In this document: one piece after another, positions 1 to 64,000 of the stretch | How positions within the stretch are numbered: position 1 is the stretch's first letter | Layout: every line of letters begins with the position of its first letter | From: Candidatus Uhrbacteria bacterium RIFCSPLOWO2_01_FULL_47_17 | GTDB taxonomy: Bacteria; Patescibacteriota; Patescibacteriia; UBA9934; GWF2-40-263 | Length of the DNA stretch: 64,000 nt | Direction of reading: 5' to 3' | Assembly (NCBI GenBank): GCA_001791305.1 | Contig: MGEI01000005.1 | Coordinates: 340,208 to 404,207, forward strand | Translations under genes and position numbers: made by a program | Notes under the pieces: model-generated | What the model saw: the letters and a program-made list of their open reading frames with translations, nothing else | What the model was told of the DNA's origin: nothing | Databases searched by the model: none

Positions 1-173
1 CGTTCTTCAAACAGTGTTTGCGCGAGAAGTCGCCGAACGGAGGGAAGTGGATTCCCTGTGTCTTCCAACGCTTCTTTTGTGGCGATGAGATCATTCACGT
101 TCAAGTGAAAGACAAAGGTATGGGCTGTGCCAGCACAGACATTCTGTGTAAATTCATCCATCCAGGCGTGCAT
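1..173 (-). CDS. Hypothetical protein, 5' part only (gene runs off the window start). Minus-strand ATG at about 173 is preceded by GGAGGAA.
   Basis: The reverse complement of 160-185 reads cacGGAGGAAtcATG, and an open frame continues to position 1. It conflicts with the weaker + ORF 18..227, which has no RBS. Confidence 0.3.
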   Translation of the reverse strand, partial: MHAWMDEFTQNVCAGTAHTFVFHLNVNDLIATKEALEDTGNPLPSVRRLLAQTLFEE

Positions 174-412
174 GATTCCTCCGTGTTGAGTTGTGAAAAG
201 GTGCGTTTTTTGTTGGGAAAATACTGATTTCCGAACCGGAAAACTTACGTGTTTTCCGTAGTTTTGTCAAGTCTTTTCGCTGTTCGATCACTTTTTGACA
301 TCCAAGAGATTTGTTCGTATCATTGAGGTATTCGTTTTCCGCTTCTGGCATGCATCCATGCTTGCATAGGTCGACAGCTAAAGCAGAGACGAACATTCAA
401 GAACTGTAACAA

Positions 413-784
413 ATGAAAGAACTTGCTATGGCAGAAAAAGAATTCGACCAGACGTTTGTTGAATACGTTATTCGCGCGATTGTAAACAATCCAGATGACG
501 TGAAAACGGAACGTATTGTAGACGAACGTGGAGTACTCATTACGCTTCATATCAATCAAGCAGACATGGGATACGTCATCGGTCGCCAAGGTCAAACCGC
601 TCGCGCTGTACGAACCCTTCTTAAAATCGTCGGAGCAAAGGCAAACGCTCGCGTGAACCTGAAAATCTACGAACCAGAAGGATCTCGCCAACAACACATG
701 TCATCCCGCCAAGAGGCGATGGGTGGAAGCGTTGGAACAGACACACATGAGGACACATCAAGCGTGGACGACCTCGGAATCTAG
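413..784 (+). CDS. KH-domain RNA-binding protein (UPF0109/KhpA-like). It sits in the typical position upstream of trmD.
   Basis: A 123-aa ORF with a KH-like core (VIGRQGQTARAVRTLLK) and conserved synteny with rimM/trmD operons. Confidence 0.65.
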   Translation: MKELAMAEKEFDQTFVEYVIRAIVNNPDDVKTERIVDERGVLITLHINQADMGYVIGRQGQTARAVRTLLKIVGAKANARVNLKIYEPEGSRQQHMSSRQEAMGGSVGTDTHEDTSSVDDLGI

Positions 785-789
785 AATAA

Positions 790-826
790 AAATCAAAAAT
801 CAGCTACGATAATCGCAGCTGATTTT
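790..826 (+). terminator. Rho-independent terminator hairpin between the KH gene and trmD
   Basis: aaaaatcagctacgataatcgcagctgatttttatt is an imperfect inverted repeat followed by a T-run. Confidence 0.4.
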
Positions 827-830
827 TATT

Positions 831-1493
831 ATGAAAAAATTGCAATTCGACATTCTCACGATTTTTCCGGATATGATCGATTCTTACGCGAAAGAATCGA
901 TTCTTGGTCGTGCGCAAAAAGCGAAGTTGATCGATGTGCGTGCGCATGATCTTCGCGCATTCACAACCGACAAACATCACAAAGTTGATGACACACCGTA
1001 CGGCGGGGGGCCGGGAATGATCATGAAGGTCGAGCCGTTCGATCTCGCGCTCAAGAAAATAAAAAAAGGAAAAAAGGCGCGTGTGATTTTTACAGCCGCA
1101 AACGGAAAAACATTTTCGCAAGCGGATGCGCGACGACTCGCAAAATATGATCAAGTGATTTTTCTCTGTGGACGCTATGAGGGAATCGATCAACGTGTCG
1201 AGGATAATCTTGTCGACGAAACATTCTCGATTGGAAATTATGTTCTCACCGGTGGGGAACTGCCCGCGCTCGTAATGACAGACGCGATCGCAAGAAACAT
1301 TCCGGGTGTGCTCGGCGCAGAAGCATCGCTCGACAAAGAGTCACACACGGAAGAGGGCTATCTCGAGTACCCACAATATACAAAGCCGGAGAAATATAAA
1401 AAGTGGAGCGTGCCGGAAATTTTATTGTCGGGGGATCATAAGAAGATCGAAACATGGCGCGAGGAACAAAGCAAAAAAAAGAAGCGAGAGTGA
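831..1493 (+). CDS. trmD: tRNA (guanine37-N1)-methyltransferase TrmD
   Basis: N-terminus MKKLQFDILTIFPDM, a YGGGPGM-like motif and the SPOUT knot region (LCGRYEGIDQR); 220 aa. Confidence 0.9.
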   Translation: MKKLQFDILTIFPDMIDSYAKESILGRAQKAKLIDVRAHDLRAFTTDKHHKVDDTPYGGGPGMIMKVEPFDLALKKIKKGKKARVIFTAANGKTFSQADARRLAKYDQVIFLCGRYEGIDQRVEDNLVDETFSIGNYVLTGGELPALVMTDAIARNIPGVLGAEASLDKESHTEEGYLEYPQYTKPEKYKKWSVPEILLSGDHKKIETWREEQSKKKKRE

Positions 1494-1506
1494 TCTCGCT
1501 TTTACG

Positions 1507-1902
1507 TTACGGAGAATTTTCCGGATGATCCGGGTCGTAGGTACTCGGCGGTTGGCGCAGTTCGTGCGCGCGCGCGTCGTGGAGCATTTCTGCGGTGACC
1601 TTGCTTGAAGGCACTTCTGGTTTTGTGTCCGGTGTTTGGGTGGAAACGAGTTCCAGTTGTTTCACCTGACGAACCGTTTTCGCTTTCGCCTGACTGCGTC
1701 GCGTCATCTCATTCATGATGGCTCGGTACATGCGCGAGCGTTCCGCGTCTTTGTAGCCGTGATTGTCGAGCGCACGAAAAACCGCAAGGGGGAGTCTGTC
1801 GAATTTTGGTTTGAGAAGCAAAGCTTCATCCGTCAATTTTTTGAGGGTTTGCATTTCTGCCTCACGTCGTGCTCCTTCAGGGTTTCCGCGTTCGAGTACC
1901 AT
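1507..1902 (-). CDS. Hypothetical protein (131 aa), last gene of the minus-strand ABC/AAA operon
   Basis: An ORF with no recognisable motif, co-directional with and downstream of the AAA+ ATPase. Confidence 0.35.
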   Translation of the reverse strand: MVLERGNPEGARREAEMQTLKKLTDEALLLKPKFDRLPLAVFRALDNHGYKDAERSRMYRAIMNEMTRRSQAKAKTVRQVKQLELVSTQTPDTKPEVPSSKVTAEMLHDARAHELRQPPSTYDPDHPENSP

Positions 1903-2005
1903 ACGTAGGGAAGGATAGCATGGGAAAGGCTTGAGAGGCTAGAGAGGCTTGAGTGGCCGAAAAGAAAGATAAAAAAATCGAGAACGGGTGTTCTCGATGA
2001 GGGGG

Positions 2006-3856
2006 CTAGTAGCCTGTGACTCCTTGAGCTGTGAGATCGCGGAGTTCTTGTGCCCATTTCTTGCGATCGCTATCTGCGTTTTCCGGATCCGGAAGCAGCG
2101 AGCGACGCGTGGTGTTCATGTAGGCCTGAAGGGTCTGAAAGCGACGCGTGGTTGCAATGTCTGCAGGGAGCTGATCATGAATCACCGCGAGTGCATCCTG
2201 AAGCGTTGCATCTTTCTTGCGAATGATGAGCGCTTCGAGTTCTGAGCCAAGCAATTGGAATGCTCCAGCCGAATAGCCTTTCAAAGCATCTTGCACCTGT
2301 TTCCATTCTTCCCCTTCCCGATTTGGGATGAGGTGTTTGATGGGGCGAAGCGTGAGCTCGATGAAATCATCGTAATCTTCTGCGATCGGATCATCCATCG
2401 GAATCACAATACTGAGACGCCCGGGCCTGCGCATGTCGGGCGAGAGCATGTGAAAGCGTGCGGTCATGAGGAGCCACACCACTTTTCCGCGCAAGCGCGG
2501 ATCCGCCATCCATCCCTGAATCGTGCCTGTCAGACGGCGTTCGGATTCGTGGGCGTTTGGTCCGACGCCACCGAAAACCGTATCCGCTTCATCAACGAGA
2601 ACCATCACTTTCGCAAGCGACTTCAGGACGCGATACAACTTTTCGATGATCACGTCTGTTTGTCCGAACCATTGCGAGCGGATATTTTTGAGGACAAGAA
2701 CCGGCATGCCGACTTGTGCCGCAAGCCCTTCAAAGACGAAAGACTTTCCGCCACCGATAGGTCCTGCAACACCCATGCCCGTTACCGCATCTTTGCCAGT
2801 TGATTGGATGCGACAGATGAGCTCATCCACAAACAATGCTTTGATCTTTCGACAACCGACCACATCCGCAAGCGAATGCATGGGTTGTTTGAACTCGACA
2901 ACGTCTTCACCAAGCTGGGACTTGATGTAGATTTCCACCCGCTTGATCACATCTTTCAACGTGACGGGGGACTTGTCATGAATCGCGCCTTTCAAGAGCT
3001 GACCGAGTGCCTGCAAGTTGAGGCCGGCCGTGTACGTCGCGAGTGTCTCTTTCGTGCTCCAAAGCGGCAACATACCGCTCACCTTCGCCGCTTCAAACCA
3101 CTCAATGAAATGCATGCGCGCGGTTTCATCCGGCGCCGGAACTTCCACTTTCATGACTTGCGGGAGTGATGTGAGACGACTGTTCATGAGGCCGATCGAT
3201 TCCGTGAGCAATACGACGGCATTGCGACCATGCGTGAAACTCGGATCTGAGAACCAATCCTGACAGATGGACAAACGCAGTCGATCGATTTCGGACAGAC
3301 GCGAGATTTCCGCTTCGGGAAGAAGCATGTCCGCCCATTCGATGATGATGATCAGCCGACTTGGCTTGACCACGTTGTTGTCATCCGTATCTTTGAACGT
3401 GATCGGAATTTGGCAGAAGGACCGCAGCAGCTGAAGTGCATAGGCGGGCCGTTCCAAACTCGTTTTCATCGAAAGATCGAAAGAGGTACCTGGCTCATCG
3501 AGCTTTTTGCGATCTGTATCCGTTGCCGTGAGTTGCATGAGGGAAAGCATACTTGCATCCATCCCCATTTTTGCCGCAGCCCAAGCATCGCGTACACGTT
3601 TTTTGTCTCCCTCGTTTACGAATCGAATTTGACGATTGGGTTCGTACACGATCGGAATGATGTCCGGACGGTCCCCCCACTTTTTCGTGAGATATTCCGT
3701 GAGGCTGATGTACTTACCATTTTTCCCTTCCGTCTTTTCAGGGAGAAAAAACAGGTCATGCACATTGCCGGAGAGTACAACAGAGCTCGATTGCCCTGAG
3801 TTCAAAATGCGATTGATCTGTGAACGGAACGGATGGTCGAATGTCTGATCGATCAT
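2006..3856 (-). CDS. AAA+ family ATPase with a large N-terminal domain (616 aa), translationally coupled to the ABC ATPase gene
   Basis: Walker A GPIGGGKS, Walker B VLVDEAD, and a sensor/arginine-finger region MTARFHMLSPDMRRPGRL. Its start overlaps the stop of the upstream ABC ATPase by 4 nt. Confidence 0.7.
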   Translation of the reverse strand: MIDQTFDHPFRSQINRILNSGQSSSVVLSGNVHDLFFLPEKTEGKNGKYISLTEYLTKKWGDRPDIIPIVYEPNRQIRFVNEGDKKRVRDAWAAAKMGMDASMLSLMQLTATDTDRKKLDEPGTSFDLSMKTSLERPAYALQLLRSFCQIPITFKDTDDNNVVKPSRLIIIIEWADMLLPEAEISRLSEIDRLRLSICQDWFSDPSFTHGRNAVVLLTESIGLMNSRLTSLPQVMKVEVPAPDETARMHFIEWFEAAKVSGMLPLWSTKETLATYTAGLNLQALGQLLKGAIHDKSPVTLKDVIKRVEIYIKSQLGEDVVEFKQPMHSLADVVGCRKIKALFVDELICRIQSTGKDAVTGMGVAGPIGGGKSFVFEGLAAQVGMPVLVLKNIRSQWFGQTDVIIEKLYRVLKSLAKVMVLVDEADTVFGGVGPNAHESERRLTGTIQGWMADPRLRGKVVWLLMTARFHMLSPDMRRPGRLSIVIPMDDPIAEDYDDFIELTLRPIKHLIPNREGEEWKQVQDALKGYSAGAFQLLGSELEALIIRKKDATLQDALAVIHDQLPADIATTRRFQTLQAYMNTTRRSLLPDPENADSDRKKWAQELRDLTAQGVTGY

Positions 3857-4776
3857 TGCGAGACTCCTTGTTGTTGCCAGTATTGGCAGTAGGTTTTGGG
3901 ATCAAGCACACTATCTTTCGTCCCCTCCTTTTCTTCCTTCGAAGGAAACACGACCGCTCGCAATTCATCCGCTTGCAGCATGATGCTGCCTGCGGAATCT
4001 TTGTCTGCATGTGCGAATACGGGACACGCTTTGTCGTACACCGTTGTTGCGCCGGGGAAGGATGTGTGTCCTTGTTCTCTCCAATTCCAGTACTTCGAAA
4101 GTCCGATCACACGATCTCCGATACTCACCGCTTCTTCAAGCGAGTGGGTGATCATGAGAACGGTGACCTTCGAGCGAAGATCACGCAGAATTTGTCGAGC
4201 ATCCCCGCGCGTTTCTTCATCGAGTGCACCAAACGGTTCGTCGAGAAGAAGAATTTGCGGTTCCATGATGAGTGCTCGCGCAATCGCAACGCGCTGCTGC
4301 ATGCCACCCGAAAGTTGGGAGGGATAGCGATGAAGGGCGTCACCGAGGCCGAGCCTCACGAGGAGTGCTTCTGCTTTCTCAAGATGTTCCTGGCGTTTGT
4401 GTGACCAAGAACCACTTACTCTTCCAACGGCACGTCCCGGAATGGTTGTTTCATTCACCATCGGTCCGAAGGCGACGTTTTGAATGGCAGTGAGATGCGT
4501 AAACAAGGAATATTTTTGATACACCATGCCACGATCACGACCATGTCCATCCACTTCGCGTTCCGCTCCAGAAGTGGAGATGAGCACACGTCCCGCTGAG
4601 GGAGGAAGGGAACCGACAATGATGTTGAGGAGGGTGGACTTTCCGCATCCGCTTGAACCAACAATGCCGACGATTTGACCATGCTCGATTTCGATGTCGA
4701 GCGGGGCGAGAACTTTGGTAGGTCCAAAGTGTCGCGACATCGCTTCACATCTGAGAATGATGTCTCGTTTGCTCAT
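3853..4776 (-). CDS. ABC transporter ATP-binding protein (nitrate/sulfonate/bicarbonate family, TauB/SsuB-like)
   Basis: Walker A GSSGCGKST, signature LSGGMQQRVAIARAL, Walker B LLLDEPFGALD. Confidence 0.85.
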   Translation of the reverse strand: MSKRDIILRCEAMSRHFGPTKVLAPLDIEIEHGQIVGIVGSSGCGKSTLLNIIVGSLPPSAGRVLISTSGAEREVDGHGRDRGMVYQKYSLFTHLTAIQNVAFGPMVNETTIPGRAVGRVSGSWSHKRQEHLEKAEALLVRLGLGDALHRYPSQLSGGMQQRVAIARALIMEPQILLLDEPFGALDEETRGDARQILRDLRSKVTVLMITHSLEEAVSIGDRVIGLSKYWNWREQGHTSFPGATTVYDKACPVFAHADKDSAGSIMLQADELRAVVFPSKEEKEGTKDSVLDPKTYCQYWQQQGVSQ

Positions 4777-5705
4777 GAGGCGGTCTCCTTTTTGCGTTCG
4801 TGACGCATGAGAGTTTGGATGTTGTTTTTCATCCGCGCCAAAAATCGATCCACGAAATCCGGCGGCGTCTCGTTTTCATGCCATGGGCATGAGACGCGTT
4901 GGATCTTTCGAAACGCGTATGAAATGAAGAGGCCGATGAGGCCAAGCGCCATCACATACGGAAAGGTCATGAATGCTCGTGGCGAACGATTGAGCTGCAT
5001 GAACCGGTGACCGATGCCATCGGAACCAACGATCCACTCCGTACCCATGAGAAACACGATGGCAGGAGAGATGGATTGGCGAACCGCTTCGATGATCTGC
5101 GGAATGATTTGTGGAAACACTACATACCACGTGACTTCCTGCTCAGACGCGCCGAGCGTTTTTGCCGTGAACACGTGTTCATCGGAAACGGATTTGGAAG
5201 CGAGGTAGACGTTTTTCGTGATCCCGACACAAATGCCAAACGCCATCACCCCCCAAAAGAGGGGATTCGACGTATGGAAAAGCGCGAGGAAGAAAATCAT
5301 CATGCCGTTTGCGGGAATGTGTTCCACAATCTCCATGATCGGCAAACACATTCTGCGCAGAAAATCGTAGAGACCCATATAGATCCCGACTGTGACGCAC
5401 AGCAGACTCGTTCCGCCGACGGCAATCAAGAGACGCGGTCCGGACACAAGAAAATCTTTCCAAAAAATGTAATCCCCTGATTGCGGATCAAGAAAGACGA
5501 GGAGTTTCAATCCCTCATAAAGACGATCGAACTTTGGCACGAGAGGAAATCTCGGCATGGGGGGAATGGTGTCTGTCTCGGCATAGGCGAGCGCTGTGTA
5601 GGCAAGAATCAGAAGCGCGATGCCGAGCACCGAGAAAAACATTCCAAGTTTTGGAGTCAAAGGCTTTCGTTGTGTAAAGATCAGCTTCAGTGTTTTTTGA
5701 AACAC
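4773..5705 (-). CDS. ABC transporter permease (TauC/SsuC-like, binding-protein-dependent inner membrane component)
   Basis: Multi-pass membrane protein with an EAA-like loop, overlapping the ATPase gene. The GTG start is preceded by GGAGGTGATAC. Confidence 0.8.
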   Translation of the reverse strand: MFQKTLKLIFTQRKPLTPKLGMFFSVLGIALLILAYTALAYAETDTIPPMPRFPLVPKFDRLYEGLKLLVFLDPQSGDYIFWKDFLVSGPRLLIAVGGTSLLCVTVGIYMGLYDFLRRMCLPIMEIVEHIPANGMMIFFLALFHTSNPLFWGVMAFGICVGITKNVYLASKSVSDEHVFTAKTLGASEQEVTWYVVFPQIIPQIIEAVRQSISPAIVFLMGTEWIVGSDGIGHRFMQLNRSPRAFMTFPYVMALGLIGLFISYAFRKIQRVSCPWHENETPPDFVDRFLARMKNNIQTLMRHERKKETAS

Positions 5706-5820
5706 GTATCACCTCCATTGCAGATTTTCAGTTCATCAGTCTTTCTGATGCGCTGAAAAAAAGAGCCAAGAGAGCGAGTCTCTTGGCAGAATGTCCGAAT
5801 CGTTCGCTCGCAAGAGGCGA

Positions 5821-7047
5821 TTACGGATTGGCACCCACGGTCGGGTTCGTGACGTAGCTCGCGTCGAAACGCAGGACGGCCGAAGGCGCTTCCGCCTTGG
5901 TGCCGAACGCCGTCACGACAGGACCGGAAATGGTCTTCGTAACCGACTTCGCGAACTCGGTCGTGAGCGGAATGGTCTTCTTGAAGTCCTCGGAGCCAAA
6001 CACGGCTTGCGCCTGGTCGGGCTTGATCGCGAGGGTCAGCGTCAGCGCGAGCTTGATCGTGTCGGCCGGCGTGTCCGAGAAGTTCTTCGACACAGCCGCG
6101 AGGGTCGCGGCCTGCGTCGTCGTGTTCTCCGCGCGGTTCACCATGGTGGTGTACGCTTCGGCGAGAGCCTTCACGGCTTCCTTGCCACCGGCGCGGTCGA
6201 GGGCGGACTGGCCGACCACGAACATGTCGGTGATTTCGTACTTGCCGAGCTTCGACGAGTTGAACAGGTCGTTGACATCCGGACGCGCCGCTGCAACCTT
6301 CAGGGTCTCCGGGCTCCAACCACCGAACGCGCGCATTTCGGGATTCGAATTCGCTGCGAACTGGTTGCTGCCGTCGACCGGATTCAGGTTCTGGAACGGG
6401 TAGTCCTTCACGTCGGTCTTGTTGATCGCGCAGCCACGCCAGTGCAGGTACCGCGTGACCGACATTTCGTCACCGAACACGGGCACACCCTTCAGCTGGG
6501 CCCAGTTCTTGATGTCGGGGTTGGTCTGGATCTTGTCCGCACCTTCCGAGACACTCGTCGCGAACGCGGCAACGGACGAATCCTTCACCGTGTCGAAACG
6601 CGCCTGAGCAACGGACAAGGCATCCGTATTCGTGATCACGACCGAGTCCACGATGCCACCCTGGTATTGCTCCATGGTCTTGCCGTAGTCCGCCTTGACG
6701 AGGACGATGTCCACGCCGTACTTGCGCTCAAGCTCACCGTGCTTGCCTTCGGCGGCATCGATGAGACCGACATCCTTTGCGGTGACGAGCAGCGACCACG
6801 TCGTGTACTCGCTCCACGCGAGGGTGAACTTCGGCAGATTCGCCGGAGCGGCTTCGGGCGCGGGGTTTGCGACCGCGGTCGGCGCGGGATTCGCGGCGGC
6901 GGCGGGCGGGGTCTCGGCCACGGGGGCCTTTTCGGCGACGACGGGTTCGTCCTTCACGGGCGTCTGCGGAGCCTCGCTCTTGCCGCACGCGGTGATCGCG
7001 AGGGCCGAGGCGAGGGCCATGATGTACTGAATGTTGCGCTTCAACAT
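5821..7047 (-). CDS. ABC transporter substrate-binding lipoprotein (NMT1/TauA/SsuA-like periplasmic binding fold)
   Basis: Signal peptide with lipobox (ALAITAC) at M58 of the listed ORF, RBS GGAG, an Ala/Pro-rich linker, then an SBP-like domain. It lies in a high-GC segment. Confidence 0.65.
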   Translation of the reverse strand: MLKRNIQYIMALASALAITACGKSEAPQTPVKDEPVVAEKAPVAETPPAAAANPAPTAVANPAPEAAPANLPKFTLAWSEYTTWSLLVTAKDVGLIDAAEGKHGELERKYGVDIVLVKADYGKTMEQYQGGIVDSVVITNTDALSVAQARFDTVKDSSVAAFATSVSEGADKIQTNPDIKNWAQLKGVPVFGDEMSVTRYLHWRGCAINKTDVKDYPFQNLNPVDGSNQFAANSNPEMRAFGGWSPETLKVAAARPDVNDLFNSSKLGKYEITDMFVVGQSALDRAGGKEAVKALAEAYTTMVNRAENTTTQAATLAAVSKNFSDTPADTIKLALTLTLAIKPDQAQAVFGSEDFKKTIPLTTEFAKSVTKTISGPVVTAFGTKAEAPSAVLRFDASYVTNPTVGANP

Positions 7048-7238
7048 GTTGAGGAACTCCTGTACCTCGATGTGCTCGAGGTGTCTGTGTGTTGAAAGAT
7101 CACGGCCCGATCTTTGTAGGCTCCGTGTGTCGGCTTGTCCGACGCACGGATGGGAACAGTTCTTTCCCACGAATGTCGATTCAATCGGCACTCGTGTAAA
7201 AGGGTGATTGAGAATCAATCACCAGAGGGTTCAAAGAA

Positions 7239-8081
7239 CTAGTTGAGCACACCGGTTTCGGTCGTAGCAACGGGCTTGTCGACCGTTGCCTTGGCTGCGT
7301 CTTCTGCACGCCTGGCACCGAAGAGCATACCTTCGAGCTCGTTGTCTGAGGTGTGACTTTCCGCGAGGGCGATGAGTTCTGCTTCACGCATGTCGGCATT
7401 GGTGCCGGCGATTTCCGCGACAACTTCCGACTTTGCGACGAGCTGATTGACCGCGCCTTCGATGTTGGCTTGGAGTTCGCCTGTCTTGTCGGACTGCAGA
7501 CCAGCGATGATCGACTGAGCGCGAATGGCGCTCTGGGCCGCTGCAGCCTTTGCCGCAAGCGTACCGCGCTTTTCAACCGTCTCCTTCAGATCGCGTTGCA
7601 TCCCTTCCAGGCTGAACATGAGCTTCTTCTTTTCTGCTTCTCCACGCGTGATTTCTGCCTGCAGTTCATTGCAACGCTTTTGCCGACTCTCCAGAATGCC
7701 GCCAGCATCGCTGTAGGCCTTCATCAGGCGAGTGTATTCGATGTCGGCGGTGATTTCCGCTTCGGTCTTGCCGGCGGCGAGTTGCTTTTGACCGTACTGC
7801 ATGTACTCGATTTTCGCACCAGCGCGAAGTTTCGTCGCACGCTCCAGTTTGACATCTGCCTCAGCCTTGCTCGTCTCGCTCGTGGTCAGATTGGCTTTGA
7901 CGGTGGAGATTGCGTTGATCATTTCATCGACGCCCTTTTGCTTCGACTTGATGACTTCATCCATACCGGCCCGAACAACGTTCGGATCCGTGTACATCTT
8001 GTTGGTCGCGTTTTGAATCGCGCCAGCCGCCTGGTAATCTTTGACGCCGAGCCAACGCATGAGAGCTGAAAACCACTTCAT
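7239..8081 (-). CDS. Coiled-coil protein, PspA/IM30-like (uncertain family assignment)
   Basis: N-terminal amphipathic helix MKWFSALMRWLG followed by about 250 aa of coiled-coil with PspA-like periodicity. The start was chosen at M14 because it has RBS GGAGAAAG. Confidence 0.4.
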   Translation of the reverse strand: MKWFSALMRWLGVKDYQAAGAIQNATNKMYTDPNVVRAGMDEVIKSKQKGVDEMINAISTVKANLTTSETSKAEADVKLERATKLRAGAKIEYMQYGQKQLAAGKTEAEITADIEYTRLMKAYSDAGGILESRQKRCNELQAEITRGEAEKKKLMFSLEGMQRDLKETVEKRGTLAAKAAAAQSAIRAQSIIAGLQSDKTGELQANIEGAVNQLVAKSEVVAEIAGTNADMREAELIALAESHTSDNELEGMLFGARRAEDAAKATVDKPVATTETGVLN

Positions 8082-8156
8082 GATGTCTTTCTCCGTGTCC
8101 CGGTTGTTGATTTGGGACATTCTGGGTTTGATCGCGTTTTTTAAGCCCGCAATCGT

Positions 8157-8972
8157 TTAGCTTTGACTCAGTTTGGCATACCTTGCCAACTGAGCCTCTT
8201 CCTCTTTATCACTCGCACCACTCAGAAGCTGTTGGCGGAAATCTTCTGCGCTTTTGGCTGTCGTGAGCAGTGCTTCCATTTCCTTGATGTTATCTCGGAC
8301 ATTCGACTGATCAACGGTTGCACCGATCAATCGTTTGATGCTGAGCTTGTTCACCATCGCAAGATATTTTCCAAGCTCTTCGATGGCGTTTTGAACATCA
8401 TCAAGCTCGCTTTCGGCGGTCTGAAGAAGTTCTGCCTTGCCTTCGCCACGAATACTTTTCGCTGTTTGTCGCAGTTTGAAGGATCGCTCGAGTTTTGCAA
8501 TGCATGCATTAAACGTGCTGTCGACGCGTTCGAGCATTCCAACGGAAAGTGATTCAGGAACGTTTTCCACCCATGTGCGATCAGATCTGAATGCGTCTGC
8601 GATGCTGCGCAGATCGTAAAGCAGATTTTCGTCACGTCTTTCCTCATCAGATGCAAGCAATCGATGGAAGTCATCGAGCTCTTGATTTCGCTTGTCCGCA
8701 ATCGCGTTGCGTTCTGCTTCGAATTTCGCTCGTGCTTTTGCGACTTCCGTTTCGATGAGCTTGTCTCGCCTTACGAGGATCCCGTAAAAAAATCCACCAA
8801 TACTTCCAATCAGGCAGGCCACTCCGCCAAAGACCGGAAGTTTCCAGTCGTCAGCAAGGAGCAATCCATACCCGAAGGGAACGGCGGCTCCGACAAGTGG
8901 ACCAAGAACACTCCAGTGACCGAACACTTGGGCACGGACACTTTTCTGAATGGCTTTTTTGTCGAAAGGCAT
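8157..8972 (-). CDS. Membrane-anchored coiled-coil hypothetical protein
   Basis: Two N-terminal transmembrane helices, then a long charged coiled-coil; 271 aa. Confidence 0.45.
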   Translation of the reverse strand: MPFDKKAIQKSVRAQVFGHWSVLGPLVGAAVPFGYGLLLADDWKLPVFGGVACLIGSIGGFFYGILVRRDKLIETEVAKARAKFEAERNAIADKRNQELDDFHRLLASDEERRDENLLYDLRSIADAFRSDRTWVENVPESLSVGMLERVDSTFNACIAKLERSFKLRQTAKSIRGEGKAELLQTAESELDDVQNAIEELGKYLAMVNKLSIKRLIGATVDQSNVRDNIKEMEALLTTAKSAEDFRQQLLSGASDKEEEAQLARYAKLSQS

Positions 8973-8982
8973 CCGAGCCCCC

Positions 8983-10527
8983 TTAGTAGGGACGTTGGGA
9001 GAGTTGGAACGTCACGCTTTGTGCGCTCCCGCTCTGGGTTTGTGAAGGTTCTGCGGTCGCTCGCACACGTGTGGGAGCGACACCGATCGAAACGAGTTCA
9101 TCGACCACGCTTTTTGCGCGCGCTTTTGCGAGCGCAAGATTTGCGGCCGGATCACCGTCGCCACGTGCGTGACCAATCACCGTGAGGTAATACGTTGGCC
9201 AAGCCTTGAGGCGTTCCGCAACGTCTTTCACGTCGCGCGTTCCTTGAATCTCGAGTGTGGCTCTGCCGCGCCCGAAACTGATTGTGTGTGCATCCATGTC
9301 GCCAACGGTCATGAGCGTTTTCCACTCGGCGTCCGTAAGCGCAGGGAGTGCCGCGACACCGCGCACCACTTCGTCCTGACCTTCGCCTGGATGAAAGTTT
9401 GCGGTTTGCATCGCGAGCAGAATCTTGTTGTCAAACAGTGCAGACTCTTTTCCATCCGTCGGATTGGTTTTGAGTTTGCCAGTCTTCACCAAGAATGCCG
9501 AGATCGATGCGATCATTTCGCGCATGGTCGGAAGGCCGTGGAGATCTGCGGCAGTCAGGAGTCCCATCTGCGCGTAGTTTTCCATGGTGTTCTTCCACTG
9601 AATGCCGTTCGCGATTTTCTTCGCCTGCTCTTCGGTGAGCGTGTCGCCGTTCAACTTTGCATCATCCATCACAAGCTTCGCCATTCCACCCGGTGCATTC
9701 TGATACGAGTGCAGCGCGCGGAAGTAGGCTTCCTCCACCGAACGCACCACCTTGGGTTGCTCGATGAGGAACTTGCGATTCACGACGAGAACGTCGACGA
9801 TTGTCCCAGACACCTTGGAGGTGTCATAGACCAGAATGACGTCGGGCAACGCAAGTGCTTTTGACAGTGCAGGTTCCCAAAGGAAATACACGGCCGGATC
9901 ACTTTTGTTTGCCTTCTTCAATCGATCAAGAACATCGTCTGCATCTTTCGCGGCCACGAGCCAGTCTTCTGAGGCAAGCGCGGGCAGCATGTTGGCGATT
10001 AAATGACGGGCAAGTGTTTCACTCGGCGAGTCCGCGGTGGCAACAATCTTCGCATCACGTCGGTTCAGCGCGGACACATTCGGAACGGCTTGCTTGTAGG
10101 CAACACCGCCGTCTGCGCCGTGTGATTCGTCGATGATGAGGGTGATTGCCCCCGGGAAAATGTCGAAGTCCGCGCCAGCCGCGATGTTCGTGTCGATCGT
10201 GAAGACCGCTATGTCGAGCTCGCCTTTCGCGAGCGCTTTCATGCGATCCGGATAATTCGCTTTGTCATCGATCGTACGCACGCCAATTTCACTTCGACCA
10301 AGTTGGTCTCGGAAATTCGGCGAACGGATGACCGCGTAGCCCGCGAACGAATCGAGGCCAATGCGGACATTGGTCTTGAATTTCGTCTCGGAACTCGTTT
10401 GGGTCACGAGGTCAGCTTGGAGCTTCGGAAGGATCAACACCTTGATGGCGAAGAAAATTACGAAGATGATTCCGATCGCCACAAAGGCGGTGATGATAAG
10501 ACGAATGGCTCTCGTGGTTGGGTCCAT
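8983..10527 (-). CDS. OmpA/MotB-family membrane protein with a periplasmic-binding-like domain
   Basis: Start at M140 of the listed ORF with RBS AGGAGG. N-terminal transmembrane helix. The C-terminal OmpA_C-like peptidoglycan-binding motif is YYLTVIGHARGDGD...AKARAKSVVDELV. Confidence 0.6.
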   Translation of the reverse strand: MDPTTRAIRLIITAFVAIGIIFVIFFAIKVLILPKLQADLVTQTSSETKFKTNVRIGLDSFAGYAVIRSPNFRDQLGRSEIGVRTIDDKANYPDRMKALAKGELDIAVFTIDTNIAAGADFDIFPGAITLIIDESHGADGGVAYKQAVPNVSALNRRDAKIVATADSPSETLARHLIANMLPALASEDWLVAAKDADDVLDRLKKANKSDPAVYFLWEPALSKALALPDVILVYDTSKVSGTIVDVLVVNRKFLIEQPKVVRSVEEAYFRALHSYQNAPGGMAKLVMDDAKLNGDTLTEEQAKKIANGIQWKNTMENYAQMGLLTAADLHGLPTMREMIASISAFLVKTGKLKTNPTDGKESALFDNKILLAMQTANFHPGEGQDEVVRGVAALPALTDAEWKTLMTVGDMDAHTISFGRGRATLEIQGTRDVKDVAERLKAWPTYYLTVIGHARGDGDPAANLALAKARAKSVVDELVSIGVAPTRVRATAEPSQTQSGSAQSVTFQLSQRPY

Positions 10528-10636
10528 TACTGTTTCCTCCTTGTTGAAATAGGTCAGTTCGACTTTCGAACTTAGGTCACGTCCGACATTCGGATATGAA
10601 CTAAGAGAAAAGGTCGTTTTTTTTAAGGTGAAACGA

Positions 10637-11632
10637 CTAGGTTCGTACGCGCACTCGCTGTGAGGATCGACGCGTGATGAGAAGAGCGATGAGGCACAGG
10701 GTGAGAAGACTTGTCGGAACAGGATTGACTCCCGTTTCCGACGCACTGCATCCCTTTTGCCGACCTTGATTTGCTTCCGGTGCGGGTTGCTGATCCGGTG
10801 GCTGATTGCTCTTTGCATTCGGATCGGCATTCTGCACGGTTGCGGGTGGTGGCGGTTCCGGCTTCTGTTCGCCGATGGGCCAGTTCGCAAGGTCCATGTT
10901 GGTGACCTCGCCAAGCCAAGCTTTCGCCACATCATCCGGCACACCCTTCAGCAGATCGTAATCCGCTTGGGCCGCATCGGCATTTGTAGTTTCTACTTGG
11001 ACAGCGGTCGCGAGCGCCTTGTTGAGAGCGATCTCATCATTCGCGCCCCAGTACTTTTGTGCCGTTTGGGAAAGCATGTGCTTGCCCGGCATTCCAATTC
11101 CGATGACATTGAGTTCGATGCGACGATTTGGACTCACAACTTCTTGTGCATACGTTTGCATCTTGGCTTTTTCATCGTCCGGTGTCGCTTCACCATCGGT
11201 GACGACGAGGAGTTTGTAATTGCCACGGTTGAACTGACGCTTTCGAACTTCGAGAAGTGCGTCCGCAGCCATCTTGATGGACGTCCCAAGCGGAGTTCCA
11301 CCATTTGGCTGGATCGCATCGATCGATGCTTTGATTGAATCCTTGTTCATCGGACCAATGGGCGTGAGCCAATCGATCGTCATCTTTCCCCAGTTGTCAC
11401 TCACGAACAGCAGAATGCCGACGTGGGTGCTTTGTGGGATTTGATCGATCACCTTCTTGAGCGCGGTCTTTGCGACCGTGATCTTGCTATCGTTACTTCC
11501 GTCGGAAATGGACTCCTTCATGGAGCCAGATCCATCGAACACGATCACGAGGTTGTCATGCGTCACCTCCTCCGCAAACGCGAGGGAGGGAATGATCAGA
11601 GCTGCAAGCACGAGTGCGAGAATCGTTTTCAT
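10637..11632 (-). CDS. Secreted von Willebrand factor A (vWA) domain protein with a C-terminal membrane-anchor / sorting-signal-like tail
   Basis: Signal peptide (MKTILALVLAALIIPSLAFA), MIDAS motif VFDGSGSM, LVVTDGEAT, a Pro/Gln-rich linker, then a C-terminal hydrophobic helix followed by RRSSQRVRVRT. Confidence 0.7.
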   Translation of the reverse strand: MKTILALVLAALIIPSLAFAEEVTHDNLVIVFDGSGSMKESISDGSNDSKITVAKTALKKVIDQIPQSTHVGILLFVSDNWGKMTIDWLTPIGPMNKDSIKASIDAIQPNGGTPLGTSIKMAADALLEVRKRQFNRGNYKLLVVTDGEATPDDEKAKMQTYAQEVVSPNRRIELNVIGIGMPGKHMLSQTAQKYWGANDEIALNKALATAVQVETTNADAAQADYDLLKGVPDDVAKAWLGEVTNMDLANWPIGEQKPEPPPPATVQNADPNAKSNQPPDQQPAPEANQGRQKGCSASETGVNPVPTSLLTLCLIALLITRRSSQRVRVRT

Positions 11633-11645
11633 GTGGCACCTCCTC

Positions 11646-13610
11646 TTACAGTTCGTAGTCGGAAGCGGTGGCAGCCTCGGCCGAAACTCGGACGATGCTG
11701 AACTCCACACGACGATTCTTTGCGGCTTCATCCGGACTCCGAGGCTTCACGATGAACGGGTCGCTTGCGCCCGCACCGACGACGGTGATCTGGCTCTCAT
11801 CGAGCTTCGCACCCTTCTTCGCCGCGTATGCAATCAGCGACTGCCGTACCTGATTTGCGCGATCGCGCGAGAGCGCGGTCGCAGCCTCCGCAACGCGCGA
11901 AGGACTTGCCGCACGACGCGACGGATCCGGATCGTCCCGCGTATCGTCGATACCGGGCTGATGCACGAGCGCGAGCACTTGCTTCGCGTTTGCGAGATCG
12001 AGCGGCTTGCCGTCGATCGAGTAGCTGAAGTTGCCGGGCGTTCCGGCTTGCTTCACAAGGCCTGTCGCCATGCCCTTCTTCAGGATCATAGAAACGAGCA
12101 GCGTCGTGTCCGTGTGACCACGGATGACGATCGGTGCGCGCGTATACTTGGCCGCAAGCTTGATGACGTCATCGAACTGCGCGCCGTACTGACCTTCGTT
12201 GAACTCCACTTGGTTTTCCAAGAAGTAGGCGACAAACGAGAGCATGGTGTTTTCCCCAATCGCGCCCGTCTGATTCAACTTCTCGATGTCTGCCTGAACG
12301 GCTTCTGCGTTGAAACGCGCGGTGCGCTTCACGTTGCCGGAGGCAAAACCGTTGAACACACTGTGTGCCCAGTCGATCTTCGCACTTGGAACATCGACGC
12401 GCACGGTTGTGACACCGAGGGCTGCGGCGAGGTCGTTCGTGAGATCGGAGAAGTACTTGTGACCGGTCGGGTTTGCGGGGTCATCCCACTCCACGTTTCC
12501 GGCAATGCCGACAAAGGATGCGTCGAGCAGAAGACCGAACGTATCGGTTTCCGACGGACATCCACCCTTCCAAACGTCATTCACTCCCATCGCAAACGCG
12601 AGGAGGGCACGCATTTCTTCCGAGCCCTTGTTTTCGTAGTCGTGGCGAAGCGCCGTGACCTGTTCGACCGACTTCGTGTACGCGGCCGCGAATTTCGTGA
12701 CCGTGTCGCGATTGGTCGTGTTGAACTTGTGACTGACAAAGTAGACATCCGGAATCGACTTGCGCCGATCCGCCGTGGACACGAGTACGTGAGCGCCCTT
12801 CACAGAGCCTTCCGCACCCGAGCCCTTGCTCGTGAGACCGCCCGTGAGCGCTGCCATGTCCGGAGACACCGCAAACGCACAGTCCACTTTCGCGTTGTCG
12901 CGAAGATGATTCGGTGGGTCGTCTTTCTTCGGGTCATTGCTGATGCCGTTTGCCCAAACGATGGTCACGTCCGACATCTTCAAGTTCACGTCCCGAAGGA
13001 TGTCGAACAAGAAGCTTTCGTGCGGACCTGCCTTCTGGATCGACACTGTTGCGCCTTTCAATTGCTTGATGTCCGTGATCTTGTCGCGGCAAACCAAGTG
13101 ATCGCCCGCCGACAGCGTGAGCACGAATGCCTTTTCCGGACACAGATCTGCATTCGGGGTGGGGCACAGCTCCGCGAGGTAGCGGTTGATGGTTGGAAAG
13201 GTCATGCGCAGGAACGGTGTTTCGCCGCTCTTGTACTTTGCAATCTGTGCGGCCGTGTCGTCTGCCGGAAACAGCTTGAAGTTCAAACCGTACTCGGCAA
13301 AGATGGTGCCGACATGCGTCTGCAATCCGCCAAGACCCCAGAAAAGAGGAATCTCAGCACCCCAGAAGATGTACCCGAGGTTGATCGGTTCTCCTGGAAG
13401 GACGTCGCCGCCAGGCAGCTTTGCCTGGACGGGAGCGGCAGCAGCGGGTTCCACTTGCGCGGGTGTTGCTTCCTGTCGCTGTCCTTGCGCGGGCGCGCCT
13501 TGCGCCGCTTGGTTGCCGTTCTGTGCCGGCTCTTCTTTCTTTTCACATCCGCCAATCACACTCGCGAGCGCGAGGGTCATGGCAAACAGAATCATGCGAG
13601 AATTTCGCAT
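11646..13610 (-). CDS. Lipoprotein with an SBP-like domain fused to a C-terminal OmpA-like peptidoglycan-binding domain
   Basis: Lipobox VIGGC (start at M23 with RBS AAGGAG), an Ala/Gln-rich linker, and the C-terminal motif PIVIRGHTD...AASPSRVAEAATALSRDRANQVRQSL typical of OmpA_C. Confidence 0.6.
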   Translation of the reverse strand: MRNSRMILFAMTLALASVIGGCEKKEEPAQNGNQAAQGAPAQGQRQEATPAQVEPAAAAPVQAKLPGGDVLPGEPINLGYIFWGAEIPLFWGLGGLQTHVGTIFAEYGLNFKLFPADDTAAQIAKYKSGETPFLRMTFPTINRYLAELCPTPNADLCPEKAFVLTLSAGDHLVCRDKITDIKQLKGATVSIQKAGPHESFLFDILRDVNLKMSDVTIVWANGISNDPKKDDPPNHLRDNAKVDCAFAVSPDMAALTGGLTSKGSGAEGSVKGAHVLVSTADRRKSIPDVYFVSHKFNTTNRDTVTKFAAAYTKSVEQVTALRHDYENKGSEEMRALLAFAMGVNDVWKGGCPSETDTFGLLLDASFVGIAGNVEWDDPANPTGHKYFSDLTNDLAAALGVTTVRVDVPSAKIDWAHSVFNGFASGNVKRTARFNAEAVQADIEKLNQTGAIGENTMLSFVAYFLENQVEFNEGQYGAQFDDVIKLAAKYTRAPIVIRGHTDTTLLVSMILKKGMATGLVKQAGTPGNFSYSIDGKPLDLANAKQVLALVHQPGIDDTRDDPDPSRRAASPSRVAEAATALSRDRANQVRQSLIAYAAKKGAKLDESQITVVGAGASDPFIVKPRSPDEAAKNRRVEFSIVRVSAEAATASDYEL

Positions 13611-13881
13611 CTTCCTTCTCCTTATCCTGCCGTTGAATAGGAAACGAATCGTGACAGGCCGACCCATTTTTGTCATTCGACAACTGACTCCGGAATTTTT
13701 CCGAAGTCAAGAACTTACCCGAAAATCCAAAAAATGTCAAGCGCTTTTTGCAGAATTCGCGTTGCGGCTTTGTCTAATCAAACTCGATGGGAAAATGGCT
13801 TTGTTTTGTGTTTGCTCTATGGAAATGTCAGAGAAAGCTGACAAAAAAACACCACGATATTTTGTCGTGGTGTTTTTAGGA

Positions 13882-14355
13882 TTATTCTGCGGGTGTTTCT
13901 GTTGGCGCTGGAGCTTCTGCTGGTTTTTCTGCCTCAGCCTTTGCGGCCTCAGCTTCTGCCTTTGCAGCTTCAGCAGCGGCTTTCTTTGCTTCTTCTTCCG
14001 CAAGTTTAGCAGCTTCTGCCTTTGCTTTCGCTGCGTCTTCTTTGGCCTTTTTATCAGCTAAATCCTTCTCCAAGTCCGCTTTTTTGCGGTCACTAATGTG
14101 AGATTTTGCGATTTTCTTTCCTTCTACGAATTTATGGTCGAGAAAGAGGTTCCAAACGGTCGGGGAGCATTGTGCGCCTTTTTCCAGCCAATGTTTGACC
14201 TGATCTGCAGCCACAACCAATGCTTTGGTTCGTGGGTTGTAGTGACCAAGGATTTCAATGGATTTTGCCCATGGATCGCGTGTTTTTGGTTGAACAATCA
14301 CACGAAAAAGAGGCGCTTTTTTCTTTCCAACGCGGGAAAGGCGAATAGTGAGCAT
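13882..14355 (-). CDS. rpsP: 30S ribosomal protein S16 with a long Lys/Ala/Glu-rich C-terminal extension
   Basis: N-terminus MLTIRLSRVGKKKAPLFRVIV; 157 aa, of which about 75 aa form a low-complexity KAEAA tail. Confidence 0.9.
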   Translation of the reverse strand: MLTIRLSRVGKKKAPLFRVIVQPKTRDPWAKSIEILGHYNPRTKALVVAADQVKHWLEKGAQCSPTVWNLFLDHKFVEGKKIAKSHISDRKKADLEKDLADKKAKEDAAKAKAEAAKLAEEEAKKAAAEAAKAEAEAAKAEAEKPAEAPAPTETPAE

Positions 14356-14470
14356 AGGGGAGGGGAAAGTGAAAGAGTGAAAAAGTGGAAGAGTGATGGA
14401 AGGGGCTTTGCTTTATATAAAAAGACAAATACCTTCACTTTTTGACTCTTTGACTTTTTGACTTTGTTTT
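14356..14470. repeat. GTGA-rich palindromic repeat element (copy 1 of 4), upstream of rpsP
   Basis: Arms gtgaaagagtgaaaaagtggaagagtgatggaagg and ccttcactttttgactctttgacttttt flank an AT-rich core. The same family occurs at 34595, 46310 and 55755. Confidence 0.55.
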
Positions 14471-14619
14471 AAATTCTTCAAAACGGCTAGATACACCATT
14501 TCTTCGAGGTCTCAGGTCATTTTTGAGCGTGATGACGTTGTCGGAAGAATAAGGGAACGAGAGTGAAAAGTCAAGGATTCAAATAGTGCCCATTTTAGGC
14601 TATTTTTTAGCTAAAACCC

Positions 14620-14655
14620 TTGACAAAAAGTCCAAAATGTGATATATTAAGGACG
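14620..14655 (+). promoter_or_regulatory. Sigma70-like promoter (TTGACA, 17 nt, TATATT) followed by a roughly 150-nt leader with a terminator-like hairpin
   Basis: ttgacaaaaagtccaaaatgtgatatatt, with a downstream hairpin aaccaatgatt...aatcattggttttttt at about 14775-14815. Confidence 0.35.
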
Positions 14656-15178
14656 TAAAAATCTTTACAATTATGGGGAGAGAGCTGCGCTATCCAGTCC
14701 CATTTTGATAGCAAATTCAAGGTATTGCCCGAGTCACATCGTGGCCGTATTTTTGAGAACCAATGATTGGGTATTTCTCTCGTTTGAAATAAGTAATCAT
14801 TGGTTTTTTTGTTCATCACCATTCGGGAGGCAGCGTGCACAAGCTCATTCTGGATCTGAAGAAGTTCTGGTTCCTGTGGAACAAGGTCCAGCCGGATTGC
14901 CGGTCGACCCTCCTCGAGGAGTTCCTGTTCAACCCTCGTCGATTCGAAATGCGGTTCCAAGCGGAACTCAACTTCCAACTCGAATACAGCCGTCGTTGGC
15001 GGTAAGGAGAGCGACATGACGTTCAAGCAAACGCTGTTCGTGAACGTCGGTCTCGCGGTTCTCATGATGGGTGCGCTCGCGTATGCGGCCATCAATCCGT
15101 GCCGGGAGCCGTCGACGTCGAGGAAGTAACCCCACAAAAACAACGCTCGGCGAATTCGCGGAGCAAGAGGAAAAGGAA

Positions 15179-15418
15179 ATGTCTCAACGGAAAGATGAGC
15201 AGCGTGCGTATGTAGAACGGAAAGCGTTCGCAGAAACCTTGACACGGCAATTTGCCGGTAAAAAGGTACTGAAGATTCGTTTCGATGATATGCAGCAATG
15301 CACGATTGTATTCGATGACGGATCAACGCTGAAGATCGCAAGCAGCCTGTCTTCGTATGACGGTCACCACGAACTGGAAGTCCAAGACCAAAATATCCGT
15401 TACGATTATTGGGAATAG
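15179..15418 (+). CDS. Small hypothetical protein (80 aa), last of three small ORFs in a high-GC stretch
   Basis: RBS aaaaggaa before the ATG; internal start of listed ORF 15071..15418. Two shorter upstream ORFs (about 14836-15006 with a GTG start, and 15016-15129) also have Shine-Dalgarno sequences. Confidence 0.35.
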   Translation: MSQRKDEQRAYVERKAFAETLTRQFAGKKVLKIRFDDMQQCTIVFDDGSTLKIASSLSSYDGHHELEVQDQNIRYDYWE

Positions 15419-15619
15419 GTCAACATCCTCTCACTTAGCCTCGCGCGAATGAGAGACCTGCTCTTTGAAACATTTTCGATCTGCCCGCAGCTGCTTCACA
15501 GCTGCGGGACTCGACTCTGAACATCACTTTGCGTCTCTCGCGAATGTGGTGGTCGGACTGAGTCTGGTTAGTGAGTTTTTTCAACAACATGATCGGCATG
15601 TCCGGTCGGAGGTTCTTTC

Positions 15620-16786
15620 ATGAAGTACAGCATCCTGTTCCTGGTGTCCTTGTTCCTTCTCGGTGCGTGCGGGACGTTCGAAGAATCGAATGCTCCGGCG
15701 CCTGCGACCGAAGAGGATTTGGAAATGGCCGAGTTTCTCGACTGCTCGGAAGTCGGTGACTGTGACGATTCGTTTCCGGACATCAACATCACGATCGAAC
15801 TCGATTGCGAGTCGGTCGATTCGAAGAAAAAAGGCGACATCTGCGTGTCGGTCTGCAACGAGTGCCAGAGCGGCTCCGACTGCATCGACACGGATGCCGA
15901 CTGGTATCCGGACACGTGCGTGACGCCCGTCGAAGCTCCGCCTGCGCGTGAACCGCCGCCGGTTTTGGTGGCTTGCGGTGGGACATTTTTTCCGCTCGGT
16001 GAACTGTGCAGTGGTGCATCCGGTGTGTGTCAGGAAAACGGCACACGCGAATGTTTCGAAGGCAAGCTCATCTGCTCGACGGATCCAAAGGGAAGCGCAT
16101 CGCTCGCGACCAATGAAGTCTGCGACGGTAAGGACAACGATTGCGACGGAGAGACGGATGAAGGTACGTCGCTCGTTTGGTACTTTCCGGACGTGGACGG
16201 TGATGGCTACGGCACAAGCGGCAATGCGCTTCTGAAGCCGGTCGAAGTCTGCACGAATGGATTGATTCCATCCGGCTACGTCTACAAAAGCGGTGACTGC
16301 GATGACAGCTACGATACAATCTACCCTGGCAAGAATTGTCCGTTTCCTGACAGTAACAGTGCATCCAAGTTGATCGTGATCCTCAAGTCATCGAAGAAGA
16401 CAAATATGGTTGGGTACGAAGATGACCCTACAACGTTCTACTTCAAGATTGCAAAGACTCTCGAGGAAGTCGCCGGCAAGTGGAGCAGTGATTATTTTCA
16501 GTTCGATACAGAAAGCGGATTCGCCGAGCTTGCTTTGAACGCGACGGATAAGTATGTCCGGTTCAACACGATCGACGCACCTGGGTGGTGGTCGACGTGC
16601 GGTGGGGCGTTCAACGCATTCAACGCAATTGATGGGGGATTCGCGCTCAATCCTAAGCTCAAGGTTTATCAGCTCAAGAACGGAGCATGGATCAACATGA
16701 CGAGCAAGGTGGAGATGTACGAGCAACCCAACGACGCAAGCAAGACCGACAGCGGTGACCTGTGCTCGGCTCTGCTCAAGCTTTAG
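15620..16786 (+). CDS. Cys-rich lipoprotein with MopE-like putative metal-binding repeats (DGxDNDCDGxxDE), paralogue 1
   Basis: Signal peptide plus lipobox LLGAC, repeated CDGKDNDCDGETDEG motifs, and a C-terminal domain homologous to that of the 16926 gene. Confidence 0.6.
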   Translation: MKYSILFLVSLFLLGACGTFEESNAPAPATEEDLEMAEFLDCSEVGDCDDSFPDINITIELDCESVDSKKKGDICVSVCNECQSGSDCIDTDADWYPDTCVTPVEAPPAREPPPVLVACGGTFFPLGELCSGASGVCQENGTRECFEGKLICSTDPKGSASLATNEVCDGKDNDCDGETDEGTSLVWYFPDVDGDGYGTSGNALLKPVEVCTNGLIPSGYVYKSGDCDDSYDTIYPGKNCPFPDSNSASKLIVILKSSKKTNMVGYEDDPTTFYFKIAKTLEEVAGKWSSDYFQFDTESGFAELALNATDKYVRFNTIDAPGWWSTCGGAFNAFNAIDGGFALNPKLKVYQLKNGAWINMTSKVEMYEQPNDASKTDSGDLCSALLKL

Positions 16787-16799
16787 TTCCTTTCAACTC

Positions 16800-16881
16800 G
16801 TTCGACCAACTTCGGAAATTCCGAAGCTGGTCGAACCTTTTTCAGAGACATCAATCAAAGTGATTGAGTGATCTGAGAAAG
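16800..16881 (+). repeat. Conserved intergenic leader unit, copy 1 (variant): palindrome, CTTTTTCAGAGA box, second hairpin
   Basis: gttcgaccaacttcggaaattccgaagctggtcgaac followed by ctttttcagaga, catcaatcaaagtgattgagtgatctgagaaag. Confidence 0.5.
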
Positions 16882-16894
16882 TTTCTGGGTTCCT

Positions 16895-16923
16895 GTTATA
16901 GGCGGGGTCCCTTGACCCCGCGG
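16895..16923. repeat. GC-rich hairpin element gttataggcggggtcccttgaccccgc (copy 1 of 3), in the 5'UTR of the lipoprotein gene
   Basis: Near-identical copies at 24106 (upstream of smc) and 22607 (inside smc). Confidence 0.5.
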
Positions 16924-16925
16924 AG

Positions 16926-18275
16926 GTGTTTTCCATGAAGTACGGAATTTCGTTTCTGGTGTCCTTGTTCCTGCTCGCGGCGTGCGAGACGACCAATGTG
17001 TACCCGACCGAGGTGGTCGAGGTACCGAAGGCGGAAACCGCGGTGAGTTGCAGTGCGGTCGATCCGACTCAGATCGAGATCAAACTCGACTGTGCGTCGG
17101 TCGGCGCGTTCCAGCACGGCGATTCTTGCATCAGCAACTGTACGCTCTGCAGCTCGCAAGAGATCTGCATCGATACGGACGGCGACAAGTGGAAGGACAC
17201 GTGCGTGCAAGGTGAGACGCCTCTTGAAACCCCGCCGGCTCACGAGCCGACGGCGACAACGGAAGCTCCGCCCGCTCGCGAACCGCCCGTCGAAGTTCAG
17301 TGCGGCGGTACGTTCGGCATGATCGGAACTCCGTGCAGTGGCGCGTTCGGCGCATGTGCGGAAAACGGCGTACTCGAGTGTGCTGACGGCGAATGGGAAT
17401 GTTCGACGGACGTGAAGGGAAGTGAATCTCTTGCGACTGTCGAACTGTGCGACGGCAAGGACAACGATTGCGACGGGGAGACGGATGAAGACTACACGTC
17501 TGACCTTGGCAAGCAGTGCTTCGGCCTGAATCAGTGCGGTCTTGGCCCGGGCGTCGTGGTTTGCAACAAGAAAGGAGAAATCGCGCAGTTGTCCTGCACG
17601 GTCGGAACCCCGTCGACGGCATATGCAACTCTGGATTCGCCGGAGCTCTGCGATGACATCGACAACAACTGCGACGGAAAGATCGACGAAGGCTGCGCGC
17701 TGAAAGTCGATCCATCCGAAGAAGACAATGACAAGGACAGTTACATGGCTCTGAATGACTGCGACGACAACGACGCGTTGATCCATCCCGGTCTCGACAA
17801 CTGCCCGACATTCCAAGGTCTGACCAAGGACAGTTACAAGCTGGTTCTGGTCTGGGGCGGAGCGGAAAACAGTCCGTACACCGCCAACGCGTATTTCAAG
17901 TTCGGAAAGAGTGCGGTCGAGTTGCAGTTCAGCTCGAAAGTGTTCTTCGACAACACGTGGGAAGTGAAAAGTTTCCCGCAATACAATTACACGGCGACGG
18001 ATCTGGAAAAGCAGTCGTCGCACGTCGCGTTCAACGTGTTCGGATATCCGGGTTACTGGTATCTGTGTTCGGGGAACGTCGTCGATACGATTTCATTCGC
18101 GCTCTCGAAGGAGCTTCCGAAGGTGTACCTCATCTCGGGCGGCGTCTGGAAGGAGGTGGGCAGCAAGCTTGAAGTGCTCGCAGCAAATGATCTCGAGGTC
18201 GTCAAAGGACCGATTTACGGCGGCGACTACAACAAGAGCAAGCCGGCCTACTGTGCAGCCATGCTGCAACTGTAA
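16926..18275 (+). CDS. Cys-rich lipoprotein with MopE-like metal-binding repeats, paralogue 2
   Basis: Signal peptide plus lipobox LLAAC, CDGKDNDCDGETDED and CDDIDNNCDGKIDEGC motifs, and a C-terminal domain paralogous to the 15620 gene. Confidence 0.6.
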   Translation: MFSMKYGISFLVSLFLLAACETTNVYPTEVVEVPKAETAVSCSAVDPTQIEIKLDCASVGAFQHGDSCISNCTLCSSQEICIDTDGDKWKDTCVQGETPLETPPAHEPTATTEAPPAREPPVEVQCGGTFGMIGTPCSGAFGACAENGVLECADGEWECSTDVKGSESLATVELCDGKDNDCDGETDEDYTSDLGKQCFGLNQCGLGPGVVVCNKKGEIAQLSCTVGTPSTAYATLDSPELCDDIDNNCDGKIDEGCALKVDPSEEDNDKDSYMALNDCDDNDALIHPGLDNCPTFQGLTKDSYKLVLVWGGAENSPYTANAYFKFGKSAVELQFSSKVFFDNTWEVKSFPQYNYTATDLEKQSSHVAFNVFGYPGYWYLCSGNVVDTISFALSKELPKVYLISGGVWKEVGSKLEVLAANDLEVVKGPIYGGDYNKSKPAYCAAMLQL

Positions 18276-18290
18276 GCTCCTTCATCAACT

Positions 18291-18377
18291 GTTCGACCCG
18301 CTTCCTGGAAGTTCCAGAAGTCGGTCGAACCTTTTCCAGAGATCCCGATCGAAGGTCGATCGAGGGATCTGAGAATG
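18291..18377 (+). repeat. Conserved intergenic leader unit, copy 2 (hairpin type A)
   Basis: Palindrome gttcgacccgcttcctggaagttccagaagtcggtcgaac, box cttttccagaga, hairpin tcccgatcgaaggtcgatcgaggga, then tctgagaatg. SD aaaggaggg follows. Confidence 0.6.
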
Positions 18378-18403
18378 TTTTGTTCAACAAAGGAGGGTGT
18401 CCC

Positions 18404-18850
18404 ATGGGTTCAACGGCAACGTCGGCGGTTGTGGTTCAACTGGAACATGAGATCGAGACCACAAAAGATCACCTTGACCAACTCAATGAGCGTTTGCGCG
18501 AGCAGACGACGGTCGGGTGGCTGGCGATCGTCAATTTCATGTTCGGCGGCAGGATTCAGTACGTCCGTATTTCGGATCGGGCCAACAATCCGTTCGATCA
18601 CTTCGACTCCTCGTCGAAACCTCACCGACAGCGCAGCTATGTGAAGGGCTGTTCCGACATTGATCAGGTGCGGGTGCTCTTTAGCGGTTGGAACGAACCT
18701 GAGTTTGAGATGAAGCTCGAAGACGGCCGCTCGCGGATTCCGGGATCGTTTGTTTTCCTAACCAACACGAACTTGGATGCGCTGACCCGGAAGGCTGAAG
18801 CTGTCCTTTCGAGTGAACGGCGCAACAAGAGTTCTGCGCTCGGTCAATAA
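18404..18850 (+). CDS. Small hypothetical protein (149 aa), cassette gene 1
   Basis: Start at M9 of the listed ORF, 6 nt after SD aaaggaggg. No recognisable motif. Confidence 0.45.
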   Translation: MGSTATSAVVVQLEHEIETTKDHLDQLNERLREQTTVGWLAIVNFMFGGRIQYVRISDRANNPFDHFDSSSKPHRQRSYVKGCSDIDQVRVLFSGWNEPEFEMKLEDGRSRIPGSFVFLTNTNLDALTRKAEAVLSSERRNKSSALGQ

Positions 18851-18853
18851 TCT

Positions 18854-18940
18854 GTTCGACCCGCTTCCTGGAAGTTTCAGAAGTTGGTCGAACCTTTTCC
18901 AGAGATCCCGATCGAAGGTCGATCGAGGGATCTGCGAAAG
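18854..18940 (+). repeat. Conserved intergenic leader unit, copy 3 (hairpin type A)
   Basis: Nearly identical to copy 2 (gttcgacccgcttcctggaagtttcagaagttggtcgaac, cttttccagaga, tcccgatcgaaggtcgatcgaggga, tctgcgaaag). Confidence 0.6.
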
Positions 18941-18982
18941 GTAATAGTGCCCGCGCAGGAATGCGTCGGCTTGGAGAGGAAG

Positions 18983-19339
18983 ATGATGACCATGCAAGAC
19001 AAAGCGGCGATGGCTGCGTTCGAGACGATTGTCGCGCGCGGGCTTGTGGGGCGTGAGGAACTGAAGCGGTGGATCGTCGATACGCACCTGGATTGGCGCA
19101 AGACTCACTTCAAGATCTTGTTTCGGAACGCCAACAACTCGCGGCGCATCGAGTGCGAAGTGCTCAACCGGCTCGAACCGCTTTCGGATGGTGGTGTGAA
19201 GATGTCGGTCGAGATCACGATGATCACGGCCGGCGCAAGCTCGCAGGTTCCGGAAAGTCCGTGGACCGATGTGCTCTTCGACGCGGACAGGCCGCGCACG
19301 GTTCGAATGAGCAGCATGCTTCGTAAGCGTGCGGCGTAA
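18983..19339 (+). CDS. Small hypothetical protein (about 118 aa), cassette gene 2
   Basis: Start at the MMTMQDK methionines, preceded by ggagaggaag. Weak similarity to cassette gene 1 (RNANN/DRANN region). Confidence 0.4.
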   Translation: MMTMQDKAAMAAFETIVARGLVGREELKRWIVDTHLDWRKTHFKILFRNANNSRRIECEVLNRLEPLSDGGVKMSVEITMITAGASSQVPESPWTDVLFDADRPRTVRMSSMLRKRAA

Positions 19340-19559
19340 AACAAGGAGTTCCGTGGAGACTGTCATCAAATGGTTTCCCGCTGCGTGTTTCTTCTTGCTT
19401 GTGCTCGTGATGCTCTTCATCACGGCGCATGTGGGAATGTGGATGTGGCCTGGCATGATCAAAACGTGGCATGGTGTCGCGTATGTGGTCACGCATCCGG
19501 CGGAAGTTGTGGTGGGCTTGCTCATCGCATTCTGTCTGCTCGCAAACGCACTCAAGTAG
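19329..19559 (+). CDS. Small membrane protein with two transmembrane helices (about 70 aa), cassette gene 3
   Basis: Two hydrophobic helices. A possible GTG start after aaggag sits at about 19353. Low confidence because an alternative overlapping frame exists (19370..19564). Confidence 0.3.
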   Translation: MRRKTRSSVETVIKWFPAACFFLLVLVMLFITAHVGMWMWPGMIKTWHGVAYVVTHPAEVVVGLLIAFCLLANALK

Positions 19560-19577
19560 TTTGAATACAGGAGGAAC

Positions 19578-19787
19578 ATGCAGATTCAGTTTCGACTGAT
19601 CAACGGACACATCGTTCGCGCGTCCTTCGAAAACAAACCTGAACTCGCCGGATTCGGCGATACGGAGGGGCAAGCGATTGCGGCACTTCTGAAAAAGGAA
19701 AAGGCTCGCAACCTTGAGCTCCAAGCGCTTTACTTCTTGTTACGCAGTTTGCTCGGTTCACATCAGGACGGGTTCCTGGTGAACTGA
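19578..19787 (+). CDS. Small hypothetical protein (69 aa), cassette gene 4
   Basis: Strong SD acaggagg 5 nt before the ATG. Confidence 0.45.
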   Translation: MQIQFRLINGHIVRASFENKPELAGFGDTEGQAIAALLKKEKARNLELQALYFLLRSLLGSHQDGFLVN

Positions 19788-19809
19788 GATTCGTTCTTTT
19801 CACAACTTT

Positions 19810-19880
19810 CCACGTCGTCTCGAAACGACGTGGCTTTTCCAGAGACTCGCATCGACAGGCGATGCGGTGATCTGCGAAAG
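19810..19880 (+). repeat. Conserved intergenic leader unit, copy 4 (hairpin type B)
   Basis: ccacgtcgtctcgaaacgacgtgg, cttttccagaga, ctcgcatcgacaggcgatgcggtg, atctgcgaaag. Confidence 0.6.
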
Positions 19881-19939
19881 TGTTCTGGTGTCTGCACATT
19901 CAATTGCCCACACTAAAACGTGTCGGCTTGGAGATAGGC

Positions 19940-20227
19940 ATGTTGTTTTTCTTTTTGTTCGATCTGGTGTGTCTCTACATCACGGGCAATACGACCATCG
20001 ATCTTTGGGCTGCCAAACTGGTTGTCGTGTTTGGTGGAACCAACCAGGTGGTGAGCATCAACTTCTTGTTCGGTTCGGTGAACATCACAGAGGAAAATTT
20101 GACGCTGTGGATGTGGATCTCAACCGCAATTACCGCTTGGATCCTTTGGGATTTGTTCAAACAGGCGCGTCACTTTTGGCGATGGTTGATGAAACAATCA
20201 CGCGACGAAGCTCAAGTAAAATCGTAG
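19940..20227 (+). CDS. Small membrane protein (about 95 aa), cassette gene 5
   Basis: Start MLFFFLFDLV after ggagatagg; multiple transmembrane segments. Confidence 0.45.
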   Translation: MLFFFLFDLVCLYITGNTTIDLWAAKLVVVFGGTNQVVSINFLFGSVNITEENLTLWMWISTAITAWILWDLFKQARHFWRWLMKQSRDEAQVKS

Positions 20228-20237
20228 ACCTCAACTT

Positions 20238-20323
20238 GTTCGACCTGCTTCGGAAATTCCGGAGCCGGTCGAACCTTTTCCAGAGACTCGCATCGAACAG
20301 GTTGATGTGGTGATCTGCGAACG
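20238..20323 (+). repeat. Conserved intergenic leader unit, copy 5 (hairpin type B variant)
   Basis: gttcgacctgcttcggaaattccggagccggtcgaac, cttttccagaga, ctcgcatcgaacaggttgatgtggtg, atctgcgaacg, then SD taaggagg. Confidence 0.6.
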
Positions 20324-20345
20324 TTTCTCGTAAGGAGGTTTATAC

Positions 20346-20708
20346 ATGGGAATGACCTTCTGGTTTTTCTTCAGCCTGACCGCCCTTTCGGGTCTTTCGT
20401 TGTTTGTCGACGAATGGCAAAACAATGATCGACTTCGGGCGTTTTTCATCAAAGAGTGGAAGGCGTTTGTTTATTCCTCGTTCTTTCACAAATGTGCGTT
20501 TGCCCTAACAGTGGCTCTCGCCATTGATCACTACAACGAAGTGTTGCCCGTGATCTCGCTCACAAGTTACGTTTGGTCCAGCTGGTTCGTTTCTCGGATC
20601 TTGAATCCAGAACTTGGCGATGACGCAACACAAGACATGTACTCGTCATACACACCCTCACTTCCAGATCCGCTTTCAAACAACCCCCATCCTCATCATT
20701 GGAGTTGA
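20346..20708 (+). CDS. Small membrane protein (120 aa), cassette gene 6
   Basis: SD taaggagg 7 nt upstream; 3-4 transmembrane helices. Confidence 0.5.
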   Translation: MGMTFWFFFSLTALSGLSLFVDEWQNNDRLRAFFIKEWKAFVYSSFFHKCAFALTVALAIDHYNEVLPVISLTSYVWSSWFVSRILNPELGDDATQDMYSSYTPSLPDPLSNNPHPHHWS

Positions 20709-20736
20709 TGCGGTTGCGTAGCGGTTCACATTCCCT

Positions 20737-20800
20737 GGCGATGTCTCATCGCCCTTTTCCAGAGACTCGCATCGATAGGCGATGCGGAGATCTGCGGAAG
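20737..20800 (+). repeat. Conserved intergenic leader unit, copy 6 (hairpin type B)
   Basis: ggcgatgtctcatcgcc, cttttccagaga, ctcgcatcgataggcgatgcggag, atctgcggaag, then SD acaggagg. Confidence 0.6.
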
Positions 20801-20816
20801 AAACAGGAGGTAGGAT

Positions 20817-21137
20817 ATGCCCGTTCCAAACGTTTGGGATCTCATTCGGTACATCATGTGCGGACTCTTGATGGGTCTTTTCATAGTCGGCTGCAAAAGG
20901 CCTGTGGAAGAGTCTGCGGGAAAACCTGCGTACATTGCGCAGACGACTTGCTTCAAGCCTCTCAACTTCAAGGAGACCGGGAACCGCGATAATTCGCAAT
21001 GGTGCGAATACATCATTGTGGATCATCCTGAGATTCCGCCCATTTGCTGGGCAGTGGAATATCCCGATTCAACTTCCTCAACCCGGTTCGACATCTCGTG
21101 TGCCGTATTCGAAAAGGTGCAGAAGTTGAGCAAGTAA
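20817..21137 (+). CDS. Small putative lipoprotein (106 aa), cassette gene 7
   Basis: SD aggagg; signal peptide with lipobox LFIVGC; Cys-containing mature part. Confidence 0.5.
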   Translation: MPVPNVWDLIRYIMCGLLMGLFIVGCKRPVEESAGKPAYIAQTTCFKPLNFKETGNRDNSQWCEYIIVDHPEIPPICWAVEYPDSTSSTRFDISCAVFEKVQKLSK

Positions 21138-21160
21138 CGTTCACCAACTGGAGGTCTGAC

Positions 21161-21658
21161 ATGTATTGGTTTCTTCTCGGCTATCTCGTTCTCACGTTCT
21201 TCCTGAACCACATCTGTGCGCAAGTGCATCACGCTCGAGCGTGTGAGCATCCGGTTCGGAAGTCGAACATCGTGCTCGATGTCGTGACGTTCATTGCCGT
21301 TCTGTTACGTCTGCCGTTCTACGCGCTCGGCGTCGTGCTCTACAACGCTTGTTGCCTGGGTACGGTTGTCGCAGCGATGACGGACGTGATTCCAGAACAC
21401 GCAACCACGCTCTGGATCTACGTACTCGCCGATAACCTCGGCTACGCGTCTTATGCGATGCGCGAGTTCCTCGTGCTTCAATTCACGTTTCTCTCCCAGT
21501 ACGCAAAGAGCGACTGGTCGTTCACCTATTACGACTACCGCCTCGGCAACGGCAAACTGTTCAGCTTCTACGCGCAGCCGCAACACGGCCATCGCGAGCA
21601 CTACGTCGTAGGTTCGCTTTATGGGCGAATCAAAGAGGAAGAGCAGAGGCATGAATAA
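21161..21658 (+). CDS. Membrane protein (about 165 aa), cassette gene 8
   Basis: Start MYWFLLGYLV after ctggagg (M40 of the listed ORF); 4-5 transmembrane helices. Confidence 0.5.
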   Translation: MYWFLLGYLVLTFFLNHICAQVHHARACEHPVRKSNIVLDVVTFIAVLLRLPFYALGVVLYNACCLGTVVAAMTDVIPEHATTLWIYVLADNLGYASYAMREFLVLQFTFLSQYAKSDWSFTYYDYRLGNGKLFSFYAQPQHGHREHYVVGSLYGRIKEEEQRHE

Positions 21659-21667
21659 TTTTTCTTA

Positions 21668-21697
21668 CCAGACGTAAAATGTCTGGTCTTTTTTTTG
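21668..21697 (+). terminator. Rho-independent terminator closing the small-gene array
   Basis: accagacgtaaaatgtctggt followed by a T-run of 8 or more. Confidence 0.55.
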
Positions 21698-21811
21698 TGG
21701 TAACGCGCTCTGAACCTCCCCCAGCCCCTCCTTGGCAGGAGGGGTGAACGAGCTCTGTAACGTTTCGGAAAACGTTTACCTCCCCTGCCAAGGGGAGGCC
21801 GGGAGGGGTTC

Positions 21812-24103
21812 TTACCGTCTCGCCGTTCCGCCACTCGCCATCTCTTCGAGCTTCACGCTCAACAAATTACTGATGCCGTCATCTCCCATTGTCACGCCGT
21901 ACAAGATGTCCGCCTTTTCCATGGTTGCACGGTTGTGAGTCACAACAATGAACTGTGAGTTCTTCGACAAGTCATCGAGGATAGATGCAAATCGAAGCGT
22001 GTTTGATTCGTCGAGCGCCGCGTCAACCTCGTCGAGCACCACGAACGGCGCTGGATTCACGGCCATGATCGCGGAGAGAAGAGCGATCGAGGTAAGTGCG
22101 CGTTCTCCACCAGAGAGCAAGTTCAACGATTTTAATTTTTTTCCAGGTGGCGTTGCTTGAATATCAATTCCGACGACGCCGTCGTCGTACGCAGCGATGC
22201 GTTCGCGGATCGCATCCGTTTTATCACGCTCCGCTTCGCCCGTGTCTTCGAAGACGCGTTCCGGTGTGACTTCCGTCTCCTCATCGGCTTTCAAATCTTC
22301 TTTCGATAATTTGATGAGCGAACAGGATCCACCGTTGAACAGAATTTTGAAATATTTTTCGAACTCTTTGTTGATCAGAGCAAAGACTTTTTTGGATTGC
22401 GTAGCAATATCTTCGTCGAGTTCGATGACAATCTTCTCTGTCGCGTTGATCGCACTTCGTAAATCTTTTAACTGCTCATCGAGGAACTCGAAACGTTTCT
22501 TCGTATCTTCAAACTCGACCACAATCTCCGGATCGATTCCGCCGATGAGTTCGATTTTGTATCGCAAGCGCTGAATTTCAGGGTAGAGCACATCGGTATC
22601 TATCTTGTTATGGGTGGGGTCCCCAGACCCCGCCAGTGTCTGCCTGTTTGTCCTGGCTTTCACAGCAAAATTCCCCATCGCTTCATCCATTTCACGATTC
22701 AAATTTTTTTGTCGTTCATCAATGCGCGCTGCTTCGATTTGGATCGAGTTGCGTTGATTTTCGAGCAAGTGAATTTGCGTTTGCTTCTCGCGCAACTCGC
22801 GTTGCATATCGATGAGCTCGGTGCGCACTTCTTTTTCTTTTTGTGCGTACGCATCGATCTCGCGCTCTTGCTCGACGAGTTCTGCTTTGATGCGTTGTTC
22901 CTCAATCGCGAGCGAAGCTTTTTTCTCGAGGAGCGCAGGATCTGGTTTGATGTCTTCCGGATTTGGTTTGCGCAAACGTTTGTTGAGTCCGACGACTTTG
23001 TCGAGCACGCCGTCGATTGCGGTGTGAAGTGCGTCGATATCTTTCAGTGATTTTAAATTCTTAAGAAGGACATCCAGTCCGTCGATTTCCTCGACAATCT
23101 TCAACAAGGGAAGTGGCGCCCAGTTTGATTGCGCGCGCACCTTTGTCAGTTCGATTTCTTTTTCAACCTGAAACTGCGCCTGACGACACGCGTCACGCTC
23201 ACGTTGTTTCTCGCGGTACACTTTTTGCAAAGCTGCGAGTCCTGCATCTTCTCCCGTCTCCGAATTCTCAACCGCTTTCGTTCGAGTCTCGATCACCTCG
23301 AGTTCGGAGCGCTTCTCGAGAATGCGCGCATCGATTTCTGTGAACTGTGATTTGATGCCTGCGAGTTCGTCGATCAATTTCCACCAAAGTGTTCCGTAGT
23401 ACGACGTTTCCATTCCGCGCAACTCTCTTTCGACCTCCTCACGTTCCGAGAGTCTCGAAACTTGTCGCTTGAGCGAACGGAGGCGCGGTTCAATTTCCTG
23501 TACGAGCATTTCTACGTCCGTTAAATTTTCGAGTGTGCGCTTCAATTTCAAAATCGCTTCATGGCGTTTGAGCTGAAGCGGCTTTACTCCCGTCGCATCG
23601 TCGAAGAAACTTTTGCGTTCTTCGGGAGTCGACACGAGAATGTGATCGATCATCCCTTGGCCGATCACAGAGTAGGAACGTTGACCAACGTTTGCTTGTG
23701 CGAGGAGGAGTTGAATGTCCGCGAGGCGGGCACTTCCGTCGTTTAAAAGATATTCCGAGTTTCCGTCACGATAGAGGCGTCGGGTGATGGTGACCTCCGA
23801 ATAATCGATTGGCATCATCTTGTCCGAGTTGTCGAGTGTGATCGAAACTTCCGCGAAGCCACTTCGACCTCGACCTTCCGAGCCAGAAAAAATCACATCC
23901 TCGGATTTTTTTCCGCGAAGAAGTTTCATGCTTTGCTCACCCAAGACCCAGCGAATGGCGTCCGCAAGGTTGGATTTCCCCGAACCGTTTGGACCAACGA
24001 TCGATGTTAAAGGATAGCGATCCGCGGCTGGAGGAAGAAAGGATAGCGAGGTTTTTTTTGCAAAGGTTTTGAATCCTTGGACGGAGAGTTTCGACAGGTA
24101 CAT
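21812..24103 (-). CDS. smc: Chromosome segregation protein SMC, short form (763 aa) with no obvious hinge domain
   Basis: N-terminus MYLSKLSVQGFKTFAKK...GPNGSGKSNLADAIRWVLGEQS (Walker A); C-terminus LSGGERALTSIALLSA...VLDEVDAALD (signature plus Walker B). Confidence 0.8.
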   Translation of the reverse strand: MYLSKLSVQGFKTFAKKTSLSFLPPAADRYPLTSIVGPNGSGKSNLADAIRWVLGEQSMKLLRGKKSEDVIFSGSEGRGRSGFAEVSITLDNSDKMMPIDYSEVTITRRLYRDGNSEYLLNDGSARLADIQLLLAQANVGQRSYSVIGQGMIDHILVSTPEERKSFFDDATGVKPLQLKRHEAILKLKRTLENLTDVEMLVQEIEPRLRSLKRQVSRLSEREEVERELRGMETSYYGTLWWKLIDELAGIKSQFTEIDARILEKRSELEVIETRTKAVENSETGEDAGLAALQKVYREKQRERDACRQAQFQVEKEIELTKVRAQSNWAPLPLLKIVEEIDGLDVLLKNLKSLKDIDALHTAIDGVLDKVVGLNKRLRKPNPEDIKPDPALLEKKASLAIEEQRIKAELVEQEREIDAYAQKEKEVRTELIDMQRELREKQTQIHLLENQRNSIQIEAARIDERQKNLNREMDEAMGNFAVKARTNRQTLAGSGDPTHNKIDTDVLYPEIQRLRYKIELIGGIDPEIVVEFEDTKKRFEFLDEQLKDLRSAINATEKIVIELDEDIATQSKKVFALINKEFEKYFKILFNGGSCSLIKLSKEDLKADEETEVTPERVFEDTGEAERDKTDAIRERIAAYDDGVVGIDIQATPPGKKLKSLNLLSGGERALTSIALLSAIMAVNPAPFVVLDEVDAALDESNTLRFASILDDLSKNSQFIVVTHNRATMEKADILYGVTMGDDGISNLLSVKLEEMASGGTARR
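22607..22636. repeat. GC-rich hairpin element (copy 2 of 3), in-frame inside the smc coding sequence
   Basis: gttatgggtggggtccccagaccccgccag encodes LAGSGDPTHNKI within SMC. Related copies lie in the 5'UTRs at 16895 and 24106. Confidence 0.45.
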
Positions 24104-24105
24104 AC

Positions 24106-24135
24106 GTTATAGGCGGGGTCCCCTGACCTCGCGCG
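24106..24135. repeat. GC-rich hairpin element (copy 3 of 3), immediately upstream of the smc start
   Basis: gttataggcggggtcccctgacctcgcgcg. Confidence 0.5.
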
Positions 24136-24196
24136 AATTGGAGATATTAGTCGGAAATAATTATAGCATGGTTGACCAGCGGCTCAGGATTGGATA

Positions 24197-25228
24197 GTGT
24201 ATGGAATTCCTATGGAGTTATTGACCCACAAACGTATTCACGATCTTCTTCTCTCCGCGCAGAACCCTGTGCTTGTTTCGGACGTTCGTCTCGACGGCGA
24301 TTCTCTTGGTTCTGTGATGGCGATGTATCATTTTTTGCGTGAGCATGGGAAGTCTTCGAGAGTCTATGTGGCAGAAGCGGTGCCAGAACAATATCGATTT
24401 TTACCAGACGTTCATGTCTGTTCAACAAATGCAACGATCTTCGATGATTCGACGATAGACCTTGTGGTGGTGTTTGATTGTTCGGAAGCGGCTTTCGTCG
24501 AGAGTCTTGTTGAACGTATTGATGGAAACCCGACGGTCATCAACATGGATCACCACAAAACGAATCCTCGCTATGGACACGTGAATCAAGTTTTGGTCGA
24601 CGCACCCGCGACGGCCGAGGTTGTGTTTCGATTTCTCGAAGCGAATCATGTGGTGATCACGAAGCACGTTTCGACCTGTCTTCTTGCAGGTTTGTGTTTC
24701 GACACAAACATGTTTTCAAACTCCGCAACGAACGAGCGGGCTCTCGACACAGCCTCGCACTTGATTCTGCACGGCGCCCGCGTGCAAGATGTTATCCGCA
24801 CCATGTTTCAAAATCGTTCTGTCGGCGCGCTCAAAGTCTGGGGCGCCGCACTCGAGCGTTTAACCGACCACCCCGAGATTCGCGTCATGACAACCGTGCT
24901 TACGCGCAAAGACATCGAGACGCATCAAGTGACCGACGATGAAATTGACGGCCTCTCGAACTTTTTGAATCTTGTTGCGGATACAGATACCTTGTTTGTG
25001 CTGCGAGAAACCAAAGAAGGCGGAGTGAAAGTTTCTGGACGCTCACGCACGCAAGATGTCTCGAAGATCGCAAGCGCACACGGCGGGGGAGGGCATGCAA
25101 AAGCGGCGGGCTTCACCCTCGTAAACGCGTGCATCGTCGAAAAGGATACTGTGTGGTGTGTCTCGAGAAACAACGAAACACATCCGATCGCGCATGCATT
25201 ACGATTTGAAGAATTCTTTCGGGTATAA
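24197..25228 (+). CDS. nrnA: DHH/DHHA1-family phosphoesterase (NrnA-like oligoribonuclease / pAp phosphatase)
   Basis: DHH-region motifs ([14 protein letters not shown]) and the DHHA1 motif [11 protein letters not shown]. Confidence 0.7.
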
Positions 25229-25286
25229 CCTTTCAAACATTTCCGACCTTTCCGACTTTTCAAACCAATGTTACTATCCACCTACT

Positions 25287-25904
25287 ATGAATCACAAAAT
25301 CACTTCCAAATTCCAGACCATCGAGGACAACTACCTCATTCCAACGGTTATTGAAAAAAACAGCATGGGGGAGCGTGCGTATGATATTTATTCGCGTTTG
25401 CTCAAGGATCGCATTATTTTTCTTGGAACCGAGATTGATGACACAGTTGCAAACTTGGTTATTGCACAGCTTTTGTTTCTTGAGAGCCAAGACAAGACCA
25501 AAGAGATCAAACTTTACATTAACTCTCCAGGTGGATCCGTTACGTCAGGGCTCGCGATTTATGATGCGATGCAGTACGTGAAACCAGATGTCTCGACCAT
25601 CTGCGTTGGAATGGCGGCGTCCATGGCGGCCGTACTTCTCGCATCCGGTGCAAAGGGAAAGCGCTTTTGTCTACCAAACTCAGAAGTCATGATTCATCAA
25701 GTTTTGGGTGGAGTTTCTGGGCAAGCAACGGACATTAAAATCCACGCGGAACGCATCATGAAGACTAAAGATCAGTTGAATACGATTCTTTCCAAGCACA
25801 CCGGAAAAAAGAAATCTCAAGTCGAACAAGACACCGAACGGGACTATTTTCTTGATCCATCCGAGGCGCTCGCTTACGGATTAGTCGATAAGGTGATAAA
25901 ATAA
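25287..25904 (+). CDS. clpP: ATP-dependent Clp protease proteolytic subunit ClpP
   Basis: [29 protein letters not shown], catalytic Ser in the GMAASMAA context, His in MIHQ. Start taken at MNHKIT. Confidence 0.9.
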
Positions 25905-25914
25905 AGAGGTCAAA

Positions 25915-25945
25915 AAACGAGCCGGAGATTGGCTCGTTTTTAAAT
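25915..25945 (+). terminator. Rho-independent terminator after clpP
   Basis: aaaaacgagccggagattggctcgttttt. Confidence 0.55.
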
Positions 25946-26360
25946 CAGTTTCAGAGAAAGGAAACAAGTTTTTTGGGTTTTTCTTTTGATTTGGCTCGAT
26001 TCTGCATTTCTGTGTCAGCATCTGGCTTACAAAATAGAGTACACTAATGCTTGACAGGAGGTGCCCACACTGATAAACTCCTCTCTTCCGCTATGGAAGC
26101 ACTGATTTCCCTGTAACTGACTCGTTTCATTATGGTGGTACCTTATCGCGACTGACCTGCAGGCACGACAAGCATGGGATTTCAAAAAATGGTTACATCA
26201 GGTCGCAAGACTCGATCTATCCATTTGTGAAATTTCTTGCCTGCAGCTTAGTCACGAGAAGTTTTCTGAAAAAGATCGTTCGCATCATGCGCGCGATTTT
26301 TTTGTTCCTGAATTGATCTTACTCGTCTTGAAATTTCATGCAAGAAATTCTGTGGATAGG

Positions 26361-28211
26361 TTAAGGGGTTGGTGTTTCTGGATTCGTGATTGCTATTAGA
26401 GGATCTATTCCAACTAAACAAATTTTTGGAAGCGGGCGATAGTGTGAAGCAAAGATTTTGTCGATCTTTGTTCCGTCCGGATTTTCTATTGTATAGGTAA
26501 AAGATGCATCTGCCCCCTTGTGTGCTTCCTGACATTTTTCTTCTCCTGGTTTTAAGTTTGTTGAAGTTTGCACGATTTTTTCTCCGTAAGGAATCCATCG
26601 TGTGACAACAGGGGGTGTATAAGAACCTTTTCTTCCGTCAGATGTACCCCAGAATGTGAATTTTAATTCTTGTTTTGCGATGATATTTTCTGCCTGGAAG
26701 AGAATGTACTGTTCTGTGTTGTTTGTGAATTTAAAGTCTGGTGCCGGGTTGAAGATGGTGGCATCTGTTCCTGGGTTGTTGTTTGCAGGGTCGTTGTAGT
26801 AGGAAACAACGAGCGAGTGGTTTTGTCGTGTGACAATCGGGAGCCCGGAATGCATGGCGGCTCGAAAGGTAGTGGTTCCAATCTGACAAAGCCCCCCGCC
26901 AATATCCGGTTCAATTTTTGTTCCTTTGATTACGAGTTCTGGAAAATATCCATTTGCAAGCGTGAAAGGCTTGAGGGAATCAAGAAGGGAAAATGTTTCT
27001 CCTGGAGCAATCAATAATCCATTTAAGAGATTGACACCATTTTGAATATTTAGTTTTCGGTTCTTTGGGCTGTTTTTATAATTGGATATTCCGTACCCAA
27101 GAATTTCTGTGATGCCAATATTGTTAACATCCGCGGTTTTTACACTTGGTTTTTCTATGATGGTTGCGATTTCAATGGGGTTTGTGGATCCTTGGGTGAT
27201 TTGTGCAAGGGTGTCTTGAAAAAGTTTGTCTTGATCAATGATGTGTCCATCTTTGCTTTCCGCAAATTTTTCTGCGCGACTTCCTTTGATTTCAAATCGG
27301 GCATTTTGTGCAGGGACGTTTACGTCTTTCATGATGGGCTCAAGGAATTTGTTGAATGCAACCTTGTCCATGCTCACTGTTCCTTCTGGTGTTGGAATCA
27401 ATAAGGTCGCAAGAACGTGGGCGCTTAATTTCCATGAGTCCACCGTTCCGTCTTCCTGTTTATAGACAAGGCGATAGGGAGCTGCCATTAAAATAGCGCG
27501 TACGATGGGAACTTCTTGTCGCGCGACTTCTTCGGACACGAGCGGTTTACGCTCGGTGCGAATGAGATCAACGGGATCCGTACTGAGTGTTTCAAATGCT
27601 TTTGAGAGGGATTTTGCAAAGATTTCCTCATCCATCTGATCACCAGAGACTCCAGGTTTTACATCAATATCCCAATCCGTTCCTGCGGGTTTGATGAGAA
27701 AGGATGTTTCGGAAGCAAGGTGTTCTTCTGAGGCAAAAAGCGCATGCAGAGATTGATTCAATTCCCGTGTTTGAATCGTAAAACGCATGGCAGTACGGAA
27801 TGGACGGATGAGTGCGTACAAAATTTTACTCGTGTTGATAATAGGGTTTGCATCATGACGAACAAATTCGGTTGTCTTAAGTGTTTGGTCTAAATCGAAA
27901 TTCACGTACTCGATAAGATCAGAACCAATCAAGGTTGAAAGAGGAAGATTTTTTGTTTCGCCATTAAAGCGTATATTGACGCCGTGAGTGAGCAACTCAT
28001 CTGTGCGTTTTTGCAAAATTTCTCTGGCTTGTTCAGGAGTTTTGCGTCCAATATCAAGCGCGCCAATAAAAACATTCGGAGCAATCACTCCGTTATATTT
28101 TTCCGCATACGTCCATGCTCCCCAGCCGAGTCCGGTAAGGATAAGAACACTCGCCGCAACTCCACCCGCGACGTATTTCAAGAAGTGTCTTTGTTTTTGT
28201 TCCTCGTTCAT
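26361..28211 (-). CDS. VanW-family protein with an N-terminal transmembrane helix and a peptidoglycan-binding-like region
   Basis: Conserved VanW core (GETFSLLDSL...GGGLCQIGTTTFRAAMHSGLPIVTRQNHS). Confidence 0.7.
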   Translation of the reverse strand: MNEEQKQRHFLKYVAGGVAASVLILTGLGWGAWTYAEKYNGVIAPNVFIGALDIGRKTPEQAREILQKRTDELLTHGVNIRFNGETKNLPLSTLIGSDLIEYVNFDLDQTLKTTEFVRHDANPIINTSKILYALIRPFRTAMRFTIQTRELNQSLHALFASEEHLASETSFLIKPAGTDWDIDVKPGVSGDQMDEEIFAKSLSKAFETLSTDPVDLIRTERKPLVSEEVARQEVPIVRAILMAAPYRLVYKQEDGTVDSWKLSAHVLATLLIPTPEGTVSMDKVAFNKFLEPIMKDVNVPAQNARFEIKGSRAEKFAESKDGHIIDQDKLFQDTLAQITQGSTNPIEIATIIEKPSVKTADVNNIGITEILGYGISNYKNSPKNRKLNIQNGVNLLNGLLIAPGETFSLLDSLKPFTLANGYFPELVIKGTKIEPDIGGGLCQIGTTTFRAAMHSGLPIVTRQNHSLVVSYYNDPANNNPGTDATIFNPAPDFKFTNNTEQYILFQAENIIAKQELKFTFWGTSDGRKGSYTPPVVTRWIPYGEKIVQTSTNLKPGEEKCQEAHKGADASFTYTIENPDGTKIDKIFASHYRPLPKICLVGIDPLIAITNPETPTP

Positions 28212-28213
28212 AG

Positions 28214-28612
28214 TTATAAATCATCCAAATCTAAAATGCTTATTGGTTTATCTTGTTCTATTTTTTTGAGGCGGATGAGGAGGACGCCTTTTTTCAGAAC
28301 GGCGTCGACGGAATTTGGATCCACGTGACTCGGGAGAATGATGGAGCGCGAAAACGCACCCCAGTGACATTCTTGCACGTGTGTTTTTCCGCGTGCGAAT
28401 TCCGAAATTTCATGTGCACGCGTCCCGCGGATGGTGAGTGTATCTTCGTGAAGCGTAATGTCAAGATCTTCTGCGTTTACGCCTGCAATTGCGGATCGCA
28501 CAACAATTTCGCGCGCAGTTTCCATCACATCAACCGAAAGCTGGCCTTCATTTTGGGCAAACCAAGAAGCATCGGTGAAATCATTTTGGATGTGCTCACG
28601 AAGCGGTGACAT
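28214..28612 (-). CDS. Hsp20/alpha-crystallin family small heat-shock protein
   Basis: ACD core (VDVMETAREIVVRSAIAGVNAEDLDITLHEDTLTIRG, then GAFSRSIILP...AVLKKGVLLIRL). Confidence 0.8.
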   Translation of the reverse strand: MSPLREHIQNDFTDASWFAQNEGQLSVDVMETAREIVVRSAIAGVNAEDLDITLHEDTLTIRGTRAHEISEFARGKTHVQECHWGAFSRSIILPSHVDPNSVDAVLKKGVLLIRLKKIEQDKPISILDLDDL

Positions 28613-28625
28613 AGATAACTCTATT

Positions 28626-29417
28626 TTACCCGTTTTTTTTCTCTTGCGCCAGCGTTTCCATCTTTCCCGAAACCGACCAAAGCAGTTCGAAGATTTGTTC
28701 GATCATCTCGCGAATGGTTTTGCTTGTGATCATCACGTGCGAGCCTTCGGATTTAGTCGAGAAAATGGCGACCGTGTCGTCCCAGAAGAGGATTGAGGCT
28801 TGGAATGAGAGGTCGGCGGGAAGAAATCGAGCTTCACGTAATTCTCGAGCATGCGTTGCGGAGCTGTACTGTTTAATTTCCTGTGATCGCACACGCAAAC
28901 TTTTCAATTTAATTCCTTTTTGTACACGTCGCTTCGAATAATGGAATTTTTCTCCAATAACATCTTGAAATTCTTTTGCCGAGACAATCTCATAAACGAT
29001 TTTCGATTTTGCGTTCAAGGATTCATTGAGAATATCCGTCACACGTTCGCGCTCGAAAATCTTAATGCGAGCCTGTTCGAGCGTTTCTGTTTTGAGTGAT
29101 GCAAGGAGGGGTAAAATTCCCGCAACAGATTTGGCCTGTTCGGTCAGAAGCGTTTTGAAGACGTCTGGGTGGTGTGCTTGAAACACGCTGCGTGATTTAT
29201 TTTTTGTGACATCAACTACGCCTTTCTTTACGAGGCGCTGCATTGTGGACTGGATTGTAGTGACAGGCAGGGAGAGTTTTCGAGAAAGGGGAGTGAGTGT
29301 CGTGGAACCCATCTCGAGGAGCGCAAGGTAAACATACTCATCTTTTGGATTGAATCCAAAGCTGGTAAGAACCTCGGTGATTTCTTGTTTTTGTTTGGAA
29401 GTGAATGTGTTTGGCAT
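28626..29417 (-). CDS. TrmB-family transcriptional regulator
   Basis: N-terminal wHTH (YVYLALLEMGSTTLTPLSRKLSLPVTTIQSTMQRLVKKGVV) and a TrmB-like C-terminal region. Confidence 0.55.
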   Translation of the reverse strand: MPNTFTSKQKQEITEVLTSFGFNPKDEYVYLALLEMGSTTLTPLSRKLSLPVTTIQSTMQRLVKKGVVDVTKNKSRSVFQAHHPDVFKTLLTEQAKSVAGILPLLASLKTETLEQARIKIFERERVTDILNESLNAKSKIVYEIVSAKEFQDVIGEKFHYSKRRVQKGIKLKSLRVRSQEIKQYSSATHARELREARFLPADLSFQASILFWDDTVAIFSTKSEGSHVMITSKTIREMIEQIFELLWSVSGKMETLAQEKKNG

Positions 29418-29611
29418 ATGAAAATACTAATTACGAAAAAAATCGTAACAAATTTTTGCATCTTCGTCAACCAATTTAGCAAAATTTTGTTGAATACAAA
29501 ATAAAACTGCGAATTTTTATCGCGTAAAGCGTTCACCTCGATTATTCTGTCGTTGTGAGTGATCGAACGCGGTCGCCCACACGGAATTGTTCCTTACAAC
29601 AGAGGTGAATC

Positions 29612-29872
29612 ATGAAAGTTTTGCGAAAGGGCCGGCCGCAAAGCGGTTGGGCTTCGGAGTTCGAGTGTACGGGCAAGGGCAATGGTGGCGGCGGGTGCCG
29701 TGCGAAGCTGCTTGTTGAGTTCTCGGATCTCTACAAGACATATCATGAGTCTTATGACGGCAGTCGTGAAACATACGTGACATTTCAATGTCCCGAATGC
29801 CATATTCAAACGGATATTGATTACCGTGGACCGGGTTACAGCCTGATTCCAGATCGTCGGAGGGTGTCGTGA
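29612..29872 (+). CDS. Zinc-ribbon microprotein, paralogue 1 (86 aa)
   Basis: Starts MKVLRKG; Cys pairs C..C(RAKLLVEFSDL) and CPEC. SD agaggtg. Confidence 0.5.
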   Translation: MKVLRKGRPQSGWASEFECTGKGNGGGGCRAKLLVEFSDLYKTYHESYDGSRETYVTFQCPECHIQTDIDYRGPGYSLIPDRRRVS

Positions 29873-30117
29873 AGTTGCTCAAGAAAGGCTCCAAGTTATG
29901 GAAGTCTGAATGTGTTTGTAAGGGGTGTGGCTCAAGACTCCTGGTCGAGTTTTCCGATCTGAAGCGTTTGACGTATGTCGGTGAGGATGAAGATTTTGTG
30001 AGTTGTTCCCAAACGTTTACCGAAATCTTTTTCATCTGTTCTGAATGTTCGCACAGGAATCTCATCAAGGTTGATCTGAATCCTTCGGACATTCCGCGCG
30101 TAAAAGGATCTTTATGA
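29869..30117 (+). CDS. Zinc-ribbon microprotein, paralogue 2 (82 aa)
   Basis: MKLLKKG, CVCKGCGSRLLVEFSDL, CSEC. The GTG start overlaps the TGA of paralogue 1 (GTGA). Confidence 0.5.
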   Translation: MKLLKKGSKLWKSECVCKGCGSRLLVEFSDLKRLTYVGEDEDFVSCSQTFTEIFFICSECSHRNLIKVDLNPSDIPRVKGSL

Positions 30118-30551
30118 TTCTCACCGTCGACATTCTGGTCACGATCGCACAAAAAGACGTTCTTCTCATTCGCCGTGCAAAGCACCCATTCGAAGACAGA
30201 CTTGTGATGCCGGGCGGACACGTTGAAGACGGAGAAGAACTCTGTGAGGCGGCGGCGCGGGAGCTTGAAGAAGAAACACGACTGACCGTTTCTTCGAAAG
30301 ACCTCTCGCCGCTCCTCGTCCTTAATGCGATCGATCGCGATCCTCGTCCTGGCCGTCGCGTTTCCTATGTGTTCTGGATCGACCTTGTTGATCGGACATT
30401 GGTTGAGACGTGTCGCGCCGAGAGTGATGCGAGAGAGATTGTGATTCGATCAATCGATTCGCTTGTCGAGTCGGAGATCGGGTTCGATCACTGGCTCGCG
30501 CTCGAAAAAATGAAAGAGGAGATTGCGCATGAAAGTGCTCGAGTATCCTGA
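30114..30551 (+). CDS. NUDIX hydrolase
   Basis: Nudix box GGHVEDGEELCEAAARELEEETRL. The ATG overlaps the stop of the preceding gene (ATGA). Confidence 0.8.
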   Translation: MILTVDILVTIAQKDVLLIRRAKHPFEDRLVMPGGHVEDGEELCEAAARELEEETRLTVSSKDLSPLLVLNAIDRDPRPGRRVSYVFWIDLVDRTLVETCRAESDAREIVIRSIDSLVESEIGFDHWLALEKMKEEIAHESARVS

Positions 30552-30780
30552 CATGACTTGGACAGAAGAAGTGGTATGCAAAAAATGCACTTCGCGGCTT
30601 CTCGTAGAGATACCAGACATTCTGCGTGAGAAATACCAACCTTTTCGATTCTACGCGAACTGTCCTGTCTGTCATGAATCCGTCTTCGCCGTGAAACCAC
30701 TTCCTTGGTACGTCGAGGCACACGCGCGAGGAAATCATGTTGGTTGGCCACCAGGAAAACACCCAAAACCACGAAACTAA
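30529..30780 (+). CDS. Zinc-ribbon microprotein, paralogue 3 (about 83 aa)
   Basis: MKVLEYP, CKKCTSRLLVEIPDIL, CPVC. SD gaggag; overlaps the 3' end of the Nudix gene. Confidence 0.5.
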   Translation: MKVLEYPDMTWTEEVVCKKCTSRLLVEIPDILREKYQPFRFYANCPVCHESVFAVKPLPWYVEAHARGNHVGWPPGKHPKPRN

Positions 30781-30815
30781 ACCCGAGAGGTTCACTCTCG
30801 GGTTCTTTTTTTTGA
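30781..30815 (+). terminator. Rho-independent terminator after the ZnR/Nudix operon
   Basis: aaacccgagaggttcactctcgggttctttttttt. Confidence 0.55.
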
Positions 30816-30859
30816 CGGCTCATGCGCTTCATGATACAGTCGCACGTACGGAGGTTCCT

Positions 30860-31579
30860 ATGAACGCACCTTTGACGAGCGAAACGTTTCGAACAATTCT
30901 TCGAACGTTCAGTGAAGACTGTTCGTTCATGAGTCTCTCGCACATGTGGCGAAAAAAACCAGAGTTTGCCGAATTGCTTGCATGGGCTCAGAAAAATAAA
31001 CCATCGAGTCTTACGATCTTGTTTGAAGAAATCGAAGCCTGTGGATGGCAAGCACTCGATTTGATTCATGCTTTGCTTGGTGAAAAGCATGAAGTCTTGT
31101 CGGAAACGTTTAGCATGCAGAATAATTACGATCAGAAAGTTTTGCGTTTATATCGTTTCGCCATGCGACAAGGATACAACACACCAAAGATTTTTACCGC
31201 GTATAGTATTCTTCATCAGAAGTTGAAGGTTGAACGTGAAATGGAACGAGTGATTGCGGATTTGGATTATCGTCGAGCAAATCGCACGTGGAAAAATTTG
31301 GATTGGATTCGTGTGCGTAAAAAATTCATGCGCATCGCCAAAAAATACCCCGCTCGATTTTTTGACTGCGCGTTGAATCACCACTTGCTTTTGAGAGGAT
31401 TCCGTTCAGTAGAACCGGATGCGGAATTGGTTCAACTTCTTTCTGATGTGATGGCGACGATCATTCCTGCGCCACCGAAACTTGCGCGGGCAAAAACCCC
31501 CGCAGAAATCTACTACGCGTGGTTTCGACGAAACAGTCATGACGACGAAGGAAATTACACCGGCTTCACCAAGAACTGA
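30860..31579 (+). CDS. Hypothetical protein (about 240 aa)
   Basis: Start MNAPLTSETF (M42 of the listed ORF). No recognisable motif. Confidence 0.45.
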   Translation: MNAPLTSETFRTILRTFSEDCSFMSLSHMWRKKPEFAELLAWAQKNKPSSLTILFEEIEACGWQALDLIHALLGEKHEVLSETFSMQNNYDQKVLRLYRFAMRQGYNTPKIFTAYSILHQKLKVEREMERVIADLDYRRANRTWKNLDWIRVRKKFMRIAKKYPARFFDCALNHHLLLRGFRSVEPDAELVQLLSDVMATIIPAPPKLARAKTPAEIYYAWFRRNSHDDEGNYTGFTKN

Positions 31580-31629
31580 ACACATCAGTTCTTTTTTCAT
31601 TTCAAAACCTCGAGATTACCCCGAGGTTT

Positions 31630-32031
31630 TTAAATGGCGAATTTGAGGAATTTTTTGTCTGACGCGCGAATTCCTGCAATGATGTCGTGCTTCAGGTCTA
31701 AGAATTTGGCGTCCAGTCGATCTGTAAAATGTATAAACTGATCTTTGGTCGCCATTTCACAGCGAATGTCGTGGATGGTTTGATCAAATTCTGTTTTTGT
31801 AACCGCGGTTTCAACCATGAATTCAAATCGTTCTTGTATTTCACTGAATTGTTCATTTGTTTCTGATCGAAAATCATTGAATTCAGAACGAAAATCAGTC
31901 ATTTCTGATTTGATACCAGTGATCTCCGACTTCATTCCGGTCATTTCAGTTTTCATGGATTGCAAAACATCCAAAATTTGGACATTAGTTTGTTCGAGTC
32001 GATCAAGTTTTGTATTGAGGATGTTGTCCAT
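31630..32031 (-). CDS. Coiled-coil hypothetical protein (133 aa) with repeated MTGMKSEITGIKSEMTDFRSE heptad-like segments
   Basis: ORF with internal tandem sequence repeats. Confidence 0.45.
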   Translation of the reverse strand: MDNILNTKLDRLEQTNVQILDVLQSMKTEMTGMKSEITGIKSEMTDFRSEFNDFRSETNEQFSEIQERFEFMVETAVTKTEFDQTIHDIRCEMATKDQFIHFTDRLDAKFLDLKHDIIAGIRASDKKFLKFAI

Positions 32032-32130
32032 AAATTTTATGTCGAAATGTTTTTCTTCACCTCTTCATTTCAACAAAAAAATTTGCGTTTGTCAATGCCT
32101 GCCTGCCGGCAGGCAGGGATATCTTGTGGA

Positions 32131-32823
32131 TTATTTTATCGAATATCGTCTCAGCCATTCGTACATGGGACCGATCGTAAATCCGACGACACCGGCCCAT
32201 AAAATTTCTTCAAGCGGGATGCCACCAAGGATAAACTTTGAGAGGGTTTCCCATTCCCAATAGTTTGTAGCGATGTTTGGGAACAATCGAATAAAAAATA
32301 ATTGTTCGACGATGAAAATAAGGGCAGCGGTCATGAGTCCAGAAAGCAGCGCATCAACAAGAAGATCGTTTCGACTTGCAATGATGTACACGCCTATCAT
32401 TGCACCTCCAAAGAGGATGGCTTGAATCGGAGCGATTGAAAATAAAACGATTGCTCCAAGTGACAGACAGATCCAAGCGCCGAGCGCAAGAATCAGATGC
32501 GCCATCCAATGGGCGACCGGATTTTTTAAGCGCAGACGATCGCCTTTAAATGTGTGAACATGCTTTCCGAGAAGCACATGATAAATAATGGACGCGATTC
32601 CAAAAAGGGAAAAACTAAACAACAAATCTTCAATGCCAAACGTGAGCGGCTGATCGGGAACAATCGCACGATAACTTGAACCTGCAATGAGCAAAAGGGC
32701 AGGGGCGAGCACGAGTCCAACGATACTCATGATCGTTTGTTCTTTGCGTGTTTCTTTTGAGACGAATAAAAATAGGAGCCAGACAAGAAACAAAATAAGA
32801 GAAGAAAAAAAGAATGGGGTCAT
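32131..32823 (-). CDS. Polytopic membrane protein (230 aa), function unknown
   Basis: About 7 hydrophobic helices. Confidence 0.5.
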   Translation of the reverse strand: MTPFFFSSLILFLVWLLFLFVSKETRKEQTIMSIVGLVLAPALLLIAGSSYRAIVPDQPLTFGIEDLLFSFSLFGIASIIYHVLLGKHVHTFKGDRLRLKNPVAHWMAHLILALGAWICLSLGAIVLFSIAPIQAILFGGAMIGVYIIASRNDLLVDALLSGLMTAALIFIVEQLFFIRLFPNIATNYWEWETLSKFILGGIPLEEILWAGVVGFTIGPMYEWLRRYSIK

Positions 32824-32935
32824 AGATGATTATAGTATAGAGGAGATGGCGACTTTTTCCAATGTGTTTTTTAACAAAAAAACAGGACAAGAGCAAAATC
32901 TGCTTCTTCGTTGAATTACGAAGTGAGAGGGAGTC

Positions 32936-33913
32936 ATGCCGCTTGTTATGCATGTGAATCCAGAAGCATTTCCGATCACATGGGATCAGTTTTGCGAGAG
33001 CACTCCGCCATACTCCATCGCTCTTGATGGATATGTGAGCGACGTCTCTTTGTTTGATGCCTCTGCACCTCGCGCAAACTTCGATCATCACAGTTTGAAC
33101 AAGAATGATTCAACGAAACGGGATTTTCCCGGAAAACGAATCGATCGGCTCATCACGCGCGCGACGTGCGGACAGCTGCTCATCGCGATTCGGACAGGAT
33201 TGCTTCAATGTTTTCGCGATGAAAGCGGAGTGCGTGCGGAATTGTATGTGCTTGATGGAGATCAAGATGTTTGTACCTCTTGGCACCTTGTGAAACATTC
33301 TGAGCAAATCGAACGGGAATACAATCCTCGTCTCAATCGACTTGTGTCGCTTGAGGACACGCTCGATTGTTTCGGTGGTGCCTATCCACTCCCGATCGAT
33401 CTTCCGGATCTGCAAGAGCTCGCATGGGTTTTTGAACCGTATACGAATTTTCGATTGTCTGGAGGGGTTGATCGAAAGAATGGAAATGAATTTGTTTCCA
33501 TGATTCAAGAAACCGAACAGCGCATTTGTTTGTACGTGAAGGAAGAAGGATCTTCGATTCCGCTTCAGACCAAGTACGACATTATTTCCAGTGGAATTGG
33601 TTGGTACATGGTGCATGAAGAAGGAGCTCAGGCCCGTACGGCGATGGTGGCAGACGGTATTCGGGCGTTCATTTCTGTGCGAGAGCGTGGAGATGGACGT
33701 TATACATATACGGTTGCACGCACCGCTCCATTTGTTCGATTCTCTGTTCCTACCATCCTGGACGCGCTCAATGCGGCCGAAGGGTGCACGCTCGATCGTT
33801 GGGGTGGATCCGACACGATCGGTGGAAGCCCGCACGTTGCGGGGAGCAAGCTGAATCCGGAAGAAGTCAAAGACATCGTCGATCACGTCCTTTCGCTTTG
33901 CAGATATCCTTAG
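32936..33913 (+). CDS. Hypothetical protein (325 aa), possibly a distant DHH-like phosphoesterase
   Basis: An FDHHS motif near the N-terminus and a Gly-rich C-terminal motif DTIGGSPHVAGS. Weak evidence. Confidence 0.4.
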   Translation: MPLVMHVNPEAFPITWDQFCESTPPYSIALDGYVSDVSLFDASAPRANFDHHSLNKNDSTKRDFPGKRIDRLITRATCGQLLIAIRTGLLQCFRDESGVRAELYVLDGDQDVCTSWHLVKHSEQIEREYNPRLNRLVSLEDTLDCFGGAYPLPIDLPDLQELAWVFEPYTNFRLSGGVDRKNGNEFVSMIQETEQRICLYVKEEGSSIPLQTKYDIISSGIGWYMVHEEGAQARTAMVADGIRAFISVRERGDGRYTYTVARTAPFVRFSVPTILDALNAAEGCTLDRWGGSDTIGGSPHVAGSKLNPEEVKDIVDHVLSLCRYP

Positions 33914-33967
33914 ACCCGAACCTCGGGTCTTTTTTCTTTTTCGGTTTTCTGCTTTACTACCTTTACT

Positions 33968-34582
33968 ATGTTCACCGGAATCATCAAAGGCAAATTTCCC
34001 GTTGTTTCGATTGCGGATCGCGAAGGATTGCGATCGTTTATTGTTCAATTATCGCCTGAGCTTGTCGAAGGCCTTTCGACAGGCGCATCTGTTGCGATCG
34101 ACGGCGTTTGTTTTACGGTGACGCAGATCGATGGCACACGCGTCTCGTTCGATGCGATGGAAGAGACGTTGCGAAAAACGACGATCGGTTCGCTCAAAGA
34201 AAACGATCACGTAAACATCGAACGCTCGGCGCGCATAGGAGATGAAATTGGTGGACATGTGATGTCGGGGCATGTCTCGACCATGGCGGAGATTGTTGCG
34301 GTGAACGAAACAGAAAATAATAAAGCGGTGACGTTCAAGGTGTCACCCGAGTGGATGCGATTTATTTTCTCGAAAGGATTTATTTCTCTCGACGGTGCAT
34401 CACTCACGGTTGTCGATGCAGACAAGATAAACGGAACATTTCAAGTCTGGTTTATTCCCGAGACATTACGAATCACAAAATTTGGAGAGAAGGGAATTGG
34501 AGATCGTGTAAATCTCGAAATCGATCCACAGACGCAAGTCATCGTCGAGACCGTTGAGAATTACTTGAGACAACAGCGATAA
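33968..34582 (+). CDS. ribE: Riboflavin synthase alpha subunit
   Basis: MFTGIIKG...; duplicated lumazine-binding half-domains. Confidence 0.85.
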   Translation: MFTGIIKGKFPVVSIADREGLRSFIVQLSPELVEGLSTGASVAIDGVCFTVTQIDGTRVSFDAMEETLRKTTIGSLKENDHVNIERSARIGDEIGGHVMSGHVSTMAEIVAVNETENNKAVTFKVSPEWMRFIFSKGFISLDGASLTVVDADKINGTFQVWFIPETLRITKFGEKGIGDRVNLEIDPQTQVIVETVENYLRQQR

Positions 34583-34594
34583 AAATAAAAAAAG

Positions 34595-34640
34595 ATCCCC
34601 CTTCACTCACTCTTCCACTCCATCACTCTTTCACTTTTCC
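34595..34640. repeat. GTGA-rich palindromic element, single-arm copy (copy 2 of 4), just upstream of ribH
   Basis: cccttcactcactcttccactccatcactctttcacttttccc matches the right arm of the element at 46310 and 55755. Confidence 0.45.
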
Positions 34641-34643
34641 CTT

Positions 34644-35045
34644 ATGTCCCACCGCATCGCTCTCGTCCTCGGATCATTTCACAAAAAAGAAGCAGACGAC
34701 ATGTTGGTCGTGGCTCATGAAACAGCGCTCGAGAATCATCTCGAAATTGTCGAGATCGTTTGGGTTCCAGGTTCCATGGAAGCGCCGCTCGCACTCAAGC
34801 GCTTGCTGATGCGCGACGACATCGACGCAGCTGTCGCGCTCGGCATTATCGAGCGCGGAGAAACCAAGCACGGGCTCGTGATGGGAGAAGTTGTGTATGA
34901 CGCAATCATTCGCCTTCAACTCGAGTTCATGAAACCAATCGGCTTCGGAATTCTCGGACCGGAAATTTTGCCGGAGCAGATCGAGAAGCGTGTAAAACCG
35001 TACGCACGCGCTGCGGTTGAGGCGGCGGCGAAAATGCTTGCATAA
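34644..35045 (+). CDS. ribH: 6,7-dimethyl-8-ribityllumazine synthase
   Basis: IALVLGSFHKKEADDML...VPGSMEAPL; 133 aa. Confidence 0.8.
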   Translation: MSHRIALVLGSFHKKEADDMLVVAHETALENHLEIVEIVWVPGSMEAPLALKRLLMRDDIDAAVALGIIERGETKHGLVMGEVVYDAIIRLQLEFMKPIGFGILGPEILPEQIEKRVKPYARAAVEAAAKMLA

Positions 35046-35153
35046 CTATTGACAAAATCACAAAAAGCCGATACGCTCGCGGAAGTTCTTTTTCGCGGGT
35101 GTTTTGTTTTCGATGGTCGAAAATGAATTACGCGCATTGTGTGTGAGGCGAAC

Positions 35154-36260
35154 ATGTCTTCTTCATATCCGAGACTCATGAGCGTTGATGGTCTGTCGAT
35201 TGGTGTCAATCTTCCGTACAGGCAGATGCATGGCGGACGGGGACTTGCCGCGTTTGCACCGCACATGGTTCACAACGTGGCAGACTTCAAGGAGTCGCCG
35301 CAAGGGTGGCCGCGCGCAGTCGGAGAAAAAGAAGCTTCGTACTTTACGGGCGTGATGGATGACCGCGAGATGTGGTTTGACTTCAAAGCCATGAATCAGC
35401 ATCCGCATTTCGTTGCGATCGCCGTGATTGTGCAGCGCGTGAATGCGGTGAGCGGTCGCAAGGCGGAGCATGTCTACCTTGAACAGTACAAGACCACGTG
35501 TCCGAATCACGACATCGCGTTTGAGTCGGAACGCTACTGCCCGGAATGCAAATTCAAGTGGCCGGCTCAGAACTACGTGACGAATGTGGTTGGAGGTGGT
35601 GAGTTCTGGCTCGACGGTTGGCGCAGCCAGGATGGCGAGATTCGTCAGTTCGTGTTTGCGGATGTCGAGGCTGGTCTCGGTGTCGCACAGCAACTGATCG
35701 GCGAGGAACGCACGGCAGACATTCGATTCGCAGTCTTCCTTTCGAAGAACCCGAAGCCGGTTTCGCCGCGTATGGATGTGTTGCGTCGAGGGATCGGGAG
35801 TCCGATCGTCACCGCACATCAGCAGCACTATGGCACTCTTGGCGGACACGATCTCGAATCGTTTGGTTCACAAACGAAGGGTGGTTTCGAAGTTCACACC
35901 ATGCTTTACAACAGTCCCGCTGTTGCCATGGGAACGCGTTCCATGGATCCCGCATCGGTGACCCTTGGTGGTGGTGAGGAGAGGGGGATCCCGTTTTGCG
36001 ACGATCTCGCAGAATCGGTCGGTACCATGCGTCGCATTGGCGCTCCGGTGAAGCAAGAGGTTTCGTTCGGTCGCGCGGTGGATCAGAAGATTCACGCGGA
36101 TCCGAACGACATCGACTTCTGGCAGTCGGAACCTGCCGCGGTCATCATGCTCACGCCCGCACCTGCGGATTGGGTGGCAACGGTCACGCGCAACGGCGCT
36201 ACCGTTGATCGCACGAAAGGCGGCATGGGTCCGCTTGCGGGAATCAAAGGCGTTGGCTAA
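35154..36260 (+). CDS. Hypothetical protein with a CxxH...CxxC motif (about 368 aa), island gene 1
   Basis: SD gagg before the MSSSYPRL start; TTCPNHD...YCPECKF. High GC. Confidence 0.5.
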   Translation: MSSSYPRLMSVDGLSIGVNLPYRQMHGGRGLAAFAPHMVHNVADFKESPQGWPRAVGEKEASYFTGVMDDREMWFDFKAMNQHPHFVAIAVIVQRVNAVSGRKAEHVYLEQYKTTCPNHDIAFESERYCPECKFKWPAQNYVTNVVGGGEFWLDGWRSQDGEIRQFVFADVEAGLGVAQQLIGEERTADIRFAVFLSKNPKPVSPRMDVLRRGIGSPIVTAHQQHYGTLGGHDLESFGSQTKGGFEVHTMLYNSPAVAMGTRSMDPASVTLGGGEERGIPFCDDLAESVGTMRRIGAPVKQEVSFGRAVDQKIHADPNDIDFWQSEPAAVIMLTPAPADWVATVTRNGATVDRTKGGMGPLAGIKGVG

Positions 36261-36302
36261 GACACGACTTCTTGAAAGCTGAAAGGCTTTCTTTTTTTGT
36301 TC

Positions 36303-36345
36303 TTGACAATTCTGTAGTATGTGTACATACTACACTATGTGACAG
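36303..36345 (+). promoter_or_regulatory. Strong sigma70-type promoter, copy A of a duplicated about 45-bp promoter module
   Basis: ttgacaattctgtagtatgtgtacatactacactatgtgacag, near-identical to 37825-37870. Confidence 0.45.
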
Positions 36346-36513
36346 GTGTTGCCTGGAAAATAGACAAGAAACCCTTGACGAATTCCAAATACGCGGCTAG
36401 TCTGCTGTATTGGTGAGCGGCTTTTAGGAGATTCACTCGAGTCTCTTGAAAGCCGTTCGTCAACAAACGCTGTGTTTGCCTCGTCGTTCGGTGTTTCAGC
36501 TAGGAGAAGTTCC

Positions 36514-37773
36514 ATGGCAAAGCCCAAGGCGCCCGTCGCCCCCGAAGTCGCTGTTTCCGGCGAAATCCCCGCTCCCGCAAGTGCGAAGTGGACCGACAAG
36601 GTCAAGGCGTTCGCCGAGACCTGCGAACTCGAAGCAGCGGATGTCGAAGCGAAGTTCGTCGGTCTCGTCGGAAAAGCGTCCGACAAGGCCGCGGATCGTC
36701 TCGGTAACGAGAAGTTGTCGCCCTACGAAGATCTGAGCGCGCTGTTCCCCGATGTCCCGAAGGCTGTGCTGCGTGAAGCAGTGAACGGTCTGCGTGACAT
36801 CCAGGTGACGGCGGCTCCGGTTGCAACCCATGAGGGTGCCAGTGATGGTGCGGAAGAAGCTCCGTTCGTTTCTCTGCTCCCCACGGTTCCTGACGATACC
36901 AATCTGCTCGCCTCCCTCGGAACGTTCCAGGGTGCGCAGATCGATCCGATCGACGTGATTGCGGCCATGCGCGTGAAGCTCATGCAGCAGTTGTCTCTTT
37001 CGGACATCGAGTCGCGTATCGCCGACGCCATCGAAGAGCGTGCGGTCAACGCGGGCGAACAGTGCCCGCCGATCTGGGATGAAATCGAGATGCAACGCAA
37101 GCGGTTTGCGCATGCGGAAGTCCTGAAGGCGCTCGGCAAGCCGGGCGATCTCATCTCGGCAGCTCGCAAGAAAGAATTGCTCGCTCGCGTGAGCGACATC
37201 TTCGAACGTGTGCATGACTACAAGCTCGTGCTCGACGCCTACCGTGAAGAGTACGATCGTCGTACCAACAATCCTGCGCACATGATGACAGCGATCACGC
37301 AAGCGCTCGGTCGTGCGAGCTCGGGTCGTGGTCGGCGTTTGAGCGAAGCTCCGAGCCCCAACAACGTGGTGGCGGCAACGGAAGCACTCATCCAGTCTTT
37401 CAACGCGATGTTTGCTGGTAATGGCCGCGCGGTTGCGCGTGGCATGGCTGCAGACGCGATCGCGACGAAGGCCATCCTCGATCGTACGGATTTGCCCGCC
37501 GCGCTCGGTGCGGCGAGTCGAGTTCAGATGATCAAGGATCTCAAGCTCGGTGTCGAATCGGATCTCATCAATGCCGAGAAGGACATCCAGCAGTTCATTT
37601 TGGGCGCGATGCAGCTCCTGCAGGTTCCGACGAACCAGTTGCCGGACTACATCGTTGACCTGAGCGAACTCGGCTGCGTCATCCCGTGGCCTCGCCTCGG
37701 TGTTCGCGGTACGGTTCCCGGCAACGGCGCCGCTCGTCCGCTTCCCGGCGCTGGCAATCGCTCTTTCGGCTAG
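36514..37773 (+). CDS. Hypothetical acidic Ala-rich protein (about 419 aa), island gene 2
   Basis: SD gctaggag before MAKPKAP. Confidence 0.5.
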   Translation: MAKPKAPVAPEVAVSGEIPAPASAKWTDKVKAFAETCELEAADVEAKFVGLVGKASDKAADRLGNEKLSPYEDLSALFPDVPKAVLREAVNGLRDIQVTAAPVATHEGASDGAEEAPFVSLLPTVPDDTNLLASLGTFQGAQIDPIDVIAAMRVKLMQQLSLSDIESRIADAIEERAVNAGEQCPPIWDEIEMQRKRFAHAEVLKALGKPGDLISAARKKELLARVSDIFERVHDYKLVLDAYREEYDRRTNNPAHMMTAITQALGRASSGRGRRLSEAPSPNNVVAATEALIQSFNAMFAGNGRAVARGMAADAIATKAILDRTDLPAALGAASRVQMIKDLKLGVESDLINAEKDIQQFILGAMQLLQVPTNQLPDYIVDLSELGCVIPWPRLGVRGTVPGNGAARPLPGAGNRSFG

Positions 37774-37824
37774 TCCGAACTTTCCGTCTCAGAACGTCCC
37801 AAAAAGACGTTCTTTTTTATTACT

Positions 37825-37870
37825 TGACAGTTTGTAAGTATGTGTATAATCTACACTATGTAAGACAGAT
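37825..37870 (+). promoter_or_regulatory. Strong sigma70-type promoter, copy B (TTGACA, 17 nt, TGTGTATAAT)
   Basis: ttgacagtttgtaagtatgtgtataatctacactatgtaagacag. Confidence 0.5.
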
Positions 37871-37951
37871 CGCTCAGGAATCATTGACTCCTGACGCATT
37901 TTGTCTTACTGTTCGCCCTCGTTCTTTCAAAACGAGAAGGAGATCCTGAAC

Positions 37952-39571
37952 ATGCAAACGTTGCCGGATATTCGTACGCTTCCACTTCCGTCCAAGTTCA
38001 CCACGGCGCTTCTCAAACTCGCGATTCGCACGCTTGAAATGGCCGAATCGAACGAGACGGGGAATCTCCTCGTCGCTGCTCGACTCTGCACTGCGACGGT
38101 TGGATCACGTACAACCTTTGGTCAGCTCTCGATTCCGTCCATCTCGGACTGGAACAATGCGATCATGATTGAAGGGATTGCGGCTCCTAGTGTTCGCATT
38201 CACGAACTTGTGGATCTTTTGAAGATGATCGATCCGACAACGCCTGTGTGCGATGCATGCGGCGAATTCGCGATCAATCAGATCGGCGGAAAGTTCATGT
38301 CGCTCGCACCGAGCGAAGTCTGTCCGTTCTGTCTCACGGGACATGTGCACATCGTGCCGATGATTCTGCGCACCGTGAACTGGGTAACCGGTGAACTGGT
38401 CGCGCCGAACATTGAGTACGATTCGCGCTCGCATGTCGGTGTCGGCATTCCACTGACCGACGAAGCGATCATGGATTGGGCGAAAGAGATTCATCCATCA
38501 CTCACGAAATCTCTTGAGAAGTACGGCGTGTCGATTCACGGATTTCTTGCATATGCTTTTTTGTATGCGCATGCATTTTCTTCGATCGAAGAAGCACCCG
38601 AGTTCCTCGCGCACGCGCCGTTTCATAGCACAGTGAATGCAACAGACCTTGCTGTAAAAGCAGCTTGGTTCATGGATGATCGCGAGATCACGAATCTTCC
38701 GCACAAGAAGTTTCTCTCCGACGGTCGTCGTCGCGATGAGTTTCAACCTGTCGTGATTGGCGGTCGATTGTATTTGATTGATCGACACATCGGCACGGGT
38801 GATAAGAGCGATGTGTTTCTTGCACGCACCGATGATGAAACGCCCGAGCGTCTCGTGCTCAAGCGTTTGCGTGAAACGGCCGACGGCGATTTGCACGATC
38901 ATGAAATTGACGTGCTGAATCGATTGGCGAAAAGTGTTGTGCGCGGTTCCGTGCACTTCAGTCAGTTCGTTCCGCAAATCGCGTTTTCGCAGAACAGCAA
39001 AACGGAAAAGCCGGTGATCGCCTTTCGTGAACGTGGAACATTCCATTTCACGGTTGCGGACGTTATGCGTGAATATCCAGAAGGAGCGGATTTCAAAACC
39101 GCGGTCTGGATTTGGAAGCGCATGCTCATGATTCTTGATTGGGTGCACGCGAACCGTTTGGTTCACGGCGCAATCCTTCCGGATCATATCTTGCTCGACG
39201 TGCCGAATCACAACGCACGACTCTTGGATTGGGGATACGCCGAATTGTTTGGTGGATCTCTTAAAGCCTTCAGTGAATCAAATCGTGCATTCTATCCCGC
39301 AGAAGTTTTGGGTGGTTCGCCACTTGATCCACGTCTGGACATTGCGATGATGACACGATGTGTCATCGCCCTTCTTGGCGGAGATCCCGTCCGGAAAATC
39401 CTTCCTTCTTCTGTGCCGGATGCGTTCCGTGTGTGGATGTTGGAAGAAGCAGGATACGACTCGTTGCGGACGGTCTGCGACAATGCGTATGCACTGCACG
39501 AGCGTGTGAGTGCGACGGCCAAACAAGTGTATGGTCCGCCGTCATTTCACGCGCTTTCCATGCCGCGCTAA
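37952..39571 (+). CDS. Protein-kinase-like fold protein with an N-terminal zinc ribbon (about 539 aa), atypical catalytic loop, island gene 3
   Basis: Zinc ribbon CDACGEF...CPFC. Kinase-like elements are LVLKRL (beta3 Lys), HEIDVLNRL (alphaC Glu), VHGAILPDHILLD in place of HRDLKPENILL, and LLDWGYAE in place of DFG. SD gaaggag. Confidence 0.55.
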   Translation: MQTLPDIRTLPLPSKFTTALLKLAIRTLEMAESNETGNLLVAARLCTATVGSRTTFGQLSIPSISDWNNAIMIEGIAAPSVRIHELVDLLKMIDPTTPVCDACGEFAINQIGGKFMSLAPSEVCPFCLTGHVHIVPMILRTVNWVTGELVAPNIEYDSRSHVGVGIPLTDEAIMDWAKEIHPSLTKSLEKYGVSIHGFLAYAFLYAHAFSSIEEAPEFLAHAPFHSTVNATDLAVKAAWFMDDREITNLPHKKFLSDGRRRDEFQPVVIGGRLYLIDRHIGTGDKSDVFLARTDDETPERLVLKRLRETADGDLHDHEIDVLNRLAKSVVRGSVHFSQFVPQIAFSQNSKTEKPVIAFRERGTFHFTVADVMREYPEGADFKTAVWIWKRMLMILDWVHANRLVHGAILPDHILLDVPNHNARLLDWGYAELFGGSLKAFSESNRAFYPAEVLGGSPLDPRLDIAMMTRCVIALLGGDPVRKILPSSVPDAFRVWMLEEAGYDSLRTVCDNAYALHERVSATAKQVYGPPSFHALSMPR

Positions 39572-39594
39572 CAGCGGCGATTCAGGAGTTCCCC

Positions 39595-40557
39595 ATGGGG
39601 TACGGTCGTAGTGATCACGACGCGCATGTGGCGCGTTCGGCAGTTCGGGCATCTCTTCCGCGTGAAGAGGTGTTCAAGCAACGTGTCCTCAATCCGGAAA
39701 TGGATCCGCGCGGACTCACGGTTCGCGAAAGTCGCGACAGTGCGGAACATCCGAACTCGCTCGGCGTCATGTTCTGGATCGATGAGACGGGTTCCATGTG
39801 CGAAATTCCGGAAAACCTCGCGAAGCACACACTCCCGCATTTCGTTGGCGACCTCATGAAGGTCGAGCCGGATGCGCAAGTGTTCTTCGGAGCGATCGGC
39901 GACGCAACGACGGGTGAAGCGTCTCCGCTTCAAGTGGGCCAGTTCGAAAGTTCGGACGAACTCATGGACAAGTGGCTGACCGCGGTTCACCTCGTCCGTG
40001 GCGGTGGTGGCAACGCGGGTGAGAGTTACGATCTCGCCATGTACGTCGCCGCGCGCCATACGGCCATGGACTGCTTCGAGAAGCGTGGTCGCAAGGGCTA
40101 CTTCTTCTTGTGCGGTGACGAACCGCATCTCGGCAGCGTGAAGAAGCGCGAGATCAAGCAGTTGATCGGCACGGACATCCCGAAGGATATCCCGATTGTG
40201 GAGATTGTTCGGGAACTGAAGCGCACGTTCCATCCGTTCTTCTTGATTCCGGATCCGGATCGGGCGCACCGTGTGGAGCGCATCTGGCGCGAGTTGTTTG
40301 GCGACAACGTCATCACGCTCGCGGTGCCGGAAGATACTGGTGTCGTCTCCGCGATTCTCATCGGTCTCACCGAAGGGCATCTTGCGGACATGCAGTCGGT
40401 GAAGGCCAAGCTTGAAAGCGACTTCGGCCGCAAAGGTCAGGAACGCGATCGCGTCTTGCGCGCAGTCGAAGCCTATGCGGTTTCGATCGGTCGTGCGGGA
40501 CAAGGCGAACGTCCGTCGAGCACAAACTCGCGTCCGTACGGCAACTCGCGTCCGTAA
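39595..40557 (+). CDS. Cytoplasmic vWA-domain protein (TerY-like), island gene 4
   Basis: MIDAS motif WIDETGSM, RGGGGNAGESYDLA and FLCGDEPH. SD aggag. Confidence 0.6.
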   Translation: MGYGRSDHDAHVARSAVRASLPREEVFKQRVLNPEMDPRGLTVRESRDSAEHPNSLGVMFWIDETGSMCEIPENLAKHTLPHFVGDLMKVEPDAQVFFGAIGDATTGEASPLQVGQFESSDELMDKWLTAVHLVRGGGGNAGESYDLAMYVAARHTAMDCFEKRGRKGYFFLCGDEPHLGSVKKREIKQLIGTDIPKDIPIVEIVRELKRTFHPFFLIPDPDRAHRVERIWRELFGDNVITLAVPEDTGVVSAILIGLTEGHLADMQSVKAKLESDFGRKGQERDRVLRAVEAYAVSIGRAGQGERPSSTNSRPYGNSRP

Positions 40558-40649
40558 GTTCTTTCCATCTTGAGGTTCAACGCGAACCTCTTTTTTTACA
40601 AGCAATGATCAACAGGATGATTGCTGGTAGAAAAACAAACGGAGGTTTC

Positions 40650-42035
40650 ATGAATCAACATGCTCACATTGTCATCGACCTTGGATTCGGTGATTGTGGA
40701 AAAGGCACGATCGTTGATGCACTCGTGCGTAAACACAAAGCCCATTCCGTGTTTCGTTTCAATGGTGGTGCGCAAGCCGCACACAATGTTGTGACGTCGG
40801 ACGGAAGGCATCACACATTTCAACAGTTTGGTTCTGGAACATTTGTTCCGGGCGTACGAACGATTCTTTCTGAATTCATGCTCGTACAGCCATGGATCTT
40901 GTCTTCAGAAGAAGCACTGCTTCAGCAAGTTGGTGTGACTGATGCGTTTGATCGACTGTTCATTCATGAGCGCGCACTCATTACGACTCCTTTTCATCGT
41001 GCGGCAAACCAAATGCGCGAACGCGCTCGAGGGGACGGTCGCCACGGGAGTTGTGGAATAGGCGTTGGTGAAACAGCGAAGGATGCGACGGAGTGCGGAG
41101 AAGAGTTGATTCTTCGTATGGGCGACCTTTGCGATCGCGAAACGTTTGTGACGAAAATGCATCGTGTACGCAAGTACAAGCATAATCAAATGCGTTTGTT
41201 CATTGCGGCGCAACGTCGTGATCCAGATGCGGAAGCAAATATTCTTGCATTCGAGGATCCGGATGAAGTGATGTACTGGGTTGATCAACTCTACACATCG
41301 ATCGAACGATTTCATATTGTTGACGACGCGTTTGTTGCATCGATCTTGGAAGAAGATGGTCACGTTGTTTTCGAAGGCGCACAAGGCGTGCTCATCGACG
41401 AATGGCGCGGATTCCATCCGTACACCACATGGTCCACATGCACATTCAAAAACGCGCTCGAACTGCTCGAGCGCGCAAATTATGCAGGTGAAGTTCATCG
41501 GATCGGGGTTGTACGTGCGTACGCAACGCGGCATGGCGCGGGACCGTTTCCAACGGAAGATGCAGGACTCACGGAACGCATTCCAGACACGCACAACCAA
41601 ATGGAAACATGGCAACGCGAATTTCGCGTTGGCCACTTCGATTGTGTCTCCACGCGTTACGCGATCAATGCCTGTGGCGGCATCGACTCGCTTGCGATCA
41701 CGTGTCTCGATCGCTTGCGCGATGAACATGTATGGAATGTCTGCACGCATTACGAGCTCGCGGCGGAAGATCAAGATTCCGCGTTGTTCGACCAAGACGA
41801 TGTTTCGGAACATCTCGTGACGGACATAAGACTCGGAACCTTTCAAGATCTCGCACATCAAGAGCGACTCACGAACGCACTTCTTCGCGCAAAGCCTGTG
41901 TTGCGCATTACGGCATCATCCGGCACGTTCAGCGAAAGTGTCGAAGATCACGTCCATCGAATCTCGCGCGAACTCGACGTTCCGGTCTCGATCCTCTCAT
42001 TTGGTCCCACGGCCGAAGACAAGAAATTTCTCTGA
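40650..42035 (+). CDS. Adenylosuccinate synthetase family paralogue (PurA/PurZ-like) with substituted catalytic motifs, island gene 5
   Basis: Shows collinear similarity to PurA (VIDLGFGDCGKGTIVD, FEGAQGVLIDEWRGFHPYTTWS, VRAYATRHGAGPFPTE, LAITCLDRL). GDEGKGK becomes GDCGKGT, GGHNAGHT becomes GGAQAAHN, GTTGRGIGP becomes GSCGIGVGE, and TTGRRRR becomes TWQREFR. Confidence 0.65.
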   Translation: MNQHAHIVIDLGFGDCGKGTIVDALVRKHKAHSVFRFNGGAQAAHNVVTSDGRHHTFQQFGSGTFVPGVRTILSEFMLVQPWILSSEEALLQQVGVTDAFDRLFIHERALITTPFHRAANQMRERARGDGRHGSCGIGVGETAKDATECGEELILRMGDLCDRETFVTKMHRVRKYKHNQMRLFIAAQRRDPDAEANILAFEDPDEVMYWVDQLYTSIERFHIVDDAFVASILEEDGHVVFEGAQGVLIDEWRGFHPYTTWSTCTFKNALELLERANYAGEVHRIGVVRAYATRHGAGPFPTEDAGLTERIPDTHNQMETWQREFRVGHFDCVSTRYAINACGGIDSLAITCLDRLRDEHVWNVCTHYELAAEDQDSALFDQDDVSEHLVTDIRLGTFQDLAHQERLTNALLRAKPVLRITASSGTFSESVEDHVHRISRELDVPVSILSFGPTAEDKKFL

Positions 42036-42159
42036 TGCGATTCACTTCGCATCTTTTTTGTTTCCTAACCTTGACATAAGCGAGTTCATTTGATAGGCTT
42101 TCGCTCGTTGTGTACAGATGGTCTGCACGCAATTTGTTCCTCAAACACAAAGGAAAGCC

Positions 42160-43080
42160 ATGTCGAAGAAGATCGGTGCAGAACTCGCGGCGGCCATTTT
42201 GGCCATGTTCAAGGATCCCTCCAAGCTCGCGGTTGAGCTCAAGGTTCACATCTTTCCGTGTCCGCACGGCGATGAAAAATCCCATTCGCATTTCAAGGTG
42301 ACGTCCCCGTTCGTTGGGGAAAACGCGCCCAGTCCGAAGCTCGAAAGTGATCTGATGATCCAAGCGTCCATGCAGCCTTTCACGCCCGTCAACGGCAATT
42401 ACATCTTCCGTCAGAGTCTGCTCGAGGGCACCAAGTGCACGAATGCGGAAGGGGCGGATGAGGCAACGGTCGAGTTCTTGCTCCAAAACGGCGTGACCAA
42501 GGCCCTGTTCGATCTGAGTTGTTTCCTGAACGAAGCGCTCGCCGAGTGGCCGACCGAAGTTGTGACTGAGCACGCGCTCGCACGTGCGTATTCGGAAAAC
42601 CTGCGCCGCAAGGTCTGGCATGGCAGTGATACGAATCCGATCGATGTCGAGGTGATCGGTGCGGTGGAAGATGCCCATCAGGCAACTCTCATCAAGCTCA
42701 ACTCCGTACTCTCCGGCCTGTTCGGTCGCCCTCCGCGGCCGCCACAGAATGACAAGATCGTTCTCGTTGCGTTCAGTGACAACAATCCGTGTGCACCCGT
42801 GGTCCGCAAGGTCTATGCTGCGTACGCAACCGAGATCCTGAACACGAAGATCGAACCCGAGATCGCTCCCAAGATCGTGGAGCGCGTGCAGCTCGCTCTC
42901 GACACGCTCGCAACGCGCCTCGCAAAGCAGCAGGCTCCGAAGACGGAAGCAATCACCAACGCTCCGACAGCAACGTCCGGCGCGGTCGAGGGTGACTCGA
43001 CCAAGAACAACAGTTCGTCGATCGGCGAAACCTCGGAAGACACCGAAGGCCACAGTTCCTCGATCGGCGCCACGGCGTAG
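42160..43080 (+). CDS. Hypothetical protein with a low-complexity Ser-rich C-terminus (about 306 aa), island gene 6
   Basis: SD aaaggaaag before the MSKKIGAE start. An upstream TTGACA...TAGGCT promoter-like site lies at about 42061-42095. Confidence 0.5.
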   Translation: MSKKIGAELAAAILAMFKDPSKLAVELKVHIFPCPHGDEKSHSHFKVTSPFVGENAPSPKLESDLMIQASMQPFTPVNGNYIFRQSLLEGTKCTNAEGADEATVEFLLQNGVTKALFDLSCFLNEALAEWPTEVVTEHALARAYSENLRRKVWHGSDTNPIDVEVIGAVEDAHQATLIKLNSVLSGLFGRPPRPPQNDKIVLVAFSDNNPCAPVVRKVYAAYATEILNTKIEPEIAPKIVERVQLALDTLATRLAKQQAPKTEAITNAPTATSGAVEGDSTKNNSSSIGETSEDTEGHSSSIGATA

Positions 43081-43254
43081 GTCGATCCAGTCTCACACTC
43101 TCCCTCGCGAGAGTGTTTTTTTATTTTGTTCGACAAAATAATCCCTCGAAGCCTTCTGCTTACTGGAGGATATTATCGAAGATGACGGCGAAGTGGGATG
43201 TGTTATGTAAAGATTTCGTCGTATACAAAATAAAAAGAGGATCAAGATTGATCC

Positions 43255-43809
43255 TCAAGCCGCGATCGCTTCCGGAATGAGACCGATCGCCATGCGTCCG
43301 GCCTGATGTTGCGCGAGTGTGTCCTGCATAGCCTTCTCTCCGGCCATGATGGAAAACGCGTGTTCGTGGAATTCCTCTTGGGGAAGAATGCGGCCGAAGA
43401 CGGCGCGCACGTCTGCGGGGGCGGACGTGTCTGCGACGATCGCGCGAATGCGCTCGAGGCGCATGTGCTCCGCGTGCGCCGCAACCGCCGCGCCCGTCTC
43501 GAACGACTCGATGCCACCGAGCGTCTTGTCCCAGTAGCGTTCTTCTTTGGCGAGAACTTCCGGCGTGATGCCTCGCGCGGTCAGCAGTTCGCCAACCCAC
43601 GCAGCGTGCGTGCGCTCTTGGTCTGCAATCGTGAGCAGTACGCGCTCTGCACGGCTGTCTTGCTGCACATACCGTTTTGCGAATGCTTCGATCCGCTCAG
43701 CTGCGGTGACTTCGCCATGATACTGCTTCATGAGCCAGTCCGTGAACCGCGCCTCGTCGATCTTGATTGCGTTCCACCACGCACTCGAACTTCGTTCAAG
43801 GTTACGCAT
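43255..43809 (-). CDS. Ferritin-like diiron-carboxylate protein (about 184 aa)
   Basis: Start MRNLERS after AAGGAG. Repeated ExxH motifs (QERTHAAW, AHAEHMRLE, EEFHEHAF). Confidence 0.5.
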   Translation of the reverse strand: MRNLERSSSAWWNAIKIDEARFTDWLMKQYHGEVTAAERIEAFAKRYVQQDSRAERVLLTIADQERTHAAWVGELLTARGITPEVLAKEERYWDKTLGGIESFETGAAVAAHAEHMRLERIRAIVADTSAPADVRAVFGRILPQEEFHEHAFSIMAGEKAMQDTLAQHQAGRMAIGLIPEAIAA

Positions 43810-43964
43810 GACACACTCCTTGGGTTGTGATTCTCTCTCTCCCTGGTGACAGACTAACGCGCAGAGCGGAATGTGTGAATACGTGTTTATAATCGTTATT
43901 GACAACGCCTGCTTTTCTTCTAAAATAAGCGTATCGTGTTTTTCAAATTCATTTTAAAACCTTT

Positions 43965-44732
43965 ATGAAAAATCCCGAATCATTTTTGCAAAGTCTCGGA
44001 CTCACCCAGACAGAATCCACGGTGTATCTCGCAGGACTTTCACACAACGGAACAAACGCGCAGGCGCTCGCAAAACAAACGGGCATCAAACGCCCGACCG
44101 TTTATTATGCGCTTGAGACGCTTATGCAAAAAGGATTGGTAACAAAAAAGGGCGTGGGGAATCGCCGTGTGTATTCCATGACGTCGCCCGAGAATCTGAA
44201 GACATTTGTGGATGCGCAGATTTCGGAAATGCAAACCAAAAAACAATCCCTCGACGGATTTGTCGAAACACTTTTGAAACAACAGGGTGTGGTCACGCCA
44301 ACATCGAGTGTCTCGCACTATGAGGGGATCGAAGGCGTGAAGCTTGTTGTCGAAGAAGCGCTGTACTGCAAGTCGCGTCACTGGGATATTCTCGCACCAA
44401 AGAAAAATTTCTTTTCCGAGTTTGATGCCGAATACGCAAAGTACTACCTCGATGCACGCAAGCGTCGACGTATCACATCACGTTCGCTTTGGGAGAAAGT
44501 AGGAGGGAAGTCGTCTGTGTCTCGTGAAGTGATCGCCGAGCGCCAGCCAAGATACTTGCCAGAGGTGATGTCTGGTCGATTTCAGTCTGTGATGATTCTG
44601 TTTGACGATAGGGTTCTGTTTATCTCGTCGTACAAGTCATTGTCCGCGATTCTCATCCAGTCCGACGAAATGCATCAGTTTCTCCTCGCGATGTTCGATG
44701 GTTTGTGGGCGGGGGCGGAGAAGATTGGATAA
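43965..44732 (+). CDS. TrmB-family transcriptional regulator
   Basis: wHTH TVYLAGLSHNGTNAQALAKQTGIKRPTVYYALETLMQKGLV; paralogous to the 28626 gene. Confidence 0.55.
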   Translation: MKNPESFLQSLGLTQTESTVYLAGLSHNGTNAQALAKQTGIKRPTVYYALETLMQKGLVTKKGVGNRRVYSMTSPENLKTFVDAQISEMQTKKQSLDGFVETLLKQQGVVTPTSSVSHYEGIEGVKLVVEEALYCKSRHWDILAPKKNFFSEFDAEYAKYYLDARKRRRITSRSLWEKVGGKSSVSREVIAERQPRYLPEVMSGRFQSVMILFDDRVLFISSYKSLSAILIQSDEMHQFLLAMFDGLWAGAEKIG

Positions 44733-44833
44733 ACCTTTGATTTTTCTTAAAAGATCGATCTTGACGTTTCGAAGGAAATTGCTTATTATACCGCCACTGA
44801 AACAGGCGCTTATTCGCCCATTTCTGCGGCTAC

Positions 44834-44908
44834 GGCCCCATCGTCTAATGGTTAGGACATCAGGTTTTCATCCTGGTAACAGGGGTTCAATTCCCCTTGG
44901 GGTCACCA
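44834..44908 (+). tRNA. tRNA-Glu (anticodon UUC), CCA encoded
   Basis: Cloverleaf: acceptor GGCCCCA/TGGGGTC, D arm GTCT-AATGGTTA-GGAC, anticodon stem-loop TCAGG-TTTTCAT-CCTGG, T arm AGGGG-TTCAATT-CCCCT, and 3' ACCA. Confidence 0.85.
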
Positions 44909-45036
44909 CAAAACTTCCAAAAACAAAAAGAATTTTGCACAAACAAAAATACGTATCCGAGTGACTTTTTCGCTACCGGTCACAGAAGATGCGTATTTTT
45001 GTTTGGTTTTGAGCGTCATGTTAAACTATCCCCACT

Positions 45037-45939
45037 ATGAAACACCAAACACACGTCTCGTTTATTGGGGCAGGGGAGATCGGTTCGGCTTTGGTGACAC
45101 TTGTTTCACGATCCGACGCACATATTGAACAGTGGGATGTTGACGCATCGAAAGTCCCGAAGCAAAAGCCTCTTGAGGACGTCGTGTCCTCAGCCGACAT
45201 CCTTTTTTTCTGCGTGCCGTCTTGGATTTTGCGGGTCGCGGTAAAACCAATCATTCCACACCTCAAAAAGAAAACGATTTGCGTGTTTGTTTCAAAGGGA
45301 ATCGAAGCAAAGACGAAATTGTGCATCGACGGCCTCGCAAAAGACATTTTGCCAAAAGGTCAGCCGATTGTGTTACTATCTGGACCCATGCTTGCAGAGG
45401 AGCTGATCGACGGACATGGAGGCGCGGCGTGTGTGGGAACAAAATCGCTTGCCGATTTTAAGCGCATCGACGCAATTTTTTCTGAACAAGATTTGCACCT
45501 GACATTTGCATCAGACGTAAAGAGTGTTGCGATCGCCGGCGTGCTCAAAAACGTGTACGCGATTGCGTTTGGAATCGCGGCCGGTCTTGAGTGGGGCGAT
45601 AACCGAAAAGGTTGGCTCATTGCGCAATCGGTTCAAGAAATGATTACGATCATGGTCGCGCTGAAGGCTGACCCATCATACGCGCTGAGCCTTGCCGGAC
45701 TCGGAGATTTTATGGCGACCGGAATGAGCAAACACTCATCGAATCATTCCGTTGGTCGCGCGCTTGCAACGTCATCAACCTGTGACATAAAAAGCGAAGG
45801 GTGCGAAACGCTTCCATCGCTCGTAAAAATGCTCGGGGCAAAAACGGTGAAGACGCTGCCAATCATTCAGGCGCTTCGAGCCGTTCTCGAAAATCACGCA
45901 AACACAAAAGATACGTTTGAAGAATTATTTCACTGTTAA
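45037..45939 (+). CDS. gpsA: NAD(P)H-dependent glycerol-3-phosphate dehydrogenase
   Basis: IGAGEIGSAL Rossmann motif, VSKGIE, LSGPMLAEEL, KNVYAIAFGIAAG, LAGLGDFMATG. Confidence 0.75.
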   Translation: MKHQTHVSFIGAGEIGSALVTLVSRSDAHIEQWDVDASKVPKQKPLEDVVSSADILFFCVPSWILRVAVKPIIPHLKKKTICVFVSKGIEAKTKLCIDGLAKDILPKGQPIVLLSGPMLAEELIDGHGGAACVGTKSLADFKRIDAIFSEQDLHLTFASDVKSVAIAGVLKNVYAIAFGIAAGLEWGDNRKGWLIAQSVQEMITIMVALKADPSYALSLAGLGDFMATGMSKHSSNHSVGRALATSSTCDIKSEGCETLPSLVKMLGAKTVKTLPIIQALRAVLENHANTKDTFEELFHC

Positions 45940-45941
45940 GT

Positions 45942-47069
45942 ATGCGCATTTTAGGAATCGAATCAAGCTGTGACGAAACCGCGATGGCGCTTGTTTCGGA
46001 AAACGAAGGCGGCATTGTGATTGAAAAAAGTTTGGTCGCATCACAAATCGATCTTCACAAAATTTACGGTGGCGTTGTGCCAGAAGTTGCGGCGCGTGAA
46101 CACGTGAGTGCTATTTTTCCAATGCTCCTCGAGATGGGTATTTCACGCGATGGTCATGAGATCGACGCTATTGCCGTGACGGCGGGCCCCGGACTTGTTG
46201 CTGCGCTCCGCATCGGCGTCGAACTCGCAAAAACACTTGCATGGATGTGGAACAAGCCGCTTGTTGCGGCGAATCACCTTGAGGGGCACGTGTATTCGGT
46301 GTGGGGGCAGGGGAGCAAGAGTGAAAGAGTGATGGAGTGTAAGAGTGAAGGTAAGGGGAAATTCTTTGATTTTATTAACAAACAAAAAAAGGTTTTTCTT
46401 CCATCACTCAACCACTCCATCACTCAACCACTCTGTCTCCCTCCCCAATTTCCCGCCCTGTGTCTCCTCGTCTCCGGTGGTCATACGGAACTTTTTCTCA
46501 TGCGTGATCATGGACAATACGAACTCATTGGTATGACGCGTGATGATGCGGCGGGGGAAGCGTTTGATAAAGTTGCGAAGCTTCTTGGACTTGGATATCC
46601 AGGCGGACCCGCTATCTCGAAGATCGCGCTCGAAGGGAACCCAAACGCGATTGCGTTTCCGCGTCCAATGATTGAAAGCGGAGATTCTGATTTTAGTTTT
46701 TCAGGATTAAAGACGGCTGTGCGAGTGTATCTCGAAGCGCATCCGGAAGCATCCGTCGCAGATGTTGCCGCGTCATTCCAACAAGCTGTCGTCGAGATTC
46801 TTACGATCAAAACGCTTGCGGCCGTCAATCAATTTTCACCTAAATCTGTTATTTTATCCGGTGGCGTCTCTGCAAATCGCGCGCTGCGAGATTTACTCTC
46901 GAGCGAACTCACGAAACAATTTCCGGATGTGACGTTTCATGCTCCAGATCTTTCACTCTCTGGCGATAACGCCGCAATGATCGCGATTGCAGGACTCTTC
47001 CGCGCAAAGCAAAAAGATTTTACAGACCCGCTTTCACTCGAAGCCCAGCCGAATCTTCGGCTGGTATAG
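45942..47069 (+). CDS. tsaD: tRNA N6-adenosine threonylcarbamoyltransferase TsaD (Kae1/Qri7 family) carrying an in-frame insertion of about 42 aa
   Basis: MRILGIESSCDETA, HLEGH, LLVSGGHTEL, GEAFDKVAKLLGLGYPGGP. The insertion sits between GHVYSVW and FPALCLLVSGGHT. Confidence 0.85.
   Translation: MRILGIESSCDETAMALVSENEGGIVIEKSLVASQIDLHKIYGGVVPEVAAREHVSAIFPMLLEMGISRDGHEIDAIAVTAGPGLVAALRIGVELAKTLAWMWNKPLVAANHLEGHVYSVWGQGSKSERVMECKSEGKGKFFDFINKQKKVFLPSLNHSITQPLCLPPQFPALCLLVSGGHTELFLMRDHGQYELIGMTRDDAAGEAFDKVAKLLGLGYPGGPAISKIALEGNPNAIAFPRPMIESGDSDFSFSGLKTAVRVYLEAHPEASVADVAASFQQAVVEILTIKTLAAVNQFSPKSVILSGGVSANRALRDLLSSELTKQFPDVTFHAPDLSLSGDNAAMIAIAGLFRAKQKDFTDPLSLEAQPNLRLV
46310..46445. repeat. GTGA-rich palindromic element (copy 3 of 4) inserted in-frame in tsaD
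   Basis: Left arm gagcaagagtgaaagagtgatggagtgtaagagtgaagg, AT-rich centre, right arm ccatcactcaaccactccatcactcaaccactctg. It is translated as GQGSKSERVMECKSEGKGKFFDFINKQKKVFLPSLNHSITQPLCLPPQ. Confidence 0.55.
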
Positions 47070-47094
47070 GTCCTATTGGTCCTATACGACTTAT

Positions 47095-47520
47095 ATGATT
47101 TCAAATTCCCTTGAACAAACAAAAAAACTTGCCCATGACTTTGCCGCCACACTTCGTGGTGGCGATGTTGTGTTCCTTGAAGGCGACCTTGGAGCGGGGA
47201 AGACGAGTTTTGTGCAGGGCGTTCTTGAAGCGCTCGGTTATACAGAACCCGTTCGTTCCCCCACATTTTCGATTTTGAACACCTATCCAATTGCGAATCA
47301 TCCAACAATGGCTCGTGTGATCCACTTAGATTTTTATCGCTTCGAAACACCAAAAGAAGTTCAATCGCTTGGACTCGAAGAAATGATGCAAGACACAAAA
47401 AATATTTTTTTGATCGAGTGGCCCGAAAAAGGAATTGAAAGCGCGTCGCCGATTCGGTATACTAAACGTATTCAGTTTCGCACGATGGATGAACAGACGC
47501 GAGACATAACCATTTCCTGA
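47095..47520 (+). CDS. tsaE: tRNA threonylcarbamoyladenosine biosynthesis protein TsaE
   Basis: P-loop LEGDLGAGKTSFVQG, then PTFSILNTY. Confidence 0.75.
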   Translation: MISNSLEQTKKLAHDFAATLRGGDVVFLEGDLGAGKTSFVQGVLEALGYTEPVRSPTFSILNTYPIANHPTMARVIHLDFYRFETPKEVQSLGLEEMMQDTKNIFLIEWPEKGIESASPIRYTKRIQFRTMDEQTRDITIS

Positions 47521-47521
47521 T

Positions 47522-48631
47522 ATGACATTTGCAGAAGTTGGAGGCTATCGAGCGGGTGGTGCGCCCCCTCGAGCGACCGTGTCAAAGTTTGACGTCATCT
47601 ACCCCGCAAGTGGAGATTCCGAGGCTGCTGCGTTGTATTTGCGCGAGGTGTATCGCGGACTTGATGGTCAGCCAAAGATCGATGAATTTACAAGAGTCCC
47701 GCTCTCAAAGCGTGAGGCAGATAAAAAGTTGGAGCGCGAGCTTGGAAAGGAATATCGTGGATCCGGAACAGAAGAAGGGGTTGTGCTCGAGCAATTTTTG
47801 ATTCAGGAAGTGGATCGCAATGACTGGCTCGGAGGTGCGGCGTTTCGTACAACCAGGTTTGATGATTTGAAGGGGATTGATACGGTCCTCGAATGGGATG
47901 AAGCGGGTCGATTCGGTCGATATCCTCGATTGCTTGTTGATTACACAACTTCACAACTTCCAGAACGCGTAGCGGAGAAAAAAGAAAAACTGGTGAGGGG
48001 AGGAGATGTTATTTATTATCGTTCGCCGTTTGAAACGGATGAAGCAGGAGAAGAAAAACAGCTGTCTTTGTATGGCATGCCGGTTGTGATTTTAGGGATT
48101 GATAAGTCGTTCATGCCGCGCATTGCCGGAATGGCAAAACAAAATGAAAAACCTCGCACGATGCGTGATGGCATGCTGAGTAAAAACATTAGCCCTATCA
48201 CGTATAAGGATCATCCGTTGCAGGTTTTATTGCTCGAACAAGCGCTCGCGCAAGTGGATGTACAAGTGCGTGCGGCTGCAGCGCGATTGTTGAACTTGGA
48301 GAAAACCATCGGAGATCGAGGTGCGGCAGATACGCTGGATGCCCTGCGATTCAAAATTGGAAGTGGCCGCATCACGCCCGAGGAAATGATTAAAATGCTG
48401 AAAGGAATTGAACCTGCCTTGCGTGTGTATCAAGAAAAAAATAAAGGGAACACGGCTGTTATAAGTAATGTCCTTGCGATTCCGAAATGGGAAAATCTTG
48501 CGGCGGTGTATCAGTTGCTTTCAGAAAAAATGGCGGAAGTTCAAGCAAATAAAAATGCCGACCAATTGATGGCGGCACGAGCTTGGAAGACGGCATCCAC
48601 AACCCATAAACTTCTTATGAAGGCTGCGTAG
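47522..48631 (+). CDS. Hypothetical protein (369 aa)
   Basis: ORF starting 2 nt after the tsaE stop. No recognisable motif. Confidence 0.5.
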   Translation: MTFAEVGGYRAGGAPPRATVSKFDVIYPASGDSEAAALYLREVYRGLDGQPKIDEFTRVPLSKREADKKLERELGKEYRGSGTEEGVVLEQFLIQEVDRNDWLGGAAFRTTRFDDLKGIDTVLEWDEAGRFGRYPRLLVDYTTSQLPERVAEKKEKLVRGGDVIYYRSPFETDEAGEEKQLSLYGMPVVILGIDKSFMPRIAGMAKQNEKPRTMRDGMLSKNISPITYKDHPLQVLLLEQALAQVDVQVRAAAARLLNLEKTIGDRGAADTLDALRFKIGSGRITPEEMIKMLKGIEPALRVYQEKNKGNTAVISNVLAIPKWENLAAVYQLLSEKMAEVQANKNADQLMAARAWKTASTTHKLLMKAA

Positions 48632-48842
48632 ATGATTTGATTGTATCTCCAAAGTACTGATCGAACAGTTCTCCAAGCGAGGGGATTTCTGTTGCGCCAT
48701 TTCGAACGAGTTCTGTCTGCCGTTCGAGAAGCGCACGTTGAACTTCCATCGCATCGATCACATTTGGATCGGTTCCCTCAAGACGTATACGCAAGTTTGG
48801 AGGGAGCCGTTTGATGAGAAGCAGGTATTGCTTCCGAGTCAT
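48615..48842 (-). CDS. Small hypothetical protein (75 aa)
   Basis: Minus-strand ORF with GGAGGAA upstream; overlaps the 3' end of the 47522 gene. Confidence 0.3.
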   Translation of the reverse strand: MTRKQYLLLIKRLPPNLRIRLEGTDPNVIDAMEVQRALLERQTELVRNGATEIPSLGELFDQYFGDTIKSSTQPS

Positions 48843-48960
48843 GGTTCCTCCATCCTCACGTGTTGCGAGGGAGGACAGAATCTACCATGTCGGTTGCGGT
48901 GCGTCAAGAAATTTATCGAGAAACAAGAAAAAAACAAGGCTTTTAAGCCTTGTTTTTCGA

Positions 48961-50700
48961 TTATGCACTTTCTCCCGCAACACGGAGAATCTCGTCGACG
49001 GTTGTAAGGCCGTCGAGAACTTTGAGAATTCCATCTTGTTGCATGGTGGTCATGCCTTGTTTTTTGGCGAGTTCGCGAACTTGATATTCCGAAATTTGTT
49101 CAGACATGCTTGCTTTGATTTCGTCACTCATCGTGAGGATTTCGTAAATTCCGAGTCGCCCTTTGTAACCAGATTTGTTGCACGCATCGCATCCTTTTCC
49201 TTTAAAAAATTTCCATTCAGTTTCTGCTGCAACAACCTCGCCGGATTCAGGAGGAATTGTGCTCGCAACTTTTTTTACAAATTCAAGTTGCTCAGGAGTG
49301 AGTTGAACTTGTTCTTTACAGTTCGTACAAATTTTTCGGGTAAGGCGCTGTCCAATGATCGCGTTTAAGGCTGGGGCGAGGAGGAAGGGTTTGACACCCA
49401 TCGAGATAAAGCGGGGGATCGCTCCTGCAGCGTCATTCGTGTGGAGTGTCGAGAGAAGCAAGTGTCCCGTAAGCGCGGCGTTGATCGCGACATCAGCGGT
49501 CTCGAGATCGCGGATTTCCCCGACCATCACAACGTCTGGATCTTGGCGCAAGATGGATCGAAGTCCTCCGGCGAACGTATAATTCTTTGCGTGATCAATT
49601 TGGGACTGGTTGATTCCTTCGAGCTTGTACTCGACTGGATCTTCGAGCGTAATGATTTTCACGCCTGGTGTATTCAGTTTACGAAGAATGGCGTACAGCG
49701 TCGTTGTTTTTCCGGAACCGGTTGGTCCCGTTGTCATGACCATACCGTGAGGCTTTTCGATCTCTTTGAGCAATCGTTTTTCTGCGAGTGGGCGATATCC
49801 GAGCTGTGAAAACTCCACGTTAATGGCACTCGGTTTCAAAATACGCATAACGACAGACTCTCCGTACGCTGTTGGGATCGTTGAGACACGCACGTCCGTG
49901 TCGCCTGATTTCAGAAAAATTGTGAAGCGTCCGTCTTGTGGGCGATCGATGACGTTAATCTTCAATCCAGAAATAAGTTTGATGCGCGCAATGATTTTTT
50001 TCCAAAGGTCGGCGTCCAGTGATGCGACCTCTTGGAGAATGCCGTCGATACGCAAGCGGATAATAATTTTCTTTTCCTCTGCTTCAACGTGAATGTCAGA
50101 TGTTCCAAATTGGAGAGCGGCTGCGATAACAATGGTGATGATGTCTGTAATGGACGCCGCGCCGATTACGCCCTGAACGTCGCCGTAGGATTTCATTTTG
50201 GATTGGAAGATTTGGAGTTCTTCATCGGTGATTTTTACTCCTTTGATAATGGCTTTAATGATGGGGAGCGTGTCATACGCCTTAATGGCAATACGCAAGC
50301 TTTCTTCTGAAATTTGATACACCCCTCCGTTTGCTTTTGTGCGCTCACCAATTTGGTACACCAATTCTTTTACGGCCGGACTTTTTGGATCAACCGCTGC
50401 GAGCCGCACTTCTGTTCCGGTGTACAAAAAACAGATCGCTTTCAGCGTTTCAGCTTGTTCTTTTGGAACCTGTCGCAAGGCATCTGGTGAGATGGGAAAT
50501 CCTTTTATGTTCACATACGGAATTCCTGCTTTTTTGGCAAGCTCTGCGGTTTCCGCTTCTTTTTCTTTGAGGCGAACATCATGCATTTTATCGGTGAGGG
50601 CATTGATGGCAGAAGGGGATCCCGCGGGAGCAGCCGCACTTTTTGCCCCTACATGTTGCAACAGGTCTTCGATGCTTTGGGTATCGTTCGACATAAACAA
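48961..50700 (-). CDS. pilB: Type II/IV secretion system ATPase (PilB/GspE family)
   Basis: Walker A GPTGSGKTTT, Asp/His boxes, and a C-terminal tetracysteine CTNCK...CDACNKSGY. Confidence 0.85.
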   Translation of the reverse strand: MFMSNDTQSIEDLLQHVGAKSAAAPAGSPSAINALTDKMHDVRLKEKEAETAELAKKAGIPYVNIKGFPISPDALRQVPKEQAETLKAICFLYTGTEVRLAAVDPKSPAVKELVYQIGERTKANGGVYQISEESLRIAIKAYDTLPIIKAIIKGVKITDEELQIFQSKMKSYGDVQGVIGAASITDIITIVIAAALQFGTSDIHVEAEEKKIIIRLRIDGILQEVASLDADLWKKIIARIKLISGLKINVIDRPQDGRFTIFLKSGDTDVRVSTIPTAYGESVVMRILKPSAINVEFSQLGYRPLAEKRLLKEIEKPHGMVMTTGPTGSGKTTTLYAILRKLNTPGVKIITLEDPVEYKLEGINQSQIDHAKNYTFAGGLRSILRQDPDVVMVGEIRDLETADVAINAALTGHLLLSTLHTNDAAGAIPRFISMGVKPFLLAPALNAIIGQRLTRKICTNCKEQVQLTPEQLEFVKKVASTIPPESGEVVAAETEWKFFKGKGCDACNKSGYKGRLGIYEILTMSDEIKASMSEQISEYQVRELAKKQGMTTMQQDGILKVLDGLTTVDEILRVAGESA

Positions 50701-50752
50701 AAAACTGAAGATAATTCTTCTTCAGTTTACTTGTTTTTTTGGATCGCCGCAA

Positions 50753-51742
50753 TTAGGCGCGTTTGAACATTCGGAGGATTTTTGCGATGGGGAGTTTTGA
50801 GTGTGAACGGTGTTCTGTACGCTTATAAAAAAGGTACCATGCGCTGTATTGGAAGGTCACCATCGCCCCACCAAAGGCAAAGACAATCAGAAGCGCAAAT
50901 ATTCCGTAAAGGACGTTTGTGAGGACAAAAATGACAAAGGATCCCGTGAGAAGGGAGGCTGTATAAAGAAGGCCGTAAGGAATACTGAGGGCGATGACGA
51001 GTCCGAGTAAGACAAAACAAGCAAGACTCATGAGACAAAAAAGGATGAAGGCGTATTCAAGTGTTGCGAGCCAGTGAGTTTTGAAAATAGTCCAAGCGGT
51101 TGTAATCGCTTCCGAAACCGTTGATTCCGTTTCAATGACGTGAATGACAGACAAGATGGAAAGAATGCTTACGATCAATACCGCTGGGAAAAAGACAAGG
51201 GTTTGAACAAAGGCGATGGTAAAACTGTAAGAGGAGTGTTGGACGTAGTACCAAAGCATCGGAAGGGTTGTGAGAGAAACAAGGATTGCACCAAGGATTT
51301 TTGTAAGGGCATCAATGGTGAAGATGCGAAAAAGGTGGTCGTGCGCACGCTTGCGAACAATGTTTGGGTGTTCATGCGTTGGGGCTTTGATGCCATGAAT
51401 GAGCGCGGTTTGCGAGAGGACAGCAAGAAATAACAAGCCGATAAAGATAAGGGTCATGCAAATAATCATGGCACCGAGTCTGAAGGAGCCGAATGCTTGC
51501 ATTTGGCCTATGTATTTTCCCATGAGTGCGTACCCAGAAAAGGACGTATCAAGTAACTGATGCATGAACGAACCCCCGCGTTGAACGCGGCGCATGCTGG
51601 TTGTTGCAATGTCCATGACACCTCCCGTTGAGATAAATGCCGCGAAGATACCAAAAATCCACAGCGTTTTACGTTGCCAGGTGAGGCGAAAGGCCTCACG
51701 CAAAAGCGTACGATAAATCGCTGTGGAATTTTTGATGTTCAT
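50753..51742 (-). CDS. Polytopic membrane protein (329 aa), function unknown
   Basis: About 8 transmembrane helices. Confidence 0.5.
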   Translation of the reverse strand: MNIKNSTAIYRTLLREAFRLTWQRKTLWIFGIFAAFISTGGVMDIATTSMRRVQRGGSFMHQLLDTSFSGYALMGKYIGQMQAFGSFRLGAMIICMTLIFIGLLFLAVLSQTALIHGIKAPTHEHPNIVRKRAHDHLFRIFTIDALTKILGAILVSLTTLPMLWYYVQHSSYSFTIAFVQTLVFFPAVLIVSILSILSVIHVIETESTVSEAITTAWTIFKTHWLATLEYAFILFCLMSLACFVLLGLVIALSIPYGLLYTASLLTGSFVIFVLTNVLYGIFALLIVFAFGGAMVTFQYSAWYLFYKRTEHRSHSKLPIAKILRMFKRA

Positions 51743-51754
51743 ATCTCCGATAAG

Positions 51755-53602
51755 TTATGCGGTGTACGTATTAGGTTGTACCGCATTGCTGCCTGCAAAG
51801 AGTGCATCGAATTCTTCTTTTTCAAGAACTTCTTTTTCAAGAAGCGCTTTTGCAATCTTATCCAGGTGCATTTTTTCTTTTCGGATTATACCACGAGTTG
51901 TTTCAAGGGCGCCATTGACGAGCTTTTCAACTTCAAGGTCAATGAGCTCTGCGGTTTTTTCAGAATAGTTACGTTGTTCATGGATGTCTCGTCCAAGAAA
52001 GACCATTTCTTGATGCTCTCCAAACACACGAGGTCCAAGCGTTTCGCTCATTCCGTAACGTGTGACGAGTTCACGCGCAAGACGTGTGCACTTTCGAAGG
52101 TCATCGGACGCTCCGGTTGTTACATCTCCAAATGTTTCTTTTTCCGCAACGAATCCTCCAAGCATAACTGCGAGGTCTGCAAGGAATTCTCCGCGCTTGT
52201 GAAGACGCTTGTCTTCACCGGGAACTTTCATGGTGTAACCACCAGCGCTCCCGCGAGGAATAATGGAAACTTTGTGAACAGGGTCTGAATTTGGAAGGAT
52301 ATGCGCAATGATCGCGTGTCCCGCTTCATGATACGCCGTCACCTTCTTTTCTTCTTTGCTCATGACAGAACTTCGGCGCTCAGGTCCAAGCATGACTTTT
52401 TCAATCGAATCAAGAACGTCTTCTTGAGTAATTTTTGTATCATTGCGACGAGCCGCGCGAATGGCAGCTTCGTTTAAAAGATTCATGAGATCCGCTCCGG
52501 CCATTCCGGCTGTGCGTTCTGCCACGCGACGCAAATTGATTTCGGGGACGAGCGGTTTGTTTTTTGCATAGATCGTGAGAATGGCCTCACGTTCGTTGAT
52601 GTCTGGAAGATCAAGGATTACGCGGCGGTCGAATCGACCTGGGCGCAAAAGCGCTGGGTCGAGAACATCCGGACGGTTTGTGGCCGCAATGACGATGACG
52701 CCAAGGTTTGCTTCAAATCCATCCATCTCAACCAAGATTTGGTTGAGTGTCTGTTCACGTTCGTCATGAGATCCGCCCATTCCGGAACCGCGTTGGCGAC
52801 CAACGGCGTCAATTTCATCAATGAAGATGATACATGGTGCGGATTTTTTTGCGCGGGCAAAGAGGTCGCGCACACGTGATGCTCCGACCCCCACAAACAT
52901 TTCTACAAACTCCGATCCGCTCATGTGGAAGAAGGGAACACCGGCTTCTCCTGCAACCGCACGCGCAAGCAAGGTTTTTCCGGTTCCAGGACGTCCCATG
53001 AGGAGAACTCCTTTTGGAATTTTTGCGCCAAGATCGGAAAACTTTTTTGGATTCTTTAAGAATTCAACCACTTCCTGTAATTCTTCCTTAGACTCTTTTG
53101 CCCCTGCAACGTCTGCAAAGGTGACTTTTAGTTTTTGTTCTTTGTTGAATTCTTTGGCGTTTGAATTACCAAATTGCATCGCTTTGCTGTTTGCCCCTTG
53201 CATTTGGCGAAGCATGAACCAAAACACAAGCATGAGAAGAAGGAGCGGAAGTAACGACGGCAGAATCACGCCAAGAATATACGAGCGCGTTGAACGATCT
53301 TTGACCGTGATGTTTGCGCCACGTAATTGTTCTGCGGTCACACCATAATCGATAAAGACTTCCGGAAGCGACACGCTTGATTCTTTGCGTGTGGTTTGTT
53401 TGGTCCCATCTTTAAGGGTGATCGCAATATCTGTTCCTTCAATATCTATTGCTTGCACGCTTCCATTTTGGATTTCTTCAACCACTTTCGCGATGTTCAC
53501 GTCAATCGGTTTCTCTTTTTTGAAGGTGTAGTTTGAGAAGATGATCGCAATAACCAAAACGGTTAAAATGGCGACAATCACGTTTTTTGAAAGTGGTTTC
53601 AT
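51755..53602 (-). CDS. ftsH: ATP-dependent zinc metalloprotease FtsH
   Basis: AAA motifs GRPGTGKT and IIFIDEIDA, second region of homology, and HEAGHAI zinc motif. Confidence 0.9.
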
Positions 53603-53605
53603 AGA

Positions 53606-54715
53606 TTATTCAACTGCTTGTTCTACAGTTGCTGGTTCACTTTTGGTTTTAAGTGAAAGGCCAAGGCGGTGTTCTTTTGGTTCAATGGAAACAATCTTAA
53701 AGCTCATGACGTCTCCTGGTTTTGCAATTTGGGTTACGTCTGTTACAGGCTTGTCAGACAATTCAGAGACGTGGGCAAGACCATGGATTTCTGCATCCAA
53801 TTCCACAAACAATCCAAATGGATTTACTTTGAGCACGGTTCCTTCAACCATTTCTCCAATTCTGTATTTTTCCGCAACGCCTGCCCATGGGTCTTGAATG
53901 AGTTTCTTCATGGACAAGAAGATCTTGCTTCCTTCAATGCCAATAATTTCGGCTTTGACGGTTTGGCCGATCTTAAGTAAATCGCGTGGATGATCAATTC
54001 GTTGCCATGCGATCTCGGAAATGTGCACAAGACCCTCGAGTGAATCAAATTTTACGAACGCTCCGAAGTCGGCAACCGCCGTTACTTCTCCTTCAATCAC
54101 ATCACCAACACCAAACTTTGAGATGACATTCTTTTGTGTGTCTTCCCAAACTGTTTTTTCGGAAACAATCATTTTTTCTTCGCCTTCTGATACGTCAATG
54201 ACACGTACGTTCATTTTTGAACCAACGTAAGAGCGAAGTTTCTCGAGAATTTTATTTTTGTCTCCACCGCTTACGCGTGGGTAGTGTTCTGGAGAGAGTT
54301 GAGAAACAGGCAAGAATCCTGTGATGTTCTGAACCGCCACAATAAGACCACCTTTGTTTGCTTCCAAAATTTTGACGTCGAATGTTTCGCCTGTGGTGAA
54401 CAAACGGCGCAATTCTTCCCAAGCTTTCTTTTGACCCGCAAAGCGGAACGAAAGTTCCATTTCTCCGTTTTCGTTTTCAAGTTCAATCACGGTTGCTTCA
54501 ACGTCGCTTCCGGCCTTCATGTCTCCTACTTCTGTGCCGCCCGTGAAAAGCTCACGGCCACGCACAACTCCTGTGGCGATTCCGTTCAAGTCGATACGGA
54601 TTTCACGGCGTCCGGATCCAACGATTTTTCCGGTTACAACGTCGCCCACCTTTGGGATATTTAAATATTGTCCTTCCTCCATCAGTTTCTGAAATTCTGT
54701 TTGTGTGTCTTTCAT
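53606..54715 (-). CDS. rpsA: 30S ribosomal protein S1 (four S1 domains)
   Basis: Repeated S1/OB domains (GDVVTGKIVG..., GQTVKAEIIGIE..., GDVIEGEVTAV..., GDVMSFKIVSIE...). Confidence 0.7.
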   Translation of the reverse strand: MKDTQTEFQKLMEEGQYLNIPKVGDVVTGKIVGSGRREIRIDLNGIATGVVRGRELFTGGTEVGDMKAGSDVEATVIELENENGEMELSFRFAGQKKAWEELRRLFTTGETFDVKILEANKGGLIVAVQNITGFLPVSQLSPEHYPRVSGGDKNKILEKLRSYVGSKMNVRVIDVSEGEEKMIVSEKTVWEDTQKNVISKFGVGDVIEGEVTAVADFGAFVKFDSLEGLVHISEIAWQRIDHPRDLLKIGQTVKAEIIGIEGSKIFLSMKKLIQDPWAGVAEKYRIGEMVEGTVLKVNPFGLFVELDAEIHGLAHVSELSDKPVTDVTQIAKPGDVMSFKIVSIEPKEHRLGLSLKTKSEPATVEQAVE

Positions 54716-54865
54716 ACAAAAATATTCCGCCAGACGGTTCGCTCGAAAAAGCTCGAGAACGGTCCAACGGGGCTAGGATTAATAAGTGGTGAAAGCTTAA
54801 TAGATCTGGGGATTTTTGGCAAGGGCGATGATCGTACATAGAAAAAACTCGACCTTGTGGTCGAG

Positions 54866-55405
54866 CTAGAGAACAATCTTCATGATGAAAGCGAACACGG
54901 CGGTGTTCAGAATGAGAAGACCGATGGTTGAGTTGAGGGTGATTAAGGTGTTTTGTGCGCGCCATCCTGTGTTTTCCGGCGTTGGATCGTATGGGCCTGT
55001 AGCGAGGGTGATGATTGCCGCTACGGCAAGGCAAGACCATCCATCCCAGGAAATAGGTTCGAAGACGAGTGCGCCTTCTAAGTTTTCAAGGAAGCTATAG
55101 AGGAATATCGCCGAAAACATGAAGATAAGTCCGAGAAGAAAGACAAGCTCTGTAAAAAACACGCAAAAAATACAGCTCATGAATCGAACGTCTGTGCGCA
55201 CGAATCCAAGCGAGGCGAGTGTGGCGACGAATGCAGTGAGTTGGCCCGCATAGACGGCCGCTGCCGGTACGTTTTTTGACCCAAGCAGGATCAAGGCGAA
55301 GAGCGCGAACCCGAGAATGGACATGCCACAGCGAAAGGTCAGGTACCTCGTGATGGGCGAAAGATTCTTGTGCCAGTTGAGCACATTCGAAAGTGCATCG
55401 ACCAT
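54866..55405 (-). CDS. Membrane protein (179 aa), function unknown
   Basis: Five hydrophobic helices. Confidence 0.4.
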   Translation of the reverse strand: MVDALSNVLNWHKNLSPITRYLTFRCGMSILGFALFALILLGSKNVPAAAVYAGQLTAFVATLASLGFVRTDVRFMSCIFCVFFTELVFLLGLIFMFSAIFLYSFLENLEGALVFEPISWDGWSCLAVAAIITLATGPYDPTPENTGWRAQNTLITLNSTIGLLILNTAVFAFIMKIVL

Positions 55406-55419
55406 TCGTTCCTCCTCAA

Positions 55420-55644
55420 CTACCGCGCGGGCAGTCGTTCCTGAAGGGTTTGATTCAATCGGTTGATCGCTTCTGTTTGCGCTTGAACCGCAGCGGACAG
55501 TTTTTGTGTTTCGCCAAGTTTTTGGTTCATTTCCGTTCTCGTGTCATCGATCTTGCGTTCGAGGGAGTCGTTGGATGTATTGCACATCATCGAACAAAAT
55601 AGAAAGAAAACCATGAACCAAATGAGATCAATATCTTGCTTCAT
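55420..55644 (-). CDS. Small single-pass membrane protein (74 aa) with a coiled-coil tail
   Basis: Start MKQDIDLIWFMVFF preceded by AAAAGGAGGAAC. Confidence 0.35.
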   Translation of the reverse strand: MKQDIDLIWFMVFFLFCSMMCNTSNDSLERKIDDTRTEMNQKLGETQKLSAAVQAQTEAINRLNQTLQERLPAR

Positions 55645-55754
55645 CGAAGTTCCTCCTTTTTTCCGTCGGCCTGTTTTGTTGGTCGACACATGAGAATAGG
55701 CAGATTTCCACGAATTGTCAATATGACGGGGGTCTTGTACCATGAGGGGAGAAA

Positions 55755-55885
55755 ATTGGATTAATCTTAAGAAGTGAATGAGTGACTGAGTGAAAGAGTG
55801 TTGGACGGTGCGATTTATTTATTTCAAATAAATAAAAAGTTGTCTCTTTTCCTTCACTTTACCACTCCATCACTCAACCACTTTG
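55755..55885. repeat. GTGA-rich palindromic element (copy 4 of 4), upstream of the 55898 gene
   Basis: Left arm gaagtgaatgagtgactgagtgaaagagtg, central AT palindrome gatttatttatttcaaataaataaa, right arm ccttcactttaccactccatcactcaaccactttg. Confidence 0.55.
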
Positions 55886-55897
55886 CCGCCCTCTCCT

Positions 55898-56578
55898 ATG
55901 TCCCATCCACAAAAAGCTCTTCTTGATGAGTTTCAGTACGCCATTCATCATTTCGTCCCAACGCTTCCAGATGAAATCAAAGTTGAGGCACAGAAGGTGC
56001 ACGATGATTTGCTCGCCGACAAAACTGTTGACGAGGCGATTATTCGTCGTACGTTTCATGATGTTGGGGTGAAAGAGTATCCGTATCGCCATGCATATGA
56101 CGAACTCATCCATACAAAGGAAGAAGGGAAGATGAATCAGTTAGTTCTCGAACATGTGGATGATGCGGTTCGCAAAGTGATCGAACCACATTTGAATGCT
56201 GGAGTGCACCTCGACGAACTTGTGCGCAGCGATTTGCTTACGGAATCTCTGACGCCAGAACAAATCTATCAAGTGGTTGATGGAATTGCGGTTGCAAAGT
56301 CGAAATTGGGTGAAGCAATCAAGTCGCATGTAAGTGCAGATACGGCTGCGTATGATGCTTTGCTTCAAAAATGGAATGATCACGTCAAAATGATTGAAGG
56401 CAAACTCGCAGAACTTCTTGAACTTGCAAAACAAGGCGATGAAGGACAAGCGTCTGAAATTAAAGGCAAAGTGCAAATGTACAAAGAAGGATTTTTGGTC
56501 ACAGAACCAGATCCAGATGTAAAAGAAATCGACGAAGAAATTGCCTACTGGAAAGAAGCGTTTGCCGAGGAAGCTTAG
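55898..56578 (+). CDS. Hypothetical acidic helical protein (about 226 aa)
   Basis: ORF starting MSHPQKALLDEFQY. Confidence 0.45.
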   Translation: MSHPQKALLDEFQYAIHHFVPTLPDEIKVEAQKVHDDLLADKTVDEAIIRRTFHDVGVKEYPYRHAYDELIHTKEEGKMNQLVLEHVDDAVRKVIEPHLNAGVHLDELVRSDLLTESLTPEQIYQVVDGIAVAKSKLGEAIKSHVSADTAAYDALLQKWNDHVKMIEGKLAELLELAKQGDEGQASEIKGKVQMYKEGFLVTEPDPDVKEIDEEIAYWKEAFAEEA

Positions 56579-56604
56579 GATGAATGTGCTATAATCTCCC
56601 ACGT

Positions 56605-57255
56605 ATGCAAATTATCTGGAACGGACTTTCGTGTTTTGAGATCATTACGAATACTTCAGAAGGGGAGGTCACACTTGTTGTGGATCCTTATGATAATGCA
56701 ACTGGACTGCGTTTTCCTCGTACGCTTGAGGCGAACGTTGTTTTGGTTTCGCATGATGAAGAGGACGCAAATAATCTCGCGGCCATTGCAGGAACACCAC
56801 AAGTCATTGATATGCCTGGCGAGTTTGAGGTGCGACAAGTGTTCATGTATGGCGTGGATGCTCCGCTTAAGCGCGAAGTAAAAGGGGTGCATGTGGCAAA
56901 CAATTTGTTTCGCATTGAGTGCGAGGGAATGCATATTGCGCATTTGGGATCCCTCGACCGCGCGCTTTCTGATAAAGAACTCCAAGAACTTGAGAACATC
57001 GACATCTTAATGGTACCTGTTGGAGGTGGACGCGTGCTTACACCAAAACTTGCCGCAGAAGTCATTGCACAAATTGAACCACGCGTTGTTATTCCAATGA
57101 CATATGAGCTTCCGAACCTGAAAGAATCTCTGCAGCCATTAAGTGCGTTTATGAAAGAAATGGCCGGTGCAAAGAAAGAAGAAATGAACAAGTATAAAGT
57201 GGCACGCAAAGATTTGCCGGAAGAAGATTTGTTGATCGTTACCCTCTCGAAGTAA
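56605..57255 (+). CDS. MBL-fold metallo-hydrolase family protein with a degenerate metal-binding motif
   Basis: MQIIWNGLSCFEI...TLVVDPY...VVLVSHDEEDANN parallels the MBL HxHxDH region but reads SHDEED. Confidence 0.55.
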   Translation: MQIIWNGLSCFEIITNTSEGEVTLVVDPYDNATGLRFPRTLEANVVLVSHDEEDANNLAAIAGTPQVIDMPGEFEVRQVFMYGVDAPLKREVKGVHVANNLFRIECEGMHIAHLGSLDRALSDKELQELENIDILMVPVGGGRVLTPKLAAEVIAQIEPRVVIPMTYELPNLKESLQPLSAFMKEMAGAKKEEMNKYKVARKDLPEEDLLIVTLSK

Positions 57256-57265
57256 ACCTTCGACT

Positions 57266-57619
57266 ATGCCACGTACCAAACCTCGTTCTCTTCGACCCAT
57301 GACGAAAGAGCAGAAGCTTTGGCTCGTGCTCACCATCCTTTTGTTTGTGGTGTTTATGGCGGTCGGTTGGTATTTCACGGTTGCGCAAGCACTAAAGCGA
57401 TCCATTCAGGATTCCAAGCAGACAATCTCTCTTGAACTTGGCGAGACGAAACAACAAGTGATTGGAGATGAAGATGTTGGAAAGAAAACACAAGAAACAA
57501 TTGATAAAATGAAGGACTTTTTTGGAAACATCAAACAGTATTTAGAAAATAAACAACAAGCCGAACAAGCGATTTTAGAAAATGTGAAAGAGGAATTGAA
57601 ACAATCTTCCACGCAATGA
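57266..57619 (+). CDS. Small membrane-anchored coiled-coil protein (117 aa)
   Basis: N-terminal transmembrane helix [20 protein letters not shown]. Confidence 0.45.
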
Positions 57620-57620
57620 T

Positions 57621-60125
57621 ATGGCACAAAAAAAACAACATTCTGAACCGGAAGAACCCGTTCAAGATATCACGACAAATGGGATTGGACGCATTGAGCG
57701 CCGAAACATTGCCGATGAAATGCAAACCGCATATCTCGACTACGCCATGTCCGTCATTGTTGGTCGTGCGCTTCCGGATATTCGCGATGGACTGAAACCA
57801 GTTCACCGCCGCATTTTGTATTCCATGTGGCAGACGGGACTCCGATCAAGTGCAAAGTTCAAAAAGTGTGCGTCTGTGGTTGGAGATGTACTCGGAAAGT
57901 ATCACCCACACGGAGATTCCGCTGTGTATGACTCGCTCGTGCGTATGGCGCAAGATTTTTCGATGCGCTATCCACTGATCCGCGGACAAGGGAACTTTGG
58001 ATCTCTCGATGGCGACCCGGCTGCGGCGTATCGATATACAGAAGCAAAGCTTGAAACCATTTCGGAAGAATTGCTTGTTGATATCGAGAAGGAGACGGTC
58101 GACTTCATTCCAAACTTTGATGGCACACACAAAGAACCAAAAGTGTTGCCTGCAAAACTTCCAAACTTGCTCATCAACGGAACAGTTGGAATCGCGGTTG
58201 GAATGGCGTCGAATATCCCTCCGCACAACCTCGGAGAAGTTTGTGATGCGGTACTCGCATTGATTCGCGACAAGGATACATCGATCGAGGATCTGTCAGA
58301 GATCGTTAAGGGTCCAGATTTTCCAACGGGTGGAATTGCGTACAGTAATGCGGACATCAAAACCGCCCTCGCAACCGGTCGTGGGGGGGTGGTCGTTCGA
58401 GGCAAAACGGATATTGTGGAAGATAAGAAAGGCAATTTCGCCATTATCATCACAGAAATTCCGTACCAAGTGAACAAAGCAAACTTGCTTATTCGCATTG
58501 CACAGAATGTTCGCGATAAGAAGATCGAAGGGATTAAAGATTTGCGCGACGAATCAACATCCGCCGGTGTTCGTGTTGTTGTTGAGTTAAAAAAAGATGC
58601 GTATCCAAAGAAAGTGTTGAATCGTTTGTATCAAACAACACAACTTCAGGAATCCACACACTACAACATGCTCGCACTTGTGGAGGGTGGAATTTTGCCG
58701 CGCGTACTCAACCTCAAGATGATTCTTGAGGAGTATCTCAAACATCGCCAAGAAGTGGTGAAGCGCCGCACACAGTTTGAACTTACGCGCGCGCTTGATC
58801 GTGCACATATCCTCGAAGGATTGCGCATTGCGCTCGCGCAGATCGACAAGATTATTGCGTGTATCAAGAAATCAAAAGACAAAGAAGAAGCGCGATTGAA
58901 CTTGATCAAACAATTTAAACTTTCCGAGAGACAAGCGGTCGCGATTCTCGACATGCGTTTGCAACAGCTTGCGAACCTAGAGACGTTGCGCATCGAACAA
59001 GAATATGCGGAAAAGATGGCGCTCATCAAAGAGCTTGAGTCTATTCTTGCAAGCGCAAAAAAGATGATGATGGTGATTGCGGAAGAAGTGGAAGGATTGA
59101 AACTCAAGTACGCGTCCCCTCGAAGAACTCAAATCATCAAGTCGGGAATTAAAGAATTCTCGATCGAAGACGTCGTTCCAGACACGGAAACGGTCGTAAT
59201 GATCACAAAAGCCGGATACATCAAGCGCATCGACCCAGACACATTCCGCACACAAAAGCGTGGAGGGAAGGGGGTCGTCGGCATGGCGTCCAAAGATGAG
59301 GATGAGGTCGAGCAAGTATTCTCGACAACCACACACAAAGATCTTCTGTTCTTCACGAGTAGAGGTCGTGTGTTCCAACTTAAAGCTTACGATGTTCCAG
59401 AGGCGTCGCGCATTGCGAAAGGCCAAGCGCTCGTAAACTTCCTCCAACTCGCGCCAGGTGAATCGGTATCCGCGTCGTTGTCGATGGACGAGCTCGCGGA
59501 CTCGAAATATCTTCTCATGGTGACAAACAAGGGAACGATCAAGAAAACAGATTTGTCCGAGTATGATTCCGTTCGCAAGTCGGGGTTGATCTCGATCAAA
59601 CTCCGAGACGGCGACAACCTCCAATGGGTTCGTCCAACGTCCGGAAAAGATCAGATCATGCTCGTGACATCCGGTGGACAAGCGGTTCGCTTCGAAGAAA
59701 AAGGCGTGCGCCCAATGGGTCGTGTCGCCTCTGGTGTTCGAGGAATCAAGCTCAAGGGTGATGATTCTGTGGTTGGAATGGGAATCATTCCAGGCTCCTC
59801 ATCGAAGAAACCGGGAGAGAAAGAGATTTTGGTTGTGATGGAAAACGGATACGGAAAACGCTCGGACCTTATCGAGTATAAGGTCCAAGGACGTGGCGGA
59901 TCCGGAATTAAAACCGCAAATATCAGCAAAAAGACAGGAAAAATCGTCGCGGCGCATATCGTCGATACGAAAGACGAGCGTGATATGTTCATTATTTCCG
60001 GCGCGGGTCAGGTGATCCGATCTGAACTGAAGTCCGTCTCTGTCCTCGGTCGCGCAACCCAAGGAGTTCGCATTATGCGATTCAAGAAGCCAGATGACAC
60101 GGTCGCGAGTGCTGCCCTCATTTAG
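57621..60125 (+). CDS. gyrA: DNA gyrase subunit A
   Basis: [26 protein letters not shown], active-site Tyr region [10 protein letters not shown], and C-terminal beta-pinwheel repeats; 834 aa. Confidence 0.95.
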
Positions 60126-60163
60126 CCAAAAAGACTGTGGTTTTTGCCACAGTCTTTTGATTT
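60123..60163 (+). repeat. 41-bp direct repeat, left copy (includes the gyrA stop and a perfect terminator hairpin)
   Basis: tagccaaaaagactgtggtttttgccacagtcttttgattt, identical to 63349-63389. Confidence 0.8.
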
Positions 60164-60177
60164 TTCTAACAAATCAT

Positions 60178-60206
60178 TGACATTTTTGGGATTTTATGTT
60201 ATTATC
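60178..60206 (+). promoter_or_regulatory. Sigma70-like promoter for the DGR target gene (TTGACA, 17 nt, TATTAT)
   Basis: ttgacatttttgggattttatgttattat. Confidence 0.4.
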
Positions 60207-60333
60207 TTCCGTCATTTGAATTTCGCACAAGGTGATTTTCGGTGACATGCAGTGTCTACTTTTTGTTCGCTCCGAGCCTCGCGACGGAATTTCCGTCACA
60301 ACCGCTTGATCGGAACAAAATGCGGAGGAAGAT

Positions 60334-60993
60334 ATGGCAAAGCAGTCTTGGAGAATCAAGCTCGAGCAATGGCTCGCGGCAAATGGTGATGAAGGCATGT
60401 CCGGAGTAGTGGATCATCTTGCGATTTTGACTCGCGCGACGAGTCTTGTTCGTAAGCCCGGATTCAAAAAAGCTCTGGAGAAATTTTTGGACGAATGGGC
60501 CGGTCTTCCCGAACAAAAGGCCGATCCGATCCTCCGTCGCCTCTTTGAAGACGAAACGATCACCATCGCTCCGTGCGACGGTTCCCGGTACGTCGCCAAA
60601 GAAAAAGGCGTGTTCAAAGCGTACATCGAAGGTCTCTTCGCAAGTTGGGGTCTCGACAAGCCTGGACAGTCCACGGTTGCCGCGAATGTCTCCGTCTACG
60701 AGATGATCCGGGACGCGACCTTCGCTCAGATGTTCGGCTCTCTCGGGCCAGATCTCGACAAACTGTGTCTCTCACAGCATCAGATCGTCGAGTTCTGCGA
60801 AACGCATTCGGCACGTCTTCGGCAAGAAGGCTACGCCACATTCTTTCTTTTTAAGGAAGGCGATCAGTTCTACGTTGCGGGCGTGCGTGTCCACGCGGGC
60901 GGCCTGAGCGTGTACGTCCGCCGTCTCGAGCGCGACGATGTCTGGTATGGCGAGTTTCGTCATCGTCTCGTAGTCCCGCAACTGACCGTTTGA
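60334..60993 (+). CDS. DGR variable (target) protein with the C-terminal VR; no signal peptide
   Basis: The C-terminal 38 codons are matched by the TR with adenine-specific differences. Residues at the variable positions are G, R, H, G, S, Y, R, R, D, Y, F. Confidence 0.8.
   Translation: MAKQSWRIKLEQWLAANGDEGMSGVVDHLAILTRATSLVRKPGFKKALEKFLDEWAGLPEQKADPILRRLFEDETITIAPCDGSRYVAKEKGVFKAYIEGLFASWGLDKPGQSTVAANVSVYEMIRDATFAQMFGSLGPDLDKLCLSQHQIVEFCETHSARLRQEGYATFFLFKEGDQFYVAGVRVHAGGLSVYVRRLERDDVWYGEFRHRLVVPQLTV
60865..60978 (+). repeat. DGR variable repeat (VR), 114 nt
   Basis: Aligned with the TR at 61294-61407 there are 16 mismatches, and every one falls at a TR adenine. Confidence 0.85.
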
Positions 60994-61057
60994 AACTTAT
61001 TCGGATGACACTTTGTTTCTTTGTCCCTTTGACTCTTTTGAGTCCGGGGGATTTTTT

Positions 61058-61066
61058 TGTATAATG
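61058..61066 (+). promoter_or_regulatory. Extended -10 promoter element (TGTATAAT) positioned to transcribe the TR-containing RNA
   Basis: tgtataatg lies 25 nt downstream of the target-gene terminator hairpin gactcttttgagtc and about 230 nt upstream of the TR. Confidence 0.35.
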
Positions 61067-61293
61067 CATTTGCAATCGTGCGATATCTTGTGGCCAAGGC
61101 TACAAGGTCACGATTGTTTGGAATCGTTGTTGAGAATTTTGTTGGCTACGGCTTGCAAAAGAGTGATAATGATTCTGACAAACAAAAACTTTTCAGTTGG
61201 TGCGGTGCGCTTGTGGACTTCTTCGTCCCAAATAAAATTCAGCCGAATTTCTCGTGCACGATAAATCGGCAGTGATCTGGATGGCCCATCGTA

Positions 61294-61407
61294 CAATTCT
61301 ACGTTGCGAACGTGAATGTCAACGCGGACGGCCTGAACGTGAACGTCAACCGTCTCGAGAACGACAATGTCTGGAATGGCGAGTATCGTCATCGTCTCGT
61401 AGTCCCG
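61294..61407 (+). repeat. DGR template repeat (TR), 114 nt, in the same orientation as the VR
   Basis: The adenine-rich template consists of AAC/AAT codons at the variable positions. Confidence 0.85.
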
Positions 61408-61419
61408 AAAATGAAATGT

Positions 61420-61446
61420 TCTCCTCCCTATTGTTTGGGAGGAGTT
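61420..61446. terminator. Bidirectional terminator hairpin between the TR and the convergent avd gene
   Basis: ctcctccctattgtttgggaggag, followed by ttttcttttc on the + strand. The avd stop codon lies in its loop. Confidence 0.45.
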
Positions 61447-61769
61447 TTCTTTTCAATATCTTTTTTCCATCCGCCAAGCATTCTTCCAATTTCATCTAAA
61501 TCAACGGAAAGCGCAGTATATTTATCATTCGGCAGGCATTTGTTTTCCCACGCAATTTGTAAAAAGAATTTCACTCCGTCCAGTTTTGAAATACAGATGG
61601 TGAGTCGATTCATTTTTTGCTCACCGGAAAGATATTGCGAAACAAAAATTTGCTCAAGCATTTCGAGAAAGTATCCCTCAATCTTTCCACCAAGATTATG
61701 ACGCGATGTTTTTGGAAAATCTGTAAGCAATTTAAACCAATTTGTATAGGCACTCCTCGTTTTTGTCAT
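61428..61769 (-). CDS. avd: Avd-like accessory variability determinant (four-helix-bundle / 23S rRNA-IVS protein family), encoded on the strand opposite to the TR and RT
   Basis: FPKTSRHNLGGKIEGYFLEMLEQ and LDEIGRMLGGW match the Avd/IVS four-helix-bundle family consensus; 113 aa. Confidence 0.7.
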   Translation of the reverse strand: MTKTRSAYTNWFKLLTDFPKTSRHNLGGKIEGYFLEMLEQIFVSQYLSGEQKMNRLTICISKLDGVKFFLQIAWENKCLPNDKYTALSVDLDEIGRMLGGWKKDIEKKTPPKQ

Positions 61770-61824
61770 GACCGAAGGAGTTCGGGGGGGGGGTGAGAAT
61801 ATTAGACATATTCATTGAGCGTTT

Positions 61825-62829
61825 ATGAAAAAATTTAACCGCCGTTACGATGATATTATAACACTCGATAATTTACTTCGTGCATGGGAACAGTTTTTAT
61901 CGGGGAAGAAAAATCGTACGGATGTTGTGGAATTTCAAAATCATCTCATGGATAATATTTGTGATCTACAGCGATCACTCGAAGATAAAACGTATGTGCA
62001 TGGTGCATATCACGCATTTAATATTTCCGATCCAAAACCAAGGAGTATTCATAAGGCAACCGTCCGCGATCGGTTGCTTCACCATCTGATACATTCAGAG
62101 TTGTATGAATACTTCGATCAGAAATTTATTTACGATTCTTATTCGTGCCGAATGGAGAAGGGGACGCATAAGGCTATGAATCGATTCAGAGACTTTGGCA
62201 GAATTGTTTCAAAAAATAATACACGCACCTGTTGGGTATTGAAATGCGATATTCGAAAGTTCTTTGCAAATATCGATCACACAATCTTGAAAGATATTTT
62301 GGCAAAGCATATTGAGGATCGTGATGTGTTGAATCTTCTCGGTAACATCATCGATAGTTTTTCGACGCTCGGAAGAAAAGAGGTTGGTCTCCCGCTTGGA
62401 AATCTCACTTCGCAACTTCTCGTAAACATCTACATGAACGAGTTTGATCAGTTTATGAAGCGAACGGTCAAAGCGGAATATTACATTCGGTATGCAGATG
62501 ATTTTGTGATTTTGCATGAGGATGAGGAATATCTAAAACAGCTCATTCCAAAGATTTCAAATTTCCTCCAGGATCAGCTGGGACTTTGTTTGCACCCGGA
62601 TAAGTTGTTTCTGAAGACGCTTGTGTCCGGCGTTGATTTTCTAGGATGGGTACACTTTCCGCATCATCGGACGTTACGTACGGCCACAAAACGACGGATG
62701 TTCATACGGATTCAGGATCACTCGACACAAGAAACAATTCAATCGTATTTGGGGCTTATGAGACATGGGAATACCCATCAGCTTCAAAAGAATCCTTTAT
62801 TTCTTGACGTAAAGATCAAAGATCGATAA
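61825..62829 (+). CDS. DGR reverse transcriptase
   Basis: RT motifs include the DGR-diagnostic motif 4 (LPLGNLTSQLLVNIYM) and the YADDF catalytic box. Confidence 0.9.
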   Translation: MKKFNRRYDDIITLDNLLRAWEQFLSGKKNRTDVVEFQNHLMDNICDLQRSLEDKTYVHGAYHAFNISDPKPRSIHKATVRDRLLHHLIHSELYEYFDQKFIYDSYSCRMEKGTHKAMNRFRDFGRIVSKNNTRTCWVLKCDIRKFFANIDHTILKDILAKHIEDRDVLNLLGNIIDSFSTLGRKEVGLPLGNLTSQLLVNIYMNEFDQFMKRTVKAEYYIRYADDFVILHEDEEYLKQLIPKISNFLQDQLGLCLHPDKLFLKTLVSGVDFLGWVHFPHHRTLRTATKRRMFIRIQDHSTQETIQSYLGLMRHGNTHQLQKNPLFLDVKIKDR

Positions 62830-62862
62830 AGTAGAAAAGTAAGAATGTAAGAAATAACTCCT

Positions 62863-63105
62863 ATGATCAATATTGTAAAAACGACGAGCAAAGGACAAGT
62901 CACATTGCCCATGCACTGGCGTAAAAAATTTCACACAAATCGCTATACAATGAAAGAGGTTAATGACACGCTTGTTATTTCTCCACTTGAGGTTGAGTCG
63001 CTCGAAGAAGAGAATTGGACAACAATTTTTGATGCGAAACGTGACAATGAAGGGAAGGGAATCCCGATCGATCAGCTTATTGATACATTGAAGCGCACAC
63101 TCTAG
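62863..63105 (+). CDS. AbrB/MazE/SpoVT-type antitoxin
   Basis: Swapped-hairpin motif TTSKGQVTLPMHWRKKF; 80 aa. Confidence 0.55.
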   Translation: MINIVKTTSKGQVTLPMHWRKKFHTNRYTMKEVNDTLVISPLEVESLEEENWTTIFDAKRDNEGKGIPIDQLIDTLKRTL

Positions 63106-63111
63106 CTTTCT

Positions 63112-63351
63112 ATGGATAAAATCGAAAAGCTTTTACGTAAAGCAAAGAAAGCAGATCGTGAGCGGTTATTGGCAGTATTGGAGGCTGTTCGAGAGGGGAA
63201 ACTCGAGGGATTGCACGTAAAACGACTGACAAATTCCGCTTTTTATCGGGTTCGTGTTGGAGATTTCAGGATTATTTTCTCAATCGATCACGCAAATAAA
63301 CGTATTTTGATCGAATCTGTCTCATCTCGAGACGAGAATACATACAAATAG
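63112..63351 (+). CDS. RelE/ParE-family toxin
   Basis: AFYRVRVGDFRIIFSIDHANKRILIESVSSRDE is a typical RelE/ParE C-terminal core; 79 aa; 6 nt after the antitoxin. Confidence 0.6.
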   Translation: MDKIEKLLRKAKKADRERLLAVLEAVREGKLEGLHVKRLTNSAFYRVRVGDFRIIFSIDHANKRILIESVSSRDENTYK

Positions 63352-63389
63352 CCAAAAAGACTGTGGTTTTTGCCACAGTCTTTTGATTT
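63349..63389 (+). repeat. 41-bp direct repeat, right copy (includes the toxin stop and terminator hairpin)
   Basis: tagccaaaaagactgtggtttttgccacagtcttttgattt. Confidence 0.8.
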
Positions 63390-63446
63390 CTTGACGCGAG
63401 GGCTGAAAAATGATAGTATTTGTGTATTAAATTCTGTTTATTTCCT

Positions 63447-63668
63447 ATGCCAGTACCAGCCCGTAAGAAATCCAATCCGTCCGGCAAACGCCGACGTTCC
63501 CATGACCATCTTACAAAGAAAGTCATTCCAGCCTGCCCACAGTGTGCCGCTCCTATAAAACCACATAACGCCTGCCTCACATGCGGTTTTTATGCTGGTC
63601 GTCAAGTTATTACGGTTGGAAAAGCCATTGCGAAAGCGGTAAAAAAAGTAGCAAAAAAGAAAGCTTAA
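63447..63668 (+). CDS. rpmF: 50S ribosomal protein L32
   Basis: MPVPARKKSNPSGKRRRSHDHL plus a CxxC...CxxC zinc ribbon. A TTGACG/TGATAGTAT promoter lies upstream. Confidence 0.85.
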   Translation: MPVPARKKSNPSGKRRRSHDHLTKKVIPACPQCAAPIKPHNACLTCGFYAGRQVITVGKAIAKAVKKVAKKKA

Positions 63669-63743
63669 TGCTTTCTTTTTTTTAAACGACCCCACCCAAC
63701 CTCCCCTTCATAAAGGGGAGGGGCTATAAATTCCGTTCTTTTT

Positions 63744-64000
63744 TATGTCGAACCGTCACCTTTCACGAACCATCGCTATGCAATCCCTGTATCAATGGGA
63801 TTTTCTTGGAATGGAGGATGAAAAAATTGAAGAGATCATTGCGTTTAATCGCCAAGAGTTTGCGCCGAAGTTTGATGATCAGAAATTCGTGGAGGATTTA
63901 GTCCATGGCGTCATGGAGAAACGTGATGTCATTGATGAATTCATCACACGCTTCGCCCCAGACTGGCCACTCGAGTCGCTCACACTCATCGATCGAAATA
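63744..64000 (+). CDS. nusB: Transcription antitermination factor NusB, 5' part (truncated by the window end)
   Basis: MSNRHLSRTIAMQSLYQWDF... matches the NusB N-terminal helix pattern. Confidence 0.65.

What the first reader, a model, noticed from the sequence alone, without database searches (positions are those of the whole stretch)
60334..62829. Complete diversity-generating retroelement with adenine-specific TR/VR mismatches
A 114-nt repeat pair is present. The VR (60865-60978) forms the 3' end of ORF 60334-60993, and the TR (61294-61407) lies 300 nt downstream. There are 16 mismatches and every one is at a TR adenine. The codon changes are aac>ggc, aat>cgt, aac>cac, gac>ggc, aac>agc, aac>tac, aac>cgc twice, aat>gat, aat>tat, tat>ttt, plus one upstream a>g. 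This is the signature of DGR mutagenic homing. The adjacent RT carries motif 4 LGNLTSQ and YADD, and an Avd-like four-helix-bundle gene is present. The target protein has no signal peptide and its variable residues sit in the last 38 codons, so it is probably a cytoplasmic ligand-binding protein (C-type-lectin-like fold presumed).
Basis: seen in the sequence. Interest (0 to 1): 0.8.

Follow-up and report, generated by a model that had tools for sequence, protein, structure and literature searches.

The report
Active CPR-type diversity-generating retroelement
This is a working diversity-generating retroelement in an uncultivated Candidatus Uhrbacteria (CPR) bacterium that rewrites the last ~35 codons of a small binding-type protein; the element type is already known, but its template RNA carries a large conserved folded domain on the unexpected (5') side and its enzyme genes sit beside a slippage-prone run of G's, neither of which I found described in the papers I could search.

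Summary
VR 60865-60978 and TR 61294-61407 differ at 16 positions, and all 16 are TR adenines (P about 2e-12). The RT's best solved relative is a 328-aa reverse transcriptase that I take to be Bordetella bRT (E 4e-40). It carries LGNLTSQ and YADD. Avd matches Pfam bAvd but lies on the minus strand.

The element is active. Near-identical contigs from other samples carry three VR alleles. These differ only at TR-adenine positions, and the TR never changes.

It belongs to the published CPR "TR-(avd)-RT" (B3) class. About 44 genome loci and at least 118 metagenome contigs share the layout.

Two features are new in this analysis:
- A ~225-nt RNA domain lies between a conserved TATAAT and the TR. It has strong covariation (46 of 56 pairs compensated). 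Its 12-bp helix P3 ends where TR-VR homology begins.
- Nothing structured lies between the post-TR hairpin and the RT. This suggests a DGR RNA permuted relative to Bordetella.
- A conserved G8-12 tract of variable length sits between avd and RT.

Overall this is a known kind of element, with mechanistically interesting variants.

The parts
60177..60205 (+). Sigma-70-like promoter of the target gene (TTGACA-17-TATTAT, with TG)
   Evidence: The consensus scan gives 11 of 12 matches. This is a prediction only.
60334..60993 (+). DGR target gene (219 aa). It has a variable helical N-terminus (about residues 1-60) and a conserved domain (residues 63-219) that ends in the VR.
   Evidence: ORF. No Pfam or NCBIfam family matches. 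There are 151 homologues, all hypothetical CPR proteins.
60865..60978 (+). Variable repeat (VR). Positions seen to vary between alleles are 60872-60962. Position 60867 also differs from the TR but is the same in all three alleles. The VR covers codons 178-215.
60979..60987 (+). IMH-like 3' boundary. The VR reads CAACTGACC where the TR reads AAAATGAAA. It is never overwritten and is fixed in all alleles.
   Evidence: Its function is inferred by analogy with Bordetella IMH/IMH*.
61024..61058 (+). Putative terminator of the target gene (TCCC..GACTC-TTTT-GAGTC..GGGGGA followed by T7). It is conserved in related loci as ggGGGATTTTTTTT.
   Evidence: Read from the sequence and from the spacer alignment. 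The terminator scan did not flag it.
61038..61065 (+). Promoter of the TR RNA. The TATAAT (61060-61065) lies at a fixed distance 5' of helix P1 in all 34 aligned units and is found 220-290 nt upstream of the TR in 41 of 44 loci.
61072..61294 (+). Structured 5' domain of the DGR RNA. Helices: P1 61072-80/61109-17; P1b 61085-95/61098-108; P2 61125-31/61165-71; P2a 61137-44/61153-60; P3 61200-11/61283-94; P3a 61215-18/61225-28; P3b 61242-49/61263-70. An invariant AGTTGG lies at 61195-61200.
   Evidence: RNAalifold. Pair counts: 93.3% of cells paired against 42-44% in slid controls, and 46 of 56 pairs show compensatory change. The single-sequence MFE gives the same fold, z = -4.5. No conserved ORF is present.
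61294..61414 (+). Template repeat (TR). It is invariant in all population contigs and contains 9 AAY codons plus 8 single-A codons, allowing about 3e15 protein variants with no stop codon reachable.
61421..61454 (+). Conserved 8-bp hairpin (CTCCTCCC/GGGAGGAG) followed by TTTTCTTTTC. It is an intrinsic-terminator-like 3' end of the TR RNA and a candidate Avd-binding stem-loop. The avd stop codon lies at the loop/stem junction on the other strand.
   Evidence: Terminator scan. All 34 homologous units fold into an 8-11 bp stem with covarying inner pairs.
61428..61769 (-). avd accessory gene (113 aa), convergent with the TR RNA and divergent from the RT
   Evidence: Pfam bAvd 1.3e-13, above the gathering score. 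NCBIfam DivGenRetAVD gives 61 bits, below its cutoff of 80.
61772..61793 (+). Small hairpin CCGAA-GGAG-TTCGG running into a G10 homopolymer (61784-61793), in the 55-bp avd/RT divergent intergenic region
   Evidence: The tract is conserved (G8-12 in 50 of 72 distinct related regions) and varies in length.
61825..62829 (+). DGR reverse transcriptase (334 aa), with LGNLTSQ at 62395-62415 and YADD at 62491-62502
   Evidence: Pfam RVT_1 9e-24. Best PDB match 8ub7, E 3.8e-40, aligned over the full length.

Best explanation
This is a complete and currently active diversity-generating retroelement of the CPR-specific 'TR-(avd)-RT' (B3) architecture, in a Candidatus Uhrbacteria genome.

Proposed mechanism:
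1. A ~380-nt non-coding RNA is transcribed from its own TATAAT promoter (61060). It consists of a ~225-nt folded 5' domain, the 121-nt TR, and a hairpin with a U-tract.
2. The RT, with Avd, copies the TR into cDNA and misincorporates opposite template adenines.
3. Copying starts at or just 5' of the invariant CCG at the TR 3' end. It stops where the 12-bp helix P3 abuts the TR 5' end.
4. The cDNA replaces VR codons 178-215 of the target gene. This diversifies 17 codons (about 3e15 variants) on a beta-hairpin and loop of a very divergent C-type-lectin-like domain in a protein with no signal peptide or membrane segment.

Shown here: the A-specific TR/VR pattern; the DGR-type RT and Avd; VR alleles that differ only at TR-A sites in otherwise identical genomes; the conserved RNA structure; and the coincidence of the P3 end with the homology boundary.

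Inferred: that the 5' domain is the functional counterpart of the Bordetella 'Sp' RNA (RT binding, priming geometry, stop duplex) moved to the other side of the TR; that the 3' hairpin binds Avd and/or terminates transcription; the priming nucleotide, which is unknown; and the ligand and cellular role of the target.
For: - All 16 mismatches (18 over the longer pair) are at TR adenines, P about 1e-12.
- Three VR alleles occur on backgrounds 99.5-99.8% identical to the window. Every difference is at a TR-A position and the TR is invariant.
- The RT's best solved relative is the 328-aa RT of 8ub7, which I take to be Bordetella bRT, at E 3.8e-40. Motif 4 and YADD align.
- Avd matches Pfam bAvd above the gathering score.
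- The same layout, target(+) - about 310 nt - TR(+) - avd(-) - RT(+), with A-biased TR/VR mismatches, is found in about 44 genome loci. It is also found in the great majority of the first 118 metagenome contigs that carry the RNA motif.
- The 5' RNA domain has 56 pairs. 93.3% of cells are paired against 42-44% in slid controls, 46 pairs have compensatory changes, and 0 of 500 shuffles reach the observed values. The MFE z-score is -4.5.
- The left edge of TR-VR homology lies within -5 to +5 nt of the 3' end of P3 in 34 of 34 loci.
- No consensus structure at all is found from the post-TR hairpin to the RT start in the same loci.
Against: - There are no expression or cDNA data. The transcript ends, the priming site and the roles of P1-P3 are all inferences.
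- I found no covariation that links the invariant AGTTGG, or any other 5' element, to the TR 3' end. A BPP-1-like primer:template duplex is therefore not demonstrated (and by inspection).
- NCBIfam DivGenRetAVD scores below its cutoff.
- The VR alleles come from assembled consensus contigs, not from reads.
Confidence: 0.9

Rival explanations
1. The 5' structured RNA is not part of the reverse-transcription machinery. It could instead be a regulatory leader (a riboswitch-like element or an RNA-stability element) that controls TR-RNA levels, or a separate small RNA that happens to lie between the target gene and the TR.
For: - No pairing or covariation was found between the 5' domain and the TR 3' end.
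- The Rfam motif RT-9, of unknown function, weakly matches the P1b-P2 part at the same relative place in two loci, at 23 and 34 bits against a gathering score of 46.
- In Bordetella all essential elements except a 20-nt upstream segment lie 3' of the TR (bioRxiv 10.1101/2023.10.23.563531).
Against: - The domain is contiguous with the TR. A TATAAT sits at a fixed distance 5' of P1, and no terminator lies between the domain and the TR.
- The 3' strand of P3 ends exactly at the TR boundary in 34 of 34 loci.
- The domain travels with the avd/RT cassette across two target families.
- No room or structure for an Sp-like RNA exists downstream of the TR.
Confidence: 0.3
2. The VR-bearing domain of the target is not a C-type-lectin fold. 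It would then be a different alpha/beta scaffold that only superficially resembles CLec.
For: - Foldseek against the PDB gives no hit with E <= 0.001.
- A profile search against PDB sequences finds nothing relevant.
- Wu et al. left the CPR 'UVR' classes unassigned.
Against: - The order of secondary-structure elements (beta, three short helices, then four strands) and the C-terminal placement of the variable residues match known DGR variable proteins.
- Roux et al. predicted new C-Lec variants in CPR.
Confidence: 0.2
3. The element is an inactive relic, and the TR/VR differences are old or arose by ordinary mutation.
For: One allele (P0001) is found unchanged in at least 24 contigs from many samples. 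Turnover is therefore not rapid enough to scramble every sample.
Against: - Three alleles differ at 16-17 sites that are exclusively TR-A positions.
- Several kilobases of flanking DNA are identical between these contigs.
- The RT, avd and TR are all intact.
Confidence: 0.03
4. The RT belongs to another class (retron, group II intron or defence RT), and the repeat pair is coincidental.
For: NCBIfam gives sub-threshold hits to group II intron, Drt3a and retron models. These models share the RT core.
Against: - All of those hits are far below their cutoffs.
- The DGR-type RT of 8ub7 is the best solved relative by 20 orders of magnitude.
- An adjacent Avd is present, and the TR/VR mismatches are A-specific.
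Confidence: 0.01

Closest known systems
CPR (Patescibacteria) DGRs: architecture B3 'TR-(avd)-RT' of Wu et al. 2018 (PMC5758913); DGR clade 2 of Roux et al. 2021 (PMC8144416); first surveyed by Paul et al. 2017
   Same: - The gene order and orientations are the same.
- The host is a CPR bacterium from groundwater.
- The target is small, with no recognisable domain, signal peptide or membrane segment.
- The VR is C-terminal and the mutation bias is at adenines.
- The near-identical MAG (GCA_001791455, Rifle aquifer) comes from the data sets those surveys used.
   Different: Nothing about the element itself differs. In the papers I could read, three things are not described:
- the ~225-nt covarying RNA domain 5' of the TR;
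- the coincidence of helix P3 with the TR boundary;
- the poly-G tract between avd and the RT.
The fold of these VR classes was also left open ('UVR1-6').
Bordetella phage BPP-1 DGR (Mtd / Avd / TR / Sp / bRT)
   Same: - The RT is homologous over its full length (E 3.8e-40) with the same motif 4.
- Avd is present.
- The TR/VR pair shows A-specific changes.
- The 3' boundary sequence differs between VR and TR, like IMH/IMH*.
- A stem-loop lies just 3' of the TR, like the Avd-binding stem-loop Sp3-33.
- A duplex involves the nucleotides immediately 5' of the TR, like the avd:Sp 'cPRT stop' duplex.
   Different: [quoted passage not shown] - The partner strand of the TR-proximal duplex, and all large RNA elements, lie 5' of the TR.
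- There is no Rfam RT-10 match.
- The target is not a phage tail fibre.
C-type-lectin-fold DGR variable proteins (Mtd, TvpA 2y3c, archaeal AvpA, TaqVP)
   Different: - There is no detectable sequence similarity.
- The variable residues alternate with conserved hydrophobic residues along a beta-hairpin (xVxVx...VxVxR).
- The domain is only about 155 residues long.
Rfam RT-9 (RF03080) and RT-10 motifs of Weinberg et al. 2017 (PMC5737381)
   Same: These are RNA motifs found next to RT genes. RT-10 is the Bordetella Sp region. RT-9 weakly matches P1b-P2 at the same relative position in the window and in L173.
   Different: The scores (23 and 34 bits) are below the RT-9 gathering score of 46. No related locus passed the gathering threshold. 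RT-9 covers at most about 90 nt of the ~225-nt domain.
Homopolymer or SSR phase-variable promoters (Neisseria porA/opc poly-G/C spacers; Haemophilus hifA/hifB divergent promoters). This comparison is from my own knowledge.
   Same: A G8-12 tract, or (GA)12 in one locus, lies in a short divergent promoter region. Its length differs between otherwise identical elements.
   Different: No promoter mapping or expression data exist. No -35 element was identified. The tract also lies 12-16 nt upstream of the avd start codon, next to a small hairpin. Its function is unknown.

Membership tests
Diversity-generating retroelement (DGR) | The reverse transcriptase belongs to the DGR clade, with the motif-4 (I/L/V)GxxxSQ signature and YxDD | tested here: met
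   LGNLTSQ at aa 191-197 and YADD at aa 223-226. Best PDB match is the 328-aa RT of 8ub7 at E 3.8e-40 over residues 4-319; the next RT classes score about 1e-20. That 8ub7 is Bordetella bRT rests on its length, on its motif alignment and on my own knowledge; the PDB code is not in the preprint text.
Diversity-generating retroelement (DGR) | A TR/VR near-repeat whose mismatches correspond to adenines in the TR | tested here: met
   16 of 16 mismatches (18 of 18 over 121 nt) are at TR adenines; P = 2.4e-12.
Diversity-generating retroelement (DGR) | The VR lies inside a protein-coding target gene, typically at its 3' end, with AAY codons in the TR | tested here: met
   The VR covers codons 178-215 of a 219-codon ORF. 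The TR has 9 AAY codons, and no stop codon can be reached by A substitution.
Diversity-generating retroelement (DGR) | An Avd accessory protein (in most DGRs) | tested here: met
   Pfam bAvd PF22296 gives 51.8 bits against a gathering score of 40. The NCBIfam equivalog model scores below its cutoff, 61 against 80.
Diversity-generating retroelement (DGR) | Ongoing mutagenic homing: VR variation between genomes restricted to TR-A sites, with an invariant TR | tested here: met
   Three VR alleles occur on near-identical backgrounds. All of the 16-17 differences are at TR-A positions, and the TR is identical in all contigs. These are assembled contigs, not reads.
Diversity-generating retroelement (DGR) | IMH/IMH* directionality element at the 3' end of VR and TR, and a hairpin downstream of the VR | tested here: inconclusive
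   VR CCG-CAACTG against TR CCG-AAAATG/AAACT is a conserved difference in 22 of 34 loci. A conserved hairpin with a T-run lies about 40 nt downstream of the VR. Function cannot be tested in silico.
Bordetella-type DGR RNA (TR followed by Sp: Avd-binding stem-loop, primer A56, stop-duplex strand, thumb ring, bRT-binding stem-loop) | [quoted passage not shown] | tested here: not met
   Only one hairpin follows the TR. RNAalifold finds 0 consensus pairs from that hairpin to the RT start in 32 loci. The covarying structure lies 5' of the TR. There is no RT-10 hit.
CPR DGR architecture B3, TR-(avd)-RT (Wu et al. 2018) | The order is TR, then avd on the reverse strand, then RT, with the target upstream | tested here: met
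   ORF map. The same order is seen in about 44 genome loci and in metagenome contigs. The definition is quoted.
C-type-lectin-fold DGR variable proteins | The VR is embedded in a CLec-fold domain | tested here: inconclusive
Rfam RT-9 RNA (RF03080) | A score at or above the gathering threshold of 46.1 bits | tested here: not met
   23.3 bits in the window and 34 bits in L173. None of 15 related loci reached the gathering threshold.

The most novel reading that the evidence does not exclude
In the large CPR 'TR-(avd)-RT' class, the DGR RNA is organised differently from the Bordetella paradigm. It is a self-contained ~380-nt non-coding RNA whose protein-binding, stop-duplex and possibly priming elements lie 5' of the template. 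Helix P3 sets the end of cDNA synthesis. Only an Avd-binding/terminator hairpin lies 3' of the template. This would imply a different priming geometry.

In addition, expression of the RT and/or Avd may be switched stochastically by a slippage-prone G8-12 tract in their divergent promoter region. Hypermutation itself would then be phase-variable.
Probability: 0.4. Interest if true: 0.7.

Novelty: new member of a known kind. Interest (0 to 1): 0.5.

Why it matters
The element itself adds little. CPR DGRs of this architecture have been catalogued since 2017, and a near-identical MAG is public. Comparing this locus with its relatives does yield three things:

1. **Natural evidence of activity.** Three VR alleles sit on an otherwise identical genome.
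2. **An answer on the fold.** These CPR targets have been left as 'unknown VR classes'. The confident model points to a minimal, very divergent C-type-lectin fold, as Roux et al. predicted.
3. **Testable mechanistic differences from the only DGR understood in molecular detail.** The structured RNA lies on the 5' side of the template, and one of its helices marks the cDNA stop. A conserved hypermutable G-tract sits next to the RT and avd genes.

If these differences hold up, they would show how DGR ribonucleoproteins can be rearranged. That matters for engineering DGRs as targeted mutagenesis tools. They would also give a first handle on how DGR activity is switched on and off in nature.

Tried and rejected
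- **Other VRs in the window.** An A-tolerant scan of both strands found none.
- **Sequence families for the target.** Pfam, NCBIfam and an A2-profile search against PDB sequences gave nothing.
- **Rfam.** No family reaches its gathering score in the window region or in 15 related loci. Only weak RT-9 hits appear.
- **A small protein encoded in the 5' RNA domain.** Open frames differ in strand and frame between loci, and some loci have none of 45 aa or more. Rejected.
- **The poly-C tract as an in-ORF switch that extends Avd at the N-terminus.** Upstream ATGs are absent or in random frames, and tract lengths show no 3-nt periodicity. Rejected.
- **A primer:template duplex between the invariant AGTTGG and the TR 3' end (CAACT).** It fits 12 of 34 TRs well, but not the window's AAAAT, and shows no covariation (and inspection). 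Unresolved.
- **An empty insertion site (gyrA followed directly by rpmF).** I searched by exact look-up of the L32 protein. All 24 contigs read carry the DGR.
- **Literature.** The supplement of Wu et al. is not held and Paul et al. 2017 is not held. I could not confirm whether this exact locus is listed. The PDB code 8ub7 is not mentioned in the Handa et al. preprint text.
Full report
**1. The observation**

The repeat finder reports a 121-nt direct repeat at 60865-60985 and 61294-61414, 85% identical. Every mismatch is at an adenine of the downstream copy. Over the 121 nt the changes are A>G 9, A>C 6 and A>T 3.

The TR has 28 A in 114 nt. The chance that 16 mismatches all fall on A is 2.4e-12. 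The upstream copy is the 3' end of ORF 60334-60993. No further copy of the TR exists in the window, even when A positions are ignored.

**2. The genes**

- ORF 61825-62829 matches Pfam RVT_1 (9e-24).
- Its best solved relative is a 328-aa reverse transcriptase, 8ub7, with nine entries. I take this to be Bordetella bRT, from its length, its motifs and my own knowledge. The match has E 3.8e-40 and covers residues 4-319. In it, GIPIGSLTSQ aligns with GLPLGNLTSQ. Group II intron and retron-type RTs follow at about 1e-20.
- LGNLTSQ lies at aa 191-197 and YADD at aa 223-226.
- ORF 61428-61769 is Avd. Pfam bAvd gives 51.8 bits against a gathering score of 40. NCBIfam DivGenRetAVD gives 61 bits, below its cutoff of 80.
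- Avd is on the minus strand. It is convergent with the TR and divergent from the RT.
- The target protein has no Pfam or NCBIfam family.

**3. Organism and activity**

The target's closest homologue (95% identical) is a hypothetical protein of Candidatus Uhrbacteria bacterium RIFCSPHIGHO2_02_FULL_47_44. All 151 homologues are hypothetical proteins of CPR/Patescibacteria.

Contigs carrying that homologue are 99.5-99.8% identical to window 54334-64000.
- Against one of them, the only 17 differences in 7.6 kb lie in 60872-60962, and all are at TR-A positions.
- The TR is identical in all eight contigs.
- A look-up through the neighbouring L32 protein is unbiased with respect to the VR. It found a third allele, L088, with 16 differences from the window over 5.5 kb. 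All 16 are in the VR at TR-A positions.

These alleles are direct evidence of mutagenic homing. The caveat is that they are assembly consensus sequences.

The two A>C differences at 60979 and 60982 never vary. They encode the family-wide PQL motif. I interpret them as the IMH/IMH* boundary.

**4. Family and architecture**

A scan of 185,579 species genomes with the target profile returned 79 loci.
- About 44 share the order target(+) - ~310 nt - TR(+) - avd(-) - RT(+).
- Their TR/VR pairs are 109-130 nt long, with 9-32 mismatches, overwhelmingly at TR adenines.
- About 34 other loci have a target homologue with no RT within 5 kb.

This layout is the 'B3, TR-(avd)-RT' architecture of Wu et al. 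It accounts for 90% of their CPR set. Their CPR VR classes 'UVR1-6' were left without a fold assignment (PMC5758913).

Roux et al. place CPR DGRs in clade 2. They note that the targets lack recognisable domains or membrane segments, and they predict new C-Lec variants there (PMC8144416).

The element is therefore a member of a known kind.

**5. The target protein**

The family alignment shows a conserved scaffold, FFVAxVxVxSDGLxVxVxRFExDxVWxAExRxRLVVPQLT. The x positions are the TR AAY codons. The TR encodes 9 AAY codons and 8 single-A codons. This gives about 3e15 variants with no reachable stop codon.

No signal peptide or hydrophobic segment is present. The maximum 19-residue hydropathy is 1.0.

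Structure predictions and searches:
- The full-length AlphaFold model has pLDDT above 90 for residues 70-219 and a poorly defined helical N-terminus.
- The model of residues 63-219 has pLDDT 95.9 and pTM 0.92.
- Foldseek and sequence-profile searches are negative.

I conclude that a very divergent, minimal CLec-like fold is the best reading, at about 0.75. It is not proven.

The variable residues sit on the hairpin at 178-197 and on the following loop and strand up to residue 210.

**6. The RNA**

Aligning the VR-TR spacers of the related loci showed unexpectedly strong conservation. The elements, in order, are:
- a G-rich hairpin plus T-run after the target stop codon;
- a TATAAT at a fixed position (found in 41 of 44 loci; the promoter scan places it at 61038-65);
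- about 225 nt of conserved sequence;
- the TR;
- a hairpin with a U-tract.

The units measure 375-438 nt from the TATAAT to the U-tract, most of them about 380-400 nt.

RNAalifold on 34 non-identical units predicts eight helices in the 5' domain. Counting pairs gives the following:

| Measure | Observed | Control |
|---|---|---|
| Cells paired | 93.3% | 42-44% when partners are slid |
| Pairs with compensatory change | 46 of 56 | n/a |
| Covariation score | 0.615 | 0.12-0.15 when partners are slid |
| Shuffles reaching observed values | 0 of 500 | n/a |

The window sequence alone folds into the same structure, with z = -4.5. There is no conserved reading frame in the domain.

Helix P3 is the strongest. 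It has 12 bp, at 61200-11 paired with 61283-94, and 96% of its cells are paired. Its 3' strand ends where the TR begins. In all 34 loci the left edge of TR-VR homology lies within -5 to +5 nt of the P3 end, and in 30 of 34 it lies at 0 to +5.

The hairpin after the TR (61421-44, followed by TTTTCTTTTC) is called a terminator by the scan. It forms an 8-11 bp stem with covarying inner pairs in all 34 units. Its 3' arm and loop overlap the avd C-terminal codons and stop codon on the other strand.

As a control, the region from that hairpin to the RT start gives no consensus structure at all in the same loci. This region is antisense avd plus the intergenic spacer.

**7. Comparison with Bordetella**

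In BPP-1 the RNA elements needed for cis-primed reverse transcription lie in the ~140-nt Sp region 3' of the TR. They are the Avd-binding stem-loop (Sp3-33), the primer A56, the Sp59-70 strand of the 'cPRT stop' duplex, the thumb ring and the bRT-binding stem-loop. The Sp59-70 strand pairs with the 20 nt just 5' of the TR (bioRxiv 10.1101/2023.10.23.563531).

That study's survey of other DGRs, CPR included, examined only 40 nt upstream and 100 nt downstream of the TR.

In the CPR family studied here:
- The post-TR hairpin is a good candidate for the Avd-binding stem-loop.
- The nucleotides just 5' of the TR are also in a duplex (P3), but their partner lies upstream.
- All other structure lies upstream.
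- No structured RNA lies downstream of the hairpin.

The simplest reading is a permuted DGR RNA. I could not identify the primer. The invariant AGTTGG (61195-61200), immediately 5' of P3, is complementary to the CAACT found at the 3' end of 12 of 34 TRs. It is not complementary to the window's AAAAT, and no covariation supports the pairing.

**8. Spread of the RNA**

A pattern from the P3/P3a region matches once per DGR locus among the loci already fetched. Wherever flank sequence is available, avd(-) lies at +232..+572 and the RT from about +610.

About 20 of these contigs carry a second, distantly related target family, with the motif ...NNGYANLFYV...VxVxWxADDRxWxV...RWxAGxRAFS. The geometry is the same, and the VR again differs from the TR almost only at TR adenines.

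Rfam has no family for this RNA. The RT-9 motif is one of the RT-associated motifs of unknown function from Weinberg et al. (PMC5737381). It gives sub-threshold hits on P1b-P2 at the same relative position in the window (23 bits) and in L173 (34 bits; gathering score 46). It may be a fragment of a related RNA.

**9. The G-tract**

The 55-bp avd/RT intergenic region contains a small hairpin (CCGAA-GGAG-TTCGG) that runs into G10 at 61784-61793.
- Among 72 distinct homologous intergenic regions, 50 have a G-run of 8-12, with a mode of 10.
- One region has (GA)12 at the same place.
- Seven sets of otherwise identical flanks differ only in tract length. Examples are G8/G11/G12 in L017/L188/L131, G10/G14 in L119/L189, and G10 in the window against G11 in L001.
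- The tract is not inside the avd ORF.
- On the RT-sense strand it is followed directly by a TAnnnT-like hexamer in about half of the cases.

A phase-variable promoter or 5'-UTR switch for the RT and/or avd is a reasonable hypothesis. I put it at about 0.3-0.4. It is untested. I found no paper linking DGRs to homopolymer phase variation in the held library.

**10. Verdict**

The element is an active member of a known CPR DGR class, so as a DGR it is not novel.

The added value lies in three things: the fold assignment for the target, the covariation-supported 5' RNA domain with its stop-helix coincidence, and the conserved hypermutable G-tract. These are testable variations on the Bordetella mechanism.

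Noticed in passing
window 60123-60163 and 63349-63389: A perfect 41-nt direct repeat brackets the DGR plus a toxin-antitoxin pair, between gyrA and rpmF. The repeat consists of a stop codon TAG followed by the terminator hairpin AAAAGACTGTGGTTTTTGCCACAGTCTTTT. In the related Uhrbacteria locus L009, a 26-nt perfect repeat of the same terminator brackets the DGR alone (4807-4832 and 7482-7507). This suggests the cassette was inserted at, or carries a copy of, the gyrA terminator. No empty site was found among the 24 contigs read (10 places shown).
   Followed up: partly
window 62863-63105 and 63112-63351: A small type II toxin-antitoxin pair lies between the RT and the right-hand repeat. The antitoxin is MazE/AbrB-like (22.7 bits, just below the gathering score). 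The toxin is ParE/RelE-like (25 bits, above the gathering score). The pair is absent from the orthologous position in L009.
   Followed up: partly
window 61784-61793 (and homologous positions in L009-L215): A conserved G8-12 homopolymer, preceded by a small covarying hairpin, lies in the divergent avd/RT intergenic region. One locus has (GA)12 at this place instead. The length differs between otherwise identical elements. It is a candidate phase-variation switch for DGR activity, and I did not find it in the searched literature.
   Followed up: partly
window 61428-63351 versus 60334-60993: There is a strong G+C contrast inside the island. The target gene has 55% G+C. avd has 36.5%, the RT 39.7% and the TA pair 40.5%. 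The window as a whole has 50%. This is compatible with the enzyme module coming from a lower-GC CPR donor.
   Followed up: no
window 61957-62139 (RT N-terminal region), in L002, L005 and L006: Some population contigs carry 20-24 clustered substitutions in about 180 nt of the RT. Only 5 of them change amino acids. The rest of the locus is identical. This looks like a recombination patch from a diverged RT allele. Several assemblies also break inside the RT or near the VR/TR.
   Followed up: partly
window 61108-61392, minus strand: Public gene calls annotate a 94-aa ORF here. It is antisense to the TR and to part of the structured RNA domain. It is almost certainly spurious, since the AAC-rich TR leaves the antisense frame open.
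   Followed up: partly
L098, L117, L118, L130, L138, L160, L171, L172, L184, L192, L204 and others (metagenome contigs): A second target family of about 200-235 aa is served by the same RNA/avd/RT cassette. Its C-terminus reads NNGYANLFYV...VxVxWxADDRxWxV...RWxAGxRAFS. It is only marginally similar to the window's family (HMM E about 1e-5) and probably has the same fold. L151 carries a tandem duplication of the whole VR domain in one ORF.
   Followed up: partly
L010, L012, L014, L019, L022, L027, L028, L033, L037 and others; L051 at 3348-3387: About 34 genome loci encode a homologue of the target with no avd or RT within 5 kb. L051 and L021 keep the RNA motif but lack an RT. These may be remote targets, decayed DGRs or non-diversified paralogues.
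   Followed up: no
window 61083-61171; L173 233-344: Sub-threshold matches to Rfam RT-9 (RF03080), at 23 and 34 bits against a gathering score of 46. They fall on the P1b-P2 part of the 5' RNA domain, at the same relative position in both loci. RT-9 may be a partial model of a related DGR RNA.
   Followed up: partly

Follow-up and report, generated by a model that had tools for sequence, protein, structure and literature searches.

The window analyzed here is the whole 64,000-nt stretch of DNA, and all coordinates are given as positions within it. It contains a DGR whose parts can be read directly from the ORFs and repeats. The target (variable-protein) gene, taken from the ORF list, is a plus-strand ORF of 219 aa at 60334-60993; a Pfam search of its protein gave no match. 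The VR (60865-60985, plus strand) occupies the last ~125 nt of this ORF, at its 3' end, and is a repeat of the TR (61294-61414, plus strand). The two form a 121-nt pair in an ungapped register, with an offset of 429 and 85% identity, and the TR base is A at all 18 of their mismatches. The avd gene lies on the minus strand at 61428-61769, convergent with the TR RNA, and its ORF matches Pfam bAvd PF22296 over residues 3-104 of 113 (E 1.3e-13, 51.8 bits, cutoff 40). The DGR reverse transcriptase follows on the plus strand at 61825-62829 (RVT_1, E 9.3e-24), and its translation carries the motifs LGNLTSQ and YADD, the former of which agrees with [LIV]GxxxSQ, which we take to be the signature of DGR reverse transcriptases. 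Because the RT starts 55 nt from the start of avd and on the opposite strand, the two genes are divergent. A first-pass annotation of this DNA had already placed avd opposite to a divergent RT, and this strand assignment stands: the minus-strand ORF matches bAvd, the plus-strand RT matches RVT_1, and in a profile check of both strands the plus-strand ORFs over the avd stretch matched nothing. The A-only TR/VR pair, the DGR-type RT, the position of the VR at the 3' end of the target gene, the presence of Avd, and a VR that varies while the TR stays constant identify the locus as a DGR and establish its parts and their strands.

The variation of the VR was seen in nine metagenome population copies, in which both the Avd and the TR are identical. 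These copies hold at least three VR versions, whose differences are confined to TR-A positions. As the VR varies among population copies with a constant TR, the element is, judging from these variants, active in natural populations. Comparison of the TR and VR also revealed an IMH-like end of the VR (60964-60982, plus strand), consisting of the A-poor block CGTCTCGTAGTCCCG followed by CAAC. The block is the same in TR and VR in 61 loci, and the change from 'CCGAAAC/A' in the TR to 'CCGCAAC' in the VR is a fixed difference that remains unchanged across VR versions.

To place this locus among its relatives, we confirmed 547 RT relatives in GTDB genomes and used about 70 related loci as the comparison set. 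The best 80 of the 547 relatives come nearly all from CPR/Patescibacteria MAGs. A very large part of all natural DGRs is found in CPR bacteria, almost all of them with the B3 architecture. Among the related loci with readable upstream sequence, 75 of 76 carry a minus-strand avd immediately upstream of the RT, and in 67 of 71 loci the TR is on the RT strand and adjoins the 3' end of avd. The VR lies upstream of the TR by a median of 348 nt, and in five loci it is remote or on the other strand. This arrangement had been called non-canonical in the first-pass annotation, a description that has to be withdrawn, since it corresponds to architecture B3, TR-(avd)-RT, which the passages of Wu et al. 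on DGR architecture (2018, NAR 46:11, PMC5758913) report for 90% of CPR DGRs. The order and strands of B3 (target/VR, TR, reverse-strand avd, RT) are the same here, without any difference in gene order from what those passages describe. The same passages state that a minimum of two transcription units is required when the components are split between strands; they classify gene order, and within them there is no mention of a leader RNA, a TR promoter, or a TR terminator (PMC5758913). The layout is already known and typical of CPR, and the new part is the RNA.

Upstream of the TR, two elements lie at the junction with the target gene. The first is a terminator-like hairpin, read from the sequence on the plus strand (61025-61035/61040-61050), with a T-run at 61052-61058; a partial Rfam match also treats this hairpin as a terminator stem. 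The second is the promoter-like site of the TR RNA (61038-61065, plus strand), composed of TTGAGT, 16 nt, and TATAAT at 61060-61065, with 10 of 12 consensus matches. This site fits hexamers and spacer of the sigma-70 type (criterion 16-18 nt), and a promoter function is predicted for it. The first-pass annotation had read an 'extended -10' (TGnTATAAT) at this place, but in the window the TG abuts TATAAT directly and the promoter scan scores the feature 'no', whereas a proper TGnTAnnnT is present in many relatives. Within the single sequence neither type of site was above chance, with seven promoter-like sites vs. 5.5 expected from shuffles and seven terminator-like sites vs. 4.1. The matches do rise above chance because they recur at fixed positions in ~60-70 related loci. 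A -10-like hexamer precedes the first leader hairpin (P1, below) by 20-25 nt in most of 61 loci, the TATAAT columns are conserved across loci with a -35 that is weak in most of them, and an equivalent hairpin and T-run precede the -10 box in most relatives. The -10 hexamer is also kept in four of the five loci that have their VR elsewhere. The scan detected no RT promoter-like site at 61446-61824, either inside avd or in the 55-nt gap between avd and RT, so that read-through from the TR promoter across the antisense avd could express the RT.

Between the promoter-like site and the TR lies a leader of ~220 nt (61066-61293). It is a conserved plus-strand RNA structure with strong covariation, and we describe it as a new family, represented by model R1, a covariance model of the leader 3' domain. 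The 5' half of the leader (61072-61178, plus strand; RNAalifold helices 1-4) holds two similar hairpins, P1, with its core at 61085-61093/61100-61108, and P2, with its core at 61137-61146/61151-61160 and an outer stem at 61128-61131/61165-61168. Each carries a conserved loop of the GG-YYA-NGG-CU type. Helices 1-4 display compensatory changes, with 85.7-96.2% paired cells per helix in the RNAalifold result, and the MFE fold of the single sequence recovers the helices of P1 and P2. The 3' half (61179-61296, plus strand), as resolved by alignment A2 and model R1, starts with an A-rich strand and continues with P3, a 12-bp long-range helix (61200-61211/61283-61294) that encloses P4 (61215-61218/61225-61228) and P5 (61242-61250/61263-61270). 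The 3' strand of P3 stops exactly at the first base of the TR. The sequence GTG at 61272-61274 is invariant, and GATGG at 61280-61284 is conserved.

Several measures argue for this fold. Compensatory changes occur in 33 of the 38 predicted pairs of the leader, its paired cells amount to 94.7% vs. 69% in shuffled and 39-50% in slid controls, and cells changed on both sides number 732 vs. 215. For the 3' half alone, as defined by A2 and R1, the paired cells reach 95.2% (72% shuffled, 27-53% slid) and the cells changed on both sides 375 vs. 101. None of 500 shuffles attained any of the five covariation measures. G-U pairs are conserved as well (62 of 70 rows have UG at columns 33/187, for example), which makes this a fold of the plus strand specifically. 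For 61072-61455, the z-score of the MFE structure is -3.8. A search of 676 kb with R1 returned 71 matches, one per locus except for two in L051, all of them on the RT strand and directly 5' of a TR, and these include loci outside model building; the 64-kb window gave a single match. The leader also persists, according to R1, in all five loci with the VR elsewhere. No leader ORF is conserved among the relatives, an Rfam search of the leader gave no riboswitch match, and in the literature searched we found no account of such a 5' domain for CPR DGRs. The first-pass annotation had located the functional RNA element in this 5' leader, and comparison with other CPR DGR loci bears out that placement, as the leader is a conserved, covarying, structured domain across ~70 relatives.

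At the other end of the TR, the terminator scan identified a GC hairpin (61421-61444, plus strand) and U-tract (61445-61453) that overlap the avd stop codon. In the window the hairpin has 8 bp, six of them G-C pairs, is followed by TTTTCTTTT, and is separated by 6 nt from the end of the TR/VR homology. A hairpin and U-tract of this kind, with a perfect 5-12 bp stem and at least five T in the next 9 nt, are present in 68 of 68 loci, where the hairpin begins a median of 11 nt beyond the homology end. The stem sequence covaries, and loops of 3 to 29 nt occur across loci. We infer that the TR RNA has its 3' end at this hairpin and U-tract, which resemble an intrinsic terminator; the hairpin may double as an Avd-binding stem-loop. 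The TR is bracketed, much as the first-pass annotation had proposed, by a promoter-like site of its own (61038-61065) and a terminator-like hairpin (61421-61444); indeed, the sequence features it named are all present at, or very near, the positions where it had put them.

The U-tract also leaves a mark on the gene that lies antisense to it. Its codons in avd are frozen at synonymous sites (K108, AAA in 48 of 48 cases; N109, AAC in 30 of 30), and in the ~140 nt downstream of the TR we detected no nucleotide constraint other than in these U-tract codons, 106-109. Synonymous-site entropy at 4/6-fold sites is ~2.0 bits in avd codons 56-105 vs. ~1.8 in codons 1-55. As codons 56-105 are just as variable as the 5' half of the gene, no conserved RNA appears to be hidden there. 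A spacer RNA concealed antisense to avd was considered as a candidate and is disfavoured, synonymous sites being free outside the U-tract.

A candidate pairing connects the leader with the sequence behind the TR. RNAduplex pairs 61187-61189 and 61191-61195 with 61412-61420, giving a tentative clamp whose 5' strand (61187-61195, plus strand) would be the primer side and whose 3' strand (61412-61420, plus strand) lies between the end of the TR/VR homology and the hairpin. Across loci, cognate pairs of the two strands have a mean of -4.55 kcal/mol vs. -2.49 for non-cognate pairs (z = -9.6; 0 of 20000 permutations reach it), and in the best fixed register 74% of positions are paired, compared with a background of 39 +/- 13%. 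A compensatory example between subfamilies is AACAAGA/TCTTGTT in L015 vs. AACAATA/TATTGTT in L023. The duplex is A-U rich and weak, at about -4.5 kcal/mol, and some cognate advantage also appears in a reversed-sequence control (-3.26 vs. -2.35). The clamp was not called by RNAalifold on a MAFFT alignment of the TR-deleted mini-RNA, and a column-wise scan of the whole leader against the TR 3' flanks returned trivial matches between A-runs and U-runs and no covarying pairing. Since neither of these two analyses recovered the clamp, its evidence is the comparison of cognate with non-cognate pairs. The support for the pairing is moderate, and its geometry would suit a template:primer duplex.

[quoted passage not shown] The DGR RNA of BPP-1 comprises the avd 3' end, the TR, and a 140-nt spacer (Rfam RF03022, Phage_DGR, formerly the RT-10 motif), and this spacer, which lies downstream of the TR, holds RT-Avd, primes cDNA synthesis, and halts the enzyme. 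We searched the locus with Phage_DGR, which scored 104.7 bits on the BPP-1 spacer as a positive control, and obtained nothing at E<=10 on either strand; membership in Phage_DGR (RT-10) is rejected on these results. In the reverse direction, model R1 had no match on phage BPP-1. Similarity to the BPP-1 spacer RNA is not detectable, and the likenesses lie in the plan of the two RNAs. In both, structured RNA flanks the TR and a stem-loop lies directly 3' of it, the helix at the 5' border of the TR here resembles the cPRT stop, the short duplex with nucleotides just 3' of the copied region can be compared with the TR:Sp template:primer duplex, and there is an IMH/IMH* asymmetry. However, the large structured domain is 5' of the TR here and 3' of it in BPP-1, and no non-coding spacer separates the TR from the next gene here. 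The B3 layout leaves no room for a BPP-1-type spacer downstream of the TR, and because avd is antisense, its 3' end cannot provide the upstream sense segment that it provides in BPP-1.

Two other kinds of RNA found near reverse transcriptases were also compared. The RT-9 RNA (RF03080) was reportedly described by Weinberg and colleagues in 2017 as an RT-associated motif without an assigned role. It occurs near RT genes and has a hairpin loop, GguUAcGgcU, like that of P1 and P2. It aligns to the homologous part of the leader in the window (61083-61171) and in L023, but with 23.3 and 26.7 bits, respectively, both scores stay under the gathering score of 46.1. Matches at the E-value threshold occurred in two of eight sequences, and none of 18 related loci reached the gathering score. 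At 92 nt, RT-9 differs in being too short to cover more than the first half of the leader. We reject membership in RT-9 because the scores are far under the gathering score, and RT-9 is possibly a distant relative of hairpin P1. Retron ncRNAs (msr-msd) are similar in that the proposed RNA here is also a stand-alone structured RNA beside an RT gene that would combine scaffold and template and be primed internally. They differ in that the RT here is of the DGR class and works with Avd, and its product is homed into the VR with adenine mutagenesis; no inverted repeats of the msr/msd type and no priming guanosine were identified at this locus.

Weighing this evidence, we put the probability at roughly 60% that the locus is an active DGR of the CPR layout in which the TR is made as a separate RNA of ~380 nt with a conserved folded domain 5' of the TR. 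Under such a scheme the target gene would close with its own terminator, and the -10 box at 61060-61065 would start an RNA near 61072. This RNA would begin with a folded 5' domain of ~220 nt, made up of two hairpins and then the 12-bp helix enclosing two more, continue with the 121-nt TR and its IMH*-like end, and finish with the GC hairpin and U-tract, where its end would overlie the stop codon of avd. By analogy, the 5' domain would take over the job of the 3' spacer of BPP-1, namely to wrap RT-Avd, position the primer, and stop the polymerase. As the 5' domain would replace the 3' spacer, the accessory RNA would be permuted relative to the phage model. P3, which adjoins the TR 5' end, could act as the polymerase stop, and the hairpin directly 3' of the TR could serve as a grip for Avd, as the terminator, or as both. 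The A-rich leader strand (61187-61195) paired to 61412-61420 could form the template:primer duplex, with its 3' end facing into the TR. The transcript ends and the scaffold, stop, and primer roles are all predictions.

Other explanations place the functional RNA elsewhere or give the leader another task. The hairpin behind the TR, for instance, might be an Avd stem-loop only, within a phage-like co-linear RNA that runs through the antisense avd to the RT, with the leader as an extra. The spacer-like elements for priming and RT binding would in that case be downstream of the TR, like those of BPP-1. The Avd-binding stem-loop of BPP-1 does open the spacer right behind the TR, and Handa et al. 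(bioRxiv 10.1101/2023.10.23.563531) reported putative Avd-binding stem-loops and stop duplexes just 3' of the TR in 207 of 278 Avd-containing DGRs, whose taxa include CPR members; these stem-loops fit such a phage-like reading of the hairpin. Read-through from TR to RT would furthermore solve how the RT is expressed, given that no RT promoter was found at 61446-61824. Yet a co-linear RNA would have to cross avd codons 56-105, the ~150 nt past the U-tract, whose synonymous sites are unconstrained, and the U-tract is kept in every one of the 68 loci and frozen against synonymous change. The perfect stems with loops of 3-29 nt are typical of terminators, and Phage_DGR has no match on either strand, so we regard a co-linear RNA as unlikely. 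The same U-tract figures in a self-priming scheme, in which the terminated U-tail would fold onto the A-rich GAAAAUGAAA at the TR end and its 3'-OH would prime, with no leader primer. In the window, UUUCUUUUC does pair with GAAAAUGAAA in the MFE fold, two G-C pairs included, and so lengthens the terminator stem. Naorem and colleagues reportedly proposed in 2017 that BPP-1 is primed from the 3'-OH of nicked template RNA, a proposal that would lend such a scheme a precedent. However, the stem extension is not conserved in most relatives, because their hairpin has UUU right before it and the A-run 12-14 nt upstream, and complementarity between an A-tract and a U-tract is generic among terminators, which makes self-priming very improbable.

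The leader itself could instead be regulatory, either as a riboswitch-like or protein-binding 5' UTR that sets the level of the TR RNA, or as an element of the target gene, acting as its 3' UTR or in retrohoming. Its two hairpins with conserved loops and its invariant single-stranded motifs are reminiscent of RNAs that bind ligands or proteins, and it is located between the target gene and the TR. There is also a precedent in the GC-rich inverted repeat 3' of the VR's IMH, which is required for efficient homing in BPP-1 according to the portion of Wu et al. that treats it (PMC5758913). But in the five loci with a remote or other-strand VR the leader travels with the TR and not with the target gene, P3 terminates exactly on TR base 1, there is no Rfam riboswitch match, and in 676 kb the leader is seen only beside DGR TRs; a regulatory role is quite improbable on this evidence. 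It is extremely improbable that the leader encodes a small protein through the plus-strand ORFs 61013-61264 or 61057-61275. The window does have ORFs of 72-83 codons here, but they have no Pfam matches, among relatives the longest open frame has anywhere between 32 and 79 codons and switches strand, and the variation preserves base pairs, including the strand-specific G-U pairs. A plus-strand avd and a leader protein were also tried as candidates and rejected, with no Pfam match for the plus-strand ORFs over 61013-61701 or for the minus-strand ORF 61108-61392.

The gap between avd and RT has a further feature. It contains a small hairpin, CCGAAGGAGTTCGG (61771-61784), and a G10 tract (61784-61793), which together span 61771-61793 with no strand assigned. 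A simple repeat (G7-12, (GA)n, (GT)n, or (TC)n) occurs in the same gap in 75 of 76 loci, and the flanking sequence used for comparison has seven non-A/T SSRs in 585 kb. Among near-identical copies, the tract varies in length and in its neighbouring bases, and the repeat is slippage-prone by its sequence. With regard to translation of the tract, 25 of 75 loci have an upstream ATG whose frame continues through it, which is the proportion expected both by chance and from a 1:2 ratio of ON to OFF. No link between DGRs and a repeat tract was found among the top literature matches listed. If the idea is true, slippage of the repeat would switch avd/RT stochastically and the diversifier would itself be phase-variable, and a tract acting as a switch would mean on/off control of hypermutation at the population level.

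Extending the proposal of a stand-alone TR RNA, we suggest tentatively, and at less than even odds, that in the CPR B3 clade, the largest environmental clade of DGRs, the accessory RNA that recruits RT-Avd and primes and stops cDNA synthesis has moved 5', as part of a stand-alone TR RNA of ~380 nt with a clamp primer and a P3 stop, and that its avd/RT are repeat-switched. The R1 covariance model and the coordinates given here make the upstream-helper idea directly testable. The phage rule, in which the TR is taken together with a downstream stretch, now guides both the annotation and the engineering of DGR RNAs. If the helper RNA is upstream, a compact, self-contained cassette that combines promoter, scaffold, template, and terminator would be handy for targeted-mutagenesis tools, the phage rule of TR plus ~100-140 nt downstream would leave out the RNA that is functional in this clade, and comparing the two permuted solutions would reveal the RNA-protein contacts that are essential.

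The DGR in the window comprises a plus-strand target gene (ORF 60334-60993) with the variable repeat (VR, 60865-60985) at its 3' end, a plus-strand template repeat (TR, 61294-61414) at a 429-nt offset, a minus-strand accessory variability determinant gene (avd, 61428-61769, 113 codons), and a plus-strand reverse transcriptase gene (RT, 61825-62829). TR and VR differ at 18 positions, and all 18 are adenine in the TR. The RT was identified by Pfam as an RVT_1 reverse transcriptase, and its translation contains both LGNLTSQ and YADD. The first-pass annotation had described an avd convergent with the TR and an RT transcribed divergently from avd, and a Pfam profile search of both strands confirmed this observation: the minus-strand ORF matches bAvd (PF22296, E 1.3e-13) over nearly its full length, no plus-strand ORF over the same stretch has any Pfam match, and avd and RT are separated by a 55-nt gap.

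This arrangement, which the first-pass annotation called non-canonical, is so relative to the phage model only, since it corresponds to architecture B3, TR-(avd)-RT with parentheses marking the reverse strand, as described by Wu et al. (2018, PMC5758913), who also state that DGR components on different strands need at least two transcription units. A scan with the window RT confirmed 547 RT relatives in GTDB genomes, and the best 80 of these come almost entirely from CPR/Patescibacteria MAGs. Of the 76 related loci with readable upstream sequence, 75 have an opposite-strand avd immediately upstream of the RT, and an RT-strand TR abuts the avd 3' end in 67 of 71 loci (gap 10-79 nt). The same strand usually carries the VR as well, another 250-690 nt upstream (median 348 nt). 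The architecture is already catalogued, and our own survey agrees with B3.

Our main new result is a predicted structured leader RNA between the target gene and the TR, for which the comparative evidence is strong. A non-coding leader of about 230 nt had been proposed here, and its counterparts in other CPR DGR loci are conserved at a fixed register, with covarying structure, in loci whose RTs are 61-77% identical; the TATAAT box is among the conserved columns, and no conserved ORF was found in the leader among relatives. The RNAalifold consensus of 68 leaders has 38 pairs, and compensatory changes are seen at 33 of these. In this alignment standard pairs occupy 94.7% of cells, compared with 69.2% after shuffling and only 39-50% when the partners are slid by 1-3 columns, while changes on both sides occur in 732 cells versus 215 after shuffling; none of 500 shuffles reached any of five pairing measures. 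Conserved G-U positions (GU in 58-59 rows, UG in 58) indicate that the fold belongs to the plus-strand RNA. The consensus begins with two similar hairpins, P1 (61085-61093/61100-61108) and P2 (61137-61146/61151-61160, with an outer stem at 61128-61131/61165-61168), which have a common loop of the GG-YYA-NGG-CU type. These are followed by an A-rich strand (61180-61196) and a 12-bp long-range helix, P3 (61200-61211/61283-61294), which encloses P4 (61215-61218/61225-61228) and P5 (61242-61250/61263-61270) and whose last base is the first base of the TR. The minimum free energy fold of 61072-61455 as a single sequence reproduces the leader helices (z = -3.8).

A covariance model of the 3' half of the leader (R1, built from 56 sequences; window 61179-61296) gave 71 matches in 676 kb, all on the RT strand and immediately 5' of a TR, including 14 loci outside its training set and five with the VR elsewhere; the entire 64-kb window has a single match. 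Cells are paired in 95.2% of the R1 alignment, compared with 72% when shuffled and 27-53% when slid. Each locus has one match except L051, which has two (2983-3100 and 3285-3396) at 37.7 and 40.6 bits, below all other loci; its leader may be duplicated or decaying.

The TR was also said to have its own extended -10 promoter and a hairpin terminator. A promoter scan found a promoter-like TTGAGT-16 nt-TATAAT at 61038-61065, in which TG directly abuts TATAAT, so the promoter-like site stands but the -10 is not a canonical extended one; a terminator scan found a terminator-like hairpin at 61421-61444 followed by TTTTCTTTT. As neither match is above chance in a single sequence, the case for both rests on locus comparison. 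Most of 61 loci carry a -10-like hexamer 20-25 nt ahead of P1 (such as TATAAT, TATACT or TACAAT, in many cases with TGn) and, directly before it, a hairpin and T-run that would terminate the target gene; the window equivalents are at 61025-61058 (hairpin and T-run) and 61060-61065 (-10 box). Downstream of the TR, all 68 loci have a perfect GC-rich stem of 5-12 bp followed by at least five T in 9 nt, located at a median of 11 nt past the end of TR/VR homology, with covarying stem sequences and loops of 3-29 nt. The U-tract corresponds to avd codons 106-109 on the other strand, which are synonymously frozen (Lys108 is AAA in 48/48 and Asn109 is AAC in 30/30). At four- and six-fold sites, codons 56-105 are as variable as codons 1-55, and synonymous-site variability across codons 1-105 revealed no hidden spacer-like element antisense to avd, suggesting that RNA function stops at the U-tract. 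There is thus good comparative evidence for a putative 3' end of the TR RNA at this hairpin, and the predicted RNA would span some 380 nt (about 61072-61453), within the 350-390 nt originally estimated. The promoter scan also found no RT promoter in the avd-RT gap or inside avd, which keeps a read-through transcript somewhat plausible. The predicted TR RNA and the avd coding region overlap at their 3' ends by about 26 nt on opposite strands (61428-61453), and the hairpin common to both straddles the avd stop codon. The convergent transcripts would consequently be complementary at their ends, with a possible regulatory consequence.

In the Bordetella phage BPP-1 DGR, cDNA synthesis requires 20 nt upstream of the TR and a 140-nt spacer downstream. 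An Avd-binding stem-loop lies at the 5' end of this spacer and an RT-binding one at the 3' end; the spacer also contributes to a TR:Sp template:primer duplex, in which Sp A56 serves as the primer, and to a stop duplex with the upstream segment. The BPP-1 accessory RNA is therefore 3' of the TR, whereas the proposed one of the window DGR is 5'. With the same tool, the Rfam family of the BPP-1 spacer (RF03022, Phage_DGR) reaches 104.7 bits on BPP-1 but has no match in the window at E<=10, and R1 has none in the BPP-1 cassette with filters off, so no homology between the two RNAs is detectable. Judged by position, the natural counterpart of the BPP-1 stop element would be P3, at the 5' border of the TR, and that of the Avd-binding stem-loop would be the hairpin just 3' of the TR. 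Such a stem-loop has been predicted just 3' of the TR for DGRs including CPR members (Handa et al., bioRxiv 10.1101/2023.10.23.563531), and the post-TR hairpin may be both an Avd-binding counterpart and a terminator. Rfam RT-9 (RF03080; Weinberg et al. 2017), an RT-associated motif of unassigned role, contains a hairpin whose loop (GguUAcGgcU) resembles those of P1 and P2, and it gives sub-threshold matches at the homologous place (window, 23.3 bits; L023, 26.7 bits); we rejected the leader as a member because no match reaches the gathering score of 46.1. Overall, comparative analysis suggests that this DGR carries its accessory RNA domain in a permuted position, 5' of the template, with a candidate role in priming.

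Moderate support for such priming comes from complementarity between the A-rich strand that directly precedes P3 in the leader and the U-rich stretch that separates the hairpin from the end of TR/VR homology (in the window, 61187-61189 and 61191-61195 with 61412-61420). The two strands change together between subfamilies: AACAAGA/TCTTGTT in L015 versus AACAATA/TATTGTT in L023, AAATGAAAA/TTTTCATTT in L024 versus AAATAAAGA/TCTTTATTT in L074, AAAAGT/ACTTTT in L065, and ATTTAG/CTAAAT in L047. Mean duplex energy is -4.55 kcal/mol for cognate and -2.49 for non-cognate strands (z = -9.6; 0 of 20000 permutations reach the cognate mean), and pairing reaches 74% of cells in the best fixed register, against 39 +/- 13% across registers as a whole. 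Three caveats apply: the duplex is rich in A-U pairs, some of the cognate energy advantage persists in a reversed-sequence control, and RNAalifold did not call the duplex on the sequence-based alignment. The geometry fits, since the leader strand and the TR have their 3' ends facing each other and extension of the leader strand would copy the TR; this strand is internal, so a 2'-OH or a nick would be required for priming, as in BPP-1.

The avd-RT gap contains a G10 tract (61784-61793) beside a small hairpin that covaries among loci (61771-61784). Of 76 loci, 75 have a simple repeat here (poly-G of 7-12 in 55, (GA)n in 17, (GT)n in two and (TC)n in one), compared with seven non-A/T repeats in 585 kb of flanks; the repeats lie 13-33 nt upstream of the Avd-homologous region. 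Tract length differs between near-identical loci (L063 and L064, L004 and L005, L002 and L069), and population copies have G10, G11 or base substitutions beside the tract. The repeat resembles a phase-variation tract for the control of avd and/or RT, with reading frame, promoter spacing and 5' UTR as candidate modes; none of the papers listed by our literature search connects DGRs with such tracts.

An exact 41-bp direct repeat, TAGCCAAAAAGACTGTGGTTTTTGCCACAGTCTTTTGATTT, is present at 60123-60163 and 63349-63389, and the 3.2-kb block within the repeats holds the target gene, TR, avd, RT and two further small ORFs. These are a MazE/AbrB-like ORF right after the RT (62863-63105; PF04014, E 9.5e-5, just below cutoff) and a ParE-type toxin ORF (63112-63351; PF05016, E 2.8e-5, above cutoff), a type II toxin-antitoxin pair inside the cassette. 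The gyrA stop codon marks the start of one repeat copy and the stop codon of the ParE-like ORF that of the other, and each copy contains the gyrA terminator hairpin, suggesting that the cassette arrived behind gyrA as a single insertion that duplicated the gyrA terminator. Opposite-strand tRNA genes lie about 15-130 nt from the RT stop in L003 (4046-4116), L020 (4963-5035) and L044 (5054-5125), and farther away in L012 (5631-5803), a hint that related cassettes often adjoin tRNA genes.

Eight ENA metagenome contigs share the gyrA-flanked context and have an Avd protein identical to that of the window; five of them end within the RT or target gene, probably through assembly breaks. The VR end, CCGCAACTGAC, is constant among these population copies and differs from the TR end, CCGAAAATGAA. 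Across 61 loci there is a fixed difference (CCGAAAC in TR, CCGCAAC in VR) after an A-poor invariant block, which is the IMH/IMH* asymmetry of VR and TR ends known from BPP-1. All nine copies, including that of the window, have an identical TR, while at least three versions of the VR are present among them, with differences confined to TR-adenine positions. The element is therefore active, and this varied VR alongside a constant TR is direct evidence from natural populations that the DGR is diversifying its target.
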